The position numbers were made by a program, and so were the translations under genes. The notes under the pieces were generated by a model. It saw nothing but the letters and a program-made list of their open reading frames with translations, did not search any database and had not been told where the DNA came from. Positions 1 through 64,000 of a stretch of DNA of 64,000 bases are shown in pieces. Position 1 is the stretch's first letter. Each line of letters opens with the position of its first letter. The stretch is from a virus (taxonomy: Duplodnaviria; Caudoviricetes). The stretch is from the IMG/VR virus record IMGVR_UViG_3300044767_000023, positions 1 to 64,000 of that record. The stretch is one strand, 5' to 3'.

Positions 1-49
1 CCCAGCCTAAAGTCTAACTCAACTTTTTTGCCTGCCCCTGCATTTCGCT

Positions 50-80
50 GTTGACTTAGCCGCCCGTTGACTTAAGTAAG
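50..80 (+). promoter_or_regulatory. Putative early promoter/operator: GTTGACTTA-N7-GTTGACTTA (TTGACT as -35)
   Basis: GTTGACTTA at 50-58 and 66-74, inverse GTTGAGTTA at 15-23; upstream of AACGGAG SD and ATG at 122; same architecture recurs at 59368-59392 and 60302-60326. Confidence 0.6.
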
Positions 81-121
81 GGGGGCCGGCAGCAAGACCG
101 GCCAGAACGGAGTTCGCCGAA

Positions 122-1264
122 ATGCCCACTATTCGCCAATGGATGATTGAGTATAACCGGCTCGCCCAGATCGCGACTGCCCGCGGCCTCGGCGTCCGGG
201 AATATCGCAATCTTCGCGTTTCCAACGACGAAGCCCGCGCCCGGGTTGAGAGCCTCGCGGCTCGCCTCGGCACTCCCCTTCTCATCGGCTTCAACGCAGG
301 TCAGGTCCCGGACCCGGCCACGGTGCAGGCCCCGACCTTCACTCCGCGCATCCGCACCTTGCGCCCGCGTCGCAGCCGTCGGGTTCGCCACTCCTGGATC
401 TCTAACTTCGGCGCGCCGGCCCCGGCTCCGGCCCTCGCGATTGAGTATCCGGTCGAGCTCACGTTTGCCGACATGACCTACGGCGTCGAGATCGAATGCC
501 TGCCGCCGGCCAACATAGACAACATCACGATCGCCCGTAAGCTCACCGAGGCCGGCCTGCCCTGCCAAGCCGAGCACTACAACCACGGTCTTCGCTCGCA
601 CTGGAAGATCGTCTCGGACATGTCGGTCCAGGTCCAGGTCCGCAACCTTCCGCGCCATCGCGGCCAGTTTGAGCTCGTCTCGCCTCCGATGCGCGGCTCG
701 GATGTCGCCCGGCAGATTGAGATCGCAACTCGCGTCCTCGCCGAGATCGACGCCAAGGTGAATAACACCTGCGGCCTGCACGTCCACGTCGGCGTTGCGC
801 CCTCGATCGACAACGCGCCTTTCTTCCAGCGCCTCGTCAATATCATGTACGTCCACGATCGCCACTTCAACTCGATCGTGGCTCCGTCCCGGCGCGCCAA
901 CATGTTCTGCCGCGCGGTCCCGGCCGATCGCAAGATGCGAGTCGACCAACTCACCACGGTCGGCCAGATCATCAACACGATGGCCACCACCTCGAATGAT
1001 CGCTTCTGGAAACTGAACCTCGCCTCCTACTCTCGCCACCACACCGTCGAGTTTCGCCAGCACCAGGGCACCGTCGAGGCCGAAAAGATTATGAACTGGG
1101 TCCGGCTTTGCGCCGCGGTTGTTATCGCAGCGGCTAAGGGCAAGACCATCACCACCGTCGAAAACCTCGAGGGCTTCCTAGCCCAGATCGAGACCGGCGA
1201 GACCGAGACCGCCTTCTTAATCGCAAGGCGGGATCGGTTCGCCTCCACCAACGCAGCCTTCTAA
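122..1264 (+). CDS. Putative amidoligase (COOH-NH2 ligase, Amidoligase_2-like)
   Basis: Motifs TYGVEIEC, WKIVSDMSV, FELVSPP, NNTCGLHVHVG, TVEFRQHQGT. Confidence 0.85.
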   Translation: MPTIRQWMIEYNRLAQIATARGLGVREYRNLRVSNDEARARVESLAARLGTPLLIGFNAGQVPDPATVQAPTFTPRIRTLRPRRSRRVRHSWISNFGAPAPAPALAIEYPVELTFADMTYGVEIECLPPANIDNITIARKLTEAGLPCQAEHYNHGLRSHWKIVSDMSVQVQVRNLPRHRGQFELVSPPMRGSDVARQIEIATRVLAEIDAKVNNTCGLHVHVGVAPSIDNAPFFQRLVNIMYVHDRHFNSIVAPSRRANMFCRAVPADRKMRVDQLTTVGQIINTMATTSNDRFWKLNLASYSRHHTVEFRQHQGTVEAEKIMNWVRLCAAVVIAAAKGKTITTVENLEGFLAQIETGETETAFLIARRDRFASTNAAF

Positions 1265-1272
1265 ACCGGAGA

Positions 1273-1530
1273 ATGAAAATGACTAAGACCGAAACGAAAG
1301 TCTTCACCGTGCTCGACGAGAACGGGCACGAGTACACCGGAACGGCCAAGGAGATCGTGACCGAACTCCACGGCCTTTCCTTCTCCCCGGCGACGAGCGA
1401 TACCGCCTGGATGCGGGATGTCTCTGACCGGGCCTTTACCCAGACCGGCCACGACATCGACACGAGCTCGCCCGACGCGTTCATTGCCGGGATGGTGGAA
1501 GCCGGACTGTTGAAACCTTCGAAGGCTTGA
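1273..1530 (+). CDS. Hypothetical protein between amidoligase and GGCT
   Basis: 85 aa, CGGAG SD, tight packing. Confidence 0.7.
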   Translation: MKMTKTETKVFTVLDENGHEYTGTAKEIVTELHGLSFSPATSDTAWMRDVSDRAFTQTGHDIDTSSPDAFIAGMVEAGLLKPSKA

Positions 1531-1573
1531 GTTATATCTAGGCCTGCAACCCAACCTTAATCGAGTAAAGCAA

Positions 1574-2356
1574 ATGTCACGCCTCAAAGCCAAGCCCAAG
1601 AAGGAGGACAGGAACAGGTTCACCGGTGGTCGCAAGCCGGTGATCCTACATCCGGTCCCGGCGCGCCGATTTTATTTTAGCTATGGCTCCAACCTAAACG
1701 AGAAGCATATGTTGGCCCGTGCCACGAGCGCGCGCAAGGTCGGAGCCTTCAAGCTGCCCGGCTGGAAGCTGGTCTTTCGCCACGTTGCCGACATTGAGCA
1801 AGGTGACGAGACCGATCTTGTGGTCGGCGGCATTTGGGAAATCACGCCCGACGATGAGATCGTCCTCGATCGCTACGAGGGTGTCCGCTACGGCAAGTAT
1901 GGCCGGGACGGGGGCGGGAGCTATCGCAAGCTCTCCTTTCCCATTCTGACCAAGCGCGACAACGCGGTGCACGATGTCCTCGTGTACCAGATGAATCGGC
2001 AGGAAGGCGTGATGCCGCCCGGCAAGTGGTACTTGAATACGATCCGGCGCGGCTACGAGGACTTCGGCCTGGACGAGACCTACTTGGACGAGGCCGTCCG
2101 CTCCGCCTGGGAGCACAAGGAAGTGACCGAGGCCTTGCACGCGCGCTGGCTGCGGGCCGGACGGCAGGAGCTGGCAAGGATGCCCGAGCCGGTGCAGTCC
2201 GTGATCGAGTTGCCGTTCCTAGACGTAGATAAAGGCGAGGGGCTCCCGGCCGACGCCGAGCCGGTCGAGGTGCCGCAAGCCGAGCCTGCAAAGCTGGAGC
2301 AAAGCGAGGATAACAGCGAAAAGGATTTGCCTGCCCCGGCCGATGCCGGTAAGTGA
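1574..2356 (+). CDS. Gamma-glutamylcyclotransferase (AIG2-like) family protein with acidic C-terminal tail
   Basis: YFSYGSNL, LVFRHVADI, LDRYEGV, YLNTIRRGYEDFGL motifs. Confidence 0.85.
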   Translation: MSRLKAKPKKEDRNRFTGGRKPVILHPVPARRFYFSYGSNLNEKHMLARATSARKVGAFKLPGWKLVFRHVADIEQGDETDLVVGGIWEITPDDEIVLDRYEGVRYGKYGRDGGGSYRKLSFPILTKRDNAVHDVLVYQMNRQEGVMPPGKWYLNTIRRGYEDFGLDETYLDEAVRSAWEHKEVTEALHARWLRAGRQELARMPEPVQSVIELPFLDVDKGEGLPADAEPVEVPQAEPAKLEQSEDNSEKDLPAPADAGK

Positions 2357-2385
2357 TCTGTCCCTAGTCCCAAACGGAGAGCGCT

Positions 2386-2781
2386 ATGCCTGAGAAAATC
2401 ACCGAACTGACGGCCGAGGCCATTCGCAAGTCTGGCCTCGAGACCGCCGAGAACATTCGCTCCTACGCCAAGAAGGTCCGCGAGGAAAGCGAGTCGATGG
2501 CGAAGTATGCCGACGAGGTGGCTAATGCTGTCATCACGGCCAGCTCGCACGCGGCCGATCGGATCGCCGGATATCTGCAGCGCTGCGAGGATGCCCGCGC
2601 GGCCTTCCAGCAGCACGAGGCCTTGCTGACCTCGCTCCCGGAGGTCGAAGAGAAGCCGGAGAAGGAGAAGCCGGAGAAGGAGCCGGCAGGACGGCCTACG
2701 GCTGCCATCCCATTCAACATGGCCGATCTGGAGCGCTCCTTGGATGCGATGGCGCATCCGGACCCGAGGCCGCCACGATGA
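2386..2781 (+). CDS. Hypothetical helical/coiled-coil protein
   Basis: 131 aa, AACGGAG SD, EKPEK repeats, ATGA overlap with next gene. Confidence 0.7.
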   Translation: MPEKITELTAEAIRKSGLETAENIRSYAKKVREESESMAKYADEVANAVITASSHAADRIAGYLQRCEDARAAFQQHEALLTSLPEVEEKPEKEKPEKEPAGRPTAAIPFNMADLERSLDAMAHPDPRPPR

Positions 2782-3200
2782 TGCAGGTCTTCCTAATTGA
2801 TTCCGAGGCCCGTACCGTCGATGCGATGGACGTCAAGGCGGTGCAGGACGCCTACGGACCAATCGGCTTAAACCGGGCGCAGGTTGACCACGGCTCGGTG
2901 GCCGTCGATCAGATTACCGGCCATCGCCTCGCCATCGTGGTGCATGAGTTCTCGCTTTTTGTCCCACCCACCGAGCAGACTTACTTTTCCATCGGCGCCA
3001 ATCTTTATGCCGGCGATGCCGTTCTGTACGAGACCGACCGCAGCGGGGAAACCGTGAGCCTGATTACGCCACCCGAGATCATGTTCTATCGCTCGCATGT
3101 CGAGGTGGAGCAGGCCATCGTCCGCGGTGAAATCCGCCGACCGCAGACGGCGATAAATGGCGAGGTGGTTTGGAGTTGGCCGCCAGCGAGGAAAAGATAA
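2778..3200 (+). CDS. Hypothetical phage protein
   Basis: 140 aa, translationally coupled to neighbours. Confidence 0.7.
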   Translation: MMQVFLIDSEARTVDAMDVKAVQDAYGPIGLNRAQVDHGSVAVDQITGHRLAIVVHEFSLFVPPTEQTYFSIGANLYAGDAVLYETDRSGETVSLITPPEIMFYRSHVEVEQAIVRGEIRRPQTAINGEVVWSWPPARKR

Positions 3201-3358
3201 TGCCCGGTGCACGGCAGTGGGAATACAAAACGATGTCGGCCGCCGAGCCAACCGCCAACAAAGCGCAACTCGACGAGTTCGGAATGGATGGCTGGCTATT
3301 GGTGCAAGTCTATCAGTGGGCGGGAAGTTGGATCTATATTTTCGTGCGGGAAATTTGA
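3200..3358 (+). CDS. DUF4177-like small protein
   Basis: MPGARQWEYKT...LDEFGMDGWLLV...YIFVRE pattern; TAATG coupling. Confidence 0.65.
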   Translation: MPGARQWEYKTMSAAEPTANKAQLDEFGMDGWLLVQVYQWAGSWIYIFVREI

Positions 3359-3371
3359 GAGGAAGAAAGAA

Positions 3372-3617
3372 ATGAGCGACCAAGCTTGCGACCCGGTAAG
3401 TACCCGCGATGCGCTAATCGGCGCCTTCGAAAGTGTGTTCGAAGATGCCAGTGACCACAGCTTGCAGGACTTGAGCGCGGCGATCCTGTCCTACACCAAC
3501 AAAAATCCCATTGCGGCGAACCGCTCCAAACTGATGAAGGCCTTGATGGACGCAGCGATCTCCGAGCTCGGTTATCGCCAGGAGATGGAAATTCAAACCA
3601 AAGGAACAATGACATGA
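3372..3617 (+). CDS. Hypothetical protein
   Basis: Start at MSDQACD after GAGGAAG; ATGA overlap with next gene. Confidence 0.6.
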   Translation: MSDQACDPVSTRDALIGAFESVFEDASDHSLQDLSAAILSYTNKNPIAANRSKLMKALMDAAISELGYRQEMEIQTKGTMT

Positions 3618-3877
3618 CTAAAATAACAATCGCGATTGCAGCCTTGGCGCTGCTCACGACCTCGGCCTCGGCGCAGCAGACCGTCATCCGCGATGCCGGT
3701 GGCCGCACGATCGGAACCGCCAGCACCGACAGTCAAGGCACCACCGTGTTTCGCGATGCGGGCGGCCGGACTACCGGGACGGCTTCACCCAGCAATCAAG
3801 GCAGCGCCGGGACTACCACCACCTTCCGCGACAGTCGCGGATCGACTACCGGCACCGCCTCGAGGCCACGCCAATGA
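3614..3877 (+). CDS. Small secreted protein with three T(V/T)xRDxxGxTxGTAS repeats
   Basis: Signal peptide ending ASA; internal repeats. Confidence 0.75.
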   Translation: MTKITIAIAALALLTTSASAQQTVIRDAGGRTIGTASTDSQGTTVFRDAGGRTTGTASPSNQGSAGTTTTFRDSRGSTTGTASRPRQ

Positions 3878-4155
3878 GTGCCGACATCACAACGCTTTCC
3901 AAGCTCGCGGACAAGTTGGAGATGGACGCCCGTGCACTCAATGGGCTTAATCCATCAGCGATGGCCTCGATTGCTTTTATCATACGGGACGCAATCGGAG
4001 CGCCGCTGATGTGGCCCAGCCGGGTCGCAGGCGCAGACGCCGCCTCCGATTACTATCCCGGCCATCCCGACCTGCGGCATGGGTTCAATGCCGGAGTAAA
4101 ATGGGCGGTGGAACACTACCACCCGACCATCAAAGTGGAGCCTAGATTTCGATGA
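3874..4155 (+). CDS. Hypothetical protein
   Basis: 93 aa, ATGA overlaps on both sides. Confidence 0.65.
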   Translation: MSADITTLSKLADKLEMDARALNGLNPSAMASIAFIIRDAIGAPLMWPSRVAGADAASDYYPGHPDLRHGFNAGVKWAVEHYHPTIKVEPRFR

Positions 4156-4796
4156 CCAAGATAATCCAGTTCCCGCGCGGCGCGCGTTGGCGCAGCTCGC
4201 CACCTACGCAGCCGAAGTACGAGCCGCTGCCCGGATCCGACGAGGAAACCGCCGAGCTGCTGGAAGCTTACCAGCATGAGCTCAGGGAGATGCGGCGGTT
4301 GCGCCGCCGGGCCGAGTACCTCGCCGGCATGGCTTTGGTCGCGTCCATAATCTCGCTCGTAATCCGTTTCATCTGGATGACGATCTGCCTGCTGCCCCTG
4401 ATTTTCCTTTTGTGGCTTTTCTTCACCGTCGCCTCGCACGCAGGCCCGATTGGGCAGGTCGTCCACAACGGCTCACTGATGACCATGACCCAGACGCCGG
4501 GAGGAATGGTGGTGCGGTATGCGCAGCCGCGGCCGGACCTCTTCGGCCTTGTCCTGCCCGGCACCTTGCTCGTCGAAGGCCGATGGGTGGGACCGCCGCC
4601 GCAAATGTTTGTCGGGACGGCGTTTGTATTCTCCAGTCTTTGCGGGCCTATTCCTTACCCAGTCCGCGGTACTGTTGACCAGTCGCAAGCGCTTATGCTA
4701 TTTGGGGCAGCTCCGCAGTTCGATACCGCTTGCCGCATCCTGGGGTACAGCATAGAAAGTCAGCAGGCGGTGTTACGCTTCGAGCCAGTGAAGTAA
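4152..4796 (+). CDS. Membrane-anchored/exported hypothetical protein
   Basis: Hydrophobic segments, then VVHNGSLM...VRYAQPRP...PGTLLVEG and a Cys pair. Confidence 0.7.
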   Translation: MTKIIQFPRGARWRSSPPTQPKYEPLPGSDEETAELLEAYQHELREMRRLRRRAEYLAGMALVASIISLVIRFIWMTICLLPLIFLLWLFFTVASHAGPIGQVVHNGSLMTMTQTPGGMVVRYAQPRPDLFGLVLPGTLLVEGRWVGPPPQMFVGTAFVFSSLCGPIPYPVRGTVDQSQALMLFGAAPQFDTACRILGYSIESQQAVLRFEPVK

Positions 4797-4821
4797 ATCG
4801 CAGCAAGAAGGGACGATTGCT

Positions 4822-5271
4822 ATGCCTAAAGACCAAGCACTATTCCGCGTGGAGTTCTTCATCACTGCCGACAAGCTCGGCAAGGTTCTCTGGCTGCTAG
4901 CCGGGGATGCTCTCAACCTAACCCAGCAGCCGGTCATCAATGCTCGCCAGAAAAAAGACGGCGCGCTGGTTCCTCGCACCAACGGTGACGAGCTAGTCGA
5001 GCTGTTCCGGCAATGGGTCAATAATAGAAAGCTCGGCGAGGTCAACTCCGACCTTGCGCGCGAGTTCTGCAAGAAGCATGGCCGAGCGGAAGGCAGCTAC
5101 AGCGTGCTCCTTTCCAAGTCGGCCGAGCTAGGCTATCTCAAGAATGTCGGCAATGGCCTCCACAGCAAATGGAAGGTACTGGGCAAGCGCGTCGCGCCGA
5201 AGCGAAAGGTCAAGCGCCGGCCTATTGCCCGCAAGCCCGCCCTCAAAGTTGTAGGTGGCGCCAATGGCTAA
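4822..5271 (+). CDS. Hypothetical basic protein (possible DNA-binding)
   Basis: 149 aa, Lys/Arg-rich C-terminus. Confidence 0.65.
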   Translation: MPKDQALFRVEFFITADKLGKVLWLLAGDALNLTQQPVINARQKKDGALVPRTNGDELVELFRQWVNNRKLGEVNSDLAREFCKKHGRAEGSYSVLLSKSAELGYLKNVGNGLHSKWKVLGKRVAPKRKVKRRPIARKPALKVVGGANG

Positions 5272-5542
5272 GCGCACGAATGGCCACGGACTCAAGCTGT
5301 ACGCAAGTTATAGCTTCCGCTCCAAGGACCCGGTCATCGACGAGCTGCGCACCCGCACCGAAGATTTTTTCGGTCATCGCGTCACTCGCAAAGACCTGCA
5401 CGAAGTCGAACTCAAGGGCGGCCCGACGACCGGCTGCATGCATGCTTGGTATTTCGGGATCACCAAGCGACCGACCTCGGCTGCGATCGAGGCTGCCGGA
5501 CGTGCCATCGGCTACGAGCGAAAGTGGGTTAAAATGCGATGA
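5264..5542 (+). CDS. Possible HTH (XRE-like) protein
   Basis: GPTTGCMHAWYFGITKRPTSAAIEAAGRAIG resembles an HTH_3 recognition region. Confidence 0.5.
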   Translation: MAKRTNGHGLKLYASYSFRSKDPVIDELRTRTEDFFGHRVTRKDLHEVELKGGPTTGCMHAWYFGITKRPTSAAIEAAGRAIGYERKWVKMR

Positions 5543-5736
5543 AGAAACCCGAGCGCACGGCCCAGTGGGACGATTGGGTAAAGACCTGCGGCGAGCCGAC
5601 CGTATGGTGTGGCTTCGATTGGCCGGAGATTATCGAAACCTACGTTGTGCTGCCGCAGTCAGTTTGTCGTTACCCGGATTGCGATGGTGGGCCCGCGACG
5701 GGCTACTGTCATGTCGATTGCCGAGTGAAGCCATGA
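5539..5736 (+). CDS. Small Cys-rich hypothetical (array member)
   Basis: Starts MKKPERTA, ends VKP inside the repeat. Confidence 0.6.
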   Translation: MKKPERTAQWDDWVKTCGEPTVWCGFDWPEIIETYVVLPQSVCRYPDCDGGPATGYCHVDCRVKP

Positions 5737-5876
5737 CCGAGCGCGCGGCCTACCCCGAGGAAGTCAAGTTTTGGCTTGGCACACGCGAGCCGACGCTATG
5801 GGTCTACGCGCCCCCGTGGGGCGGCTACGGGCTACATCGCTACGGTTATGTAGTGTATCCGGCGGAGAACAGGTGA
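5733..5876 (+). CDS. Small hypothetical, 47 aa (array member)
   Basis: MTERAAYPEEVKFW...AENR; starts and stops within repeats. Confidence 0.6.
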   Translation: MTERAAYPEEVKFWLGTREPTLWVYAPPWGGYGLHRYGYVVYPAENR

Positions 5877-5880
5877 AGCC

Positions 5881-6138
5881 ATGACCGAGCACACGGCCGA
5901 TCCGACCAACTTCCGCAGGGAGCGTATCGAAAAGCTCTTGCACGAACTGCGCTACGAGGTGGAGCGCGGAATGCTTGAAATGGACATTGGTGAAACCATG
6001 GGCTTTCGGTTCTATGTGCCGCTGTGCCGCGCGATCCCCGATGGCGTGGTGTTTTGCGAGTTCCGCACGCGCCCAGTGCCGCGCCATTACATGAGCCCAG
6101 ACGACATCCAACCACGTTTACGGTTGGTGAAGCCATGA
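5881..6138 (+). CDS. Small hypothetical (array member)
   Basis: MTEHTA...LVKP; repeat-bounded. Confidence 0.65.
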   Translation: MTEHTADPTNFRRERIEKLLHELRYEVERGMLEMDIGETMGFRFYVPLCRAIPDGVVFCEFRTRPVPRHYMSPDDIQPRLRLVKP

Positions 6139-6347
6139 CCGAGCGCACGGCCTTGAAGTTACTCTGTTTAATAAATTTGCATCGCTGGCAATACGTCGAA
6201 GACATATGGGGTAGTTTCGGCATGGGGCTGGAAAAATTCGAAGTCTTCAAATGCCGTCGATGCGGGGTGCATACCGACCGGTTGAAAGATGATCGACACA
6301 ATCTCGACCGCGCCAAGATGCTATATCGTTGGTGGAAGAAGCCATGA
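6135..6347 (+). CDS. Small Zn-finger-like (DUF1660-like) protein (array member)
   Basis: MTERTALKLLCLINLHRW...CRRCG...KKP. Confidence 0.6.
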   Translation: MTERTALKLLCLINLHRWQYVEDIWGSFGMGLEKFEVFKCRRCGVHTDRLKDDRHNLDRAKMLYRWWKKP

Positions 6348-6414
6348 CCGAGCGCGCGGCCTACCCCGAGGAAGGTGGCTAACTTTTAGGCTTTGAAAGA
6401 AGGAAGGAAAACGG

Positions 6415-6672
6415 ATGGCTAAGACCGACAAGGTGGCTAGGATTATCTGGATCCAAGTTTCGGAGAACGGCCAGCGGACTTGGGTCAACACCAGCAAGCT
6501 TCGCAGCATCCAGGATATGAAGTCCCATTGCGTCTTGGTGTTCAACACCAAGCACAAGATCGAAACCGACAATACGCTGGAGGAAGTCCTGCTCGCGATG
6601 GGATATCCGCAGCCGGCTCGGCCGCCGCTCGAGTCCCACGAGATCGAAGCCATGCAGGAGGTCGATGCGTGA
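6415..6672 (+). CDS. Hypothetical protein
   Basis: 85 aa, AAGGA SD. Confidence 0.65.
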   Translation: MAKTDKVARIIWIQVSENGQRTWVNTSKLRSIQDMKSHCVLVFNTKHKIETDNTLEEVLLAMGYPQPARPPLESHEIEAMQEVDA

Positions 6673-6896
6673 CGGACGAGCAGAAGATACTGGCTGGACG
6701 GATCATCAAAGTCGTCCAGCTTTGCGGCGAGCCCGGCATGGACGAGATCGCCGTCAAGCTCAACTGCGGCCTGACCTACGACGAGCAACAGCACGCCAGG
6801 AGATGGGCCTTCGCCTTCGAACTGGCGCAGAAGGGCGGCAAGCTTTTCGATCTTGCGGCCGAGCTAAACGAGGCCGACAAGCTTAGGCGTTACTGA
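6669..6896 (+). CDS. Hypothetical protein
   Basis: GTG start (MTDEQKILAG) overlapping the previous TGA. Confidence 0.6.
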   Translation: MTDEQKILAGRIIKVVQLCGEPGMDEIAVKLNCGLTYDEQQHARRWAFAFELAQKGGKLFDLAAELNEADKLRRY

Positions 6897-7099
6897 TGAA
6901 GACGCTCGGTGACTATCGCGATGCCTGCGTTGCGCTCGCGGGCGAGGATTGCGACGCGGTACGGTTCCTCGATAAAAAGATTGCAGCTCAAGGTCGCGAT
7001 ATGACGGTCATCGCGCCTGAGTCGCAGATGTGGCTTTTGCTGGCGACGATGATGCCGCCACTCAAGCCGCAAGCGCCGCCGCTTTGCCCGGAGGAATGA
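6896..7099 (+). CDS. Hypothetical protein
   Basis: 67 aa, TGATG coupling. Confidence 0.6.
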   Translation: MKTLGDYRDACVALAGEDCDAVRFLDKKIAAQGRDMTVIAPESQMWLLLATMMPPLKPQAPPLCPEE

Positions 7100-7150
7100 C
7101 GTCGCGAAAGGGCGGCGGTATTTAGGGAGGGGTAGGGGAAAGGGGACGAG

Positions 7151-7232
7151 CCGCTAGGAGGGCCTAGGGCGAGGTTTTAGGGGCAGGCCTAGGTAGACCT
7201 AGCGGGTCGCCCCTAAAAAGGCCTAGGCGAGG
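7151..7232. repeat. CCTAGG-rich nested imperfect palindrome (copy 1 of 3)
   Basis: GCCTAGG..TTTTAGGGGC..CTAGGT-AG-ACCTAG..GCCCCTAAAA..CCTAGGC in a non-coding gap. Confidence 0.75.
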
Positions 7233-7298
7233 CCCCGGACCGGCCGGGACGGGGGTTCAGGCTAAGGATGAAGGCCCCGGAAACGGGCGGGGGGCAAA

Positions 7299-8111
7299 GT
7301 GCAGGTCATCGACAAAATCAGGGACGATCTAGCTTACCGGCTCCCGGGCGGGGGCAAGCTCGCCGTAGTGATTCTTTCACGGGAGCAGGCTGAGAACCTA
7401 GTCGCGGAATGGGACGAGCTCGCAACGCCGGAGGGGCCTAGCATGTCTGAGCGCATAGTACTCTGGATCGTGTCGGCAGCGCTTGCGCTCGCGATCATCA
7501 TCATCCTCACCATCTCATACGGTCGCACGGCCGAGCTGATGGAGTGTAGCTCCCGGAAAAGCGGCGACGGCTATTGGTCGTGGCGCGAAGTGGACGGCCG
7601 GCGCTGCTGGTACCCAGGTCGCCCCGGCAAGAGCAAAACAGAACTGCACTGGTCTCGTATGCCAACACCCCAGGACGCGAAGCCAGTTGCGGTGGAGCGG
7701 CCCGGTGCCATCGTCCCGGCGCCGGGTCCGCTTTCCACCGGAGAGGAGGTGGTGCAGGATGGAGGACGACGAACCTCACATAACAACTTGCCCGCGTCTT
7801 CCGAGGCGCGGGCATTAACGCCCGAGGAAGAGCAACTGCTGACCACCTACTGGCCGGACCTAGCCGAGCTCGAGAAGTCGGTCGGGTTGAAACCACGCGA
7901 GCTCCCGCCCCTGCCCCCGTTCGAGCCGCTCCGCATCACTGCGCCGAAACAAAAGTCATCAAGTTGGAGTTGGTTGTGGGTCTTCCTGGTTCCTGCAGGC
8001 TATATTAGTTTCGTTCTGGCTCGGTCTAAATGGAGAGAACGGAAGGTGGTGCGCCATGTCGATCTTTTCGCGGATCGGAAAACTATTCAAGCAGATGGTG
8101 GCTTGGTTTAG
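7299..8111 (+). CDS. Membrane protein with Cys/Trp periplasmic motif (start uncertain)
   Basis: TM segment, CSSRKSGDGYWSWREVDGRRCWYPG, Pro-rich linker, second TM. Confidence 0.6.
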   Translation: MQVIDKIRDDLAYRLPGGGKLAVVILSREQAENLVAEWDELATPEGPSMSERIVLWIVSAALALAIIIILTISYGRTAELMECSSRKSGDGYWSWREVDGRRCWYPGRPGKSKTELHWSRMPTPQDAKPVAVERPGAIVPAPGPLSTGEEVVQDGGRRTSHNNLPASSEARALTPEEEQLLTTYWPDLAELEKSVGLKPRELPPLPPFEPLRITAPKQKSSSWSWLWVFLVPAGYISFVLARSKWRERKVVRHVDLFADRKTIQADGGLV

Positions 8112-9516
8112 AGAAGGAAGCGGGTCCCACCAAACTGCTGCTGCTCCCAAGATTGATCCTCCCGTCGAGCTAGTCGAGCCGCCTAAGCCAAGGCCGCCGG
8201 ACAATCGCCGAATGCGCCGAGCCAAGGCGGCGTACGAGCGCGCCCGCCGCAAGCATGACAAGTTCGTTAAGCCGGAAGGAACGGAGCCGATCCCAATCCC
8301 GATTACGATGCGGCCGGACTCACCTGCGCCCAGGAAAGAAGTGCGAACGGTAGCGGAGCCGGATCAGTTTGATGATCCGAACGACAAGCTAATTGTAGAC
8401 GAGTGGCTGCAGGGCTCCGGCGATAAGGTGCTGTTCGAAGGCTCCGAGTTCTACGGCGAGTTCAACTTCCGCGATACGATCCTAGACCAGCTGGACCGAT
8501 ACTGGGTCTACCTCGATCGGATGCGAAAGCACGACCGGGACGCTTATGAGTTCTATAAAATCCTCGGCGCCACTTTGATGCCGTATTCGGCGACTCACAC
8601 CTGGAGCACCAAGCCGGCCGAGTTCAAGGATAAGCGCACCCCCGAAGAGCTCGAGCAATATCGCCGCGAGATCGAACTGCCGCCGTGGTTCAAAACCAAG
8701 TGGCCGGCATTCGGCTGCGTGGCATTCGGGATCAACCCAGTGGAAGAGAAGATAGAGATCACCAAGAACAGCAAAGGCTGGTATCAATCTACTCCCAAGT
8801 TCATGTACTTCCGCAAGCTGAAGCGCTCGCCGTGGACGGTGCAGCCAGTTGTGACCGGCAAGGTATACTCCTTGACGATATGGTGGGATCGGCCGAACGA
8901 TCCGAAGCGCCCGTGGAAGTGGGGCCGGCCGCAGGAGTTTCCAATCCATATCTCAAACGATGGCAAGCTGCGGGTGCTCAAGACCCGCCAACGCAGCAGT
9001 GGCAAGATCGGGCCGTGGTGGGATTGGCGCATTCCGCACGACTACGATAATTGGGCGACACAGCATGGGCTGGATGCGCAAAGCCATCTGACGCACATGT
9101 TCTGCGACTGCGTGAAGCATGTCGAGTTCGCCGACTTCTCGATGCTGCGGGTAGAGATTACTAAGGACGACATGCACGCCATATTCGGAATAAGTCCTCG
9201 CCGCATGGCCTACTTCTTCCAAGACCGGGACATTGTGCTCACCGCGAAGGGCCGCAAGCGCCGGGTGTTTCATTTCGTCCGACCGCATATCCGCAAGGAT
9301 GGGGCCGCCGTGCACGCGCATTTCCGGGGCCTGAAAGAGTTCCACTGGGCAAGCTACGATGTGCGGATAACGGTGCCGGGGCGCGATCATATGCTTCTGT
9401 CCGAGTTCGACGTACCAGTCGAGTTCGATCCGATAAAGAAGAAGGGCCAGAAATATTTGACCGAAGGGCAAACTGCAAAGTGGCTCGCGCAGCAGATGAA
9501 AGATGGACAGCTATGA
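8056..9516 (+). CDS. Large hypothetical phage protein
   Basis: 486 aa; C-terminal HFVRPHIRK...HAHFRG basic His/Arg motif. Confidence 0.8.
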   Translation: MSIFSRIGKLFKQMVAWFREGSGSHQTAAAPKIDPPVELVEPPKPRPPDNRRMRRAKAAYERARRKHDKFVKPEGTEPIPIPITMRPDSPAPRKEVRTVAEPDQFDDPNDKLIVDEWLQGSGDKVLFEGSEFYGEFNFRDTILDQLDRYWVYLDRMRKHDRDAYEFYKILGATLMPYSATHTWSTKPAEFKDKRTPEELEQYRREIELPPWFKTKWPAFGCVAFGINPVEEKIEITKNSKGWYQSTPKFMYFRKLKRSPWTVQPVVTGKVYSLTIWWDRPNDPKRPWKWGRPQEFPIHISNDGKLRVLKTRQRSSGKIGPWWDWRIPHDYDNWATQHGLDAQSHLTHMFCDCVKHVEFADFSMLRVEITKDDMHAIFGISPRRMAYFFQDRDIVLTAKGRKRRVFHFVRPHIRKDGAAVHAHFRGLKEFHWASYDVRITVPGRDHMLLSEFDVPVEFDPIKKKGQKYLTEGQTAKWLAQQMKDGQL

Positions 9517-9890
9517 AACTTCCATTCAAACTTCCGTTCAAGTTGTACGTGCTAGATGCCGACAACCACGTGGTCGAAGTGACCGATGATGTCATAGCGT
9601 GGGGCCGGTTCATGGAGGATGAGAGGCGTCACATCGGCTACACGCAGATCACGAGCGCATGCACGGTGAGCACGGTATTCATCGGCATCGACCACCGCAT
9701 TTATGGCAAAGGGCCGCCGGTCCTGTTTGAGACCATGATCTTTGGCGGGCCGCTCGACCATGATCAGTGGCGCTACTCGTCGTATGACGACGCGGTCACC
9801 GGGCACGCCGCGGCGGCTAACAAGGCGCGTGCTGCCATCGGCCAGCGCAAAAGAAAAGCCCCCAACGCGGGGGCTAAGGTGGAGGAATAA
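9513..9890 (+). CDS. Conserved phage hypothetical protein
   Basis: VSTVFIGIDH...PVLFETMIFGG...WRYSSYDDAVTGH; ATGA coupling. Confidence 0.75.
   Translation: MKLPFKLPFKLYVLDADNHVVEVTDDVIAWGRFMEDERRHIGYTQITSACTVSTVFIGIDHRIYGKGPPVLFETMIFGGPLDHDQWRYSSYDDAVTGHAAAANKARAAIGQRKRKAPNAGAKVEE
9851..9876 (-). terminator. Intrinsic terminator closing the minus-strand late region
   Basis: Minus strand AGCCCCC-GCGTT-GGGGGCT followed by TTTCTTTT. Confidence 0.65.
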
Positions 9891-9995
9891 TGAGGCGTTG
9901 CGGCGATGGCAAGCAAGGTACGAAGAAGAGCCGTTCCAAAGCATCCGCGTCTGGCGCAAAAAGGCCATTCACTGAAGACAGCAAAAAGGCCTGAA

Positions 9996-10079
9996 ATGCC
10001 GAGTGATGACGAGGTCGGTTGGATCTTCGTCGGCCTCGTGGTCGTGATTGCCTTCCTGCTAGGCTGGCTGTTCGGCTAG
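9996..10079 (+). CDS. Possible 27-aa single-TM peptide
   Basis: MPSDDEVGWIFVGLVVVIAFLLGWLFG. Confidence 0.4.
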   Translation: MPSDDEVGWIFVGLVVVIAFLLGWLFG

Positions 10080-10508
10080 GCGGGCCTTCTTCTTCTTCTT
10101 CTCTTCCAGTCGCTGCAGGATACGAGCGCAGGTGCCAGCTCCCGCCCAGCCATCGACTTCCAAGTCCTCCTCTTCTTGGAACATGCGGATCGCCTTGCGC
10201 GTCATCTCGCCAATGTCGCCGTCCACTTCCAGCCCGGCATCGAGCAGCTCGTTGAGCGACTCTTGTAGCCACGTGGCCGAGTACGAGCCGTCATCGCCGC
10301 CTTTGGCGAGCGGATCGTCCGGGGCCACCTGCGCCTTCAACTGGTCGAACATCCCGGGCGCAATCTTGTCGGTCAGCTCCCGCACCTTGCCATAGGTCTC
10401 GGTCGCCTGCTTAATCATAGGCGCAATGTCATTCCACGCTTTCAGGATATCATCCTTGTGCGAGATAATCCGAAAGCCAATGCCGATGATGTCGCCAAAC
10501 CCGACCAT
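10059..10508 (-). CDS. Peptidoglycan-binding domain (PG_binding_1) protein
   Basis: WLQESLN..LEVDGDIGEMTRKAIRMFQ..LEVDGWAG; GGAG SD. Confidence 0.8.
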   Translation of the reverse strand: MVGFGDIIGIGFRIISHKDDILKAWNDIAPMIKQATETYGKVRELTDKIAPGMFDQLKAQVAPDDPLAKGGDDGSYSATWLQESLNELLDAGLEVDGDIGEMTRKAIRMFQEEEDLEVDGWAGAGTCARILQRLEEKKKKKARLAEQPA

Positions 10509-10555
10509 GTCAGTTCTCCTTTATTGCTGAGTGGGTTGAAGGCAAGCGAGGTCCG

Positions 10556-10729
10556 TCACCGGCGCAATGGCGGACCAAAGACCTGCCAGCCTAACAGTAC
10601 GAATAGAACGAACAGCAGTAGCGTCCCGCCGACTACACCATACGCGCCAGCCAGAAGAGCGAAATGGACTGCCAATCCGAATACGAACCAGATCAGCATT
10701 AGGATCCAGTAGCAATGACCTAGCGTCAT
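10556..10729 (-). CDS. Small two-TM membrane protein (lysis region)
   Basis: MTLGHCYWILMLIWFVFG...LLGWQVFGPPLRR; AGGAG SD. Confidence 0.7.
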   Translation of the reverse strand: MTLGHCYWILMLIWFVFGLAVHFALLAGAYGVVGGTLLLFVLFVLLGWQVFGPPLRR

Positions 10730-10888
10730 GGTCTCTCTCCTATGGTTCAAGAGTCGTCCATTTATCGTAGCCAAGGTAGCTCAGTAGCAACATCAGCAGC
10801 ATGACTATTAAAAATGCTGTGATGACGATGGTAATTTCTTTTTTCATAATGCGCGAAAGGGGTCCGCCCAAGCGGACCCCAACTTCTC

Positions 10889-11338
10889 TTAGACCGGAGT
10901 CGGTTCGCCGACCGGGCTGATGGTCCCGGCGACGGCTTCACCCGCAATGATCTCCACGTCCATCGTGGTAACGATCTGGCGCACTCCTTCACCGAGGTCG
11001 GCATCGGCGGTCACCGTCACTTGCGCCTGCCCTACTGGACCAACTCCAGCCACCGTAGCTTGCGAGGGATCGTCGGTGCTAACGGTAACGCTGACGATGG
11101 CGGCATCGGACGAAGCCCATTCCACCGGGCCGTCCACACTGGCCGCATTCCCCTTCGCATCGACGTAGGACACCTTGACGTCAACCTTCTTGTCGTCTGG
11201 AAGTTTGTAAACCATCTTCTCTCCTTTCGCAGTCAGTGTGAGCCGGTCGTAGGTTATCGTGACGACTGCGTGTCCCTCTGGCTCGTCGTGCAGAAGGTTT
11301 ACCAGACCGTCAAGATGGAATTTGATTTGCGCCATCAT
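10889..11338 (-). CDS. Ig-like domain protein (alternative start 11215)
   Basis: VSYVDAKGN..VEWASSDAAIVSV..GQAQVTVTADAD; SD before MVYKL. Confidence 0.7.
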   Translation of the reverse strand: MMAQIKFHLDGLVNLLHDEPEGHAVVTITYDRLTLTAKGEKMVYKLPDDKKVDVKVSYVDAKGNAASVDGPVEWASSDAAIVSVTVSTDDPSQATVAGVGPVGQAQVTVTADADLGEGVRQIVTTMDVEIIAGEAVAGTISPVGEPTPV

Positions 11339-11343
11339 CTTTC

Positions 11344-11526
11344 TCAGCCATCGCATTGGTCGCAGATCACTTTTCGCAGCGCGGAATAGGCGGCGATGGA
11401 ATTTTCGATCCCGGACTCGAAGCGGTTGAGCGCCTCGTTGCTCCGTTGCGTCATGTAGACGTTGTATAGATTGGCAACGTGCTGCTTGACGGCATCGTCC
11501 AATCCAGCCAGCAGGAGGTCTTTCAT
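11344..11526 (-). CDS. Hypothetical protein
   Basis: 60 aa, ATGA coupling to holin. Confidence 0.6.
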   Translation of the reverse strand: MKDLLLAGLDDAVKQHVANLYNVYMTQRSNEALNRFESGIENSIAAYSALRKVICDQCDG

Positions 11527-11885
11527 TCCCGGCTACCCCGAGTACCGGAGCGGCGCAGGCTGTCCACCTCTTCCCGCTTGGAGACCACTTTAACATTGTC
11601 CTTGAGCGGACCTTCCTCCGCCATCTTCTTGTCGGTGACGACCTGCTGGACTTCCGGCAAGCTAGCCGCCGACTTGATTAAGCCGGTGCGGGAATTTTCC
11701 CATACTGACCACAGCACCGCAGCCGCCACTACTGCGCCCGCCAGACTGTCGATGAGATCGGCGGTGTAAGTTTCGGTGTCGCCCTCGATATGGATCCAGC
11801 CTTTGGCTGCGGCGTACACCACCGCAGTCGGAATGAAGATGCGCAGCGCGCCCTTCGCCTGCTCCTTGGTCGGCACGTACACCAT
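11523..11885 (-). CDS. Putative holin
   Basis: Two hydrophobic segments, LWSVW motif, charged C-terminus, lysis-region position. Confidence 0.6.
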   Translation of the reverse strand: MVYVPTKEQAKGALRIFIPTAVVYAAAKGWIHIEGDTETYTADLIDSLAGAVVAAAVLWSVWENSRTGLIKSAASLPEVQQVVTDKKMAEEGPLKDNVKVVSKREEVDSLRRSGTRGSRE

Positions 11886-11889
11886 CTTG

Positions 11890-12825
11890 CTACCTCACAG
11901 TCACTTTGGTGAAATACGGCGGCAGCTTGGTATCGGCATCGAACTCAATCCGCACCAGCTGATGCCGCTCCACGGGCGAGAGCGTGCGCTGAAATTCTTT
12001 CGGTAGGCGGGCCGCGATTGGCTCGATGCGGCTAATCTTGCCCGACAGCCAATTACCGAACCCGACATCAATTGTAACAGCAGCGCCTTCCTTGATATCG
12101 AACAGCCGGTCGATGGGATAGTAAGCCAAGACGAAGCGGTGCTCGCCGACGAGGTCGGCAATGATCTCGCCGGGATTGACGACCGCGCCAATGCCGACAT
12201 CGACACCGGCGACATAGCCAGTCATCGGGCTTTTCATCCGGCCGAGATCGAATAGCGTAGCCAAGTCCTCGATCGCTTGATCGGTGTTGCGGGAAGCGGC
12301 AATAATCTGCGCTACCTGCCGCGACATTGAGTCCTTTTCCGCCCGCAGCACCGCCAGCTCCTGCTTGCCCTTGAACACCTGATCAACCAGGGCATTCTGC
12401 GTCATCAACGGCAGGAAGCCCTTCTCCTTGATCTTATTAAGCTGGTCGCTGTTGGCCTGGATTAGCTTGTCGCGAGCATCGGCGGCAGTGACGAGCTGGT
12501 CGATCATCGAGGCCTTGGCGGATATCTCGGCCATGCGCGTTACCAGCGTCGAGGAATTCGTCGAGAGCGTGGCATTCAATTCCGCCACCCGGCTCGACGA
12601 GACCCGCGCAATGATGTCGCCCTTCTCGATCTTCTGGCCGTTGTGCACCAGTACCTCGAGCACGGTGACGGTATATTCCGGCGAGACCGTACCGGCATCA
12701 CCGACCACCATTCCATCCGCTCGAGTGTAGAGATAGCCGCCAGCCAGCGAGTTGCCGACCCAAGTCAGAAACGACATTATGCCGAACAGATAGAGGTAGC
12801 GGATAAGCCACCGTCTCCAAATCAT
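11890..12825 (-). CDS. HlyD-family membrane fusion (periplasmic adaptor) protein
   Basis: N-terminal TM, lipoyl half motifs VHNGQKIEKGDII and KSPMTGYV..GAVVNPGE flanking a coiled coil, beta-barrel C-terminus. Confidence 0.85.
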   Translation of the reverse strand: MIWRRWLIRYLYLFGIMSFLTWVGNSLAGGYLYTRADGMVVGDAGTVSPEYTVTVLEVLVHNGQKIEKGDIIARVSSSRVAELNATLSTNSSTLVTRMAEISAKASMIDQLVTAADARDKLIQANSDQLNKIKEKGFLPLMTQNALVDQVFKGKQELAVLRAEKDSMSRQVAQIIAASRNTDQAIEDLATLFDLGRMKSPMTGYVAGVDVGIGAVVNPGEIIADLVGEHRFVLAYYPIDRLFDIKEGAAVTIDVGFGNWLSGKISRIEPIAARLPKEFQRTLSPVERHQLVRIEFDADTKLPPYFTKVTVR

Positions 12826-14027
12826 GTGAGCCGCCAGCGTTGCGCCCGGGGGATGTAGTCGTCATAGTGCGTCACCTTGAAGACCAATTCCGCGACCAGC
12901 GCCAGGACCCGGAACGGCCGCATGACGAAAGTCTGCACCACCAAATAATACGGTAGGTAAGGCAGATATCTAATTGGTGCCCGCAACAGCAACAAGATCA
13001 AAGCCTCCATCGCGAATAGGGCCGTCAGGACGCCGGCAAATAGTATCAGCAAATCATCGAGGCCGATCTTCGTCCACACCCAAGTCAGATAAGGTGGCCA
13101 CAGCAGCGGCATGAACATTGAGAACACCAGCACGTCGAGGCTGGCGCATAAGTTGCGGGGCGTGAACTGCCGGGAAAACGGGTTGAGCAGGTAGCCGAAC
13201 TTGTGCCACCAGATCGTCACGATGCTGGCATCCCAGCGCAGCCGCTGCAGGAATAGGTCCACCGGAGTTTCCGGGGCCTCGGTAGCGGCGCAGGCATCGT
13301 AGCTGTAGCGCAGGTTCCAGCCTTTGACGCGCAGCTTCATCGACAGCGCCGCATCTTCCGCCACTTCGCAATCGAGCCCGCCTACCGACTCCAGGGCGGC
13401 GCGCGAATACAGGCCGGCGGCGCCCGACACATTCGGCATGATATTGAATACATCCGCCATGGTCTTGCCCACGGTAAAGATGATGAAGTATTCGATCGCC
13501 TGGAAACGGGTTGTTAGCGTGGCCGTCTCATTCGCAACACCGAGATTGAAACAAACGCCGCCAATGCCGGGCTCGAGGTAGCTCAGGGCGGTCGCGACCG
13601 AGCCGGGAGCAAACACGGTATCAGCATCGGCAATCAGAACCGCCTCGCCGGTACACTGCGGTAAGGCGACATTGACCGCCAGCGGCTTGCCGATCCGCTC
13701 CGGCAGATTGATCACGAGGCTAGCTCCGGTCTCGACCGCGACCTCATAGGTGCGGTCGCTGGAGCCGTCATTGACGATAATGATTTGCCCGACGCCATTG
13801 GCCTGCATGGAGGCGATGCAGGCCCGCAGCGAATGCTCCTCGTTGTAGCAGGAAACGATGGCGCTGACCGGACGGTCCGGGGAAGCGGTGCCTACGCCAC
13901 TAGGCCGGACGATCGCCAAGATGACGGCCGAGAGGAAATAGCGCGGTACGTCAAGCAGTATGGACATCCAGAAGAAGGCAATCAATTCGTCCCGGCCCAT
14001 CGCCTGGATCAAATCGATGAAGATCAT
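12822..14027 (-). CDS. Processive GT2 polysaccharide synthase (PgaC/NodC/BgsA-like)
   Basis: CYNEE, NDGSSD, GKPLA, DAD, SGAAGLY, AED, QRLRW plus N- and C-terminal TM helices. Confidence 0.9.
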   Translation of the reverse strand: MIFIDLIQAMGRDELIAFFWMSILLDVPRYFLSAVILAIVRPSGVGTASPDRPVSAIVSCYNEEHSLRACIASMQANGVGQIIIVNDGSSDRTYEVAVETGASLVINLPERIGKPLAVNVALPQCTGEAVLIADADTVFAPGSVATALSYLEPGIGGVCFNLGVANETATLTTRFQAIEYFIIFTVGKTMADVFNIMPNVSGAAGLYSRAALESVGGLDCEVAEDAALSMKLRVKGWNLRYSYDACAATEAPETPVDLFLQRLRWDASIVTIWWHKFGYLLNPFSRQFTPRNLCASLDVLVFSMFMPLLWPPYLTWVWTKIGLDDLLILFAGVLTALFAMEALILLLLRAPIRYLPYLPYYLVVQTFVMRPFRVLALVAELVFKVTHYDDYIPRAQRWRLT

Positions 14028-14512
14028 TCTATGATCTCAAATTGTACGTCAGGCAGTTCCACGGTGTAGAGCCGATAGCCGCAATCGGAGTGTAGGAAAA
14101 TCCGGAGAATATATTTGCCGGGCGGGATTGGCTGGTAACCGGAAGTTGAGATGGCGATCTTGACGGTCTCTCCCGGCTTGGCCATCCCGGAGGGGACACG
14201 TTCGCGCCGCAGCAGCAGCATCTCGCTTTCTTCGAAGATGAACTGGTCGCTGGTAACGAGGCAGAGCTTGCTGCGATTGAAGTGCCCACTGAGAACAACC
14301 GAGTCGCCGTACCGGATTGGCGTTCGCTCGATCTTGAGATCACGAACCTCCAACGGCTCGCGCATAAACTCCAGCGTCGTGTAGCCATACGAGATCGCCA
14401 GAGTCGTAATGCCAAACGCCAGGAAGACGATGAAGGGCTTCCACCACACCATCCAAGCCGGCCGAGGCGGCAAAGCTTTATTATTTGAAGAGTCGGAAGA
14501 CATTGCCACCAA
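14024..14512 (-). CDS. Single-TM protein with periplasmic beta domain
   Basis: TM, Cys pair, PPGKYILR; coupled to GT2 by ATGA; start may be MSSD. Confidence 0.65.
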   Translation of the reverse strand: MVAMSSDSSNNKALPPRPAWMVWWKPFIVFLAFGITTLAISYGYTTLEFMREPLEVRDLKIERTPIRYGDSVVLSGHFNRSKLCLVTSDQFIFEESEMLLLRRERVPSGMAKPGETVKIAISTSGYQPIPPGKYILRIFLHSDCGYRLYTVELPDVQFEIIE

Positions 14513-14777
14513 TCGAGATTAGCCAGCCAACGAAGACGCCAGCACCAGTGATCAAGGCTATGGCTCCGAAGCCTTTGTTTAGCAACGCATCAAGTGACTT
14601 TTGTCTTTCCTCTACCGCAACGATGCGTTTATCGTACTCGTCTAGTCTCCTGAGGGCGGATCGCTGGCGCTCCCGCAATAGCGCAATCGCTTCCGCATAC
14701 TTGCTGCGCGGAACACTTTCATCGCGGAAGTCGCCGCGATCATCATCATCATCATCCGTTGGAGGCGGCGGGTTCAT
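14481..14777 (-). CDS. Coiled-coil plus C-terminal TM protein (holin/lysis accessory-like)
   Basis: Directly after the endolysin; GFGAIALITGAGVFVGW TM. Confidence 0.6.
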   Translation of the reverse strand: MNPPPPTDDDDDDRGDFRDESVPRSKYAEAIALLRERQRSALRRLDEYDKRIVAVEERQKSLDALLNKGFGAIALITGAGVFVGWLISIGGNVFRLFK

Positions 14778-14786
14778 TAGACCACT

Positions 14787-16361
14787 CTAGGCTACAGGTC
14801 CATAAGTAACGCCGTTGATGGTCACGATGACTTTGCCGGTGGTCACAATATCGACGGTAGCCATCTCCGGCCCCGGCTCCGGTTCCGGTTCCGGCGCGGG
14901 CCCGGGCGCTTGAATTATGTCCTGCACCTTCTTAAGCAGTACGTCCGCATCCGGGTTGATGGTGACTTCATTCCGATTGATCGGGCCCCAATGCTTGCGC
15001 AGCTTGCGCATTCCAATCGCGGTGACCAGGGCGTGGAAGGCGGGGGAGTACTTGGCGAGGAATTGATAGCGCGCTCCATCGCCAGTTCCATAGCTCCCCA
15101 GTCCATTCGCCGTCGGGCTCAGGCCCTTCTGGAACCACGGCAGGAAACCGTTTGGATCATTCCAATACTCGGTCAGCAGCGGTGCGATGTTGGGGCTGCA
15201 CGAGCGGATATTCCAGCTGGTCTGGAAAAGGCCAGCTTCACAAGTTTCCGCGGTGGTGTTGGTCGCGCTCATATCCCGGCCTTCGTAATACTTGCCGGAC
15301 GACTCCCGCATCCCCAGGCCGATCATCATCACAAACAAATGCCGCAGTGTGTCGTAGCCCGGCTTGGTATTGGTCATGCCATGGGCGGCAAACTTGGACT
15401 TGTACCAAGTGAGCGCATCGGTCTGGTCGTCGGCTTGCTCGGCTTGCGACATCTCCTGGACGCGAACTAGACCACGCTCGAGATCGACGCAGGCGAGCGC
15501 AAAGGTTAGCGCCATCCCGTCGAGGTAGGCGCGCGGCGCTTTGCCCCGGTCCGGCCAGCTGTAGTTGATGAGCGGGGAAGCGCCAACGGCATTGCTGATG
15601 GCGTCGTACACCGCCGGGTTCGGCAGGCCATCATTCCCGGCCTTCTTGCGGGTATCGAGGCTGTCGAGCTCGGCCCAAGTAGCATCGCCGACGATGCCGT
15701 CAGCGCCGAGCTTAGCGGCGGCTTGGAAGCTCTTGGCCTGGGCTTCGGTGATGGCACCAAAGTCACCATCGGCCGGAATGCCGAGCGAGACTTGCAGCAA
15801 GCTAACGTCCGGTCCAGTCATGCCTTTCGAAAGCTCGCGACGGGGTTGCGGCGGCAGGATATGGGCGGCTTCCTTCGGCCAGACCAAAGCAATGACGTTG
15901 CTCTTCGGGTAGCTGCTGGCGTTAATCGAGTCCCCTTGATTGCCGCCACGGCAAATGTAGTTTGAGCCACTCGTGCTCTCGTACAGGGTAACGTGGCCAC
16001 CGCCGCTGCGCTTCATCACCACTACGCAACCGAGCACCGGCTCGTTGATGATGGTGCCGAAAGAGGGATCGTCCCACGCCTGCGCCCACAGAAATTTGTC
16101 GGTGTCGGTCGGACCAAATACCGGCCGGATGCCGGCCATCGTCATGCAGTAAGCCATCGTCAATCCGCACCACGGCGTCTCGTCATGCTTATATAAATCA
16201 CAGTAGCTTTTCATCTCCGGGTAAGCCTCGGCAATCTTTGTCGCCATCGCCAAGATTTTCGGATTGTCGGCACTGCCCGGCGCCTCCAAGGTTCCGGTCA
16301 TGGCGCGCATCACCATAAGCCATTCCGGGACGGCGAGGGTCTTGGATGCCGGGATTACCAT
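14787..16361 (-). CDS. Multidomain endolysin: TIGR02594/NlpC-P60-like + PG-binding + putative lysozyme-like domain
   Basis: DETPWCG, GGHV, GGNQ; ADGDFG..T..FQ..ADGIVG; GMRESSG..EAGLFQTS. Confidence 0.85.
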   Translation of the reverse strand: MVIPASKTLAVPEWLMVMRAMTGTLEAPGSADNPKILAMATKIAEAYPEMKSYCDLYKHDETPWCGLTMAYCMTMAGIRPVFGPTDTDKFLWAQAWDDPSFGTIINEPVLGCVVVMKRSGGGHVTLYESTSGSNYICRGGNQGDSINASSYPKSNVIALVWPKEAAHILPPQPRRELSKGMTGPDVSLLQVSLGIPADGDFGAITEAQAKSFQAAAKLGADGIVGDATWAELDSLDTRKKAGNDGLPNPAVYDAISNAVGASPLINYSWPDRGKAPRAYLDGMALTFALACVDLERGLVRVQEMSQAEQADDQTDALTWYKSKFAAHGMTNTKPGYDTLRHLFVMMIGLGMRESSGKYYEGRDMSATNTTAETCEAGLFQTSWNIRSCSPNIAPLLTEYWNDPNGFLPWFQKGLSPTANGLGSYGTGDGARYQFLAKYSPAFHALVTAIGMRKLRKHWGPINRNEVTINPDADVLLKKVQDIIQAPGPAPEPEPEPGPEMATVDIVTTGKVIVTINGVTYGPVA

Positions 16362-16442
16362 TAGCGAGCTCCTTGCGGAATTGCATTACCTGCTGCCAAG
16401 CCGCGATCGCGCGCTGGCGCATTTCATCGCAGTAGCGGCAGC

Positions 16443-16709
16443 TCATTTCGAGGCAAGTCCATTGGGTGGATTGCGGTGCACGCTCTGTACACCAAGGAAA
16501 TAACCTTCATCATAAGCGGCAAAGTAGACCCGGCGCTCGGTCCAGATTTCGAAGTAGGGCACTTGGTCTTTGCGATTGAGATCGCTCTTGCCGAGCTTGC
16601 GGTCGAGGATGTCGTTGATGCCGCCGATTGATATTGCGATTATGTCCGACCAGCGCTCGCCCTGTCGCTCGAGCTCGGCTTCGATCTCTTCGCGGACGGT
16701 CACAATCAC
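16443..16709 (-). CDS. Hypothetical phage protein
   Basis: GTG start overlapping TGA; WTERRVYF..SVHRNP. Confidence 0.6.
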   Translation of the reverse strand: MIVTVREEIEAELERQGERWSDIIAISIGGINDILDRKLGKSDLNRKDQVPYFEIWTERRVYFAAYDEGYFLGVQSVHRNPPNGLASK

Positions 16710-17599
16710 AGCAACGGCCACATGCCGCCGTCGAGGGATGCGCCCGGCTGATCGCCGGGGAAGTAGGCGTCCAGGCCAGCAGCCGCCTGCAGCCAAGATA
16801 CCAACGGTTCGCCTGGCCTCACCGCGTTGCCGTGCCCGGTCAGGAACATGCCATCGCTCTGGTTGGTCCAATGGCGACCGCGTGCCCCGCCGACAAACTG
16901 GTTTCTAATTTCCATCTGCCCGCGATTGCTCAAGTTCATCACGCCGTACCAATACTTGGGGTTGCCGTTCAAGTTGCAGGTGGCGTTGGGAGCCGACATG
17001 ATCGAACTGCGATCTACGGAATTCAGCAGTCCAGCCCCGATGCTGTGATTGGGATCGGGATTGGTGTTGTAAACCCACCACGGTCCGTTGATGTCGATCT
17101 CGCCCTTGCGCGGACCGGCCTCGATCATCGAGCCGCCGCAGTCGTACATCACGACATTGTAAAGGAACAGCTTGCCGTTATATGCGGCCTTGAAGATCGG
17201 GACGCCGGCATTAAAGCTGCGGCCCGCGATGTCGTAGACGTATGGCTGCGCGCCTTCGGCGGAGTGGATGCAGCCGTCAGTCCCGTTCTCAATCAGCACA
17301 CGCACCGAGCCGTTGGCATCGACCTCGCCCCGGACCGCGATGGCGTAGTCGTGTCCCGAGCCGAGAAACGGATAAGCAAAGATCACTCCGGGGTAGGGAA
17401 TAGGAACGCCGTGGGCGTCATCGTTCCAGCAATAGAAAAACTCAATGCCGAAATTGTTGAGATGGAACTCCTGGATGACACGGTTGACGGCAGCCTGCGG
17501 TGTGCGCAAGGCAGTCTCGCGCGTGAAGCAAGAGTCGTTCTCGTCATTGCCGTGTACGTTGTCGATCCAGATGCGGGTATGGTCTTTGAGATAATACAT
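16706..17599 (-). CDS. Putative receptor-binding/tailspike-like beta-helix protein
   Basis: WIDNVHGNDEND..RTPQAAV N-terminal motif; Gly/Asn-rich; in fibre cluster. Confidence 0.55.
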   Translation of the reverse strand: MYYLKDHTRIWIDNVHGNDENDSCFTRETALRTPQAAVNRVIQEFHLNNFGIEFFYCWNDDAHGVPIPYPGVIFAYPFLGSGHDYAIAVRGEVDANGSVRVLIENGTDGCIHSAEGAQPYVYDIAGRSFNAGVPIFKAAYNGKLFLYNVVMYDCGGSMIEAGPRKGEIDINGPWWVYNTNPDPNHSIGAGLLNSVDRSSIMSAPNATCNLNGNPKYWYGVMNLSNRGQMEIRNQFVGGARGRHWTNQSDGMFLTGHGNAVRPGEPLVSWLQAAAGLDAYFPGDQPGASLDGGMWPLL

Positions 17600-17613
17600 T
17601 TTGCTGGTTCCTT

Positions 17614-18024
17614 TTAACTAAAGATTTCATCAGCACGCACTTGTGTCAAAATGGCATCGGTGACGAGCGAAGTTTTCAGCGTCGTCACTTTCTTTTTATT
17701 CAGATCAACCGAGTGGTCGAGAAAAACGACATCCCAATTCTTGGCGTTGCCTGCTACACCACGCCACGCGGCCGCAGTCGCGGCTCGATACTCAGCATTA
17801 GTAAAGCGCCCAGCTAAATCAGTCGAGGAAAGTGATTTGCTCTTGGTGGTAATCGGAATAGTCGCAATGACGTTGTTACCAGCGTCAATCTGCGGCTGCG
17901 TGGCGCTCGCTCCCGGCACCCAAGTCCAAGTCGAACGATCATCACCCTTGCCGACCGACACACTGGCAACGGGCGATACTTCCGAAATTGCATCACTTAG
18001 TGTTCCAGCATCCATCACATCCAC
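17614..18024 (-). CDS. Putative tail fibre assembly/associated protein
   Basis: Immediately follows the long fibre gene. Confidence 0.55.
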
Positions 18025-20600
18025 CCGTCAAAATAAATACCAGATTGGTGGTAAGCATCCCCAGCATCGCCATAAAATGTGACCGTCGAGCCGGTTGCGG
18101 CATACTCAATTGCAAGAAAAGTATGCACACCCAGAGCAGTCGTCGAAAATTCAGCAATCAGAGGACAGAACGTTGCCTGATTTGCTTCGGCAGTCGTACC
18201 GGAAAAGGCACTTGTTAAATCATAACCGATCCCGATCGCACCGCCATTAGTACCAGAAACAATGCCATGAAAGCGTGCAATAAATGCATCTTCCGCTAAA
18301 CCACAAACAAACTTGTGGCCAGCAAGTGAGTTGTTGTTGTATGCACGCCAAGCCGCCGTCGCATAGGTCCAGCTATCAGCTGGTTCGCGCATAAGCGAAC
18401 CAACCCGCCGCCGATTGTAGCAATTCCAAAGACCTAAAAATCCTGCGGTATTAGATGCCCCAAATATCCAATCGAGTTGTGAACTCCCATTGGACAGCGT
18501 TGTACCTACATACGTTCCCCGGCTCGCTGCCGGTCCATTGGTGATCGCAGCGTTGTTGAGCCAAATGCCATTGACGAGAACCAACGCCGTACCGGCAGAA
18601 CGGGTTGTATCACTGGTCCAATCGGGACCGTGACCCACTCGTATGGTGCCCGCATCATTCCACACGAACCAGTCATTGACCTTGAACACACCGATAGCGG
18701 CGGGCGATTTCGTCGTGTCGGTGGTGGCAACACTCAACTCGCTGAATGTCGTCATCACCATGTTAGTGCCATCGTATATCGGTAGCTTGTTGCCGACACA
18801 CGGTGTGTAGTAGATTGTTGTTTTTGCCGCTTGCGTCGTGATCATCACCGCCACGGCACTCTGCAATGTCAGACGGCCTTGCGGTGGAGTCATAAGCGCC
18901 GTTTTGACAAAGGCAGTGGTCGCAATCGACGTGTCGTTGTCGGTGGTCGCGGGTGTCGGTGCCTGTGGGTCACCAGTAAACGTCGGCGAGGCGAGAGGCG
19001 CTGCGCCAATGTCGCTCAATACGGTAGCAGTAGAGACCCCTTGAACGGTAGTTGCCGTCACCCACTTGGCGTATTGCCCGGTCGTGGGCGTGCCGGAATT
19101 GCTGACGTTGCCGCCACTCGAGGTCGAAGTAAGAACGCCGGCAGTAAAATCCAAGCCAGTGCTGACAGTGACCGTGCTCCAAGTGTTTGCTGCACTCCGA
19201 TAATAAATCGCGTTGGTGGCACTCGCCGCGGCGAGTGAAGTCAGATCACCATCGAGCGGTTGCCCACCCAACGTCGTCAGCATCGCCCCGACAGTCGTAT
19301 CATCAAGCACGGTGCGCGCCGCCGCCGTGACTGTCATCACCGAGGCTGTACCTGAGCCGGTGAAGTAAGGAGCGGCATCGGCGGCACTGGTAAGTCCCGC
19401 GATAGCCGTGAGCTCGCCATCGAGTGGCTGGCCACCTAAAGTGGCGAGCATCGCTCCTACGGTAGTGTCGTCAAGGACGGTGCGCGCCGCCGCCGTAATA
19501 GTCATCAGCGCCGCAGTGCCGGAACCAGTGAAGTAGGGCACTTGGTCGGCGGCGCTCGTCAATCCCGCAATCGCAGTAAGTTCGCCATCAAGCGGTTGCC
19601 CACCCAACGTCGTCAGCATAGCTCCTACGGTAGTGTCGTCGAGGACCGTCCGCGCCGCCGCGGTTACCGTCATAACTGCGGCGGTGCCGGAGCCGGTGAA
19701 GTAGGGAGCCGCATCAGCCGCACTGATAAGTCCGGCAATCGCAGTTAGCTCGGCATCGACCGGCTGCGCTCCCAAGGTCGTCCGCATATCGGAGGTAGTT
19801 AGATCATCGAGAACGGTCCTGGCCGCCGGCGTCAGGATGGCGAGCGCAGCCGTCCCTACACCAGTGTAATAGGCGAACCGATCGGCCGCGCTGGTCAGTC
19901 CGGCAATCGCGATTAGGTCGGCATCGAGCGGCTGGAAGTTGTCGGTGACGCTGACCCAACCTGCAGTCGCGGGACTGCCGGAAGTAACGACCCGGCCATA
20001 GACATCGCCATCACTCGGCGCTTCCTCGACAATACCTTGCGGCCCGGCCGGACCGGGATCGCCCGTTGGTCCGGTCGGACCGGCTGGTCCAGTTGCGCCT
20101 TGCGGTCCCGGGACTGTGCTGGCAGCTCCCACCGGTCCGGGCGGGCCAGCCGGACCGGTTGGACCAGCAGGCCCCACTGGACCGGGGGGACCACCGGGCG
20201 TGCCGGGATTGCCTTGCGGGCCTTGCGCACCTTGCGTCCCCGGCTGGCCGGTGACTGCGATCGTCCAGTCGGCGTGCGTTCCAGACCCGCTCTTGAGATC
20301 CATCAGGACGGTCACATCGGTGCCGTCGAAACTCTGGACTACTCCTTCCATCCAGGTGCCGGGCGTGCCAATCGAGGTCGCCCGCACTCGCTGCCCCGCA
20401 ATGAAGCTGAGGCCGTACTCCACCATCGTAAAGGTCTTGGCGATATTATCGACAATCAAATTCGAGGTCAGGCTGGTACCGGCAGCGCGCGGACCGGAGG
20501 CACCATAAGGCGCTGCCACCGCAATCGCAGTAGGAACATGATCGCCGGTCGGGGCGATGACCGGGCCGCGATCGACAACCGAGATGCTGAGGATGGTCAC
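18015..20600 (-). CDS. Long tail fibre protein with collagen segment and 56-aa repeats
   Basis: GPxGP collagen run, EAPSDG..YGR, four [13 protein letters not shown] repeats, [19 protein letters not shown] fibre motif. Confidence 0.9.
19266..19937 (-). repeat. Four tandem 168-bp (56-aa) repeats inside the fibre gene
   Basis: e.g. GGTTGCCCACCCAACGTCGTCAGCAT recurs 336 bp apart. Confidence 0.9.
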
Positions 20601-20995
20601 CGGGTAATCCCTTCGCTAATCGTCAACGAGATCGTAACCACCCGGCGTCTGTGTTCAGCATCGGTGCCGACAATATCCGCGACATAGCCGGTGCTCGGCG
20701 TCTGATTTTTCATTTCGGAATTGGGAATATTGATCAGCAGGTAGCCGTAGTCTGGCGCAGTCCCGGTCACCAACATTCCGTTGGCGCTGCTGGCGCTGAT
20801 GATGACCTCGTGATTAGGAGGGGCCCGCCGCACTTCCATCTCGAATGAAATGCCGCGAATGTCTAGCTGTACGAAAGTTTCCGGCGAGCCGCCATCGCCG
20901 ACGAGGTACTTGATAGAGTCAACCCAATCCTCGTTGGTGCCGGTATCGACAACCAGCTCGACGAGCGGCATGGCTAGCAAGTTGGTTGCGGGCAT
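20597..20995 (-). CDS. Fibre/baseplate adaptor protein
   Basis: Start MPATNLL; [19 protein letters not shown] pattern; precedes fibre. Confidence 0.65.
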
Positions 20996-21006
20996 GGAAG
21001 GCGGCC

Positions 21007-21489
21007 TTACTTGATAGGCGTGATGGTCGGAGGCCAGATATTGTCGGCAGTGGGATCGGTCGGCATTGCCGTCCATGCGTTAGAAGCCGTGCGCACGTCA
21101 TTGACGTACTTCCAGGCCCGATCATATTCGCCTTTGAAGTCCTTGGCGTCTTGTGGCCAAACATTCGCATCGGCGCCGTATTGCGTTATGTAGCTTTGAT
21201 ATTGCGCGGTGTAGTTGCGTTGCTTGAATTCCGGGAAGACTAGGTTGATGCGGCGAGATGCCTCTTGCTGCAACACTGACTTGTAGTCTTCTCGCCAATT
21301 GGACGTCAGCAAAGTGCGGAAGGCGGCGCGATCCTGATGGATGTATTTGGTATCAACCCAGATCGCGGTGCAGTCCGGCCCGCCATATTCAATTGGCAAG
21401 GTCGGATCATTGTAGACCGAACGGACGCGCACCGGATTTTGCGCATCCTCAATCACTAGATCGTTGCGGAGGACGTATGCTTGTGCCAC
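21007..21489 (-). CDS. Tail fibre assembly-like protein
   Basis: EASRRINLVFPEFKQRN..VRTASN..PTDPTADNIWP. Confidence 0.65.
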   Translation of the reverse strand: MAQAYVLRNDLVIEDAQNPVRVRSVYNDPTLPIEYGGPDCTAIWVDTKYIHQDRAAFRTLLTSNWREDYKSVLQQEASRRINLVFPEFKQRNYTAQYQSYITQYGADANVWPQDAKDFKGEYDRAWKYVNDVRTASNAWTAMPTDPTADNIWPPTITPIK

Positions 21490-21501
21490 TTGGTAGCCTC
21501 C

Positions 21502-23187
21502 TTATGCGCTGACAACCACCGCGCCAAAGGCGCTCATCGGTCCGTTGGCGGTAGGCGAAGAGGTGCTGAACCCGCCACCAGCAGTCGAGTCGAGTACGAG
21601 CATGTAGCTCAAAGGCCCAGCTGCAACGTCAGCGCTCACATTGCCGCTATGTTGGCTAGTCAACGAAGTTGCTTGGGCAGCATCGCTACAGCCGATCCCA
21701 ACGTTGCCATTGAAGTTCGACCAACCATGATCGCAGCCAAGCCAGGAATTTTGGTTGCAGTAGAAACCATTAAGCGAGCCGCCGAACATTCCGCTGTGGT
21801 CAAAAGCGAAGACGGCACCAGTAGTCGCGAGCGCACCGTAACGGAAGCAACCGGATGCGTGGGTGTAGCTCCCGATAATCGTTCCGCCGCCATAATATCC
21901 GCAGTCTAGTCCCCAGCAGCTAACATTGAATGTTTTGATCAAACGATTATTGCGAACCGTCACACCAATCCATCTCGCAACTGCATCACCGCTATAGGCG
22001 TTTGGACCGGTGACCAAAATATCTTGGATGGTAGGAGTGCCCGGTCCGACATTCTCGATGCCGGCGGTAAAGGCGGGATTGCCGGGAACCTGAACCTCGG
22101 TGCCGAACTTGGTGCGCAGCATGGCAATGTTGTTAGCCGAGTCGGCGGCCCGCGCGCCGGAACTGCTGCCGGTCTGAGCGAAGTTGCCGGAAGTCAAATT
22201 GCCGGCAGTAAGCATCGTGCCTTTGATAATAATGCGATCGGCGTTGGCGTGATTGACCGAGAAAGGCGCAATCACGCTGGTCGCAATCTGCACCGTCAAG
22301 GTGGCATTCTGCGCGATGGTCTTGCGGCGGATCGCCAGCAAGGCTGCATCCACGGTGGCGTAGGCGCTAGGAACTGAGAGCGTGGTATTGGCCGAGATGA
22401 TCGGGTTGGGCTGGATCCAGAAGTTAGTACCGTCGTAGAGGAACAACACCACGTCGCCGACCGCGAGGTCGCCTTGCAGCAGGGGACTGGTACCGCCGCC
22501 ATTGGCGCGGATGGCCTTGTCGGCCAGACCGTTGACACGCAGGACGCTGGCGCCGGTGCAGGTGTTGGCAATCTTGACGAGCAGAGGATCGCCGGCAGTC
22601 AGGGTGGTAATAGCGGGAGAGAAATTGGCAATGACGATATTGGGGGTAGCCGAGCTATCGACGGTGTACGGGATTTTGATTAGGAACTCGGTGCCAGTAC
22701 CGGCACCACCGCCGCTCCCTAGAAAGTTGACCAGCTGGAAAGCCGAGCCGTCATAAACGAGCTCGCACACGCCACCAGCTGGCAGATCGCCGGCGGCGGT
22801 GCCGCCGCCATTCATTAGCTTGATCGCGACCCGGCCGGCGCCGGCATCAATAGTGGAAGCGCCGGTGCAGGTATTGGCGACCTTTACCTTGATCGGCAAG
22901 CCAACGGTGTAGGCGGTGAGCGGGGGATCGAGCGCCACCGAAAGCGTATTGACCGAGCCAGTATCCTGCACGTAGTTGGCACGCTGCGAACGGATGGCCT
23001 TCATCGCCTGCAGCAAGTCGGCATCACTGGGCGTGATGAAATTCTTGGTGATGATGTTTATCAGCTCCCGCTGCGGAAATTCAAACACCTCTGCAGGCGG
23101 GATCGAACCCGCGCGACTAATAGTTGGATCGCCGTTGATGTACGAAGCGTCGGTGTTAGCTACGCCGAATGGCTGTTGATATTCCAT
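21502..23187 (-). CDS. Baseplate-proximal tail fibre protein
   Basis: GSIPPA..PQRELINII..TPSDADLLQ N-terminus; duplicated KVANTCTGAS module; beta-helix-like C-terminus. Confidence 0.85.
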   Translation of the reverse strand: MEYQQPFGVANTDASYINGDPTISRAGSIPPAEVFEFPQRELINIITKNFITPSDADLLQAMKAIRSQRANYVQDTGSVNTLSVALDPPLTAYTVGLPIKVKVANTCTGASTIDAGAGRVAIKLMNGGGTAAGDLPAGGVCELVYDGSAFQLVNFLGSGGGAGTGTEFLIKIPYTVDSSATPNIVIANFSPAITTLTAGDPLLVKIANTCTGASVLRVNGLADKAIRANGGGTSPLLQGDLAVGDVVLFLYDGTNFWIQPNPIISANTTLSVPSAYATVDAALLAIRRKTIAQNATLTVQIATSVIAPFSVNHANADRIIIKGTMLTAGNLTSGNFAQTGSSSGARAADSANNIAMLRTKFGTEVQVPGNPAFTAGIENVGPGTPTIQDILVTGPNAYSGDAVARWIGVTVRNNRLIKTFNVSCWGLDCGYYGGGTIIGSYTHASGCFRYGALATTGAVFAFDHSGMFGGSLNGFYCNQNSWLGCDHGWSNFNGNVGIGCSDAAQATSLTSQHSGNVSADVAAGPLSYMLVLDSTAGGGFSTSSPTANGPMSAFGAVVVSA

Positions 23188-23196
23188 GGCTATCCT

Positions 23197-23931
23197 CTAT
23201 GGCGTTCCGTACATCGGATCGGTAGTCGCGGGAGATTGCGAGAAGTCAAACACCAACACAGTATGCGCGGGCTTCCAGCGATTGAGCAGGCACTGCAAAT
23301 CTTCGGGAACGCCCATGCGCAGGTGTGGATCAATTCCGGCTTGACCGCTGGCGGCCCGGAACCAAGACACCGAGACTTGGCCGACGTTTGCCGACCAGGC
23401 AAAGCGCATTTCCGGCGGACCTATGTACCAGCGAAAATTCTTGCTAGTGTCGAGGGTTCCGTCAGCCTTGAGCGGACGGGTCTCGCCCGCTTGACTGACG
23501 CCAGCCATGAATGGCGCCCACTCTTTGATCTCGATCGTGAAGCCGAGATAAGCCATCAAGTCGGTGAAGTATTTGCGCGACTGGCCGCCCATCCAAGTCA
23601 TGTAAAGCACGAGCATCTTCTGGCGCTCGGCGATCGTGGTGGCCTTGGGAAAGCAAGGATCAGGCAGGCCCCAAGCCCGCTCCCAATCCGGTAGCAGCTC
23701 GATGGTCTTGCGCGGGTCGCTCTCGCGTTCCAGCAGGTCGGCGGCGCGCCCGTCTACATAGCCCCAAAAGTTGTTGAGACCTTTCTTGACGTAGTAGGCG
23801 ACGCCTTCACTATCGCGTGGCCACGCAATGCCCCACGGCAGCAGGCTGATAAATGCGGACAGATAATCCAAGCCCGACCGGCGCATATGCCGGTCGCGTG
23901 GGATAAGCGGATTATTCGGATCAGCTGACAT
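23197..23931 (-). CDS. Baseplate protein Mu gp48/YmfQ (DUF2313)-like
   Basis: LLPWGIAWPR, ELLPDWERAWGLPD, WKPAHT. Confidence 0.9.
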   Translation of the reverse strand: MSADPNNPLIPRDRHMRRSGLDYLSAFISLLPWGIAWPRDSEGVAYYVKKGLNNFWGYVDGRAADLLERESDPRKTIELLPDWERAWGLPDPCFPKATTIAERQKMLVLYMTWMGGQSRKYFTDLMAYLGFTIEIKEWAPFMAGVSQAGETRPLKADGTLDTSKNFRWYIGPPEMRFAWSANVGQVSVSWFRAASGQAGIDPHLRMGVPEDLQCLLNRWKPAHTVLVFDFSQSPATTDPMYGTP

Positions 23932-25003
23932 AGACGATATCGCCAAGCACTGCCATATGGCCCATGCTCTCCATTACGTCGTCGGTGGTAGTCACGAGGC
24001 TGAACGAAACGACCCCGGGCGCATTCATAACCGCGGTGTACTTCCAGGCCGCGAAGATCGTCTGGCCGGGAGCGGCGAGCGCAAACAGCAAGTCGTGCAA
24101 GGACTGCTCGATGGCGGCGCGGACATCGGGAGTGTCCGGCTGCAGGTCGCGGATAAACACATCAATCGTATGCTTGACCGGAGCGAGCACCCAGAAGTCC
24201 TTGACCGCAACCGGGCGCACGGTGTCGATGTAGGCGGTGTCCCGCTGCAAGTCCTGCTCGGTCGGCCAGCCATCGTCATCGGCGCGTAGGTCGTCGAGCA
24301 GAACGCGGACGGTGACCGTGCCCATTCCCATCTCGTTTGGCGCGCACCATGCCCGGGTAACTCCGGGCACGGCTTTCGCCCAGCGCACATAGTCATGGGC
24401 TGCACCACCTTGCGGCGGTTGCCGGATGCGCTCCAGAACCCGAATGCGCAGGTTGTCGTCGCTCTCGGTTTCCGTTCCGCCCTCGAGCAGGAGGACCTCG
24501 GTGGAGGCATCGACGCCAAACGGCGGGTTGATAAAGTTCAGATTAGTACCGGCGGGCAGGTTACCGGCCGAGCCTGGGTCCAGCGCCCGGACGGTGACCG
24601 GAGTTGGCGCGCTATCGTAAATCGTGACTTGCTCCAACACCTCAAATTCCTGCTCGCTGAATAGCAGTCGAGCTCCCACCGGGATGACCGCGCCGAACCG
24701 GGTTGCGGTAGCGTTGACGGTCCCCTGCGCTAGCGTGGCGACCTTGCGTCCTACCGTGCCATCGGCATTGACTAGCCAGATGTCTCCATGGCGGTCGAGC
24801 CATTCGCTCTCGGCGGTGTCGGGCATCAGCATGCGCGACACCCACTCGATGAAGCGCAGCACCAGATGGCAAAGCCCGGCCTGCGTATCGGACATCACGC
24901 GCAGGACGTTGTTGCCAATCAGGATGGCACCGGACAACGCCGACGTTACCTCGTCGCGGACTAGGACGCGGGTTTGCTTTAAGGTGGGCGTGTTCCATGG
25001 CAT
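23921..25003 (-). CDS. Baseplate J / Mu gp47-like
   Basis: GGTETESDDNLR, PPQGGAAHDYVRWA..VPGVTRAW. Confidence 0.92.
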   Translation of the reverse strand: MPWNTPTLKQTRVLVRDEVTSALSGAILIGNNVLRVMSDTQAGLCHLVLRFIEWVSRMLMPDTAESEWLDRHGDIWLVNADGTVGRKVATLAQGTVNATATRFGAVIPVGARLLFSEQEFEVLEQVTIYDSAPTPVTVRALDPGSAGNLPAGTNLNFINPPFGVDASTEVLLLEGGTETESDDNLRIRVLERIRQPPQGGAAHDYVRWAKAVPGVTRAWCAPNEMGMGTVTVRVLLDDLRADDDGWPTEQDLQRDTAYIDTVRPVAVKDFWVLAPVKHTIDVFIRDLQPDTPDVRAAIEQSLHDLLFALAAPGQTIFAAWKYTAVMNAPGVVSFSLVTTTDDVMESMGHMAVLGDIVYVS

Positions 25004-25524
25004 TAGATGGTCACCACTTGATCCCAGAGATACGCGAATTGCATCTGGATGGCTTGCTTAGGCCCGCGGTACATCGTCACAAACACATCAATCTCTTGGC
25101 GGCCAACGCGTGCAGCTTTGACATCAACTGCAGTAGCGATGCCGCGAATGATGAAAGGTCGCAGCGCCTCGCGCGTGTACTGCTCACAGCGCATGACGGT
25201 AGAGCCTTCGATCGAGTTGGCATCGGTAATGCCTACTCGCATCAGCAACCAATTCTTGCAGCCGATCGGCCAGCCGTTCCAAATCTCCTCGGCGTCGAGG
25301 TCGCCCCACCAGCCGCGCCGGTCGGTGCTGTCCGGATCCGGCAGGGTGTCGGTCTCGGAGGCGAGTGCGTCGGTCAGGAGCGCCACCCTAACTGCGGTGG
25401 CTAGCTCCTCTTCCTCGCTCAGGCCTTGCGGTGATTGCAGCCAGTCTGTCAGGGTGCCGGGCAGCGCACCCTGCTGCTTCATCTCGGTTAGGGAGTTCAT
25501 CCCCTTGAGAAGGATATCGACCAT
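25003..25524 (-). CDS. Baseplate protein Mu gp46-like
   Basis: AVRVALLTD, DRRGWWGD, IGCKNWLL. Confidence 0.88.
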   Translation of the reverse strand: MVDILLKGMNSLTEMKQQGALPGTLTDWLQSPQGLSEEEELATAVRVALLTDALASETDTLPDPDSTDRRGWWGDLDAEEIWNGWPIGCKNWLLMRVGITDANSIEGSTVMRCEQYTREALRPFIIRGIATAVDVKAARVGRQEIDVFVTMYRGPKQAIQMQFAYLWDQVVTI

Positions 25525-26273
25525 CAGATGGAAGCCTTACTTAGCGCGCGAATGGTCCCTCGGCAGAAGGCCGGGTGCACGATCTTGTTGTCGGCCACGA
25601 TCTCGTCGTAGCGCGAGGCATCGGAATAGATGCGATAGGAAGTCGCCAGTGCCGGCATCGGGCTGAGGTAGTACCAAAGAATGCTTGGCAGCGGCATCGA
25701 GGTCTGGGCGAGGAAGCGTGCCAGTGTCGCGGCTAGGTTAACCAAGTCCTGATAAACCAGATTGTCGGCATCGTCCGCAGCCATGTCCTTGGCTAGGTCG
25801 AAGCTGGTCTTCATCCGGTCCTGCATAGCCTCGATGTCGTCGCGGCTTTCGAAGGTGGTGACAGCAATGATCTTGCATTGCGACGAGAGCGCATAGAAGA
25901 TGCCGGACTGCGCCGTCCATAACGCGCCCAGCGTTTCCGGGTCTTCGGAGCGCAGCTGGTCGAGTACCGGGTCGAGCTGCGTTACCGTGATCCCAGCCTC
26001 GACGGCAGCATTGAAGCAGGCCAGCATCCGGTCCGGCAGCGTGCTATCCTTAACCGAGGCCGCCACATGGGCGTTGAGATCGCCAACGCGGGTGCGCAAG
26101 TCCGAGCCTTCGCGGCCTTTGTTGGTAGCAGTAAAGCTGATGAGCTTTTCGGTCATCCGCTGAATGATGGCGGCGATCTCCGCATTCATCAGCCGCACAT
26201 TATAGCGGACTTGCAAATCAGAATTGATGATCCCGCCCGGCGGTTCCGGCGGAGTGAGGACTGGGTCAGTCAT
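25524..26273 (-). CDS. DNA circularization protein, C-terminal portion
   Basis: MPALATSYRIYSDASRYDEIVADNKIVHPAF. Confidence 0.75.
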   Translation of the reverse strand: MTDPVLTPPEPPGGIINSDLQVRYNVRLMNAEIAAIIQRMTEKLISFTATNKGREGSDLRTRVGDLNAHVAASVKDSTLPDRMLACFNAAVEAGITVTQLDPVLDQLRSEDPETLGALWTAQSGIFYALSSQCKIIAVTTFESRDDIEAMQDRMKTSFDLAKDMAADDADNLVYQDLVNLAATLARFLAQTSMPLPSILWYYLSPMPALATSYRIYSDASRYDEIVADNKIVHPAFCRGTIRALSKASI

Positions 26274-26275
26274 CG

Positions 26276-26944
26276 CTAACCCTCCTCACGGATTGCGCCC
26301 GGTCCGGAGAAGCGGCGGATCGCGGCCGGTCCCGGCGTCAGGCCTTGGCGGCCACCGATGCCGGCAGCACCGGTGTACTGGAATAACTTCTTGAACGAGC
26401 TCACCGTGGTGATATCAAACTTGGCGGTGGCCTGCTGCAGCAGCGCCTGGGTATCCTCGGCAACCGCGCGCGGGGCTTCGCCCGCCTCCACGAACGCCAA
26501 GTCAAACTCGTAATAAGCACCCTTCTGCCGGCTCTCGGAGATGCCATAACGCTCCACCATTACCATCATCGGCCCGCCGGAACTGGAGCCGTCCCGGCCG
26601 CCGCCGTAGGTCATCGAAAGCGTTGGGTGGATAAGCTCGCCGGGGCCGTCCATTTCCAAGGCCTCGACCAGCGCATTGCGTTGCGCTAGCAGGTTGCCGT
26701 AGGGCGCGCCGGGGCCGTGGTTTAGCTTGCGGTCGTTGAGGATGATGTATGCGCTAAACTGCCAGTGCACGGCCTCGCGTCCCATGTCCTCGGCATAAGG
26801 CAGGTTGCGCTTTGGGTACTGATGCACAACGGTCCGGCGGCCCGACGAGCGGCCACTGCTCTCGACGTGGAAGTACACGCCGCGAAATGACGCCATGCGC
26901 AGCGTGTCGCGCCACTCATTATGGACGTCAATGATCGCGCTCAT
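26276..26944 (-). CDS. DNA circularization protein N-terminal domain (DNA_circ_N)
   Basis: ASFRGVYF, GRRTVVHQYP, EDMGR, GPGELIHP. Confidence 0.9.
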   Translation of the reverse strand: MSAIIDVHNEWRDTLRMASFRGVYFHVESSGRSSGRRTVVHQYPKRNLPYAEDMGREAVHWQFSAYIILNDRKLNHGPGAPYGNLLAQRNALVEALEMDGPGELIHPTLSMTYGGGRDGSSSGGPMMVMVERYGISESRQKGAYYEFDLAFVEAGEAPRAVAEDTQALLQQATAKFDITTVSSFKKLFQYTGAAGIGGRQGLTPGPAAIRRFSGPGAIREEG

Positions 26945-27861
26945 TAAGACTTATCCTTCTCATCCTGCTTAACGAGGATCGGGACCGTCGCCCAGCAGCC
27001 GAACTCATCAACCCAAATGCGCATATCCTTGCAGCGAATATGGGTGTGCTCCTTGTCCACCAGGAAGGACTGCTTCTCATCGCCATAAAATCCAACGACC
27101 TTTTCCCCGGTTAGTTGGACGGTCGTAGAGCCATGCTTGACGGTGATGGTATTGCCGCCGCCATCTATGTCGATGAAGGTCGATGACTCCTTCTTGAGAA
27201 GTGGCCTTTGGCCTTCGGCTTTCTTCTTCTGCTGCTGTCCGCCACCACCGGCCGGAGCTGACTGCTGCGAGGAATCATCATCGACCTTGACGAGCTGCAA
27301 TCGGATTTTGTTTTTATCGGCGCGCGTGGAGAGGTAGGCACCGGGCTTCAGGCCGGACTTCTCATCACCGCCCGCGAAGTGCAGCTGGATGCCTTTGTCA
27401 GCTTGATGGTAAAGCGAGACATCGCCTTCACGGCCGCCGTGATCTTCCTTGCCTTGGCCGTCCTCGTTCTCCAACATCATCTGATGGCGCGGGTCTTGCA
27501 GGTTCTGGACCGAGGGATCGGAGCGGCTGCCATTAGCGTACGAGGTAAGGCCAACCGCACTCTTTCCTTTCGGCTGGTCGTCATCTTCGAACGCGCCGCC
27601 GCCACCATTGCCAGCGGACTCGCCGTCACCACCGCCGCCCTTTTCGCCGCCGCCTTTGTCTTCCTCCTCGTCCTGCTTGGCGGGCCAATAGGCAAACCCG
27701 TAAGGCTGCACAATCGGCACGCCTTTGGGACTGTCGTTGCGGCCCGCATCAAGGTCGGCGCTGGGGAAGATAGTGTTGTGCTTGACCTTGCGCGTGGTGG
27801 CGCGCGAGGAGCTGCCGAGCTTGGCAGAGTGTGCAGAACTTCCGACCGTCTCTCTTCTCAT
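26944..27861 (-). CDS. Baseplate spike, Mu gp45-like
   Basis: QPYGF, NGSRSDP..DPRH, EGDVSLY; position between gp44-like and gp46-like genes. Confidence 0.7.
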   Translation of the reverse strand: MRRETVGSSAHSAKLGSSSRATTRKVKHNTIFPSADLDAGRNDSPKGVPIVQPYGFAYWPAKQDEEEDKGGGEKGGGGDGESAGNGGGGAFEDDDQPKGKSAVGLTSYANGSRSDPSVQNLQDPRHQMMLENEDGQGKEDHGGREGDVSLYHQADKGIQLHFAGGDEKSGLKPGAYLSTRADKNKIRLQLVKVDDDSSQQSAPAGGGGQQQKKKAEGQRPLLKKESSTFIDIDGGGNTITVKHGSTTVQLTGEKVVGFYGDEKQSFLVDKEHTHIRCKDMRIWVDEFGCWATVPILVKQDEKDKS

Positions 27862-28952
27862 TTAAGGCTAGGTCCCTTCTGGCCCAGTTCATTCTCGAGC
27901 TCGAGTGTCGTGCGGGTGCCGCTCTTATCGTCCTGCGTAAAGGTCACCGACTTGCAAATCAGCGACTCGTTCATAATCAGCATCGGTGACTTGACGTGCA
28001 CTTGGTTCCACGGACGCCACAACACTCCGCTGGTGCGGCCACCCCTCGGCCCGCCTCCGTTGAACCATCCTTGCAGGACGGCTTCCACTTTGATCTGCTC
28101 GCCATTGATGGCGCCGTTCTCCGACCCACTGCGCTGGCTAGCGCCACTTTGCTGGGCCGGCATCTCCGCCATACTGACGATGGGCATGAACATATCGGTG
28201 CCCGCTCCCATCGACTGGGCAAAGCCACTTCCCATATTGCCGAGCGGCGCGCTAGTCGTTGGGTGCCCCCACTTTTGCGGCGTCGGCGCGTCTTGCCCCA
28301 AGGTGAGAAACGGACCGGAGCCGAATTCCATCGAAAGCGTCTCGCGGCCTTCCAGCATATTGACGCCTTCCTCCACCTGCCCTTGCCCTTCGGAATAGCC
28401 CGGGGCAGTGCCCCAGAACGCATCGCCTTTCATCGGGTCTACACCGAGCACGATCGAGCGCTGGTTGGCTAGCGTCTGCATCGCCTCGAAGGTCGTCTGC
28501 CCGGTTACATTGACGCGCGGGAACGGCTCCATATTGATGCCGGGCTTAGGCTGGAATTGCAGGCCGTATGGCTTGAGCAACGCACTCGCAATCTCGGGAT
28601 AAGTCTTGTCCTTCATCTCGCCGCCCTTGATGGTGGCAGCGCCGTTCACGGTCGAGTAGGTGTAGGACTTGCCGGTGATCTCGACGCCGTGGGACTTCTC
28701 GGTAAAGGCCACTTGCCGGGTGGTGACGCGCCCGCCGATGGCATACTCACCACCGAGTGTTACCGTGCAGTGCGCGCCGGGACGGATCTGCTGCGCCGCG
28801 AAGGCTTTCGCAAATGGCGTGAACTCAGAGCAGGTGAAACGGTAGTAATTGAACGCTTCCTTCTGGCACAGATAAACGGTGATCGACTTCCACTCGGTGT
28901 AGAGCTTGCCATCGACCGTTAGGACGCAGACTTCCCTCTGATTAAAAGCCAT
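27858..28952 (-). CDS. Baseplate hub / tail protein Mu gp44-like
   Basis: LTVDGKLYTEWKSI, VEITGKS, LWRPWNQVHV, GTRTTLEL. Confidence 0.85.
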   Translation of the reverse strand: MAFNQREVCVLTVDGKLYTEWKSITVYLCQKEAFNYYRFTCSEFTPFAKAFAAQQIRPGAHCTVTLGGEYAIGGRVTTRQVAFTEKSHGVEITGKSYTYSTVNGAATIKGGEMKDKTYPEIASALLKPYGLQFQPKPGINMEPFPRVNVTGQTTFEAMQTLANQRSIVLGVDPMKGDAFWGTAPGYSEGQGQVEEGVNMLEGRETLSMEFGSGPFLTLGQDAPTPQKWGHPTTSAPLGNMGSGFAQSMGAGTDMFMPIVSMAEMPAQQSGASQRSGSENGAINGEQIKVEAVLQGWFNGGGPRGGRTSGVLWRPWNQVHVKSPMLIMNESLICKSVTFTQDDKSGTRTTLELENELGQKGPSLK

Positions 28953-28957
28953 CTCAC

Positions 28958-31171
28958 TTACTCTGCATATTGCTGCTCGGTAGCGCGCTCGTTCCGGTCA
29001 GTGAAGGTGCGATTGATGTTGATGCCACGATCGGACGGCTCGAGGTCGCCGTCAGCGGTCGCATCTACCTTGACGCCTTTGGGGCCCTTCACATTGACTT
29101 CAAGGTCTAACTGGCCGTGCCGCGTCCACTTGATGGCACCGCCTTCGATGCGCTTGCGCTCCTGGTCCATCTCGGTACGGGCCCGTAGAATGTCCTCGGT
29201 CCGCAACACCTGATATTTGAAGTTCGTCCCAGTGGGGAAAACATCGCGGCCAGTTTCTTGTGCACTCTTCTTGGTAGGGGCATAGCCGAGGCGCTCCGCC
29301 AAGGCCGCATTCATGTCGAGGCCTTTGTCCTTGGAGCGCGGATTGATTTGATTAGGACCAATATCAACTTGCCGCGCCATGACGCTGGGTCGTCCTTGCC
29401 TAGGGTCCCAAACCCGTACCGGAGCGCCTTGCTGCGCCTCCGGTCGGCCAGCGCTAGCCTTGTAAGGAAGCGCCACGCCGGGAACGTCCTGGCCGTAGCC
29501 ACCGTAGTTTGGCTTCGGCTGTCCCTTCATCGGGCCGCTGGTGTACTTATCGTCCGGGTCGTCCCAACCAATCTGGCTGCCGAGCTGCTTGGAGAAGTTG
29601 CCGAACCAACTGCCCTTGACTGAGCGCGGACCAGCTGGCGGCATCCCCGGCGCTACCGGCTTGCCGGCCGCCAACGTTTGATCCTCCGTTTGGTTGAACT
29701 GGGCACTCGCCCCACCGCCGCCAAAGCCACCGCCTTTCGTTTGCATGGGACGCGTTCGAGCCTTCTGGCTAACACCGCCGTCGCTGCTGCCTCCGCCCGC
29801 TCCACCGCGGAGGTCGCGCAGCACGTCCACAAACCGCCGCATCTCAAACGCTAGCTTGCCGACTTGGTCAACCAAGGACTCGCCGGTATTCTCGGCGGTG
29901 ACGGTAGTAGTGCGCCGATCCTCGATGTGCTTGCTTCCGACTGCGACATTGGCCGCACTCAGGATGCCGCTCATATCAAATTTTGCATCCGACTCGGGCT
30001 TGGTCCTAAACGGTAATGGTCCGGCATCGTCGCCACCGGAAAACCTCTGCGGCGTGTTGTTGTCTTGCGTCACCTGAGAAGGCAGCTGGATCGACTCGGT
30101 GGACGGTCCGGTGCCACGGCGATTATTTTCACGCCAGCGATTGACGAATTGGATCCAGCCATCAATCGTCTCTACGAAAGCGGCGAGGTCGCCGGTGAAC
30201 GCGACCAGCTCCTCTCCTACCCAGGCCAGTATCCGGTCGATGCGCTCCCGAAGCTTGTCCCACGGATAATCCAACAGCGCTTGGACGACGGCTCTGATTT
30301 GGTCACCGAACTTCTTGGTATTCTTTTCGTTGAAATACTCCGACAACATTACAATCAGGCGCTTGAAGGTCGGCATCGCCGCCGAGATAATGCGCTTGCT
30401 GATTTGGCTGAGCGTGCGCTGCAGCTTCATCGACTCGATCTTGTAGCGCTTGGCGGCGGCTTCGCTGGGTATGACTACATTGTTAATCTTCTCCAGCGTA
30501 GCTAGCATCTCGTTCCAGGCCGCACCCTTTAGGCCCATCGCCTCGCCGTAGGCTTCCGCCGCCCATCGTCCTTCCTCACCTTTCCCGGACGCTGCCGCCA
30601 TGCGCCGGAGGACTTCCAGCATCGTAGCTTCGAGGCCGTTGCGCGCTAGCGAGTCCTGCAGCTCTCTGGCTACGATCGTGCCAGTGTCGCGGAAGCTACC
30701 TTCCTCCAACTTATCGCGCGTGGATGATTCCGTACCTCGCTGCAAGTCCCGGACGCTGCGCGCTAGCCGTTCGATGCCGGTGCGCGCGTCGCGGTCGCTT
30801 ATGCCCCGGGCCTTGGCCGCAATAACGAGGCGCTCAAAGGCCTCGTAAGTTAGGCCGACTTCGCGCGCCACTGCGAATTGCTTGAGACCGCTATCGGCAA
30901 AGCGATCGAGCGAGCTGGCGATGTTGGCAAGTACGGCGACGAAGGAGCCGCTGAAGATCGCCGAGCTGGCACCAAGCGCCAGTATCCCCGACTGCAGCTC
31001 CCGGCCGACGTTCTGGGCCGTCCGCTCGAGCGCAGCTAAGGCCTTCTGGCCGATCGGTGTGGTGCGCTTGGCCTCCTCCCGGACCCGCTTGAGCGCGGCA
31101 TGAACCGCGGTGGCAGTGCCGCTAACTTCGTCCTTGAGGACGATATCAATTTCGGTGGCGCGTCCCGCCAT
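28958..31171 (-). CDS. Tape-measure-like protein 3 with RlpA/DPBB-like lytic transglycosylase cargo
   Basis: Helical N-half paralogous to neighbours; GSWFG..GVALP..VRVWDP..QVDIGP..GLDMNAALAERLG. Confidence 0.7.
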   Translation of the reverse strand: MAGRATEIDIVLKDEVSGTATAVHAALKRVREEAKRTTPIGQKALAALERTAQNVGRELQSGILALGASSAIFSGSFVAVLANIASSLDRFADSGLKQFAVAREVGLTYEAFERLVIAAKARGISDRDARTGIERLARSVRDLQRGTESSTRDKLEEGSFRDTGTIVARELQDSLARNGLEATMLEVLRRMAAASGKGEEGRWAAEAYGEAMGLKGAAWNEMLATLEKINNVVIPSEAAAKRYKIESMKLQRTLSQISKRIISAAMPTFKRLIVMLSEYFNEKNTKKFGDQIRAVVQALLDYPWDKLRERIDRILAWVGEELVAFTGDLAAFVETIDGWIQFVNRWRENNRRGTGPSTESIQLPSQVTQDNNTPQRFSGGDDAGPLPFRTKPESDAKFDMSGILSAANVAVGSKHIEDRRTTTVTAENTGESLVDQVGKLAFEMRRFVDVLRDLRGGAGGGSSDGGVSQKARTRPMQTKGGGFGGGGASAQFNQTEDQTLAAGKPVAPGMPPAGPRSVKGSWFGNFSKQLGSQIGWDDPDDKYTSGPMKGQPKPNYGGYGQDVPGVALPYKASAGRPEAQQGAPVRVWDPRQGRPSVMARQVDIGPNQINPRSKDKGLDMNAALAERLGYAPTKKSAQETGRDVFPTGTNFKYQVLRTEDILRARTEMDQERKRIEGGAIKWTRHGQLDLEVNVKGPKGVKVDATADGDLEPSDRGININRTFTDRNERATEQQYAE

Positions 31172-33393
31172 CAGGCTGCTGCCGTTATCTCGCGCTCAAC
31201 CGTTACACGCTCTTGCGCCATCAGCGTGCCTTCCTTGACTTCGCTATTTACTTTGGTGCCGCGGGCGCTTCGAACCTTGACCTCGAGGTCGAGCGAGGCT
31301 CCCTTGTCGTCCTTCTCCCAACCGTTGATGGCGCCATCGACTTGCTTGCGGCCTTGGGCTCTCTCGCGCCGGTCCTTCTTGATGGCATCGATGATCGTCA
31401 TTCCCTCGTCCTCTTCCTTGTGCCCGGGATTGACTTGACCATGACCGTAGAGCGGGGTGTTGGGATAGTATTTCTCGATGAACTTTTTAGCCGACTCGAT
31501 CTGCGCTGGCGTCACGTCCTTGTCATCCTTGGCGATGACTTCCATACCGACGGTGTTGCGGTTGGAAAGGCCTTTGCCGAGCGGGCCCCAACCCGTCCGC
31601 ATATGCGACGAGCCCGGTCCGCCAATCTGCTTGATGGTGCCGTCGCGCTCCATCACGTACTGTACGCCGAGGCCGCGCTGCTGAAGAGTGGATGCAACTC
31701 CACTGGCATCACCGCGGCCGCTGGTGTGGTGCATGATGAAGGCGGAAGGCGCAGCCCCGCCTACCGCGGTCACGGCTCCCGGTTCGATCGCGCCCGCCGG
31801 AGCCTGCGGATCATTATCAGTAGTACGAGGATTAGCACTAGGTCCACCGGGCTCGGAAGTGCCGCCGCTTCGGCTGCGGCTGGAGCCGCCCCACGAGCCG
31901 CTACTGCCCCCACCACCGTAGCTGCCGCCACTGCCGGAAAAGGAGAAGACCTTGGTTTGTACACCGCCGGAAAGAATGGCGTAGAGATCGTCGAACTCAA
32001 CCCGCATCTCGTTGAGCTGCTGCTGGAACCTCGTCAACATAGGACGATCGGAGAACAGCAGGACGCCGCTTATGTCGGCTCGCTCCAGCGCATTGTCGTT
32101 GACCGCTACGGGCGCGGCGCGGTTGCCAATACTGCCCAGGCCAAGTTGCTCGGCGAGCGCCCCGCCTTCCATCGTGCCGGTCTCTACCGTCAGACTGTCG
32201 GAAGCGCCAAAGCGGCGGTCCTCGATGTTCACGGACTCAGGCAGATCGCCGGCATTCTCCAGCTGGTATTTTTCATACTCCTTGCTGACTTGGTAGTCAG
32301 GCCTCGCCAGGGGCTCGGAGCCGCCGGAGAAATTGACCGGAGTCATACCGCCGCCAGTGCTGCCGGTGATATCCTGCTTCTGCCAACTGGCGACGGTAGC
32401 AACGATGCGAGCCAGAGCGATGCCGACCCGTACCATGTTGGCGACAAACTTGCTAATGCCGCCACCGAGTCCACCGAGCGCGGCATCAATGCGCTGGCGT
32501 ATTACATCCCACGGCTCGTTCTCGATAATCTCTACCCAGCGTTTGATCTCGGCGATGAGCTTGCCCGCATTAGCGGGTTCGATCATCTTGCTTAGCCAGT
32601 CGGAGAGTGCCGACATTGCCGGCATAAGAGAGATGGCGATTTCGGTGTAGAGATTATCGACCTCGCGCTGCAGCTCTACCTGTGCCAGGAGGAACTCGCC
32701 CATCTCCTTTTCGACCGGCTCGAAATCATTCTTGGCGAACTCGTCGATCGCCTCTATGGCTTGGTTCCAGGCCGGGCTTTGAAGGCCGAACGAGTCGCGC
32801 CAAACTTGAGTGGCTTGCCTATCAGCGTCAGTCCCGCCCGCTCCCCGCCGCATCTGGCGAAGGATAATCTTCATGGTCTCGTACGGACGGTCACCGTCGC
32901 GCTCGAGTTGGGCGCGCAGCTGGCGCGCTACCACCGTGCCGGTTCCGAAGGTGCCGCCCTTCTCCAACATGGCGCGGGTATCTGAGTCGGTCCCCCGGCG
33001 CAGATCAAGGACCGCCTCCGCCATTGCCTGTACATCGGCTTCGGCCTGCTCCTTCGAAAGACCGCCCGCCATGCCGATCTTCACGAGCTGCTGGTACTCG
33101 CCCAAGGTCATATTCAAGCGCATGACCGTGGAGTTAAGCGACAGTCCTTTCTGCGCAAACTTCCCAACACTGATTGTCATTCCAGCGAGGCTGGCAACTA
33201 GACCGCCCGAAACTAAGGTGCCGGAAATGCCCAGCAATCCGAACACACTGCCGAGATTGCGGCCGACGCCATAGGCCATCGTCTCGGAGAAATCGACCGC
33301 CTGCTTGGCGAACTGCTTCTTGATCTTCTCCAGCGCGACTGACACATCGTCGCGAATATGGACGGTTGCGATAGGAGTTGGCTGCTTGGCCAT
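31171..33393 (-). CDS. Tape-measure-like protein 2 with N-acetylmuramoyl-L-alanine amidase (Amidase_2) cargo
   Basis: FIMHHTSG, YVMERDG, NRNTVGMEV, TPAQIES, YGHGQV. Confidence 0.78.
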   Translation of the reverse strand: MAKQPTPIATVHIRDDVSVALEKIKKQFAKQAVDFSETMAYGVGRNLGSVFGLLGISGTLVSGGLVASLAGMTISVGKFAQKGLSLNSTVMRLNMTLGEYQQLVKIGMAGGLSKEQAEADVQAMAEAVLDLRRGTDSDTRAMLEKGGTFGTGTVVARQLRAQLERDGDRPYETMKIILRQMRRGAGGTDADRQATQVWRDSFGLQSPAWNQAIEAIDEFAKNDFEPVEKEMGEFLLAQVELQREVDNLYTEIAISLMPAMSALSDWLSKMIEPANAGKLIAEIKRWVEIIENEPWDVIRQRIDAALGGLGGGISKFVANMVRVGIALARIVATVASWQKQDITGSTGGGMTPVNFSGGSEPLARPDYQVSKEYEKYQLENAGDLPESVNIEDRRFGASDSLTVETGTMEGGALAEQLGLGSIGNRAAPVAVNDNALERADISGVLLFSDRPMLTRFQQQLNEMRVEFDDLYAILSGGVQTKVFSFSGSGGSYGGGGSSGSWGGSSRSRSGGTSEPGGPSANPRTTDNDPQAPAGAIEPGAVTAVGGAAPSAFIMHHTSGRGDASGVASTLQQRGLGVQYVMERDGTIKQIGGPGSSHMRTGWGPLGKGLSNRNTVGMEVIAKDDKDVTPAQIESAKKFIEKYYPNTPLYGHGQVNPGHKEEDEGMTIIDAIKKDRRERAQGRKQVDGAINGWEKDDKGASLDLEVKVRSARGTKVNSEVKEGTLMAQERVTVEREITAAA

Positions 33394-33394
33394 C

Positions 33395-36394
33395 TCACTC
33401 TTCCTCGCTCGAGGCCGAGCTCTTATCGTCCTTGGTATTGCTCACGGTGTTGGGCATCTGGGCGGCGGACTTGCTGCGGGTAGGATTGAATAAGCCTTGA
33501 TCGCTATCGCCAGCACTCGCTTGCTTACTGCTACCAACCTCGATGTCGATGGCAGCCTTGCCGGTCATCACTTTGTTAGCCATGGAATTGACGAGCGAAC
33601 TGTCGACGATCTTACGGGTAGCATCCTCGTCATCGTTGCGCTTGAGCGCGAGCGTGGTGATGTTAGGTGGCTTTCTGCCCAGCTGGGAAACGTCGAAGGT
33701 CTTCGACTGGGCAATGCCGCGAGCAGTGGCCTCCTGCTCAGCTTTGTTGCCGGCATAGGCGCCTAGTCCTTCCCCAACTTTTGCCCCCGATCCGGTTATG
33801 CCCATATGCAGCTTAAGCGCGTCACTCATATAGCCGTAGCCCGCGCCACCAGCTCCCGCCCTCGAGGCCGCCTCGATAAAGGCTAGGCGGCGCGGATCGT
33901 CGCGGGATACAACTGCGCCGGTCTTAGGATCGACGAGGTCAAAGTCGGCGGCCTTTCCTTGGTCGTGGCGATGACTACCCGTTGCGCCCGGAGCGCCCTG
34001 CATCCGCTGGCCGCCGGAAGTAACGCGCACTCGCAGACCAGCTTGCTCGGCAGCGTACTGGAAAGCCGCATCGAGCCTAGGATCAATCCCGCCTTTGCGA
34101 GTGCCAGCGACCTGACCTTGAACCTGCTCGACGAGCGAGGACCCGTCGGCCGCTCGGGCTAATCCTTGCGGCGACAAGCGGTCCGGGCCTAGCATTCCCG
34201 AAAGGTCGATCTCGGAGGTCTGGGCGGTCTTTAGCAGGGAGACTTTAGAGGGATCGACAGCGGCCGTAGCTGGGGCACCAGCTTGGTTTGCAATTTGGTT
34301 AGCGGCCGGCAGCGACCTGATAGTGCGTTGCGGTCTAATGCCAATGACGTTAAACCGATTAGCCATAATGCTGCTGCCGCGCTCTCCGTAATTTCCAAAG
34401 CCGCCGGGATTTTTAGCGGCTTGGTTTGAGTCCCGGACGAAGGCTTTGACCGAGGCATCGACATCGTAGGCGTTGTTTCCCGGAACCTGCTGATGAGAAT
34501 ATTGGAAGACACCAAAGGACCCGCCAGCATCTCCCAAGTTTTTAGTCTTCGGATCAAAGCTTGACTCTTCCTTGGCCACCGCAACGCCAAACCGCGCCCA
34601 CTCTTCCGGCGTCCCTTTGGTAATTCCGAACCTTGCACCGTCGGGCGGAATGCCCTGCGGAGGATTGGCCCGGAACTCGGCCAAGAGTTTTTGGTAGAGA
34701 GCGCCACCACGGGCCGCTTCGGAAGCCGAACCCGGATAAGGACCAGTTGCGTCCACTCCACCACCGGGAGGGTTGGCGCCTGATGCCTGGGTCAAATTCT
34801 GCACCGGGGTAAACCCGCCCGTGCCGCCAGCGCCGGCGGGATATCCTAGCGAGGCCGAGCTGCCCGGCATCGCCGCGGTAGTTGCAGCTGGACGATAGGG
34901 AGAGCTAGCGCCGGCCGGGGTAGCTGAACCCGGAACTGCCGGACCCGAAGAACCGGGCGAGGCGCTATCGCTGTAAGGCGAACTGCTGGAGGCGGTGTAG
35001 GCGCCGCCAGTTGGACCCATTCCACCGGCACTGCCGCCGGGCGTTTGCGCTACGTCGCCGCCACCACGAAGCAAGTCATTGAGCCGACGCACCTCGTCAG
35101 TAACGTCCCGCATCTGGTCGTTGAGGTCTTCGGTAGTTTTCGCCCGACGAGTAACGGAAGAGAAATCAGTTGCTCCGCTTCCGCCACCGCTGAAGCGCAT
35201 CGGAACTTGGTTTGGATTAGGTGGTTGATCGTGGGGTTTCTGCGACAGACCGCCTTTGCCGCCTAGAATGTTTCCCCATTGCCAGCCCTTCCAGATGTCC
35301 ATATCCGGAAGCCACTGAGTGCCGCCCTTCTTCATCTTATCTTTAGCTGCATCACCACGTCGAGCAAGATCGTCGAACGTGTCCATGATGCGCTTGTAGT
35401 CTTCGATGTCAGCTTCGATCAGCTTCTTGCCTTCGCGGAACAACGAGATCACGCCACCGACGGTGGAGCGGGCGCCCTTCTGGATATCCTCCCACGGAAG
35501 ATTCTCTAGCTGCTTGGCGGCATCGACGAGTGACTTTTGAAACTCCTTGCCGGGCTCGGTGCCTAGCCAATTATTGAAAGTCTCCGCCATCCGCGTGAAC
35601 ACCGGCATCAACTCATTGCCGATGGCGGTGGTGAAGTTATCGACCTGCAGGCCCAGCAAGGTAAACTGCAGCTGGAGCTTCTGCGCGTCCTCGACGCTGA
35701 CGACCGTGACCTTGCCGATCTTTTCGATCAGCTCGGCACCGCGCTCCCAGCCCTTACCATGCAGGCCGAGCGCCTTCTCGATGGTAGTAACGCCCCACTG
35801 ATTGCCTTCCTTGGCATACTGCGCGAGCTTTTGCAGCATGAAACGGAAGCCCTGCTCAGGGCCGCCAGCTTGCACTTCCTTCATGAGCGCATCGGCTAGG
35901 GCAGCGCCGGTACGATCAGCCGTGCTCTTGACTAGGTCATTGTATAATTCGGAGAAGCGCTCCTTGCGGCCGAGCTCCTGGATCTTCCGCAGCGCCGTCT
36001 CGACATCATTGGCGGCGGTTTCGCTCGCCATGCCGGCAGCTTTACCGGCCAGCTTCCAACGCTCCAAGGCTTCGGCACTGGTGCCAAGCTCTTTGGCAAG
36101 ATAGTGTAGCTGCAGGCCCTGCGCACTGAAGTCCGCTAACGCCTTGCCGCCAGCAACAAGGCCTGCAACTAAACCACCACCTAGCAACCCGCCGGTAATG
36201 CCGAGCAGGCGCATGCCCGACATAAGCTCGCGGTGCGCTACCGACCAGACACGATTGAGTGACTGGATCTCCTGTTGGACGCGGCCGGTGCTAGCCTTGC
36301 TATCGACATCGGCTAATGCCAGCCGCAGCTTCTCGAGGTTAGCGAGAGCTTGCCTGCCATCAGCCTTGACGACAATCTCAATGCTATCGGCCAT
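33395..36394 (-). CDS. Tape measure protein 1 with lysozyme/SLT-like and peptidase M15-like cargo
   Basis: Follows frameshifted chaperone; VAKEESSF..GSFGVFQY; RVTSG..HDQGKAAD..LHMG. Confidence 0.8.
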   Translation of the reverse strand: MADSIEIVVKADGRQALANLEKLRLALADVDSKASTGRVQQEIQSLNRVWSVAHRELMSGMRLLGITGGLLGGGLVAGLVAGGKALADFSAQGLQLHYLAKELGTSAEALERWKLAGKAAGMASETAANDVETALRKIQELGRKERFSELYNDLVKSTADRTGAALADALMKEVQAGGPEQGFRFMLQKLAQYAKEGNQWGVTTIEKALGLHGKGWERGAELIEKIGKVTVVSVEDAQKLQLQFTLLGLQVDNFTTAIGNELMPVFTRMAETFNNWLGTEPGKEFQKSLVDAAKQLENLPWEDIQKGARSTVGGVISLFREGKKLIEADIEDYKRIMDTFDDLARRGDAAKDKMKKGGTQWLPDMDIWKGWQWGNILGGKGGLSQKPHDQPPNPNQVPMRFSGGGSGATDFSSVTRRAKTTEDLNDQMRDVTDEVRRLNDLLRGGGDVAQTPGGSAGGMGPTGGAYTASSSSPYSDSASPGSSGPAVPGSATPAGASSPYRPAATTAAMPGSSASLGYPAGAGGTGGFTPVQNLTQASGANPPGGGVDATGPYPGSASEAARGGALYQKLLAEFRANPPQGIPPDGARFGITKGTPEEWARFGVAVAKEESSFDPKTKNLGDAGGSFGVFQYSHQQVPGNNAYDVDASVKAFVRDSNQAAKNPGGFGNYGERGSSIMANRFNVIGIRPQRTIRSLPAANQIANQAGAPATAAVDPSKVSLLKTAQTSEIDLSGMLGPDRLSPQGLARAADGSSLVEQVQGQVAGTRKGGIDPRLDAAFQYAAEQAGLRVRVTSGGQRMQGAPGATGSHRHDQGKAADFDLVDPKTGAVVSRDDPRRLAFIEAASRAGAGGAGYGYMSDALKLHMGITGSGAKVGEGLGAYAGNKAEQEATARGIAQSKTFDVSQLGRKPPNITTLALKRNDDEDATRKIVDSSLVNSMANKVMTGKAAIDIEVGSSKQASAGDSDQGLFNPTRSKSAAQMPNTVSNTKDDKSSASSEEE

Positions 36395-36586
36395 CTAGCG
36401 TCCGGCCTCTTCTTCTTGCGCGCGGCGCTCGTCCGCGAGCTTCTGGCTTAGCTTGCTAGTCCAGACCATATGCCGCCGGATCGCAGAGAGTGGTTTAGCC
36501 AACCACAAATCCGGCTCGACGTTATAGAACCGCGCGAGCCGATAGCAATCCAGAATGAGGTCGTCTACAGATCCGGCGTGAAAAAA
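36395..36586 (-). CDS. Tail assembly chaperone, -1 frameshift extension (gpT-like)
   Basis: FFHAGSVDDLILDCYRLARFY..; reached via T TTT TTC at 36580-36586. Confidence 0.75.
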   Translation of the reverse strand, partial: FFHAGSVDDLILDCYRLARFYNVEPDLWLAKPLSAIRRHMVWTSKLSQKLADERRAQEEEAGR

Positions 36587-36939
36587 GGCAACAGCTGCCA
36601 AGCAATGCTATTCCAGTCCTTGGGGTTCATCATCCTAATCGAGGACGGCGGGACTGACGCCAGCCTCGACATCATTTGCGTCATCTTCTTTTCGTTGAAC
36701 GAAAGCTTGACGGTCTCCCCTTGGAAGGGATCGATATCGACCGGATTGCCACAGCGTTCGATATCGCCGCCATTTGGCTCACGGAAAACAAGCTCGCTCA
36801 CTTCCTCGCCGTTGGCCTGGATTGGTTTACGCAGCTTGACCGTGATAGGCCCGGATAGGAGCGCGGCGCCGTTAGTCTTCTGCGGCGGCGCAGCCTCTTC
36901 TTTCTCCGGGGTCTCGTTGTCAATATCTTCTTCTGCCAC
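36565..36939 (-). CDS. Tail assembly chaperone (Mu gp41/gpG-like)
   Basis: VKLRKPI..ELVFREP..LASVPPSSI..PFF; between tube and TMP. Confidence 0.85.
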   Translation of the reverse strand: MAEEDIDNETPEKEEAAPPQKTNGAALLSGPITVKLRKPIQANGEEVSELVFREPNGGDIERCGNPVDIDPFQGETVKLSFNEKKMTQMMSRLASVPPSSIRMMNPKDWNSIAWQLLPFFTPDL

Positions 36940-36965
36940 GCGGGTTCTCCTACGTTACTCGCGGA

Positions 36966-37328
36966 TCAGAGCAGCTCCTCACAGGTTGTGCCTTCGAAGC
37001 GCACCCGGAATTGCCCTTCACGAGAATTGATTTCGATAGCGCTGCGGCACCAAGCTTCCTTGAGCACGTAGACGCTATTGTTGGCGAGCTCGGCGGTGAC
37101 GGTAACGTCCGTCATTGCCTCCAGGTTCTCCACCGACATGCCTTGCACGTCAGTCAAGTCCCCTTCGATGTAGGGCACCCTCGGCAACTCAGAGTACCCA
37201 TGCACATAATCTTGACCGGCAATGCCAGCGCGCTCGAGTGCAGATGGCGATACCGTGAAGTTGCCTCGCAACGGGAGCAGTGCCCCGTCTACCTTGAAGA
37301 AGGCGATACCTGCAACGCGCTGACCCAT
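36966..37328 (-). CDS. Tail tube protein (Mu gpM-like)
   Basis: RVAGIAFFKVDG, HGYSELPRVPYIE, VTAELAN, RFEG. Confidence 0.92.
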   Translation of the reverse strand: MGQRVAGIAFFKVDGALLPLRGNFTVSPSALERAGIAGQDYVHGYSELPRVPYIEGDLTDVQGMSVENLEAMTDVTVTAELANNSVYVLKEAWCRSAIEINSREGQFRVRFEGTTCEELL

Positions 37329-37368
37329 GGGTCGCTCCTGTTATCCGATGATGAAGGGAGAAGTAATC

Positions 37369-37441
37369 GGGGCGGCAAACCAAATCGCAGGAACCCGCGA
37401 TGTTCCCCACCGATCCAGCTAGGTGGGATGGTTGCCGCCCC
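37369..37441 (-). other. Structured intergenic element (three-way junction) between sheath and tube
   Basis: Outer stem GGGGCGGCAACCA / TGGTTTGCCGCCCC enclosing two hairpins. Confidence 0.6.
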
Positions 37442-37463
37442 AACGAGGCGACGAAGGGGAGGC

Positions 37464-39059
37464 CTACGCCGCCTGACCCAACGTAGTGGCACCGGCCGTG
37501 ATCTCGGCGTCGTTGCCACGGTTGTACTGCAGACGGAACTGGACGAGCACCGCGAAGATGCGGAGCTGGTTGACCAAGTCCGGCGGGTAAAGCACGTTCA
37601 CGCGGTTGGGATTATTCGGATCACGCTCGACGATGAGGTGGCTCTTGAAGTTGGCCACATCCTCCACCAGACCGTTGAACTCGTCGATGCGATACTGCGC
37701 CACGAGCTCGGCCTTGATCGACTTCGGTGTGACGATCGCCTGCCCTACGCCGAACCTCGTCCCATCGTTCGCCAGCTTATGGCGGGGGAACTTGCTGGTA
37801 ATGGCGTGGCGCTGGTTCCGAATGAGTCGGGCCAGCGTGGCCATCGTGGTGACCAGCTCATACGCATCATCACTCTGGGAGTAGAGATTGAGTTGGTAGG
37901 TCGTGGTTTCCCGCAGGATCATCGGGAAGTTATCGCTGCCGCATTTCTGCGTCGCCAGACCATTGCCGCTGATAGAGTTTAGCTCCATCAGGTTGAACCG
38001 GAAATCTCCCGGAGCCGGCAGGACCAAGTTGAGCGACAGGGTTTGCAGCGGCCGGGCGGGATCGTTGGTAAGCGCCCGCGCTGCTTTCGCCGCATAGGCC
38101 GAACACCACTCATATATTGGCGTCGGCGACATATCCTCTACCGCCATCACCGAGGTCAGTCCGCTGTTGCGGGTTGCTCCCCAGATAATGAGGTCGGCAT
38201 AGTTGTCGCGGCGGGCAGTGAAGATGTGGCCATAAAGCTGACGCATCCAGCCCCATCTTCCAGTATCGCTAAAGCCATACTCCTGCTCCCAAGCCAGCAG
38301 GCTGGTGGAGTCGGTATAGGGCATCGCGACGTACTCAAACTCACGCTCGCCGAGGTTGGCGATAGCGTCATCGAAGTTGGGGATGCCAGCGCCGCCGGTA
38401 AGCCGTCCGAACACGTTGGAGGGCGGGGACTCGCCGGAGCCGGAGAAGGTAAGCAGCAGGCCGATAGGAGTTTCCTCACCACCGATCTTGCCGTAGTAGT
38501 TCAGGAACATTCCGATGTCGTTGCCGTTATGGCCCGGCGTCTTGCAGCTTACCGTGACCCGGTTCGTAGCCGAGGTTGCGGTCACCGGGAGGAACGGCGT
38601 CTCGTTGATCTCGGCCGCGATCTGGGTGGCGATCTCGTCCGGGGTATCGCTGGCGCCAATGGTCACCGCGATCTTATGACCGGCAACATAGAGATTGATC
38701 ACACCGGCCTCGAACATCGGCGGCGATTGGGTGCCGGCAACGTCGATGGTCCCGCTAGCGGCGGTGGAACCTTCATCCGGATCGACGCCCAGGCCCCACA
38801 CTTCGTGTGCGAAGTTGTTGGCGAAGAAGGCCTTGAACATGCAGCTGATCTCCGAGCCTTGACCATAGGCCCGATCGACTTGCGCTTGCGTGCCCATCGG
38901 CCGCGGAATGTCGGGCGGCTGCAGGCCACTCGCCATCTTGGCGCCAACGACGAGCGCCGGCTGGCGGACAATCGGCAAGCCCGCCTGACTTGGATCGACC
39001 TCCGCCCAGTAGAGCGGGATGCGCCACTGAGCGGGAATGCTATTAAACGAAATCGGCAT
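37464..39059 (-). CDS. Tail sheath protein (Mu gpL-like)
   Basis: ISFNSIP..PLYWAEVD, DPARPLQTL, KFPRHKLANDG, RVNVLYPPDLVNQLRIFA. Confidence 0.95.
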   Translation of the reverse strand: MPISFNSIPAQWRIPLYWAEVDPSQAGLPIVRQPALVVGAKMASGLQPPDIPRPMGTQAQVDRAYGQGSEISCMFKAFFANNFAHEVWGLGVDPDEGSTAASGTIDVAGTQSPPMFEAGVINLYVAGHKIAVTIGASDTPDEIATQIAAEINETPFLPVTATSATNRVTVSCKTPGHNGNDIGMFLNYYGKIGGEETPIGLLLTFSGSGESPPSNVFGRLTGGAGIPNFDDAIANLGEREFEYVAMPYTDSTSLLAWEQEYGFSDTGRWGWMRQLYGHIFTARRDNYADLIIWGATRNSGLTSVMAVEDMSPTPIYEWCSAYAAKAARALTNDPARPLQTLSLNLVLPAPGDFRFNLMELNSISGNGLATQKCGSDNFPMILRETTTYQLNLYSQSDDAYELVTTMATLARLIRNQRHAITSKFPRHKLANDGTRFGVGQAIVTPKSIKAELVAQYRIDEFNGLVEDVANFKSHLIVERDPNNPNRVNVLYPPDLVNQLRIFAVLVQFRLQYNRGNDAEITAGATTLGQAA

Positions 39060-39285
39060 AGCAGGCCTCCTTCATGGATGGGGATTTAGGTTGCTGCCGC
39101 GTCGTCTTTTTAGCTGCCTGCTCGGCGGCGTCTCGCATGGCTGCATCTTGCTCGAGTAGTCTTTCCGCATAGTCCCAGCCGTGAACTCGCACCAGTTCTG
39201 CCAGTAGTTGGTCAGTCTTAGAATAATCATCGGGCCACCACACGCGCGGCCGGCCGTCGTAGTCGTGTGAGTCTGAGTAGTTCAT
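39043..39285 (-). CDS. Hypothetical protein
   Basis: 80 aa, overlaps sheath start. Confidence 0.45.
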   Translation of the reverse strand: MNYSDSHDYDGRPRVWWPDDYSKTDQLLAELVRVHGWDYAERLLEQDAAMRDAAEQAAKKTTRQQPKSPSMKEACYADFV

Positions 39286-39404
39286 TTGAACACCAGGAGA
39301 CGCTGACGGTCCTTACACCCCAAGAGGAAGAGGAGCTTGGCTGCAAGTTCTCCGCCAGCGCCCTCGACGCGATGATGCCCTGGCTAAAGGCTTTCGCGCA
39401 GAGA

Positions 39405-39521
39405 TTAGAATGTGTGCAAAATCATTCCGATGCCGAACAAGGCCATCATCAGAATGGCGCCGGTAACGAAGCCGTACAGCCAAGCGATGACGATCTCTTG
39501 TTCGCGTGGAAGGGGTCTCAT
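39405..39521 (-). CDS. Possible 38-aa single-TM peptide
   Basis: MRPLPREQEIVIAWLYGFVTGAILMMALFGIGMILHTF. Confidence 0.35.
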   Translation of the reverse strand: MRPLPREQEIVIAWLYGFVTGAILMMALFGIGMILHTF

Positions 39522-39620
39522 GGGTACGGGAGCAGCTGGGAAATTAGGGGACCCACAATCAACCTCCGCGTGGTAGCCAAGTCAATTGCAGACTAATCCC
39601 CCAGCCCTCCGCGCACCTCC

Positions 39621-39953
39621 TTAAGCCTCGGGTGCGTCACCATCCAGAGGCTTCGGTGGCTCCAGGTCCAGGTCGTCCCCGTTAGGCTCGGTCGAGACCG
39701 GCCATTGATCGGGGGCTTCCGTCAACACCGTACCGTCTTTGATGCGGCGCTTGGTAAATTGGTCGAACGGCCACTCCACGCTGTCGTAGATAGTGGCGCG
39801 AAACTTGATGTTGCCGAGCGGATGCCGAATGTACTTGCGGATCTCCTCGGCGGTATAGCTTCGAGTCTTTCCCGGCCATACCCGAATGCGGCCAATCTGG
39901 AAGCGGTCCGAGCCTTCCTCATAGCCGGTCATATTGTTGACGATGATTTCCAT
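39621..39953 (-). CDS. DUF2635 / Mu gp38-like protein
   Basis: IRHP..EWPFDQFTKRRIKDGTV; upstream of sheath; GGAG SD. Confidence 0.65.
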   Translation of the reverse strand: MEIIVNNMTGYEEGSDRFQIGRIRVWPGKTRSYTAEEIRKYIRHPLGNIKFRATIYDSVEWPFDQFTKRRIKDGTVLTEAPDQWPVSTEPNGDDLDLEPPKPLDGDAPEA

Positions 39954-39963
39954 GCACCTCTCC

Positions 39964-40635
39964 TTATGGCGGCGGTTCGTCGCCGGAAGCAAATAACGGC
40001 CACTGGAAGTCGCGGTCTTGGTCGGTCCTTGCAAAGCGGTCGGGCGAGTCGCCGGAATCTCCGGTCTGCAAGTTGATCGGGACCAATACCTGCTGTGTAC
40101 TCTCGTAGGCCTCGAGGCTGGGATAAGCCGTCTCCAGCACAATGAGATCGAGGTTGTCGTAGATGTTGGGCGGGTAGTCGTACTTGGTGATGAAGCTGAA
40201 CTCGCAGCGCAGCTCGCCAATCGGCGTCTCATTACCGGAGCCGATAGAGCCGAACACATATTGCCGGCGAACCTTGGGAATGCTCTCGATGTCGTATTGG
40301 CCAACCGGCGGAAAGCCGATGAAGGTAGGGTCCTGCAGCAGGCCGATCATGATGACGTCAAAGGCAGTATCAAGCGCATTCTCGAGTTCGTCGGCCTGGA
40401 CGTTTCGCAGGATGACGCTGATGCCGATCATCGACTCGGACTTGAGCCTAGGCTCGCCGGCATTGCCATCGCCGTCGGCGGTCTGCACTTCCGGCAGAAC
40501 ATAGATGCCGCAGTAGGGCAAGTCCGCCGGCTGGACCTGATAGGACTGCGCCATGCGGAAGGTGAACTTGGCGAAGAACGGAAACAGCTTCAGCCGTTCC
40601 ACCATCCCGATCTGGATTTTGCGAATAGCGCTCAT
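39964..40635 (-). CDS. Putative tail terminator/completion protein
   Basis: Position; LPYCGIYVLPE..IGISV..LDTAFD pattern. Confidence 0.65.
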   Translation of the reverse strand: MSAIRKIQIGMVERLKLFPFFAKFTFRMAQSYQVQPADLPYCGIYVLPEVQTADGDGNAGEPRLKSESMIGISVILRNVQADELENALDTAFDVIMIGLLQDPTFIGFPPVGQYDIESIPKVRRQYVFGSIGSGNETPIGELRCEFSFITKYDYPPNIYDNLDLIVLETAYPSLEAYESTQQVLVPINLQTGDSGDSPDRFARTDQDRDFQWPLFASGDEPPP

Positions 40636-41003
40636 GGATTAGAAAGCCGCGGTTCGTCGATCTGGGCGAGACGGAGCGCGAGGCGGGCGCGGCCATCGTG
40701 GAAGACGTCGATGTCGAGGACTTCGAACGGACCAATCGCCGGCATCGACATATGCGCCGGAATGAATATCCAGTCCCGCACATCGGGCGGGATGGGGTAC
40801 TCGCTCAAACGGATATCGAGGCCGGTGCGCTGGTCGGAGAACACCACGTTGGCTTCGGTAGCGACATCAATCGGCGTGGTGACGTAGACGCCGCGACCGC
40901 GGTACATCGACTTGCCGGGCTGCGAGCCATAGGGCGTGATCTCGACTGGGCGGGAGAACTGGTTCTGCACATAGAGCAGGACCGTGGCGTTGTAGTCGAG
41001 CAT
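40632..41003 (-). CDS. Putative head-tail joining protein
   Basis: 123 aa; LDIRLSEY..FEVLD..DG. Confidence 0.65.
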   Translation of the reverse strand: MLDYNATVLLYVQNQFSRPVEITPYGSQPGKSMYRGRGVYVTTPIDVATEANVVFSDQRTGLDIRLSEYPIPPDVRDWIFIPAHMSMPAIGPFEVLDIDVFHDGRARLALRLAQIDEPRLSNP

Positions 41004-41488
41004 TACAATACACTCATCACGATGTTGACAAAGCGGGCAGCTTTCTCTTCCGCGATCTGGCGCAGGTGCAAGGTCGATTGGATGGTGGTGCGGGGGACGC
41101 CGATGAAAGCCACCTTGCGCGTCACCGCGTTGATCAGCACGTTGGAGCCTTTAGGCCGGATCAGCTTGCCGGGATATCTGCGCGCCCGCATATGGCCGAA
41201 GATGTTGCCGGGAGCTGGGATCCAAAGCATCGGGTTGCCAACCGCGGTGGCGCCGTACTCCCAGGCCCGTATCCAGTTCGGCCGCGGGAATACATTGACG
41301 TCCCAACCGCGATCGCCCTTCGGCCTTACCCGCACCCGTGTCTGCTTGGCGAAGCGCTGCATTCCACCGGCGGCAATGTCGGCGCGCTCGGCCGCTTCCA
41401 AGTCCTGGGCGAAAGCATCGACGGCTTCGCGCGTGACTTTGGCGAAGTCGTGGACCGCGAGCTTGGTGTTGACGTGCAGGTCGCTCAC
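41003..41488 (-). CDS. Neck protein (HK97 gp10-like)
   Basis: GTGA coupling; basic; AWEYGAT..LWIP. Confidence 0.6.
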   Translation of the reverse strand: MSDLHVNTKLAVHDFAKVTREAVDAFAQDLEAAERADIAAGGMQRFAKQTRVRVRPKGDRGWDVNVFPRPNWIRAWEYGATAVGNPMLWIPAPGNIFGHMRARRYPGKLIRPKGSNVLINAVTRKVAFIGVPRTTIQSTLHLRQIAEEKAARFVNIVMSVL

Positions 41489-42105
41489 GCGATGTACAGC
41501 CGCTTGAAGGGGGCGATCAGCGCACTCGCTTGCGGCGAGAGGGGCGAAGCTTTGGTTGGTGCCCCAGTCCGGCTCATGCCGGGAGGCGGAAAGAAACGGA
41601 TCGAGCCGGTGGCGTTGTCGGTAATGCTCTGCACCGACGGATCGCGCGAGCCGAGGTAGTAAGTCTGGCGGATCAAGTCGATGCACGCCATCGACAATGG
41701 ACCGGGCGCATTCTCCGGCAGCTCGTAGCCGCCGCTGTACACAATTGTATTCTTGCCAATCAGAGGACCATGGAGGACGCCGCCACCGGCATCGAGGGTG
41801 TAGGTATCCTCGGTGACAATGTTGTCGCCGTTGGTAATGCTCTCGATCTCGACGACCGGATAGCGATTGAGAAGCAAGCCGCCCTCGGCGCTGCCATACA
41901 GCACCGTCGTCTCGGATACTTTCTCGAGCGCAAATACCCGATCGCAGATATCGGCGATGACGCGCGAAGCAAATGCGATCAGTTCGGTTAGCCGGGCATC
42001 GTCATTGTCAGTCTGGACGTTGAGGAAGGACTTGACCTCTTCCAGCGTGACGAGGTTGAAGTCGTCGGCCGCCTCTAGCACTTCGATTTTAGGAGTGAGC
42101 TGCAT
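41485..42105 (-). CDS. Head-tail connector (gp6-like)
   Basis: LVTLEEVKSFL..DDARLTELI, LNRYPV, IVYSGGY, LIAPFKR. Confidence 0.85.
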   Translation of the reverse strand: MQLTPKIEVLEAADDFNLVTLEEVKSFLNVQTDNDDARLTELIAFASRVIADICDRVFALEKVSETTVLYGSAEGGLLLNRYPVVEIESITNGDNIVTEDTYTLDAGGGVLHGPLIGKNTIVYSGGYELPENAPGPLSMACIDLIRQTYYLGSRDPSVQSITDNATGSIRFFPPPGMSRTGAPTKASPLSPQASALIAPFKRLYIA

Positions 42106-42865
42106 GTTCTACTCGCGTGAGAAAGCGATAAGCCGTCCCGTCCCGCATCTCGCTAGCGGTGAACTGCTGGCACGCCAACGAACGGCACCACTCAATCCGT
42201 TCCGGCCGTGCCGGCTGTTCCAAGTCCAGCAGATCAAGGTTGCCGACCGGGGCCGCCATCGAAAGCGTGGACACAAAAACCGGAATGCCAGCGCAGACCG
42301 CATCGACCGCGATATTGGAGCTATGCGTCACCACCGCCCAGCAATCCTGCAAGTCCAATGCCAGCGGGACTTCAGACTTGCGCTCGCGGATGCGGATCGG
42401 ACGCTCGGTCAGCTTCCGCAACCTAGCTTCCGTCTCCTGGATCCAGTACGGCATGCTCAGTCCGATCCCACTCCCGTACTCCAAGCCAGGAAGAGCTAGC
42501 AAGATGTGTCGCCCGGATCGTCGCCACGGCTTCAGTGTGACCTGCAACGCGTCGAACCTCTCCCGCGGACTTTCGGGCAGGAAGCGTGCGGACATTCCGT
42601 TCATCGCGAACCGGTAGAAGCCGTGCGGGTTGCCGCGGCCGGGATGCCAAAAGCCGTTGTCGATATGCCAAAACTCCCTCCTCGTCAGGCAGGCCCGCTG
42701 CAGGATTTTCTCACTGCCCCAGACTTGCCCGTAGCACGCCACCGGATTAGCGTCGTCCGGCGGTTCGCCGTAGATGCACTTGGCTCCCGGCCACCCGGCG
42801 GCCAGGCTGTGCATAATCATTTCGAACTTCGCGCGCCGCTCCGGTAGGATGGGGCACCATAGCAT
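42089..42865 (-). CDS. Putative GT-B glycosyltransferase (capsule-biosynthesis-like C-terminus)
   Basis: WHIDNGF, LKPWRRSG, DCWAVVTHSSNIAVDAVCAGIPVF. Confidence 0.6.
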   Translation of the reverse strand: MLWCPILPERRAKFEMIMHSLAAGWPGAKCIYGEPPDDANPVACYGQVWGSEKILQRACLTRREFWHIDNGFWHPGRGNPHGFYRFAMNGMSARFLPESPRERFDALQVTLKPWRRSGRHILLALPGLEYGSGIGLSMPYWIQETEARLRKLTERPIRIRERKSEVPLALDLQDCWAVVTHSSNIAVDAVCAGIPVFVSTLSMAAPVGNLDLLDLEQPARPERIEWCRSLACQQFTASEMRDGTAYRFLTRVEHAAHS

Positions 42866-42869
42866 TTGG

Positions 42870-43520
42870 CTACCACTTTACGATGTAGTCGCCCGACATC
42901 TCTTCGACGATCTTGGCGCCCCACTTCTGCAACAGCTTGAGCGCGGCGAAGCGCTCCACGCCATAACGCTCGGCGAGTCCCTTCGGCTTCTGCTCGATGA
43001 CGATGACCGGGTGGTCGCGGCAAATAACGAGCTCGCCGCCCTGCACCACGAACAGCTCGAAGCCCTCGACATCAAGCTTGATGAAGCCAATGTGCTTGAA
43101 GTGGAAGTCGTCCAGCTGGCGGATCATAACCTTGCCGGACTTATCGTTGCGGATAATGTGAGTGCCGCCGGAGCTGCCACGCTCCAAGGCTAGGTTGCCC
43201 CAACCCGATTGGTCCCCAAGCGCGATGCGGAATAGCTCGACATTAGCGCCCGGTACATTCTTAGCAAAGCACTGGCAAAGCTCGGGATCAGGTTCGAATG
43301 CGTACAGCTTGCTGAAGCGCTTGGCGAGATGCATCGACCACAGACCGACATGGGCGCCAATATCAATGGCGGTTTGCCACTCCTTCACATGCCGCATCGC
43401 CTTATCGAGCTTGTGGTACTGGTAGGTCAGCTTGCCATCAACGGCAAGATTGACCTGCTGCATATGCTGCACCAGATGCTCTTCCCTATCCGGCAACCAA
43501 ATCCCGCCTACTTCCTTCAC
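42870..43520 (-). CDS. FkbM-family SAM methyltransferase
   Basis: IDIGAHVGLWS, YAFEP, FIKLDVEGFE, PVIVIE; GTG start. Confidence 0.92.
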   Translation of the reverse strand: MKEVGGIWLPDREEHLVQHMQQVNLAVDGKLTYQYHKLDKAMRHVKEWQTAIDIGAHVGLWSMHLAKRFSKLYAFEPDPELCQCFAKNVPGANVELFRIALGDQSGWGNLALERGSSGGTHIIRNDKSGKVMIRQLDDFHFKHIGFIKLDVEGFELFVVQGGELVICRDHPVIVIEQKPKGLAERYGVERFAALKLLQKWGAKIVEEMSGDYIVKW

Positions 43521-44223
43521 GGCTAGTCTCTTCGAAATGTTGCAGCAGAGTAGGCAGGTGATCCGGCTCCCAGACCAGTCTCTGGTTTGACTGCGACCAC
43601 GGAAACTGGCGGCCGAACTTGATGCCGGCATTGCCAAAGGCCCCGGCGCAGCGGTCGCAAGCAAACAGAGTGACTGGATAGGTGGAAAGGAAGTTGAGAA
43701 ACAACGGCCCGTTGGGCACGCCGTAGTTCATCCTGGCGCCAGCGTAGTAAGCCATGCGCTCGTGCAGAGGGATCGGTTCGACCGCGTAATCTTCGAACAC
43801 CCGCGCCCCGATTATCCTAGCGAACTCCCGCCATGCCGCGAGGTTGGAGTTGCGCTCAGGAATGCGCGGCTCTTGTCGCAGCGTCACCGTGTACTCGACC
43901 AGCTGGGGAGCCTGCACGCTACACAAGCGCGGGAAGTCTAAACCGAGGCGGTAGCGGGCAACGAGATGGCGCAGATGCGGATGGCCGATGCGCTCGCCGC
44001 CAAAGCCGTAGTAACAATCCATCCGCAGGAAGGCGGGGCCGGGTTCGATGATGGAGTGGAAGCGCTCCAGCACTTGCGGTTTTGGCCACTTGCCGCACTT
44101 GGGATTATCGAGGCCGTCGAAGACAAATCCGCGATAGCCCCGCGCGGCGGCGATCACGGCTACATTGTAGAAGTCGAAGCTGCAGATATCATGCCGCAGA
44201 TCATAGCGCGCAAACTTCGTCAT
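43486..44223 (-). CDS. Hypothetical, probable glycan-modifying enzyme
   Basis: VTLR..ERNSNLAAW, ERMAYYAGARMNYGVPNGP; embedded among GT genes. Confidence 0.55.
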   Translation of the reverse strand: MTKFARYDLRHDICSFDFYNVAVIAAARGYRGFVFDGLDNPKCGKWPKPQVLERFHSIIEPGPAFLRMDCYYGFGGERIGHPHLRHLVARYRLGLDFPRLCSVQAPQLVEYTVTLRQEPRIPERNSNLAAWREFARIIGARVFEDYAVEPIPLHERMAYYAGARMNYGVPNGPLFLNFLSTYPVTLFACDRCAGAFGNAGIKFGRQFPWSQSNQRLVWEPDHLPTLLQHFEETSREGSRRDLVAG

Positions 44224-45016
44224 ATTTTATCTGCTGGTAGGCATGGGCCATAACCTCGTCGGTCGTGATCTTCCGCATCGCCAGCTTGCAATGCGTACAG
44301 TGGTCGAGCGCTCCGCAGGCCTCGACGCCGCCGGTGAGATTGACATGGAAGTCATAACCGGTAATCGCGGGCGGGACGAAGCCACCGAATAGAACGATGG
44401 CCGGGACATTGAGCGCAGCAGCGGCGTGGTGCAGACCGCCCTCGGGTCCGATGAACAGGCGCGCTCGCGCTAAGTAGGCCATCGCTTGCCGGATATTGGT
44501 CGAGGTCAGGTAGCGAACGCCGCGCAGCTTGGTATGCATTCCTTGGTAAACCAGCTGCACGACATCAAGCTCGCGGGCCTTGAGCCGGTCGGCCACTTCC
44601 TGATAACCATGCCACATCTTATTCCATGACGAGCGCTTCCACATCGGGACGTTGGGCTCAATCAAGATGAAGTTGCTACCGGCATCAATCTCCGCGCGCT
44701 TCTGCTCGGCTGGCGTTAGGAACAGCTCGCCGGGAATAGCCTTGAAATCGTAATTCCAAATCCAGCGGGTCTTGGCGTGGTCGAGCTTGTTGTAAAGCCG
44801 ATTGCCGGGGTAGTGTTCGATCCACTTGAAGACCGGCTGGAAGGCGCGCAGCTCATCGCCGGGACGGGCGACGTTCTGGTTATGGTAGAAAATCGGGTAG
44901 GCGTGCTTTGACCAAAGGATGCGGCCGCTGTGCCCAAAGGCTATTCGGTGTCCAATGAGTTTGGCTTCACGGGCTAGTCCGCTGCCCATGAGTTCATCTC
45001 CGAACCCCACTCTCAT
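44201..45016 (-). CDS. GT9 (heptosyltransferase-like) glycosyltransferase
   Basis: GFGDELM, NKMW, FIGPEGGLHHAAAALNVPAIVLFG, C..C..AM..IT. Confidence 0.85.
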   Translation of the reverse strand: MRVGFGDELMGSGLAREAKLIGHRIAFGHSGRILWSKHAYPIFYHNQNVARPGDELRAFQPVFKWIEHYPGNRLYNKLDHAKTRWIWNYDFKAIPGELFLTPAEQKRAEIDAGSNFILIEPNVPMWKRSSWNKMWHGYQEVADRLKARELDVVQLVYQGMHTKLRGVRYLTSTNIRQAMAYLARARLFIGPEGGLHHAAAALNVPAIVLFGGFVPPAITGYDFHVNLTGGVEACGALDHCTHCKLAMRKITTDEVMAHAYQQIKYDEVCAL

Positions 45017-45161
45017 CTCCCAGCTGTTGGATATCTTCGAGGACTAGGTGCAGCAGATAGATGAGCGCGCCGACCGGCTGGCCTTGCTGGTACTTGCGCT
45101 CAATCTCATCCAGAAAAGAGTTGGCCTGCCGGAACAATTCAGAAGCGGCCGTAGTCTCCAA
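44994..45161 (-). CDS. Small hypothetical filling the gap between GT genes
   Basis: Possible TTG start; overlaps both neighbours. Confidence 0.4.
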   Translation of the reverse strand: METTAASELFRQANSFLDEIERKYQQGQPVGALIYLLHLVLEDIQQLGDESGVRR

Positions 45162-45948
45162 AGGCGCCTTCCGGGTTGCGATAGTTGTCGATCTTGTACC
45201 CGGCTTCATCAGCTTCAACCAAAAGTTTGTCGAAGAAGGCTAGCGCATCCTTGCGGGCGTGATCGTGGATCGGCTCTTGCCGGTTGAACTCGTACCAATG
45301 CTTGCGGCCTTCCTTCTTCAACCGTGGCAAGGCATGGCGCAAATGCGGCTGGGTGGCGACCTTGGTGAAGTGCAGGATTTTGATTTCCGGGTCGTCCACC
45401 TTAACGTACTCGCCGCCGCGGTCGCGCTTGAGATCGAGGCAGTTCCAGTTGCCGCTCACTTTCTGGATCAGCCCGGCTTGGCCGAGGCAGCGATAGCGCA
45501 CCTGCCGGTAAAGCCCGGGCTGGGTCTTGATCTGCTCTACTGGCGGTAGCGCTTTCTGCATCGCCGGATTGTTGTACATCGTGACGCAGATGTCCGGGAC
45601 TTTCGCCAGCATCCCAGCCTCATCCTTGATTTCTTGGTTCCATAGCTCGGCGATGTCCGCCATCGCGATCATGTCAACGTCGAGGTAGATCGCCTTGCCT
45701 TGGAAGTGGCAGAATGCCGGGACGCCCCACCGCAACGGCGAGAACGGGGTGTGCCAAGTCCGGGTGTTCCAGCCTTTGCGGGCTTGTGGGTCCGAGTACC
45801 AGAACGACTCGGGGTTGCGGGACAATCTTATCCAATTGATTTCCAGCGGCTGGCTGGTCTTGCGTTCGAGCGAGTAGTGCAGCACCGATTGAAACTCGAG
45901 GTCTTCGTCATTCGCCCCCACGCCAATAAAAATCCGCACCGGATCCAT
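45139..45948 (-). CDS. GT8-like (GT-A fold) glycosyltransferase
   Basis: RIFIG, TPFSPLRW, AIYLDVDM (DxD), WNCLD, ILHFT..QP. Confidence 0.85.
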   Translation of the reverse strand: MDPVRIFIGVGANDEDLEFQSVLHYSLERKTSQPLEINWIRLSRNPESFWYSDPQARKGWNTRTWHTPFSPLRWGVPAFCHFQGKAIYLDVDMIAMADIAELWNQEIKDEAGMLAKVPDICVTMYNNPAMQKALPPVEQIKTQPGLYRQVRYRCLGQAGLIQKVSGNWNCLDLKRDRGGEYVKVDDPEIKILHFTKVATQPHLRHALPRLKKEGRKHWYEFNRQEPIHDHARKDALAFFDKLLVEADEAGYKIDNYRNPEGAFGDYGRF

Positions 45949-46069
45949 AGGCCGCTCCTGTTCAAGAACCGAGACGAAGTGCGATACCAAAGAAACAGGA
46001 TGGTGCGATCGCTGTTCCTAATTGCACGCCGCCCCGGCTCAGGATCATCCCAACCCGGGAAAGGAGGAG

Positions 46070-46792
46070 TCAGGACAATTCCAAAACCTTTTCCAGAGGC
46101 ATCTTCGGATAAGCCACCAACTCACTAACCATCGAGCAATTGACGACCTCAATCCGAAGCTGCGCTAGCTTGCGAGCGGCACCATCAACCGCCTTGCGCC
46201 AGCGTGGAATGTTTGCGGCGGCATCAGGATTGGAAAGCGGGAACGGATGGCGGGGATGCCAGTGCCCGCCATAGTCCACCCGCATATCGTAGCCGATCAG
46301 GATGACTTTCTTGACGCCGAACTGCACCACCAAGTTCAAGGCCTGGAAGCCGGAATTGCCGCCCGCTCCTAACAAGCCTGGAGGCTCGGTGATGAGCTCG
46401 TTGCCGAACCGGATAACCTCGACTCGCTTGAGCTCGGGAAACTTCGCCACCACGGTACGCTCGTGGACGACCTTAAGGCCGTGGAAGTCCGGCACACCTT
46501 TGTATAGCTCCCACCATTTGCCATCGCAGGCATACAGCAGGTCGGCCCACGGCACCAGCTGAAAGCTGGTATTGATCGCGACCACCTTTATGTCGCGGCG
46601 GGCCTGCAGCAGCTCGAACTTTTCCCGCACCGCGCTGGGGCCGGAAGCCACGATGGCGCAGGTGGCTCCGGTCCAGTCCGGGAACCAATCAGGCTTCGGG
46701 GTGCCGCCCAAAGTCGGGCTTGGGTGGCTGGGCCGGTGCTCCTTCGGGTCCGCGCTCGCCGCGGGCGCCGTCTTTACCATCGCGTCCATCAC
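46070..46792 (-). CDS. DUF115/Maf-like (sialyltransferase-like fold) protein
   Basis: [43 protein letters not shown]. Confidence 0.7.
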
Positions 46793-48320
46793 GTCCCTTC
46801 CGACTTCGCAATCGCCAATCGGTCGTCTCGCCCGGCTTGCCTACCGGGTTGTCCTTGAGCGAAATGTAGACTTGCCCGGCAAACGTCACTTCGTCGGACT
46901 TCTCATATTGCGCGATGGTGGAATAGGAGCCGCGATCGAGCGGCACCGGGATCGTGGTGGAGAAAATGACGTTGCCGTCTTCATGCTTGACGCGGAAGAC
47001 ACGCTCGTCTAGCTCAAAACGCAGATTGACCAAGGACAGGTCGCGGCCATCTTTCCCCGGCAATCCGGGTAAGCCGTCTTTGCCCAAGATGCAGCCGAGA
47101 TTGTGTGTGGTCCCGTCGCTAAGAGTTGCGATAGCAGAGCCTTCTCGATCAATGAAGAAACCTGCAAGACCAACTCCGTCCTTACCGTCTCGTCCATCTC
47201 TGCCATCTTTACCGTTAGCCGGAGTGGGGATTTTTGCCACCTCTTCCAGAACGGCCTGCGAGACCATCGGCCGGACCTCTTCAAGGTCGGGGATGAAGTC
47301 CTTGCCATCTTTGCCGTCCTTTCCGTCCTGCGGCATCGGCATCGCCGCGACCATATGCCGAATGGTCTCTTGAATGGCCGGAACGAATTGCTGGGGATCC
47401 AGCGGCTCGGCGTCCTTGCCGGGCGGGCCTGGAGGAGAAGGCGGGATTGCGCGCACCAGCTCCTCGAGGATTGGTCGCACCTCCTCGACCTTGAAGTCCT
47501 TGCCGTCCTTGCCGTCCTCGGGAAGTGGGATGAGATGCGCGATGCGCATGATGAGCGCTTCCTCATCCACATCCTTGGCGTCCCTTCCGTCCTTGCCATC
47601 TTTGCCGTCGCGGCCATCCTTGCCATCGGCTGGCGGCGGCAGCGCTGCAACTGCCTCCTCGATAATGTAGCGCACTGCCTCCGGTTCGAAGTCCTTGCCG
47701 TCCTTGCCGTCCTTCGGCATGAAACCGATGAAACCGTTAAACCGTTGTTCGATGAGCGCAGTCACCAGCTTCTGCACGTCATCAATCTTCATGCCCTTCT
47801 CGTCATCGGAAACGAGCAGGTGCCGGGTCGCGTTGATGACGAGCTCGCCGAGGTAAGCCCGCAACGGCGGCTCCAGGATGGCCGCAGTGCGCTGCGCGAT
47901 CCGGTCCGGGTCCGGTTCCGGGGCATCTTTTCCGGCCAGCCCGGGCGGTCCGGCGGGACCGGGCTCCCCAGCCGCGCCCGCAGGCCCAGGAGGGCCTTGG
48001 AGGCTTTCCCCTCGTTCACCTACCGCCCCCCTCTCCCCAGGCGCTCCTTGAGGCCCTGGAGGGCCGGGAACAGCCTCTCCCATTGGACCGGGGGGACCGG
48101 CTGGACCGGGGGGACCGGCTGGACCGGGCTCGCCTGCTATACCGGGTGACCCGTCCTTGCCGGGAACCGCGGCGAAGCGCTCGAGCGCATTTAGCCGGCC
48201 GGTTAGCTCCGCCACTAAGGCGCGGCTTTCCGTCAAGGCATTGCGGCACTCACGGATATAATCGCCAACGACCGGCGCGACGATCGCGCCGACTAGGTCG
48301 GCTATGTTCTGGCTTTTCAT
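46689..48320 (-). CDS. Collagen-like head-associated protein with DGKDG repeats
   Basis: GPPGP run, many DGKDG(K/R)D units alternating with helices, C-terminal [18 protein letters not shown]. Confidence 0.8.
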
Positions 48321-48322
48321 TT

Positions 48323-49762
48323 CTAGGCCACCGCTCGCGACTCAATCTGCAATCGCAATGCTGCGCGATAGACTTCAATCATCGGGGTGTCTTCCATCGA
48401 AGCGGCCTCCTCGTCTGCGCCATCACCACCGTCTGCGGGCTTCGGAAGCTGCGGAGCTCCCGGAGGGGCTACCTTTGCGAACGGGTCTTCCTTCGCATCG
48501 CGCTTGGCCAAGGCGGCGAGTGAGAAGTTTTGCTGCTGCAGATAGCAGGCATCGCCACCTTCCACCGGGCCGTAGTTAAGTTTCTTGCGGCCTTCGTTTG
48601 GCTTCATCGCCCCGGCCTTGACCGCCTTGTCGATGGACTCGATCAACGCCATCGTGTCCATCCGCAGCAGGTCGTCGAGTTCGAACTCGGTGCCTAGCCA
48701 GCGCTTAGGAGTGTCCACGAGTCCGAGGCCTTCGTCGCAAAGCAGCTCGATGGCTTCGAAATACTTTTGCAGGCATTGGGTGTAATATTGGGTATTGAGC
48801 GCCTCGATATTGTTGTAGGCCGGCGGGTCGCCGACGCCAACCATGTAGGCGGGAACGCCAAAGGCTGAGCACACCATCTTGGCGCCCAGGCCGAGCTGCT
48901 CCACCAGCTGCGAGCTTTGCGCGGTGGTCGCCATCGGCTCGAATTTAAGACCGTCGCCAAGCACGGCGATCTTGCCGGCATTGTCGCCGCTGAACTCAGT
49001 CTGCCAATACTCCTTCAGCCGCTTGGCGGTCGCTTCCTTGATCTCGCCGGGAGCGGTGAGCAAACCGCCGGGAGTGGAATTGTTGCGGAAGAAGGTGGTG
49101 GAGTTCTTCTCGATATTGAGCGACTGCCCGGCCGGACCGGCGGCGGCAATCAAAGGCGGCACGCCGCACAGCGGATGGAATTTGATGGTGCACATATCGT
49201 GGATTATTTCCGAGGCCGGCACCACGATGCCGCCGCCGCCTGCGTCACGATTAGGATGCAGGTCGGCGAGGTAGTCCTCATTGAGCTCGTAATAGACATC
49301 GCCGGACGGGGTGACCAATACCTTGACCCGTAGCGGATCCAGCAGGTAGAGCGCGGTGACGACCCGGCGCTCATCGCGGGCCTTGAGCGAGTAGGTGTTG
49401 CCGGTGGTCACCTTCGACACAATCCAGTTTTCGAAAAACTGGATGCGCGTCTGGTAGTGATTGGGCTTGCGCAGGACGGGAGCGAAGGCGGCCGAGTCCG
49501 CCTCCGTCCAGATGTCGTTTTCGTCCTTCTCAACAAGTTTGAGTCGGCATTTCCCGACATCGCTGGCGATGCGCTCGATGCAAGCGTACACCGCATACAT
49601 CGCCAGCACACTTTCCGCCCGCAGCTCGCTATTCCGCTGCCAGGCGCCAGTAAACGGTTCACGCACGATGGGCCACCACCACCGGCCACGATCGCCGCTG
49701 ATTAACTGCGCGCCGGGAGGAACGGCGCGCTTGACGGACAGATCGAAGCCGAGGAGGCGCAT
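48323..49762 (-). CDS. Portal protein (HK97 family)
   Basis: [50 protein letters not shown]. Confidence 0.95.
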
Positions 49763-49763
49763 C

Positions 49764-50108
49764 TCAGTTCTCGCTTTCCTTATGGCCCACGGCAGTCTCG
49801 GCCGTCATATCCTCGCGGCTGTAGGTGCCGGGACGGCCTTCCGTCGTAGTGATTGGCTTGGCCTCCTCGGCCGCCGGAGCCATCGCCGTGGTCTTATAGG
49901 GATCGAGTTTGGGACGCGCACCGCCTCGCGTTGACTTCGGCGGCTCCGCGGCTGGCTGGGTGACCGGGGCATCCTTGGCGCGCTTGACCAAACGCAAGGC
50001 CTTGGCGTCGCGGTCGCTGCTCACATCGAGCTCGTCGCCCGAATTGTATTCCTTACCCGACGGTCCGCTTGGATAACGGAATTTAGAAAGTGCGATCATC
50101 TTCGGCAT
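49764..50108 (-). CDS. Hypothetical head-region protein
   Basis: 114 aa; TYSREDMTAE motif; AGGAG SD. Confidence 0.7.
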   Translation of the reverse strand: MPKMIALSKFRYPSGPSGKEYNSGDELDVSSDRDAKALRLVKRAKDAPVTQPAAEPPKSTRGGARPKLDPYKTTAMAPAAEEAKPITTTEGRPGTYSREDMTAETAVGHKESEN

Positions 50109-50138
50109 TGGGGGTCTCTCCTAAGTTTGTGTCCCTCT

Positions 50139-50166
50139 AAAAAAAGGGGCAGCCGAAGCTGCCCCT
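50139..50166 (-). terminator. Intrinsic terminator after capsid gene
   Basis: AGGGGCAGC-TTCG-GCTGCCCCT followed by T-run. Confidence 0.9.
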
Positions 50167-50190
50167 AGTTTGTCGGTCACCTAGGAGGAC

Positions 50191-52335
50191 TTAAGCGTAG
50201 GCCGCACCGGAGATGTACTGGACCGCGCCATCGCGACGCCGCATCCAGTTGATCATCCGCTCGGCCCGCAGGGCCACCATGTTGCGCTGCCACAACGACA
50301 CCATGATAGTCGAAGCAGTGGGCGGGCTGTCGGGAGCCGAGTCCATCTGCAACGAGGCTTCCCGGCTCATATCGACCTGCACCGCACCATCGTCGGCGAG
50401 GAGGATTTCCGGGGCATTGATCGCCACGATCAGGCTGCCGGCCGGCGAACCGGCAGTGACGATGTTCTCCGAAGTGACGACCGGAATGCCTTCCAGCGAG
50501 CCACCACCAGGACCCATACCATCGAACTCCTTCTGACCAAGCGCATTGCGAAGCAGCGAGATGCGGATCGCCTGCTGCGAGGTCATCACGAGCACGAGAC
50601 CGGCCACGCTCATATTGAGGCCGGCGTAGGTGGACAGCAGAGTACCAAGGTCGGCGCGGAGCGCGTCGCCCGTGGTTCCCGTCGGGTTGATCGGAGTCAC
50701 GCCGTTGGTGATCGAAGCCGGACTGACGCCCGGCACCGCCACCTTGCTGGGATCGAGGAAGTCCCGATCGGTCAGCAGCGCCACCGCAGTGAGCAACGAG
50801 TCCCGCACCAGCGCCTCGATCGCCGGGTTGCTGAAGCGGAACAGCTCGTCGGTCACCGGCACGATCCCGGCCACCTTGGTGAAGCCGAGCGAGATCGAGT
50901 CGAACGCCATGGCGCTGACCGGCTTCGGGGCGCCTTCACCGACCCAGTTGACCGACGCGGCGGTGATCTCGCGCGGGATTTTGATATTGAACGGCACCCG
51001 GCGCAGGCCCGGGATGCGGCCAATGATCGTGAGCGGGACTAGGAGCTCGATGAACTCCGAGGCCATGAACTGCGGCTCCACCAGCGGCTTGGCCCAGTTC
51101 GTTCCGGTCGTGGTGCCGACCAGCACCGGGGCCTTGAGGATGCCCTCGAGTTCCGGCGTCTGGTCGAAGTAGCCGAAGTTGCGCGCCGCTTCGATAGCGG
51201 AAGTACCGGGGTTGAGCGAGGAGAACGCCCGGCAGATGAAGTGGCGGGCGAACAGAATGCCCTTGGGAACGCGCGAGCGCATTCCCTCCACCCGCACGAT
51301 GTTGCCATCGTTGGCGCGGGCACGGGCAGCGTCACTCGCATCGACCACGCGGACTTCCACCGCCTGGTGCAGGTTGGTCTTCTCCAGAACCCGCAGCCGG
51401 TCGAGGTGCTGGTCAACCGACTTCACCTCGTCGGCCAGCGCGTCGTAGTTGTCTTGCTGCTCCTGATCAAGGGTCTCGCCCTTGTCGGAAGCGGTATCCA
51501 TGATCTCTTCCATCTTTGCTGCCTTCGCAGCGCGGGTCGCCTCAAAGCCGGCAATCTGCTCGGCAATGGTACGTTTGGCCATCCTGGCCTCCTGTTGTTT
51601 GACTACTACTGCCGTGCCTGCAGCTCGTCGCTGCGTACCAGTGCCTACGTCTAGACTCGCGCCAAAGACGATCTTCTGCGTCGCTTCGGAAATGCCGAGC
51701 GACTTCACAACTCGCAACGCGTTCTGATTAGCGGGGACGCTGACCAGAGATGTTTCGAGTAGCTCTTGTTGGACGAAGCGCACTCCGCCCCAGGGATCCT
51801 TCTCATCCAGCGGCTCGTGCTTGAGCGGCTTGAAGCCGACCGAGACCGCCCGCAGAATGTCCTGCTCGACGAGCGCAATCATTTCGTCGATGCGTGGCGA
51901 GGTGCCCTTATCGGCGAGCTCGAGGTCGCCCAGCAGCTGGTCGTTCTGGATGCGGATATTCCGCCACTTGCCAATCGGCATGTCGGAGCGATGGCCGAAC
52001 AGCGCAATCGGATTGCGCTTGAAGTTCGCCAGCTTCCAGCCGCTAGCCATGATGATGTCGCCCATGCGATCGGGCGTCTCGTCGCTGAGCACAAAGGTAA
52101 TGACGCCATCATTCTTGGCGGCCTTCTCGGTGACGTGGATCGCGCGGCGCACCGCATTGGCGTCGATCCGCGGTTGCTTCATAGCCGGTGCTGCGCTCAT
52201 GGTTTTTTCCTCATCCCAGATTAGTTCGCACTCGTCCTCGTCAAAGCCCTCTTCCATGCAGCGGTCGATGAAGTCGCTGTGGCTCTCGCCATCATCGGGC
52301 GTGATCTTGAGTTCGGCCGCCTTGAGTGCTGGCAT
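50191..52335 (-). CDS. Prohead protease - major capsid protein fusion (HK97 fold)
   Basis: DRMGDII, NPIALFGH, AVSVGF, ETSLVSVPAN (protease); WVGEGAPKP, SLWQRNMVALRAER (capsid); no stop between. Confidence 0.93.
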   Translation of the reverse strand: MPALKAAELKITPDDGESHSDFIDRCMEEGFDEDECELIWDEEKTMSAAPAMKQPRIDANAVRRAIHVTEKAAKNDGVITFVLSDETPDRMGDIIMASGWKLANFKRNPIALFGHRSDMPIGKWRNIRIQNDQLLGDLELADKGTSPRIDEMIALVEQDILRAVSVGFKPLKHEPLDEKDPWGGVRFVQQELLETSLVSVPANQNALRVVKSLGISEATQKIVFGASLDVGTGTQRRAAGTAVVVKQQEARMAKRTIAEQIAGFEATRAAKAAKMEEIMDTASDKGETLDQEQQDNYDALADEVKSVDQHLDRLRVLEKTNLHQAVEVRVVDASDAARARANDGNIVRVEGMRSRVPKGILFARHFICRAFSSLNPGTSAIEAARNFGYFDQTPELEGILKAPVLVGTTTGTNWAKPLVEPQFMASEFIELLVPLTIIGRIPGLRRVPFNIKIPREITAASVNWVGEGAPKPVSAMAFDSISLGFTKVAGIVPVTDELFRFSNPAIEALVRDSLLTAVALLTDRDFLDPSKVAVPGVSPASITNGVTPINPTGTTGDALRADLGTLLSTYAGLNMSVAGLVLVMTSQQAIRISLLRNALGQKEFDGMGPGGGSLEGIPVVTSENIVTAGSPAGSLIVAINAPEILLADDGAVQVDMSREASLQMDSAPDSPPTASTIMVSLWQRNMVALRAERMINWMRRRDGAVQYISGAAYA

Positions 52336-52579
52336 AGAATTGCTCCCGGTAGTAATCCAAGACGAAGACGCGGAGGGCGGAAGACAGGTTGCCGCCCTGT
52401 CCGATCCGATTTTCGTCGATCCGGCTGGCGAGCTGGCTAAGCGTGAGACCGCGGGAGTACGCCAGCCGTTTGAAGCAATCCCAAAATTCCGCTTCGAGGC
52501 TGACGCTGGTCTTGTGCTGGCCGATGACAATACTTCGCTTGATGACTCGTGATGGCGCCATGGGTCGCGGCGTGGCCAT
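52292..52579 (-). CDS. Ribbon-helix-helix (RHH_4-like) DNA-binding protein
   Basis: KRSIVIGQHKTSVSLEAEFW..NLSSALRVFVL. Confidence 0.85.
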   Translation of the reverse strand: MATPRPMAPSRVIKRSIVIGQHKTSVSLEAEFWDCFKRLAYSRGLTLSQLASRIDENRIGQGGNLSSALRVFVLDYYREQFYASTQGGRTQDHAR

Positions 52580-52846
52580 CTAACTCGTCAATCTGTAAAG
52601 CGGGCGGCCATTGGGACCGTTAAGCGTCATCAGCACAAAGCGGCCGCGCCGGATACGGGCGCGCAGCTGCTCGCCTTTGCCGCGGTCGAACAGGTCGGCG
52701 ACGTTGCGTAGCTCCTCGGCTATGAAGACGCGCTGGGCGGGGGAGAGCAGGTAGCTAGCGCGCGCCAGCCGCGCCAGACAATCGGCGATGTCGCGGACGG
52801 TCTCGCCACGCGCTTCCTCGAGCTCGTCGTACTCTTCCCCGGGCAT
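52580..52846 (-). CDS. Hypothetical protein
   Basis: 88 aa, abuts neighbours. Confidence 0.6.
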   Translation of the reverse strand: MPGEEYDELEEARGETVRDIADCLARLARASYLLSPAQRVFIAEELRNVADLFDRGKGEQLRARIRRGRFVLMTLNGPNGRPLYRLTS

Positions 52847-53911
52847 TTACCAGCCTGTCGTCACGTCATAGGCGATCACTTGACCTATCGTAGTGCAGGC
52901 ATTGACGGCATTGGTCTTGGTATTCTTTTTGGTATTGAGATCGGCAGAGCGGACGGCGATGCCGTTCAGGATGGCGGCCTGCTCGGCGGGGGTGACGGTG
53001 ACCGGCGCAGTGCCGCCGACCGGGATCCATTGCACGTTGCTGGTCGCAACCGGACTTAGGTTGGTCCACGGCGCGGCCGTGGTGCTGATCATGCCGACGC
53101 TCTGAGTTCCGGGCGATGGGGCCGAGACGTAGCTGTCGCGGTTTGGATTAGAACCGCCGGCGGCAAAGTCGATGCCGGTTATCGGTAACAACGGAGAATT
53201 CAAAAGCGCGGAGCCGATCGGGACCGTCGCTGCATTGAGAGAGGCGATAGTAGTAATATTCAAAAAGCTGACGAGGGCGTTGCCCTGGGCGTAGATGCTG
53301 GCATCGAGGGCATCGACGGAGTTGAAACCTAGGTTCGTGGCATCGACGATGGAAGAGTTTATTTCCGCCACCAGGGCGCCAAGTTGGGTCGTCAATATGT
53401 TGGCGATAGTGGCATTGGCATTCCCGATAGTGGCATTGCCGTTGATGGCGTTGACGAAGTTTGAATTGTAGTAGGCCACCACGGCATTGAGCGCGGTCAC
53501 GATGGCGTTGATCGAAGCGGTAGCGTTCTGGATGGCCGGGATCGTGGACGAGAACAAGGTCGCGTCGGTCGCGTCCCAGAAGTAGTCACCAGCTGCCACC
53601 ACGTAATGGAACGGCGCCTGCCGCTTGGTATTGTAGACTTCGGCGATCAGATCCTTCTTGACCTTCTTCGCCTGCGTCAGGGTGATGCCGACCAGCTTGA
53701 GGAGGAACTGGTCAAAATATGGACAGTAGGGCAGTACGTCGATCGTGGACTCACGCATCGGCGGGCGGTCGCTGTACTCGACTTCGCCTTCGCCGGCATC
53801 GCGCCATTCCACAAAGTTTACATTACTGGCAAGCGCGGCGTAGTTCATGCTGCCGACGCTGGCGTTATCCACCGACATGATGTTCTGCCGGCGGGCGAGC
53901 CAGAACCTCAC
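52847..53911 (-). CDS. Fibre-assembly-like (DUF4376-like ends) protein with Asn/Ala-rich insert
   Basis: FVEWRD..GEVEY N-terminus; AVNACTTIGQVIAYDVTTGW C-terminus. Confidence 0.55.
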   Translation of the reverse strand: MRFWLARRQNIMSVDNASVGSMNYAALASNVNFVEWRDAGEGEVEYSDRPPMRESTIDVLPYCPYFDQFLLKLVGITLTQAKKVKKDLIAEVYNTKRQAPFHYVVAAGDYFWDATDATLFSSTIPAIQNATASINAIVTALNAVVAYYNSNFVNAINGNATIGNANATIANILTTQLGALVAEINSSIVDATNLGFNSVDALDASIYAQGNALVSFLNITTIASLNAATVPIGSALLNSPLLPITGIDFAAGGSNPNRDSYVSAPSPGTQSVGMISTTAAPWTNLSPVATSNVQWIPVGGTAPVTVTPAEQAAILNGIAVRSADLNTKKNTKTNAVNACTTIGQVIAYDVTTGW

Positions 53912-54270
53912 GAGGGCGAGTCCCCGGACGGCGAGTCTCCCGGCTGGATAATGAAGCCGGGATTGACGACCTCGAGTTGGCCAACGACCTCGGTCGTTAT
54001 CGTGCCATCGACCGCCACTACCCGCAGGCCGTCGATGTAACGGCCGGGGGTGATGGTCGCGCTAAGGTCGCGCGGCACCCGCACACTCACACTCCCAGCG
54101 GCTTCGTCTATGACTTCGACTACCGCTGCACCAGGAGCTATGACCTGTGCCAGAGCACCGCGCGTGGCCAGCACCCATTCCAGCGCAATGCCCGGGGCGG
54201 CGGACCCCAGTGTGCGTAGAAGGACCCAATCATCGCCTACATAGACGGTCTCGGGCGGGTGCGTGGCCAT
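53908..54270 (-). CDS. Putative virion adaptor protein ending GDSPSGDSPS
   Basis: VYVGDDW..DEAAGSVSV..PGRY pattern. Confidence 0.6.
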   Translation of the reverse strand: MATHPPETVYVGDDWVLLRTLGSAAPGIALEWVLATRGALAQVIAPGAAVVEVIDEAAGSVSVRVPRDLSATITPGRYIDGLRVVAVDGTITTEVVGQLEVVNPGFIIQPGDSPSGDSPS

Positions 54271-54271
54271 C

Positions 54272-56179
54272 TCACATAACCAATAGTTGGAACTCAGGCT
54301 CGCGGGCCTCGTCGAGACCGGCGAGTGCTATACCAACTCCCATGGCCGCACTGACGATGCCGTCGATGCGCCCGCGCGTCCGCTGCTTAATTAGCCAGCG
54401 GTTGTTCTGGGCGTCGGCCTCGATAGCGGCGTTGCCACTACACCACGTCGTGATTGGGGATTTCTGGATTACGATGTCGCCACGCAGCACACAATCTTCC
54501 AATAGCTGCAGGCTGCGCGGCATCCACAACATCTGCTTGCTATGCATTCCCATGCGGCCTTGCGAGTGCACCACCATCTTCAGTCCGCTGCCTTTGGTCT
54601 CGCCTTCTTTCCACACCCAGGTGGTAAAGCCGATGCGGTCGCAGGCCTTGCGGAACTCGATCGAATGGGCGGGATCGAACGCCATCGCCTTGACCGCAAA
54701 GCGGGTGTGTAGACGCTGCACCTCGGCCGCCACGTAATCGTACTCAATACTGAGACCGGGTACCAGCTTGAGCAATCCCTGCTGGCCCCATTCGAAGTAC
54801 GGCGCGCCGTCGGCCTTACCGGCTTCCACCGCATTGTCGCGCGGCCGCCAGTAATAAATCTTGACGTAGTGCTTGCCGTCCTTGCGCCACACCGCCGAGA
54901 GCGCAGTCAGGTCGTTCTTCTGCGAGAGGTCGAGGCCGAGATAGCACGGCGCATCGCCCATATCGTCCTCGCGGAAATCGCCTTGCACCAGCTCCCACGA
55001 GTCGAGGTCGATCCAGTAGGCCGAGGAGCCGACCGGCACGCCAAAGTACAGCCGCTTGGTAGTTAGGCTAGTGGCGATCCGGTGGCGCGAGCTCGCCACC
55101 GCAGTACGCACATTCTCCACCGGGTAGGTCAAGCCCAGCAACGGCAAGGCTTTCGGCCAGCAGTCCTCGTCGTTCATCGGGTCGTCGTCGTCATCGACCC
55201 GGGCGATAAACGAGAACACCGCATCGTCATCGAACACGCCTTTGACGACGCCTTGGTAGAATTCCGAAAGCTCGGTCGCAATAATCTGGTCGGCGGCCGG
55301 GGTGTTGGTGGTAATCATCAGCAGCGCATCGGTCGGCATCTTTACCAGTGCGGCTTTCCATAGCTCCAGCTGGCCAGCGGATTTCCACTCATGGATCTCG
55401 TCGGCGCATACCATGGCGGGCTTCGGCCCGGAGATCTTCTCGTCGTTGGCTAGCACGCGGAATTTGGAATGGGTGCCGGGATGTTCGATCATCCACGCCA
55501 TCTCGCCGGTGCCGCGAATAATGACCTCGCCGATCGACTCAAGCGAGTCGCTGGTGGGGCCTTCGGGCCCGGGGATCGGGGCGCGGCACAGATTGACGGC
55601 GTCGGCGAACAGTACGTTGGCCTGATTACGATCCTTGGCTATCGTGTAGACCTCGCTGCGGGCAATCCCGCGCCAGCCCATGATGTAGAGGCCGACAGCG
55701 GCCGCTAACGGGGTCTTCACCTGCCCCTTGCCAATCTCTAACCAAGCCTCGCGAAAGCGCAGCCGGCCGGAGGGCTTGTACCAGCCGAATAATGAGCCAA
55801 CCACAAAGGCCAGATAGTTCGGCAGATGGAACGGCTGGCCGGAAGCGGCCCCGGCGGTAACCGTGAACATGCTGGGGAAGAATTCCAGCGCGTCGGCGGC
55901 CTTGGCGACATCGAAGCGCAGGTCGGTGCGGCAGAGGTCGCGCATATGGCGCTCGGCCGCGGCCTTCATCAACTGGCCGGCAACGATGCGGCCGGCAATC
56001 ACATCCTGCGCCCATTGGGTAGCCGGGTCGCTGGCGGCCCATTGCTGGATCGGGCTTAGCTCCGGCTCCGGCGGCGGGGTAAGACGAGGCCGGCTAATAC
56101 GGGGGCGCTCAGACTGGCGGCGCTCGCCGGTCAGTCTGAGTTCAGGCGGCAGCTTTTTAGGCAAGCTAGACCGCCGCAT
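54272..56179 (-). CDS. terL: Terminase large subunit (HK97/P27-like)
   Basis: EIGKGQVKT Walker A variant, CADEIHE Walker B, YLGLDLS, RIDGIVSAAM. Confidence 0.93.
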   Translation of the reverse strand: MRRSSLPKKLPPELRLTGERRQSERPRISRPRLTPPPEPELSPIQQWAASDPATQWAQDVIAGRIVAGQLMKAAAERHMRDLCRTDLRFDVAKAADALEFFPSMFTVTAGAASGQPFHLPNYLAFVVGSLFGWYKPSGRLRFREAWLEIGKGQVKTPLAAAVGLYIMGWRGIARSEVYTIAKDRNQANVLFADAVNLCRAPIPGPEGPTSDSLESIGEVIIRGTGEMAWMIEHPGTHSKFRVLANDEKISGPKPAMVCADEIHEWKSAGQLELWKAALVKMPTDALLMITTNTPAADQIIATELSEFYQGVVKGVFDDDAVFSFIARVDDDDDPMNDEDCWPKALPLLGLTYPVENVRTAVASSRHRIATSLTTKRLYFGVPVGSSAYWIDLDSWELVQGDFREDDMGDAPCYLGLDLSQKNDLTALSAVWRKDGKHYVKIYYWRPRDNAVEAGKADGAPYFEWGQQGLLKLVPGLSIEYDYVAAEVQRLHTRFAVKAMAFDPAHSIEFRKACDRIGFTTWVWKEGETKGSGLKMVVHSQGRMGMHSKQMLWMPRSLQLLEDCVLRGDIVIQKSPITTWCSGNAAIEADAQNNRWLIKQRTRGRIDGIVSAAMGVGIALAGLDEAREPEFQLLVM

Positions 56180-56606
56180 TGCGCTTGAGGAATTTGTCGG
56201 CGGCGATGCCAACCGGCTTGTCTACCTTCTTGGCACTCTCGCGCCGGGCGGCGGTAAGGCCGAGCTCGGTTGCTAGCCGCACCATGCGATCATAGGCCGC
56301 ATTGGAGATGCTGATATAGGGGTTGAATTTGCCATCGCCGCGCTTGGACTTCTGGATCAAGCCCAATTCCTGCACCTTTTCGTTGGCAGTCATAAAGCGG
56401 GCACGCTGCACGCAATAGGCCTGCACCATGTCCTTGAGGTCAGTATCCCAGATTTTCCGCCGCACAAGTTCCGGGACGACCTCCAGCCAGCAGTCGCGCT
56501 CGAGGCCTTCGTGCAGGCTGGCCGGGGGCTCGGGAATGCGGGCCTGTGAGGCTGGCAGGTTGACGAGGTTGCTCACTGGTCGGATAGCGGGCTTTGATCC
56601 ACGCAT
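56166..56606 (-). CDS. terS: Terminase small subunit (P27 family)
   Basis: MRGSKP, PEPPASL, AYC, NPYISI, ELGLTAARR. Confidence 0.9.
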   Translation of the reverse strand: MRGSKPAIRPVSNLVNLPASQARIPEPPASLHEGLERDCWLEVVPELVRRKIWDTDLKDMVQAYCVQRARFMTANEKVQELGLIQKSKRGDGKFNPYISISNAAYDRMVRLATELGLTAARRESAKKVDKPVGIAADKFLKRNAAV

Positions 56607-56789
56607 AGAATATTTGTCCTCACGCTGGTTGCACAGAGTTGATTCCGGTAGCTCGCAACTCATTCAGGTTGCAAGTTCACCGCGGGCTGGGCATTGGCTT
56701 TCGGGTGCCCCTAAACACATATCGTCCCCCCCTCAAAGGTTTATTTTAGGGGCTGGGAGAATAATTGTTTCGCAGTCCCCCCAGTTGAG

Positions 56790-57107
56790 TTAGGAACTGG
56801 AAGGCTTGCGATGCCATGGATGCGATGGGTCAAGGGGCATGCCGTTACGGTCGCATACGCTGGGTAGTTTGCCATCGCGGTTGCGTTTACCGGACTGGTT
56901 CTCGCGCATCTGGATATCGTGCACCCGACACAACGACCGCAGGTTATCAGCAGACTCGTCACCACCTTGCTTGCGCGGCTTTATGTGGTCAACTACCGAG
57001 GCGGGCTCGTCGCAACCCGGAACACTACAGCGGTACTCATCACGCTCGAGCACCGCTAAGCGGGTCTGCTTCCATTCATACGAGAGGTAGAACGGATCGC
57101 CGGGCAT
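56790..57107 (-). CDS. HNH endonuclease (packaging-associated)
   Basis: FYLSYEWK..RDEYRC..VDHIKP..NLRSLCRVH; adjacent to terS. Confidence 0.9.
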   Translation of the reverse strand: MPGDPFYLSYEWKQTRLAVLERDEYRCSVPGCDEPASVVDHIKPRKQGGDESADNLRSLCRVHDIQMRENQSGKRNRDGKLPSVCDRNGMPLDPSHPWHRKPSSS

Positions 57108-57383
57108 GGGAGGCGGGGCCTTTAGTTAAGCGGGGTCAGGCAGGAATGGCGCTCTACCTCGGGGAGCAGGGATCCATCCCAGTGCACACCGAACAGGGTA
57201 AATACCGGACGGCCTAGGTCCACCAGGGTGGCTAAATAGGGGCAATCGGCCCGGTGCAGCCTAACCTCGCCACTCAACTCTTCCGCCAGAGCGATATCCA
57301 CGATGCCTCCGGCTAGTCCAGCTGGAAAACCCAGCGGAATTACTAACGATCTGCCTTCGTGGAGGGGAGCCTGCGGACGGGAC

Positions 57384-57866
57384 TTAGACCCGCTCGACCG
57401 CCGCTCGTTCTAGGTAGACTGGAGTGTACTCACTCAGGAAACGCAGCAGGACGCAGACGCGCTCGTGGGTGGTCATGCCTTGGAACAAACCGATATGCTC
57501 GGCGAACGGTCCGCGCAGTAGTCGCACGCGGTCACCGGCCTGCAACTCTTCCTGCGAGGCTAGGACGACGTTGCCGTTAGCGTTTTCGCGCGCACGCAGG
57601 GACTCGATTATGGGAGCGGGGACGAGTGCGGGCCGTTCGCCGAAGTGGACAACGCTGACGATGCCGGGCAGCGAGTTCAGCCAGCCGAAACTGCCGTCAC
57701 GGACAAACGCAAACAGATAGGAGGCGAACAGGACGGTGCGCCGTTTCAGCTTCTGATCCCAGAAGGTCGGGAGGTAGCAGGCTTGCCCGACCCGGTGGAC
57801 ATGCCGGACGGCGAGGCGCTCGCGTTGCGGTTGGGTGCGGACCAAAATCCAATTCCCCTCGGCCAA
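57384..57866 (-). CDS. NusG/RfaH-family transcription antiterminator
   Basis: WILVRTQPQRE, LFASYLF, GIVSVVHFG..PALVP, KOW GDRVRLLRGPF. Confidence 0.9.
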   Translation of the reverse strand: MAEGNWILVRTQPQRERLAVRHVHRVGQACYLPTFWDQKLKRRTVLFASYLFAFVRDGSFGWLNSLPGIVSVVHFGERPALVPAPIIESLRARENANGNVVLASQEELQAGDRVRLLRGPFAEHIGLFQGMTTHERVCVLLRFLSEYTPVYLERAAVERV

Positions 57867-57974
57867 GCCCGTTTTCCCTGAGTTTTTAGGCCTTTTCCGG
57901 GGTCCCAGCCGGATTGGGCGATATGGCGCTTGGGTTGAGGAACTTATACCAGCCTTATGGCTCGGTCAAGGTCG

Positions 57975-58065
57975 GCCGGAAACCGCGTTTTGGCGCGATT
58001 TCAGCGGGTTAGGCTAGGGCGGTGAAGGGGCAGGCGGGAAAACGCTTCCTTGGGCCGTTTCCGGC
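57975..58065. repeat. Imperfect palindrome (copy 2 of 3) within an A/T-tract-phased intergenic region
   Basis: CGCGATTT at 57994 ... AAAACGCTTCCTTGGGCC at 58039; also 16-bp direct repeat GATTTCAGCGGGTTAG at 57997 and 58130. Confidence 0.6.
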
Positions 58066-58190
58066 GGTCCTAGCCGAGGTTCGAACGGGGTAAAACCCTG
58101 GGGACCCGGCATCAAAGGGAAAAGCGACGGATTTCAGCGGGTTAGCGGGGACTTGTTCGAAATTCCAAAATTTCCGGGGTACTGCGCGCT

Positions 58191-58427
58191 TTAGCTCGCT
58201 AGACCAAGCTGCAACCGCAGCTGCTCAATCTCTTTCTGCCAACCACCGACGAGACGGAGTAGCAGGACCCGACTGCGATCGCCTTGATGCATTTTATCGG
58301 CAGCAGTCTGGCAGGCTAGCTTATGTTCCTCGAACAATTCAAGTAGCTTGACACTGGGCGCGGCCACGGTCCGCAAACCCTTATCTGCACCAGCTCTCAC
58401 AGCACCACTCCTTTTTTGCTCTTGCAT
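58191..58427 (-). CDS. Hypothetical protein
   Basis: 78 aa. Confidence 0.45.
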   Translation of the reverse strand: MQEQKRSGAVRAGADKGLRTVAAPSVKLLELFEEHKLACQTAADKMHQGDRSRVLLLRLVGGWQKEIEQLRLQLGLAS

Positions 58428-58482
58428 TCTAGATTGATATCAAATCAGGGATTTTGCAAGTCCAGGTTTTCCAGTGGCTAGG

Positions 58483-59325
58483 TCACTCCTCCTGCTTGAG
58501 AAGTTGCGACGGCCACACTCGATCCTTTACGCAAATCCCGGAAGCGAATGGATCCAGGTGGGTCCCTTGCGGGCAGGAGCCGCCGAGCGGCCCGTCGATC
58601 CAACTCTGCTGTGGCGCTGCTGGCGCCTTGGCCTCCACCGGCTTGGACGCCGGGGCGTTAGTGACGATCCCGTCCTTGCGCAATTGCGCCTCGACGTAGG
58701 CGGTGACGTTGGCGAAGATCGCAAAGAAGTTCTCCCGCGCATTCTGGTTGGTCGGGGGCGAGATCAAGCGGGCGCCAGCTTCTGCAAACGCTTCCTTCGG
58801 CGCTTCCAGATAATGGGCGTAGGCCAGGACAATCCGCCGGTCGTCCTCGCTAACATCGTTGCCCTTGAGATAAGCCGTCACCTTGGCCTTGTCTTTCTGG
58901 AAGGCTGCGACGAAGGCCTTGGCCTTGGACTTCTCCGGGTTAACTTCGAAATCGTACAGGTGCATCATCTCGTGGAGCACCACGCGATATTGATGTTCCG
59001 CGCTCAGCGCGCTCATACTTTTTTCGACGAAGACGAGCCGGCTAACCGACTTGCCCAAAATCCGATTAGCCTGCCCGTAAAATCTAACGTCGTCCCGGAA
59101 GGCGGCTTTGTCGACAAGCGGCATCTTCCTCAAAGTCTCGAGGTTGACGGCGAACACGGTCGGGTTGCCAACACGGGCCCGGAGCTGGGCGGGAGTGCCA
59201 TCGTACATCTGGCTAACCGAACGCGCAAAGGTCTCGATCGAAGTAGGGGTGTAGGAAACGTTGATGGCCTGGGCCGGGGCGGCAATCAGCGAGCCTGCAA
59301 TCACGGCCGAGATGAAGGACTTCAT
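58483..59325 (-). CDS. Secreted zinc metallopeptidase (HEXXH..EAFAE; ATLF-like)
   Basis: Signal peptide MKSFISAVIAGSLIAAPAQA; VVLHEMMH; HYLEAPKEAFAE. Confidence 0.75.
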   Translation of the reverse strand: MKSFISAVIAGSLIAAPAQAINVSYTPTSIETFARSVSQMYDGTPAQLRARVGNPTVFAVNLETLRKMPLVDKAAFRDDVRFYGQANRILGKSVSRLVFVEKSMSALSAEHQYRVVLHEMMHLYDFEVNPEKSKAKAFVAAFQKDKAKVTAYLKGNDVSEDDRRIVLAYAHYLEAPKEAFAEAGARLISPPTNQNARENFFAIFANVTAYVEAQLRKDGIVTNAPASKPVEAKAPAAPQQSWIDGPLGGSCPQGTHLDPFASGICVKDRVWPSQLLKQEE

Positions 59326-59340
59326 GGGTCGTCTCCGTTG

Positions 59341-59395
59341 GGGTTTGAGTTAAGTCACCTCCCTAGTTAACTCAACCCACGGATAAGTCAACAGC
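59341..59395 (-). promoter_or_regulatory. Putative early promoter/operator GTTGACTTA-N7-GTTGAGTTA
   Basis: Boxes at 59384-59392 and 59368-59376, inverted third box at 59344-59352. Confidence 0.6.
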
Positions 59396-59402
59396 CAAAT
59401 AT

Positions 59403-59428
59403 AAAAAAGCCCCGGACGAACCGGGGCC
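59403..59428 (-). terminator. Intrinsic terminator
   Basis: GCCCCGG-TTCGT-CCGGGGC followed by TTTTTT. Confidence 0.85.
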
Positions 59429-59459
59429 TGTGCTTAGGTGCTGAAATGAGTTGCGGGCT

Positions 59460-59666
59460 TTATCCGACCGGAGCCTGCCCGTAACAATCGTAGCAAGGGC
59501 AAACCGCATTGCCGTGGACTAGGCTGGAAGCGTGCCACACCGCGGCCTTGCCTCCACTCTGGTCGGTCTCGTAACACAGCCTTGCGACCGCCTTGGCGTT
59601 CTCTTCGCTAATGTCGCGAATGCTGCACTTAGCTAGATAGATCCAACCTTCAAAGGTACGGCTCAT
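59460..59666 (-). CDS. Small Cys-containing hypothetical
   Basis: 68 aa, CPCYDC; ATGA coupling. Confidence 0.6.
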   Translation of the reverse strand: MSRTFEGWIYLAKCSIRDISEENAKAVARLCYETDQSGGKAAVWHASSLVHGNAVCPCYDCYGQAPVG

Positions 59667-59839
59667 TTGAGCACCACCTTTTCCACAACGCTGCGATCAT
59701 CCAAGGCAGCGCGATACTCATTGATCGCGCCGGCGAAGCGCGGGTCCAAGGCATCCAGCTGCTCCAGCTGTTGGCGCGCCAACTCCACACGCGCCTGGGC
59801 CTGCAGGATGCGGTCGATGCGAGTAATCCTCCGGGTCAT
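59663..59839 (-). CDS. Hypothetical protein
   Basis: Start MTRRITR, GGAGG SD. Confidence 0.6.
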   Translation of the reverse strand: MTRRITRIDRILQAQARVELARQQLEQLDALDPRFAGAINEYRAALDDRSVVEKVVLK

Positions 59840-60018
59840 CGCACGGCCTCCATCAACCGGGCTTCGCCACCGTGGCGAGCGGCGTAGGCGAGGGCGCGCT
59901 GCTCGGTAATCCCGAACATACGCTGCGAAAGGTGCGGGCCGATCCACTGCCAGTTGGCCGGGGCGGTCTGCATCGCCTCGGCGAGGGCGCGGAACTGGAG
60001 AAGGGAAGCTTCGGTCAT
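59836..60018 (-). CDS. Hypothetical protein
   Basis: AACGGAG SD. Confidence 0.65.
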   Translation of the reverse strand: MTEASLLQFRALAEAMQTAPANWQWIGPHLSQRMFGITEQRALAYAARHGGEARLMEAVR

Positions 60019-60050
60019 GTTCGTTACTCCGTTTGAGTTGTATTGCAGGA

Positions 60051-60257
60051 TTAGAATTTGAATGCGATGCGCTGCTCTAGAGCGCGAAGGTCTTGACCAT
60101 TTTTCTTGACTGTCTCGCGACGAGCGCGAATTTCCGCGTCAGCGCGCACGAATGCATGGTGCCACTTGTTGCGCTCGGTCCGGGTTAGGCGCTGGTACAG
60201 CATCTCGTTGGCGAACGACCGGTTGGCGATTAGGTCTTGCATGGAGAGGTGGGTCAT
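60051..60257 (-). CDS. Hypothetical protein
   Basis: AACGGAG SD; first gene after promoter. Confidence 0.65.
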   Translation of the reverse strand: MTHLSMQDLIANRSFANEMLYQRLTRTERNKWHHAFVRADAEIRARRETVKKNGQDLRALEQRIAFKF

Positions 60258-60294
60258 TTCCGTTACTCCGTTTCCGTTCTGCGTTCCTAACTTG

Positions 60295-60330
60295 AGTAAG
60301 ATAGCTCATTGCCAATCTAAGTCAACGGAA
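60295..60330 (-). promoter_or_regulatory. Sigma70-like early promoter TTGACT-16-TATCTT containing GTTGACTTA box
   Basis: Minus strand GTTGACTTAGATTGGCAATGAGCTATCTT. Confidence 0.65.
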
Positions 60331-60448
60331 AATATGACTCACTTTCTTTCTTTGTTTACTCATTTGGGTAATATTATGACCTGCGCCTGCAAAGCCGGGG
60401 GCATTGGTCCCAAAGGAAAAGGCCCCAACCGGGGCCTTCGCGGGATCG

Positions 60449-60538
60449 GCCTAAGAGGGCCTAGGACGCGATTTGGCCCGGGGGCAGGTAGGCGAGCCTA
60501 GGGCAGGCCTAGAAAACGCTCCTAGGCCTTGCCCTAGG
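60449..60538. repeat. CCTAGG-rich imperfect palindrome (copy 3 of 3)
   Basis: GGCCTAGGA(60458)-CGCGATTT..TAGGC-GA-GCCTA..AAAACGC-TCCTAGGCC(60528). Confidence 0.7.
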
Positions 60539-60866
60539 CGCTCCCGGTCGTATCCGGGGGCACCGGAAGCGACCCTATCCGGGGGGCTCCTGGCTCTGGC
60601 TCGTCCTCGTCTTCGTCCTCGTCTTCCGCTTCCTCGGGCCTAGCCGGGTCCGGCTCGAACACCGAGATCATATCATTCAGCACTTCGAGGGTTACCTTGG
60701 CGTTTGTGGACCGCAGGACGGACCGGGCGGTCTTGAGCGCAGTAACGTAGGCAGCATCGTAGGCGGCCCGGGCGGCAGCCCCCACCGCGTGGTCCATCAC
60801 GCTCGTTAAGGCATTCTCGTCATTTTCGGTTTCTTCTTCTAGGCCTAGGTGTGCCTCGTTCATCAT
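60534..60866 (-). CDS. Acidic hypothetical protein
   Basis: Start MMNEAH after GGAGG; EDEDEDE tract. Confidence 0.6.
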   Translation of the reverse strand: MMNEAHLGLEEETENDENALTSVMDHAVGAAARAAYDAAYVTALKTARSVLRSTNAKVTLEVLNDMISVFEPDPARPEEAEDEDEDEDEPEPGAPRIGSLPVPPDTTGSA

Positions 60867-61056
60867 AGTCGGTTCCTCCTTCTGGCTTGGGCGGGTGGAT
60901 AATATCCTGCAGCTCAATGGCGAGCCGCTCCAGCTCCTGCGACTCGTTGATCTGGCCTTTGCGTCGCAGCCGGGCGGCGAGGGCAAAGAGCGCGAGCGCA
61001 GTCGAGGCCATCGCCTCCCTAAGGTGCCGGACCTCGTGGGTCACGTCATCGGTCAT
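60820..61056 (-). CDS. Hypothetical protein
   Basis: 78 aa. Confidence 0.55.
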   Translation of the reverse strand: MTDDVTHEVRHLREAMASTALALFALAARLRRKGQINESQELERLAIELQDIIHPPKPEGGTDYDERGTPRPRRRNRK

Positions 61057-61170
61057 GGTAACGCCGCCGGCGTCGAAATGGGAGCAGCAAGTCCAGCAGT
61101 TCGTCCCAGCAGATCATAACCTGATCTAGGAAACCGTAGGCCACATCAAATAGGCCAGCGAACCAATCCA

Positions 61171-61965
61171 TCACTCTACCTCGGCCCAAAGATGTGTTTG
61201 CAGGGAAAGCCGGAAGCCGTACTTCATCGCGAGCGCAGCGGCGTAGCGATGATTGGCTTTGCAGCGCTGGAAGTCGAGCGGCGAGCCGAGCGTGTCCCAG
61301 AACCCTACCGGCTCGTCCTTGGAAAATGGCACGCGGCGATAGTGGTTGATCGGGCTAACGTAGCACGGATGGCCAGCACCGCGGCTAAGATATTCGAAGG
61401 CGAATGGCGGCACCTTGTGATAGGGGGACTTCTCGTCGGCATCCACCAAGATTTTAAGGCAGCTGGAAGCCTTCAGCAGCTTCGGCTTGATGACCGGATA
61501 CTCGAGCCGCTGATTGACCTTGGGCGAGAGCACCACCATCAGCCATTCCTGATGCCGGCTGGTCACCGTATCCATTTCGTCTGACCAAAAATAGCCGTTG
61601 GTTTCGATCTGCACTAGCCAACCATGATTGAGGAAATACTCCACCAGCCGGAATGGATTTTGCAGCAGCGGCTCGCCTCCGGTCAGCACCAGGATTTTGC
61701 GCTTGCCGAGCGCGAAGTCTTCAGCCTCGGTTAGCAGATCGCAGATGCGGCGCACCTTGCCTTCCTTCAGCTTGAAGTCGGTGTCGCACCATTCGCAGCT
61801 GTGCTTAGCTCCCAGATTGCACCCGGCTAGGCGCAGGAAGACCGCAAACTGTCCGGCGAGCGGTCCCTCGCCCTGCAGAGTGGGGAACATCTTGGTGACG
61901 AGGACTTCGCTTTCGGTCTGGGTGTAGTCTTTGACCTTGGCGTTGACGTCCTGATTTATAATCAT
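61171..61965 (-). CDS. queE: 7-carboxy-7-deazaguanine synthase (radical SAM)
   Basis: FPTLQGEG, FLRLAGCNL..CEWCDT, LTGGEPLLQ, IETNG, LSPK, RLSLQTH. Confidence 0.92.
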   Translation of the reverse strand: MIINQDVNAKVKDYTQTESEVLVTKMFPTLQGEGPLAGQFAVFLRLAGCNLGAKHSCEWCDTDFKLKEGKVRRICDLLTEAEDFALGKRKILVLTGGEPLLQNPFRLVEYFLNHGWLVQIETNGYFWSDEMDTVTSRHQEWLMVVLSPKVNQRLEYPVIKPKLLKASSCLKILVDADEKSPYHKVPPFAFEYLSRGAGHPCYVSPINHYRRVPFSKDEPVGFWDTLGSPLDFQRCKANHRYAAALAMKYGFRLSLQTHLWAEVE

Positions 61966-62306
61966 GGCCGCTCTCGCTCCAATCGTTCTAGGCGCTCGTT
62001 GATGCGCGCGATCCAGACGTGGAAATAGGACCACGGCACCGGCTCGGAAAGCACTCTAGCGTTCTGGGAAGTTTCCAGACCAAGCATGAGACGGATATCC
62101 CGTAATGCCGTTTTTACTTCGTCGAGCGTCTGCACGTTGGTTTGGATCGCCTGCGTGCTGGCTTCGATCGTATTCACGCTGCGAGTCACGCGGGTTTGGA
62201 TTGCATCTTGGACTCGCCTTAGCTCCGCCCGCAATGCGTCTAGCTCCTGCATCGATGCGAACTCGAGCGGGCGAGTAACCCTAGGCCGTCTGGGCGGGCG
62301 CGGCAT
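61962..62306 (-). CDS. Coiled-coil hypothetical protein
   Basis: 114 aa, coupled to queE. Confidence 0.65.
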   Translation of the reverse strand: MPRPPRRPRVTRPLEFASMQELDALRAELRRVQDAIQTRVTRSVNTIEASTQAIQTNVQTLDEVKTALRDIRLMLGLETSQNARVLSEPVPWSYFHVWIARINERLERLERERP

Positions 62307-62307
62307 C

Positions 62308-62520
62308 CTAGACCTTCGTAATTAGAACGGCCACTCGATCGCCTACCTTGAGCGAGGTTGGTGCGGTGTGCCCGACATAGAGGTATTCCATACTGTCCTC
62401 CAGCAGCAGGTAGAAGCCGAGGTCTTCGGTCTCGGTCTTGACGTCATCGCCTTCCTTCCAGGCCCGCAGCACCCGGCTCTTTTGCTCGATCTTCTGCACC
62501 CGGCTGTAGAACTTAATCAT
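62308..62520 (-). CDS. Small beta (OB-like) hypothetical
   Basis: Start MIKFY; LKVGDRVAVLI. Confidence 0.6.
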   Translation of the reverse strand: MIKFYSRVQKIEQKSRVLRAWKEGDDVKTETEDLGFYLLLEDSMEYLYVGHTAPTSLKVGDRVAVLITKV

Positions 62521-62803
62521 GGGCGGCGCGGAGGGCCTGATAGAAGGTTTCATCCGCCCTCAAAGCTGCGGCTTGCGCGTCGTGTAGCGCGTTATATTCG
62601 GCGTCCAATTTCATTGACCAGTTGCCACGTCCTCTCTCAGCGCGGACTAATTCAAGCCGTTGGTTATAAGCTTCGGAAGCCTTGTGATAGGCGTCGTGAG
62701 CCATGAACCACTCGCGTTGTTGTTCATCGAGCTTCTGTGCGAGGTTGCGCTCGCGGCGCAAGCTATCAATCGTATCCGTCAGTGGAGGATCAGAACCGTT
62801 CAT
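62513..62803 (-). CDS. Hypothetical helical protein
   Basis: 96 aa, overlaps neighbours. Confidence 0.6.
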   Translation of the reverse strand: MNGSDPPLTDTIDSLRRERNLAQKLDEQQREWFMAHDAYHKASEAYNQRLELVRAERGRGNWSMKLDAEYNALHDAQAAALRADETFYQALRAAHD

Positions 62804-63153
62804 GGCTTGGCCTGCATATATTTTCTGAGCTTAGGGCCCTTCTCGTGGTAGCCCCTTTGGGCTTCCTGCTGATCGACCAATCCGCACTCGCTTAGTAAGT
62901 CCCAGACGTAGCACATCTGGCCGTACTCACGCGACATGCGCTGGATATTGTTATCATCATGCCCAGGTTGGATTTGCTTGGCACCGAAGCGCTGGATTTT
63001 GCAGGCTCGTTGGCCGACCTCGAGCATTTCCTCGATCAAGCAAGTAAGCAGCTCGTCTTCGTAAGGAGTAGGAAGCGCCTCGGGAGTAATCCAGCGCCCG
63101 TCCGTTTCGGCGATATGAAGCGCATCCGCTTCCTTGTCCGACATCTTAGTCAT
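62800..63153 (-). CDS. MazG-like nucleotide pyrophosphohydrolase (degenerate)
   Basis: LTCLIEEMLEVGQRACKIQRFG..REYG. Confidence 0.55.
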   Translation of the reverse strand: MTKMSDKEADALHIAETDGRWITPEALPTPYEDELLTCLIEEMLEVGQRACKIQRFGAKQIQPGHDDNNIQRMSREYGQMCYVWDLLSECGLVDQQEAQRGYHEKGPKLRKYMQAKP

Positions 63154-63356
63154 CGTGCATCCTTTCCAGGGCAGTTGTCGCCGCGCGCGGTGATGGTCTT
63201 GCTCGCGACGCGAGCATCAAGGTGCTTACGCAGGGCGCTATGCTTCTCACACGACCAGCCATCGGCGGCGATCGCTAGATAACGGCAGGTGAAGTAGCCT
63301 TTGCCAATCTTGCAAACTTCCTTAGTCCACGCGTCCGTGGGATAATCTTTTCTCAT
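63150..63356 (-). CDS. Small Cys-rich hypothetical
   Basis: CKIGKG..CRYL..CEK..ARGDNC. Confidence 0.65.
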   Translation of the reverse strand: MRKDYPTDAWTKEVCKIGKGYFTCRYLAIAADGWSCEKHSALRKHLDARVASKTITARGDNCPGKDAR

Positions 63357-64000
63357 AGGTGTGCACCATTGGCGTCCAGTGTGACCACGATCGAGTTAGC
63401 AAACCGGCTCGACTGTACCGCAGAATGGTCGGTGTAGTAAATCTGCATCTGACGCTGCGACGCCCGGTCGGCTAGCGCGTCCACGATATCACACACGCCA
63501 CGCGAAGTGATCGACCTTGACGGCTCGTCGAGTATTTCCATCGACGGCCTAACTCCGGCGCGCTCCAGTAGCACGTCCGACAACGCCAGCGAACCAATCA
63601 AGCGCAGCCGCTGCTGCTGCCCACCCGACCAGCTTTCGAACCGCACCGGGCCGGAGTTATGCGGCGAGATTATTTCCACGTTCAGGGCCCGGCTCACGTT
63701 GCCGGATTGAGTCTCGCGTTCGATGCTATAGCGGATCGCCCAACCCATCAAGCCAAACTGGTCTAGCAATGCATTACTGGCCACTTCTAGCTCCAACAGG
63801 ACTTCCTCGATCACGAATAGCCGGACATCCTTGAAGCCCTTGACCCAAAACGCGGTGCGTGCCCGATCCCGGGTCTTGGCCTCAATCTCTTCCTGGGCTC
63901 CACGGATATTCTCCTTGGCCTGAGCTCGCTGAGAACGCAGCTGCGCCAGCTGAAACTCGAACGGGTTCTCTTCGCGCTCGCGCCGGGACTTGGTGACCTT
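63353..64000 (-). CDS. SbcC/Rad50 (gp46-like) recombination ATPase, C-terminal part (runs off window)
   Basis: WSGGQQQR signature, EILDEP Walker B, YTDH; frame open to window end with coiled coil. Confidence 0.88.
   Translation of the reverse strand, partial: KVTKSRREREENPFEFQLAQLRSQRAQAKENIRGAQEEIEAKTRDRARTAFWVKGFKDVRLFVIEEVLLELEVASNALLDQFGLMGWAIRYSIERETQSGNVSRALNVEIISPHNSGPVRFESWSGGQQQRLRLIGSLALSDVLLERAGVRPSMEILDEPSRSITSRGVCDIVDALADRASQRQMQIYYTDHSAVQSSRFANSIVVTLDANGAHL

Follow-up and report, generated by a model that had tools for sequence, protein, structure and literature searches.

Three tandem paralogous tape-measure-like genes carrying different predicted peptidoglycan hydrolase domains in an uncultured Mu-like phage

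The prevailing view takes the tape measure protein (TMP) of a phage tail to be a homo-oligomeric ruler encoded by one gene, and tail-length prediction, phage annotation, and structural models of genome delivery are based on it. What, then, are three long genes doing in the place of one? The question is raised by a 93.7-kb IMG/VR virus record (IMGVR_UViG_3300044767_000023) of an uncultured Mu-like contractile-tailed phage, whose first 64,000 nucleotides we analysed (the window). The triplet occupies positions 28958-36394 on the minus strand, which also carries the chaperone, the hub gene, and the domains placed below. A first-pass annotation, made from the sequence alone, had described three abutting genes of 999, 740, and 737 aa in the slot between a frameshifted chaperone and a gp44-like hub, and the ORF translations reproduce these lengths and coordinates exactly: copy 1 (999 aa; 33395-36394), copy 2 (740 aa; 31171-33393), and copy 3 (737 aa; 28958-31171). 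The flanking genes match as well, by Pfam and by sequence. Upstream lies a Phage_TAC_7 tail assembly chaperone (short form at 36565-36939; PF10109, E 2.2e-11; PHROG 166) with a -1 frame extension (36395-36595, seen in sequence and translation) and a slip site, T TTT TTC, at 36586-36580; the -1 frame remains open until a TAG at 36397-36395 that abuts the ATG of copy 1, and in two relatives (L004 and L021) a 68-aa overlapping ORF is called at the equivalent position. Directly downstream of copy 3 is a GpP/gp44-like baseplate hub gene (27858-28952; Pfam GpP-like_1st and Gp44-like_2nd). A candidate for a gp45-like spike lies at 26944-27861. The junctions are tight: TGA-G-ATG between copies 1 and 2, an overlapping TGATG between copies 2 and 3, and then a 5-nt gap before the hub gene. 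We give almost no credence to an artefact (misassembly, decaying duplicates, or one TMP wrongly split): all three ORFs are open, each with its own start and full N- and C-terminal modules, and the same gene trio is found in independent assemblies from different samples, each copy forming a conserved clade.

The three genes are related to one another. BLASTP aligns copy 1 with copy 2 at E 9e-16, copy 2 with copy 3 at E 7e-39, and copy 1 with copy 3 at E 3e-25, identity among the three being 23-27%; alignment of the N-terminal halves, the check proposed in the first-pass annotation, gave significant similarity too, with hhalign E-values between ortholog profiles of 7.7e-39 (338 columns) and 8.4e-30. 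Judged from these alignments, the three genes are paralogs, similar over about 340 N-terminal residues. In copy 1 this shared scaffold covers aa 1-345 (35360-36394; hhalign against the copy 2 and copy 3 profiles) and includes a Gly-rich hydrophobic segment at aa 63-89. All the common motifs that had been proposed (LG..G..VA.L...F..GL, PWE/D, P.xFSGG, IEDRR, G.KV, and LDLEV/IDIEV) are found in the translations, and the copies have a further element in common, an amphipathic helix directly ahead of the Gly-rich linker. The pre-linker part is roughly matched among the copies, at about 400-485 aa. At the other end, a C-terminal module is delimited in copy 3 at 29000-29170 (by hhalign with copy 2 and from 19 aligned C-termini), with the motif RK..E...W..G.LDLEVNV.GPKGVKVDA...NINR; the corresponding modules of copies 2 and 1 lie at approximately 31189-31356 and 33440-33643, respectively. 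The common C-terminal strand originally proposed is thus well founded for copies 2 and 3 (hhalign E 2.4e-10), but the pairwise match of copy 1 is weak (E 0.004); the alignment of 19 C-termini, which includes single-copy relatives, links all forms through the pattern R..D...G..h-x-h-x-V.G....R, and by hhalign and this alignment every paralog retains the module.

What kind of scaffold is it? Four PHROG families, all of them TMPs (2276, 9570, 8462, and 8125), are matched by up to 10 of 18 scaffolds, with a best E-value of 3e-12; copy 1 of the window itself matches PHROG 2276 at E 2.3e-8. The top PDB match of the 18-scaffold profile is the TMP of Pa193, gp41 (9b45_a, PDB 9B45), at E 0.0028 and over equivalent positions. 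The genomic slot agrees with these matches, being bounded by TAC_7 and its -1 slip site on the upstream side and by the GpP/gp44-like hub on the downstream side, and in three distant relatives (L010, L011, and L022) one scaffold-bearing gene stands alone between TAC_7 and DNA_circ_N. On this combination of profile matches and gene order, the shared scaffold is that of a tape measure, and the TMP slot is occupied by three TMP-like paralogs.

The relatives allow the history of the array to be traced; for this we read the gene contexts of 11 of the 531 cargo homologs. A complete triplet is present in at least four other contigs (L004, L005, L007, and L013) at 41-65% identity, with total TMP lengths in triplet relatives of 897/686/712 and 1045/745/877 aa. 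Another contig (L006) has copies 2 and 3 in addition to the C-terminal end of a copy 1 that is cut off by the contig edge, and the other relatives have one or two copies; among them L021, with a copy-1 ortholog and a copy-3-like gene, represents a two-copy stage. Copy 1 has orthologs in L004, L005, L007, L013, and L021, and copy 3 in eight orthologous clusters. In the tree, copies 1, 2, and 3 each form their own clade, and copies 2 and 3 are sisters (support 95/96), whereas the pair in L008 is a separate duplication; the tree implies two successive tandem duplications, one that would have separated copy 1 from the ancestor of copies 2 and 3, and a later one that would have separated copy 2 from copy 3. 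Outside these contigs, no prophage copy turned up when 185,579 bacterial and archaeal genomes were scanned with the copy-3 alignment, and among 50,697 phage records none was matched by copy 3 (tblastn); the sole match of copy 1 to the phage records is an 85-aa stretch of Rhizobium jumbo-phage “putative tail proteins”. The head module of L009, a distant relative, is Pa193/E217-like. Relatives of the phage come from soil or rhizosphere metagenomes.

This history also bears on the reading, in our judgement an unlikely one, that copy 1 is the true tape measure and that copies 2 and 3 are tail-associated lysins without a role in tail length, which keep their TMP ends just for chaperoning and for docking at the hub or tip. 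Copies 2 and 3 do form a separate clade, and copy 1 is the longest and has the architecture nearest to that of the single-copy relatives; its extreme C-terminus (LF..TRSK....PNT....DKSS.S.EE) shows strong conservation in orthologs, and single-copy TMPs have a similar end, F....R..QM. The second TMP-like gene of the Staphylococcus jumbo phage MarsHill, moreover, is annotated as a tail lysin. However, copies 2 and 3 keep the whole scaffold (about 450 aa, 41-65% identity among the relatives), where a docking tag would need far less, and their pre-linker lengths are near that of copy 1.

Between linker and C-terminal module, each copy carries different cargo. Copy 2 is ordered as scaffold, linker, Amidase_2, and C-terminal module, and its cargo domain (aa 547-657; 31423-31755) matches PF01510 at E 1.6e-8 and the amidase family PHROG 1794. 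Whole-protein Pfam scans of all three copies returned no match; since the segment scanned alone recovers Amidase_2 (35.4 bits vs. a cut-off of 26), the blank is an effect of masking or bias. The amidase had been recognized from motifs at this position; its assignment to Amidase_2 is firm, and N-acetylmuramoyl-L-alanine amidase activity is predicted for it. Copy 3 has the same order with a DPBB (RlpA/expansin/kiwellin-like) domain (aa 515-656; 29204-29629) that contains the motif GSWFG...VRVW...VDIGPNQ...LDMNAALAE. Its AlphaFold2 model (core pLDDT 72-89, overall mean 61) has without exception DPBB proteins as top Foldseek matches, and the VIA comparison aligns 91 of 94 residues with PA4485 (Z 9.3, rmsd 2.7, 25% identity), with Z-scores of 9.3 against kiwellin and 7.9-8.3 against bacterial expansins. 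By sequence, the segment has no Pfam match to the RlpA-like DPBB family (PF03330) at E-values up to 10, and Atlas gives DPBB_1 as a weak lead (0.83); the region search for further homologs of this cargo added none. Two acidic residues, D603 and D619, show no variation among 8 orthologs. The RlpA/DPBB-like assignment first made from the letters is thus borne out in fold and position; there is good support from the model for a DPBB/RlpA-like fold, and an enzymatic role is predicted. Single cargo segments searched against PDB sequences gave no useful match.

Copy 1 carries two cargo domains, which we aligned separately: scaffold, Gly/Ser/Pro linker, lysozyme/SLT-like domain, LAS/M15-like domain, and C-terminal module follow one another. 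The lysozyme/SLT-like domain (aa 555-700; 34295-34732) has a catalytic-Glu motif, AKEESSF. Its position had been given correctly; in Pfam, however, the window's own sequence stays below the cut-offs (Phage_lysozyme2, SLT, and SLT_3 at E 0.07-0.19), whereas the ortholog in L004 (L004_1) exceeds the SLT gathering score (22.2 vs. 21.3 bits). SLT is matched, somewhere in the protein, by 7 of 20 homologs. Across 20 homologs E56 and S57 (domain numbering), the Glu-Ser pair expected where the first helix ends, show complete or almost complete conservation and correspond to the Glu35 motif of C-type lysozymes, which the domain profile matches at E 0.016. With moderate confidence, then, the domain is lysozyme/SLT-like and its activity is predicted.

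The second domain of copy 1 (aa 751-874; 33773-34144), proposed earlier to be an M15-like zinc peptidase, belongs to a family that counts about 200 homologs (E < 1e-10). The motif G-S-x-x-H-D-x-G-x-A-x-D...H is invariant in 19 homologs, and with it an H-x6-D...H metal triad (H71, D78, and H124 of the domain; H810, D817, and H863 of the protein), whose spacing we take to be that of the ligands in the T5 endolysin. The AlphaFold2 model (pLDDT 81, pTM 0.82) has as top matches hedgehog-N, the T5 and RB49 L-Ala-D-Glu peptidases, LysB4, Ply500, VanX, and MepA (Foldseek, VIA; Z 5.0-5.8). LAS proteins make up 9 of the top 11 matches among 48,161 chains searched without bias, with Z-scores of only 4.5-5.3, and a second, Foldseek-seeded comparison reaches 5.8 at most. 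The proposed position is correct, and the metal triad is present; the fold has moderate support (Z 5-6). A Pfam M15 match in the LAS-like region is given by 0 of the 19 homologs, and a PDB sequence match is also absent. We consider the domain, with moderate confidence from the model, a LAS/M15-like zinc peptidase of predicted activity.

The cargo is not bound to a particular copy. A swappable cargo slot had been postulated, together with a survey of related phages, and the relatives indeed have one, two, or three copies with varying cargo: in L004 it is copy 1 that has the amidase, and copy 2 has an HExxH domain, and in L005 copy 1 has a DPBB-like domain in place of the SLT-like one. The enzyme set (glycan, amide, and peptide) is kept whole while domains move between the copies, which suggests a set acting together. 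This tells against another explanation, that each tail holds a homotrimer of one paralog, so that a burst would contain three kinds of virions as a bet-hedging strategy across host wall types. Self-association is normal for TMPs, and 23-27% identity among the paralogs could prevent mixing; the genes, however, are translationally coupled, share one chaperone, and give no sign of a switch, and their unequal lengths would make the tails unequal. We regard homotrimers as rather improbable.

We instead consider it probable, with real room for doubt, that the genes are tandemly duplicated complete TMPs with different cargo, co-loaded as a mixed bundle. The three paralogs would be translated jointly from one late transcript, chaperoned by the single frameshifting TAC, and loaded into the tube lumen together. 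Each paralog is a complete TMP and keeps the C-terminal module, which is located at the tail tip in related phages. In Pa193 three TMP C-termini are bound to the tail tip (PMC11456595), and P7-1 has six TMP copies with a 3-helix cork (PMC13338283); the tails of related phages show their TMPs in 3 or 6 chains. On contraction the bundle would be expelled C-terminus first, and a single virion would supply enzymes for bonds of three kinds (glycan, MurNAc-L-Ala amide, and stem-peptide); denuded glycan, the preferred substrate of RlpA-type enzymes, may in addition be generated by the amidase. With the cargo divided among paralogs, a lumen could accommodate more types of enzyme than with a homotrimer. 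The window has its lysis genes at other positions (a holin and PG_binding_1 proteins), so that use of the cargo in entry is more likely.

A hetero-oligomeric tape measure in one tail is plausible and is suggested by these gene features. The stricter version, an obligate hetero-oligomer of three paralogs (a 1:1:1 trimer or 2:2:2 hexamer) that evolved by duplication of a homo-oligomeric TMP, seems to us possible, though on balance doubtful. The total lengths of 999 vs. 740 vs. 737 aa are awkward for a mixed bundle if total length sets tail length, and a strict 1:1:1 trimer is at odds with the two-copy relatives (L008 and L021).

The obligate hetero-oligomer, if true, would be the first tail ruler shown to consist of different proteins, its modular cargo slot recombining between paralogs, and one lumen would accommodate four different enzymes, each in one or two copies, not three to six copies of one. 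The lineage with one, two, and three copies offers a natural series for asking whether a tail ruler can be heteromeric and how much enzyme a lumen can hold. It also yields compact, putatively wall-degrading domains mostly missed by existing sequence models (the LAS-like family and the phage DPBB domain), and extra TMP copies get mislabelled by annotation pipelines that expect one TMP.

Literature searches for multiple, tandem, or heterotrimeric TMPs gave no account of such arrays, and most mentions of two tape measures among the matches refer to two chaperone products or to intron-split TMPs. TMPs with one muralytic domain are known from mycobacteriophage TM4 (Tmp; PMC1796659) and phiCbK (gp95 with CHAP; PMC3556154), and the TMP of the Pakpunavirus P7-1 has a putative Cpl-7-like domain (PMC13338283). 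As in the triplet, a TMP that follows a frameshifting chaperone bears a peptidoglycan hydrolase thought to be active after ejection; these phages have one TMP gene, whereas here there are three paralogs with four different predicted hydrolase domains, which move between paralogs in relatives. The Pa193 gp41 and Pakpunavirus/Mu-like tail module provides the best PDB match, yet the homology is very remote and Pa193 has a single TMP. Rhs proteins and VgrG/PAAR-linked effectors likewise combine a constant delivery scaffold with exchangeable C-proximal enzymatic domains, but this is an analogy only, without sequence or structural relation, and the cargo here is muralytic and internal, ahead of a conserved C-terminal module. 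The premise that tailed phages normally have one TMP gene needs a qualifier, since two adjacent TMP-like genes are reported for the Staphylococcus jumbo phages MarsHill, with “two potential tape measure proteins” (bioRxiv 10.1101/2020.12.14.422802), and DC4, with a “tail lysozyme” of 1962 aa and a “TMP with Peptidase_M23” of 1990 aa (PMC10638138). As in the triplet, TMP-like genes are adjacent in these phages and differ in their peptidoglycan hydrolase domains. The pair, which we compared by description, consists of two genes of ~1,900 aa, and the triplet of three genes in a 94-kb Mu-like phage; the pair is unrelated to the triplet in sequence, as judged by the lack of a match in the phage collection. 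What sets the triplet lineage against the Staphylococcus jumbo phage pair is a traceable series of one, two, and three copies, together with the shuffling of cargo.

The tail module in the window (the source record in IMG/VR is linear, 93.7 kb long and an estimated ~85% complete) is Mu-like and contractile, and runs on the minus strand in the order sheath (37464-39059), tube (36966-37328), TAC_7 frameshifting tail assembly chaperone (36565-36939), three tape measure protein (TMP) paralogs, GpP/gp44-like baseplate hub gene (27858-28952), a 305-aa gene, an apparently two-part DNA_circ_N protein (25524-26944), and gp46, Baseplate_J and gp48. The TMP triplet comprises copy 1 (33395-36394, 999 aa), copy 2 (31171-33393, 740 aa) and copy 3 (28958-31171, 737 aa). 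The chaperone gene contains the slip site T TTT TTC, and in translation its -1 frame is open up to a TAG adjoining the ATG of copy 1; the copies are joined at TGA-G-ATG and then at an overlapping TGATG, and 5 nt separate copy 3 from the hub gene. The triplet is real and well conserved: three intact paralogs, retained over a long evolutionary time and tightly coupled, that differ in the muralytic domains close to the C-terminus.

The first-pass annotation had read these genes as tandem TMP-like paralogs, and both parts of that reading held. The three proteins are significantly similar in BLASTP (E 9e-16 for copies 1 and 2, 7e-39 for copies 2 and 3, 3e-25 for copies 1 and 3), and profile-profile comparison of ortholog alignments gave E values of 7.7e-39 and 8.4e-30 over ~290-340 N-terminal columns. 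We identify the scaffold as a TMP since as many as 10 of the 18 scaffolds matched PHROG TMP families (best E 3e-12), the best PDB match of the 18-scaffold profile was the Pa193 gp41 tape measure protein (9B45; E 0.0028, equivalent positions), and the genes fill the slot between TAC_7 and the hub; in distant relatives, a sole scaffold gene lies between TAC_7 and DNA_circ_N (1094 aa in L010 and L011, 911 aa in L022). The C-terminal module is clearly common to copies 2 and 3 (hhalign E 2.4e-10) and weakly similar between copies 1 and 2 (E 0.004); the C-termini of single-copy TMPs unite features of both forms, and 19 aligned C-termini share one pattern, so each paralog is a complete TMP with both ends. 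The paralogs diverge between the Gly/Ser-rich linker and this module, in what we call the cargo.

The cargo types originally proposed for copies 2 and 3 were both recovered. Residues 547-657 of copy 2 are an Amidase_2 domain that scores 35.4 bits (Pfam cut-off 26) when the segment is scanned alone; a scan of the entire protein did not detect it. Residues 515-656 of copy 3 matched no sequence model. An AF2 model built from eight orthologs (core pLDDT 72-89, overall mean 61) predicts a double-psi beta-barrel (DPBB): the top Foldseek hits were all DPBB proteins, and VIA aligned the model to the RlpA-like PA4485 (Z 9.3, 91 residues, rmsd 2.7, 25% identity), to kiwellin (Z 9.3) and to bacterial expansins (Z ~8). 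The motif GSWFG...VRVW...VDIGPNQ...LDMNAALAE is kept in all eight orthologs. A DPBB domain of the cyanophage A-1(L) 'baseplate-initiators' (PDB 8kea_A, residues 284-392) also matched the model (Z 8.7), and this solved myophage baseplate protein is a structural precedent for a DPBB at the tail tip. Some copy-3 orthologs (L005:12110-12634, L007:8920-9337 and the P0006 C-terminus) extend 100-150 aa past the C-terminal module in a charged, helix-like tail, ending ..NPRTG.P.G..I in two of them; the window copy has no such tail.

For copy 1, the proposed M15/LAS-like domain is supported by fold match and invariant residues but at Z values of 5-6, and the SLT-like domain through an ortholog, its own scores being sub-threshold. 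Taken jointly, the two domains (residues 555-900) have 531 homologs among 1.84 billion representatives searched with HMMER, 200 of them at E <1e-10. Searches of Pfam and PDB sequences with residues 751-874 found nothing. Foldseek matched the AF2 model of this segment (pLDDT 81, pTM 0.82) to LAS-type zinc peptidases (hedgehog-N, the T5 and RB49 L-Ala-D-Glu peptidases, LysB4, Ply500, ChiX, VanX and MepA); in an unbiased structural scan of 48,161 chains, 9 of the 11 top matches were LAS proteins, and G-S-x-x-H-D-x-G-x-A-x-D plus a later H are invariant in 19 homologs. We therefore read this segment, with moderate confidence since Z is just 5-6, as a LAS-like peptidase that has diverged. Residues 555-700 are predicted to be lysozyme/SLT-like: the orthologous L004 region passed the SLT gathering score, 7 of 20 homologs matched SLT somewhere along their length, and the conserved catalytic Glu-Ser motif aligns with that of C-type lysozyme.

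The cargo slot had also been suggested to be swappable, and the relatives bear this out. In L004, an amidase with 57% identity to the window's copy-2 domain replaces the LAS domain of copy 1; in L005, the SLT-like domain of copy 1 has given way to a DPBB-like segment akin to the cargo of copy 3 (E 1e-5); and copy 2 of L004 and L006 has a domain with an HExxH motif instead of the amidase. Peptidase_M23 and Phage_lysozyme2 also occur as cargo in wider relatives, as does a segment that weakly matches glucosaminidase. The window phage and L004 each appear to carry glycan-, amide- and peptide-bond tools, allotted differently among the paralogs.

Complete triplets were found in L004 (897/686/712 aa), L005 (1045/745/877), L007 (995/743/839) and L013; in L006, where the contig edge leaves just the C-terminal end of copy 1, copies 2 and 3 are present, and the shorter loci L012 and L014 have copies 2 and 3. 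Copy 3 homologs form eight clusters only, among 5.8 billion. Two tandem scaffold genes occur in L008 (771 and 1007 aa, the latter with Peptidase_M23) and L021 (a copy-1 ortholog with Amidase_2 and a copy-3-like gene), and at least two in L023. A maximum-likelihood tree of the 18 scaffolds supports the clades of copy 1 (100/99), copy 2 (100/100) and copy 3 (93/96), with copies 2 and 3 as sisters (95/96) and the L008 pair as an independent duplication (98/97); the two single-copy rows have long branches and are of unsure placement. The simplest history is one to two to three copies, with one or more additional duplications occurring independently. The TMPs are followed in the triplet clade and in L023 by the GpP hub, a gp45-like gene and DNA_circ_N (window 25524-28952, minus strand), and in the one- or two-copy relatives L008, L010, L021 and L022 by DNA_circ_N directly, so rearrangement accompanies TMP expansion.

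We also observed other variation around the module. The DNA_circ_N protein (Mu gp43 type; PHROG 184, 'baseplate hub') is seemingly split into two abutting genes, of 222 aa (positions 4-161 of a 411-position profile) and 249 aa (216-403), as also in L004, L006, L007 and L010. Between sheath and tube, L004 has an inserted gene with a faint NUMOD3 match, possibly a homing endonuclease (1858-2631), and L010 (5602-9129) and L011 (366-3893) have an insertion with weak GT8 and GT9 matches and a Methyltransf_21 match. L005 and L007 have one additional 120-aa gene, absent from the window, between tube and chaperone. An 861-aa protein 3′ of the baseplate genes (18015-20600, minus strand) contains collagen triple-helix repeats, matches DUF6195 weakly and is likely a tail fibre.

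Lysis functions are encoded apart from the TMP cargo: the genes at 10059-10508, 11523-11885 and 14787-16361 (minus strand) comprise one for a Pam3 gp28-type holin and two for PG_binding_1 proteins (149 and 524 aa). Since these sit elsewhere in the window, the cargo more likely serves entry than lysis. A nearby 98-aa ORF (14481-14777, minus strand) matches Pfam DAB2P_C above cut-off (28.8 bits), and the match is probably an artefact of low complexity or a coiled coil.

In Pa193, the C-terminal ends of three TMP chains bundle with the tail tip (PMC11456595); the P7-1 tube is filled by six TMP copies, of which three form a cork (PMC13338283). The three TMPs of the window may be made together, kept by a single chaperone pair and packed into the tail as one mixed bundle. 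A strict heterotrimer would agree with the roughly matched pre-linker lengths (~400-485 aa), but the total lengths are unequal and two-copy relatives exist. In a mixed bundle, the cargo would lie just above the tip, emerge first upon contraction and open the wall, after which the hydrophobic N-terminal segments could assist in forming a membrane passage; a TMP-borne hydrolase is reported to aid infection by TM4 (PMC1796659). With the cargo split among paralogs, a bundle of 3 or 6 chains would bring a wider range of enzymes into the narrow lumen. RlpA is described as preferring denuded glycan (PMC6895207), which the amidase might supply, a possible synergy with the DPBB cargo.

The implication of the triplet is testable and fairly surprising. 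Our literature search, which covered few subscription journals, found no paper on tape measures that occur as triplets, form a copy-number series, exchange cargo between paralogs or assemble as hetero-oligomers. A TMP with a single embedded hydrolase is well known, and Staphylococcus jumbo phages are reported to have two TMP-like genes side by side that differ in their hydrolase domains: the MarsHill preprint (bioRxiv 10.1101/2020.12.14.422802) describes 'two potential tape measure proteins' and annotates one of them as a tail lysin, and in DC4 a 1962-aa 'tail lysozyme' adjoins a 1990-aa TMP with Peptidase_M23 (PMC10638138).
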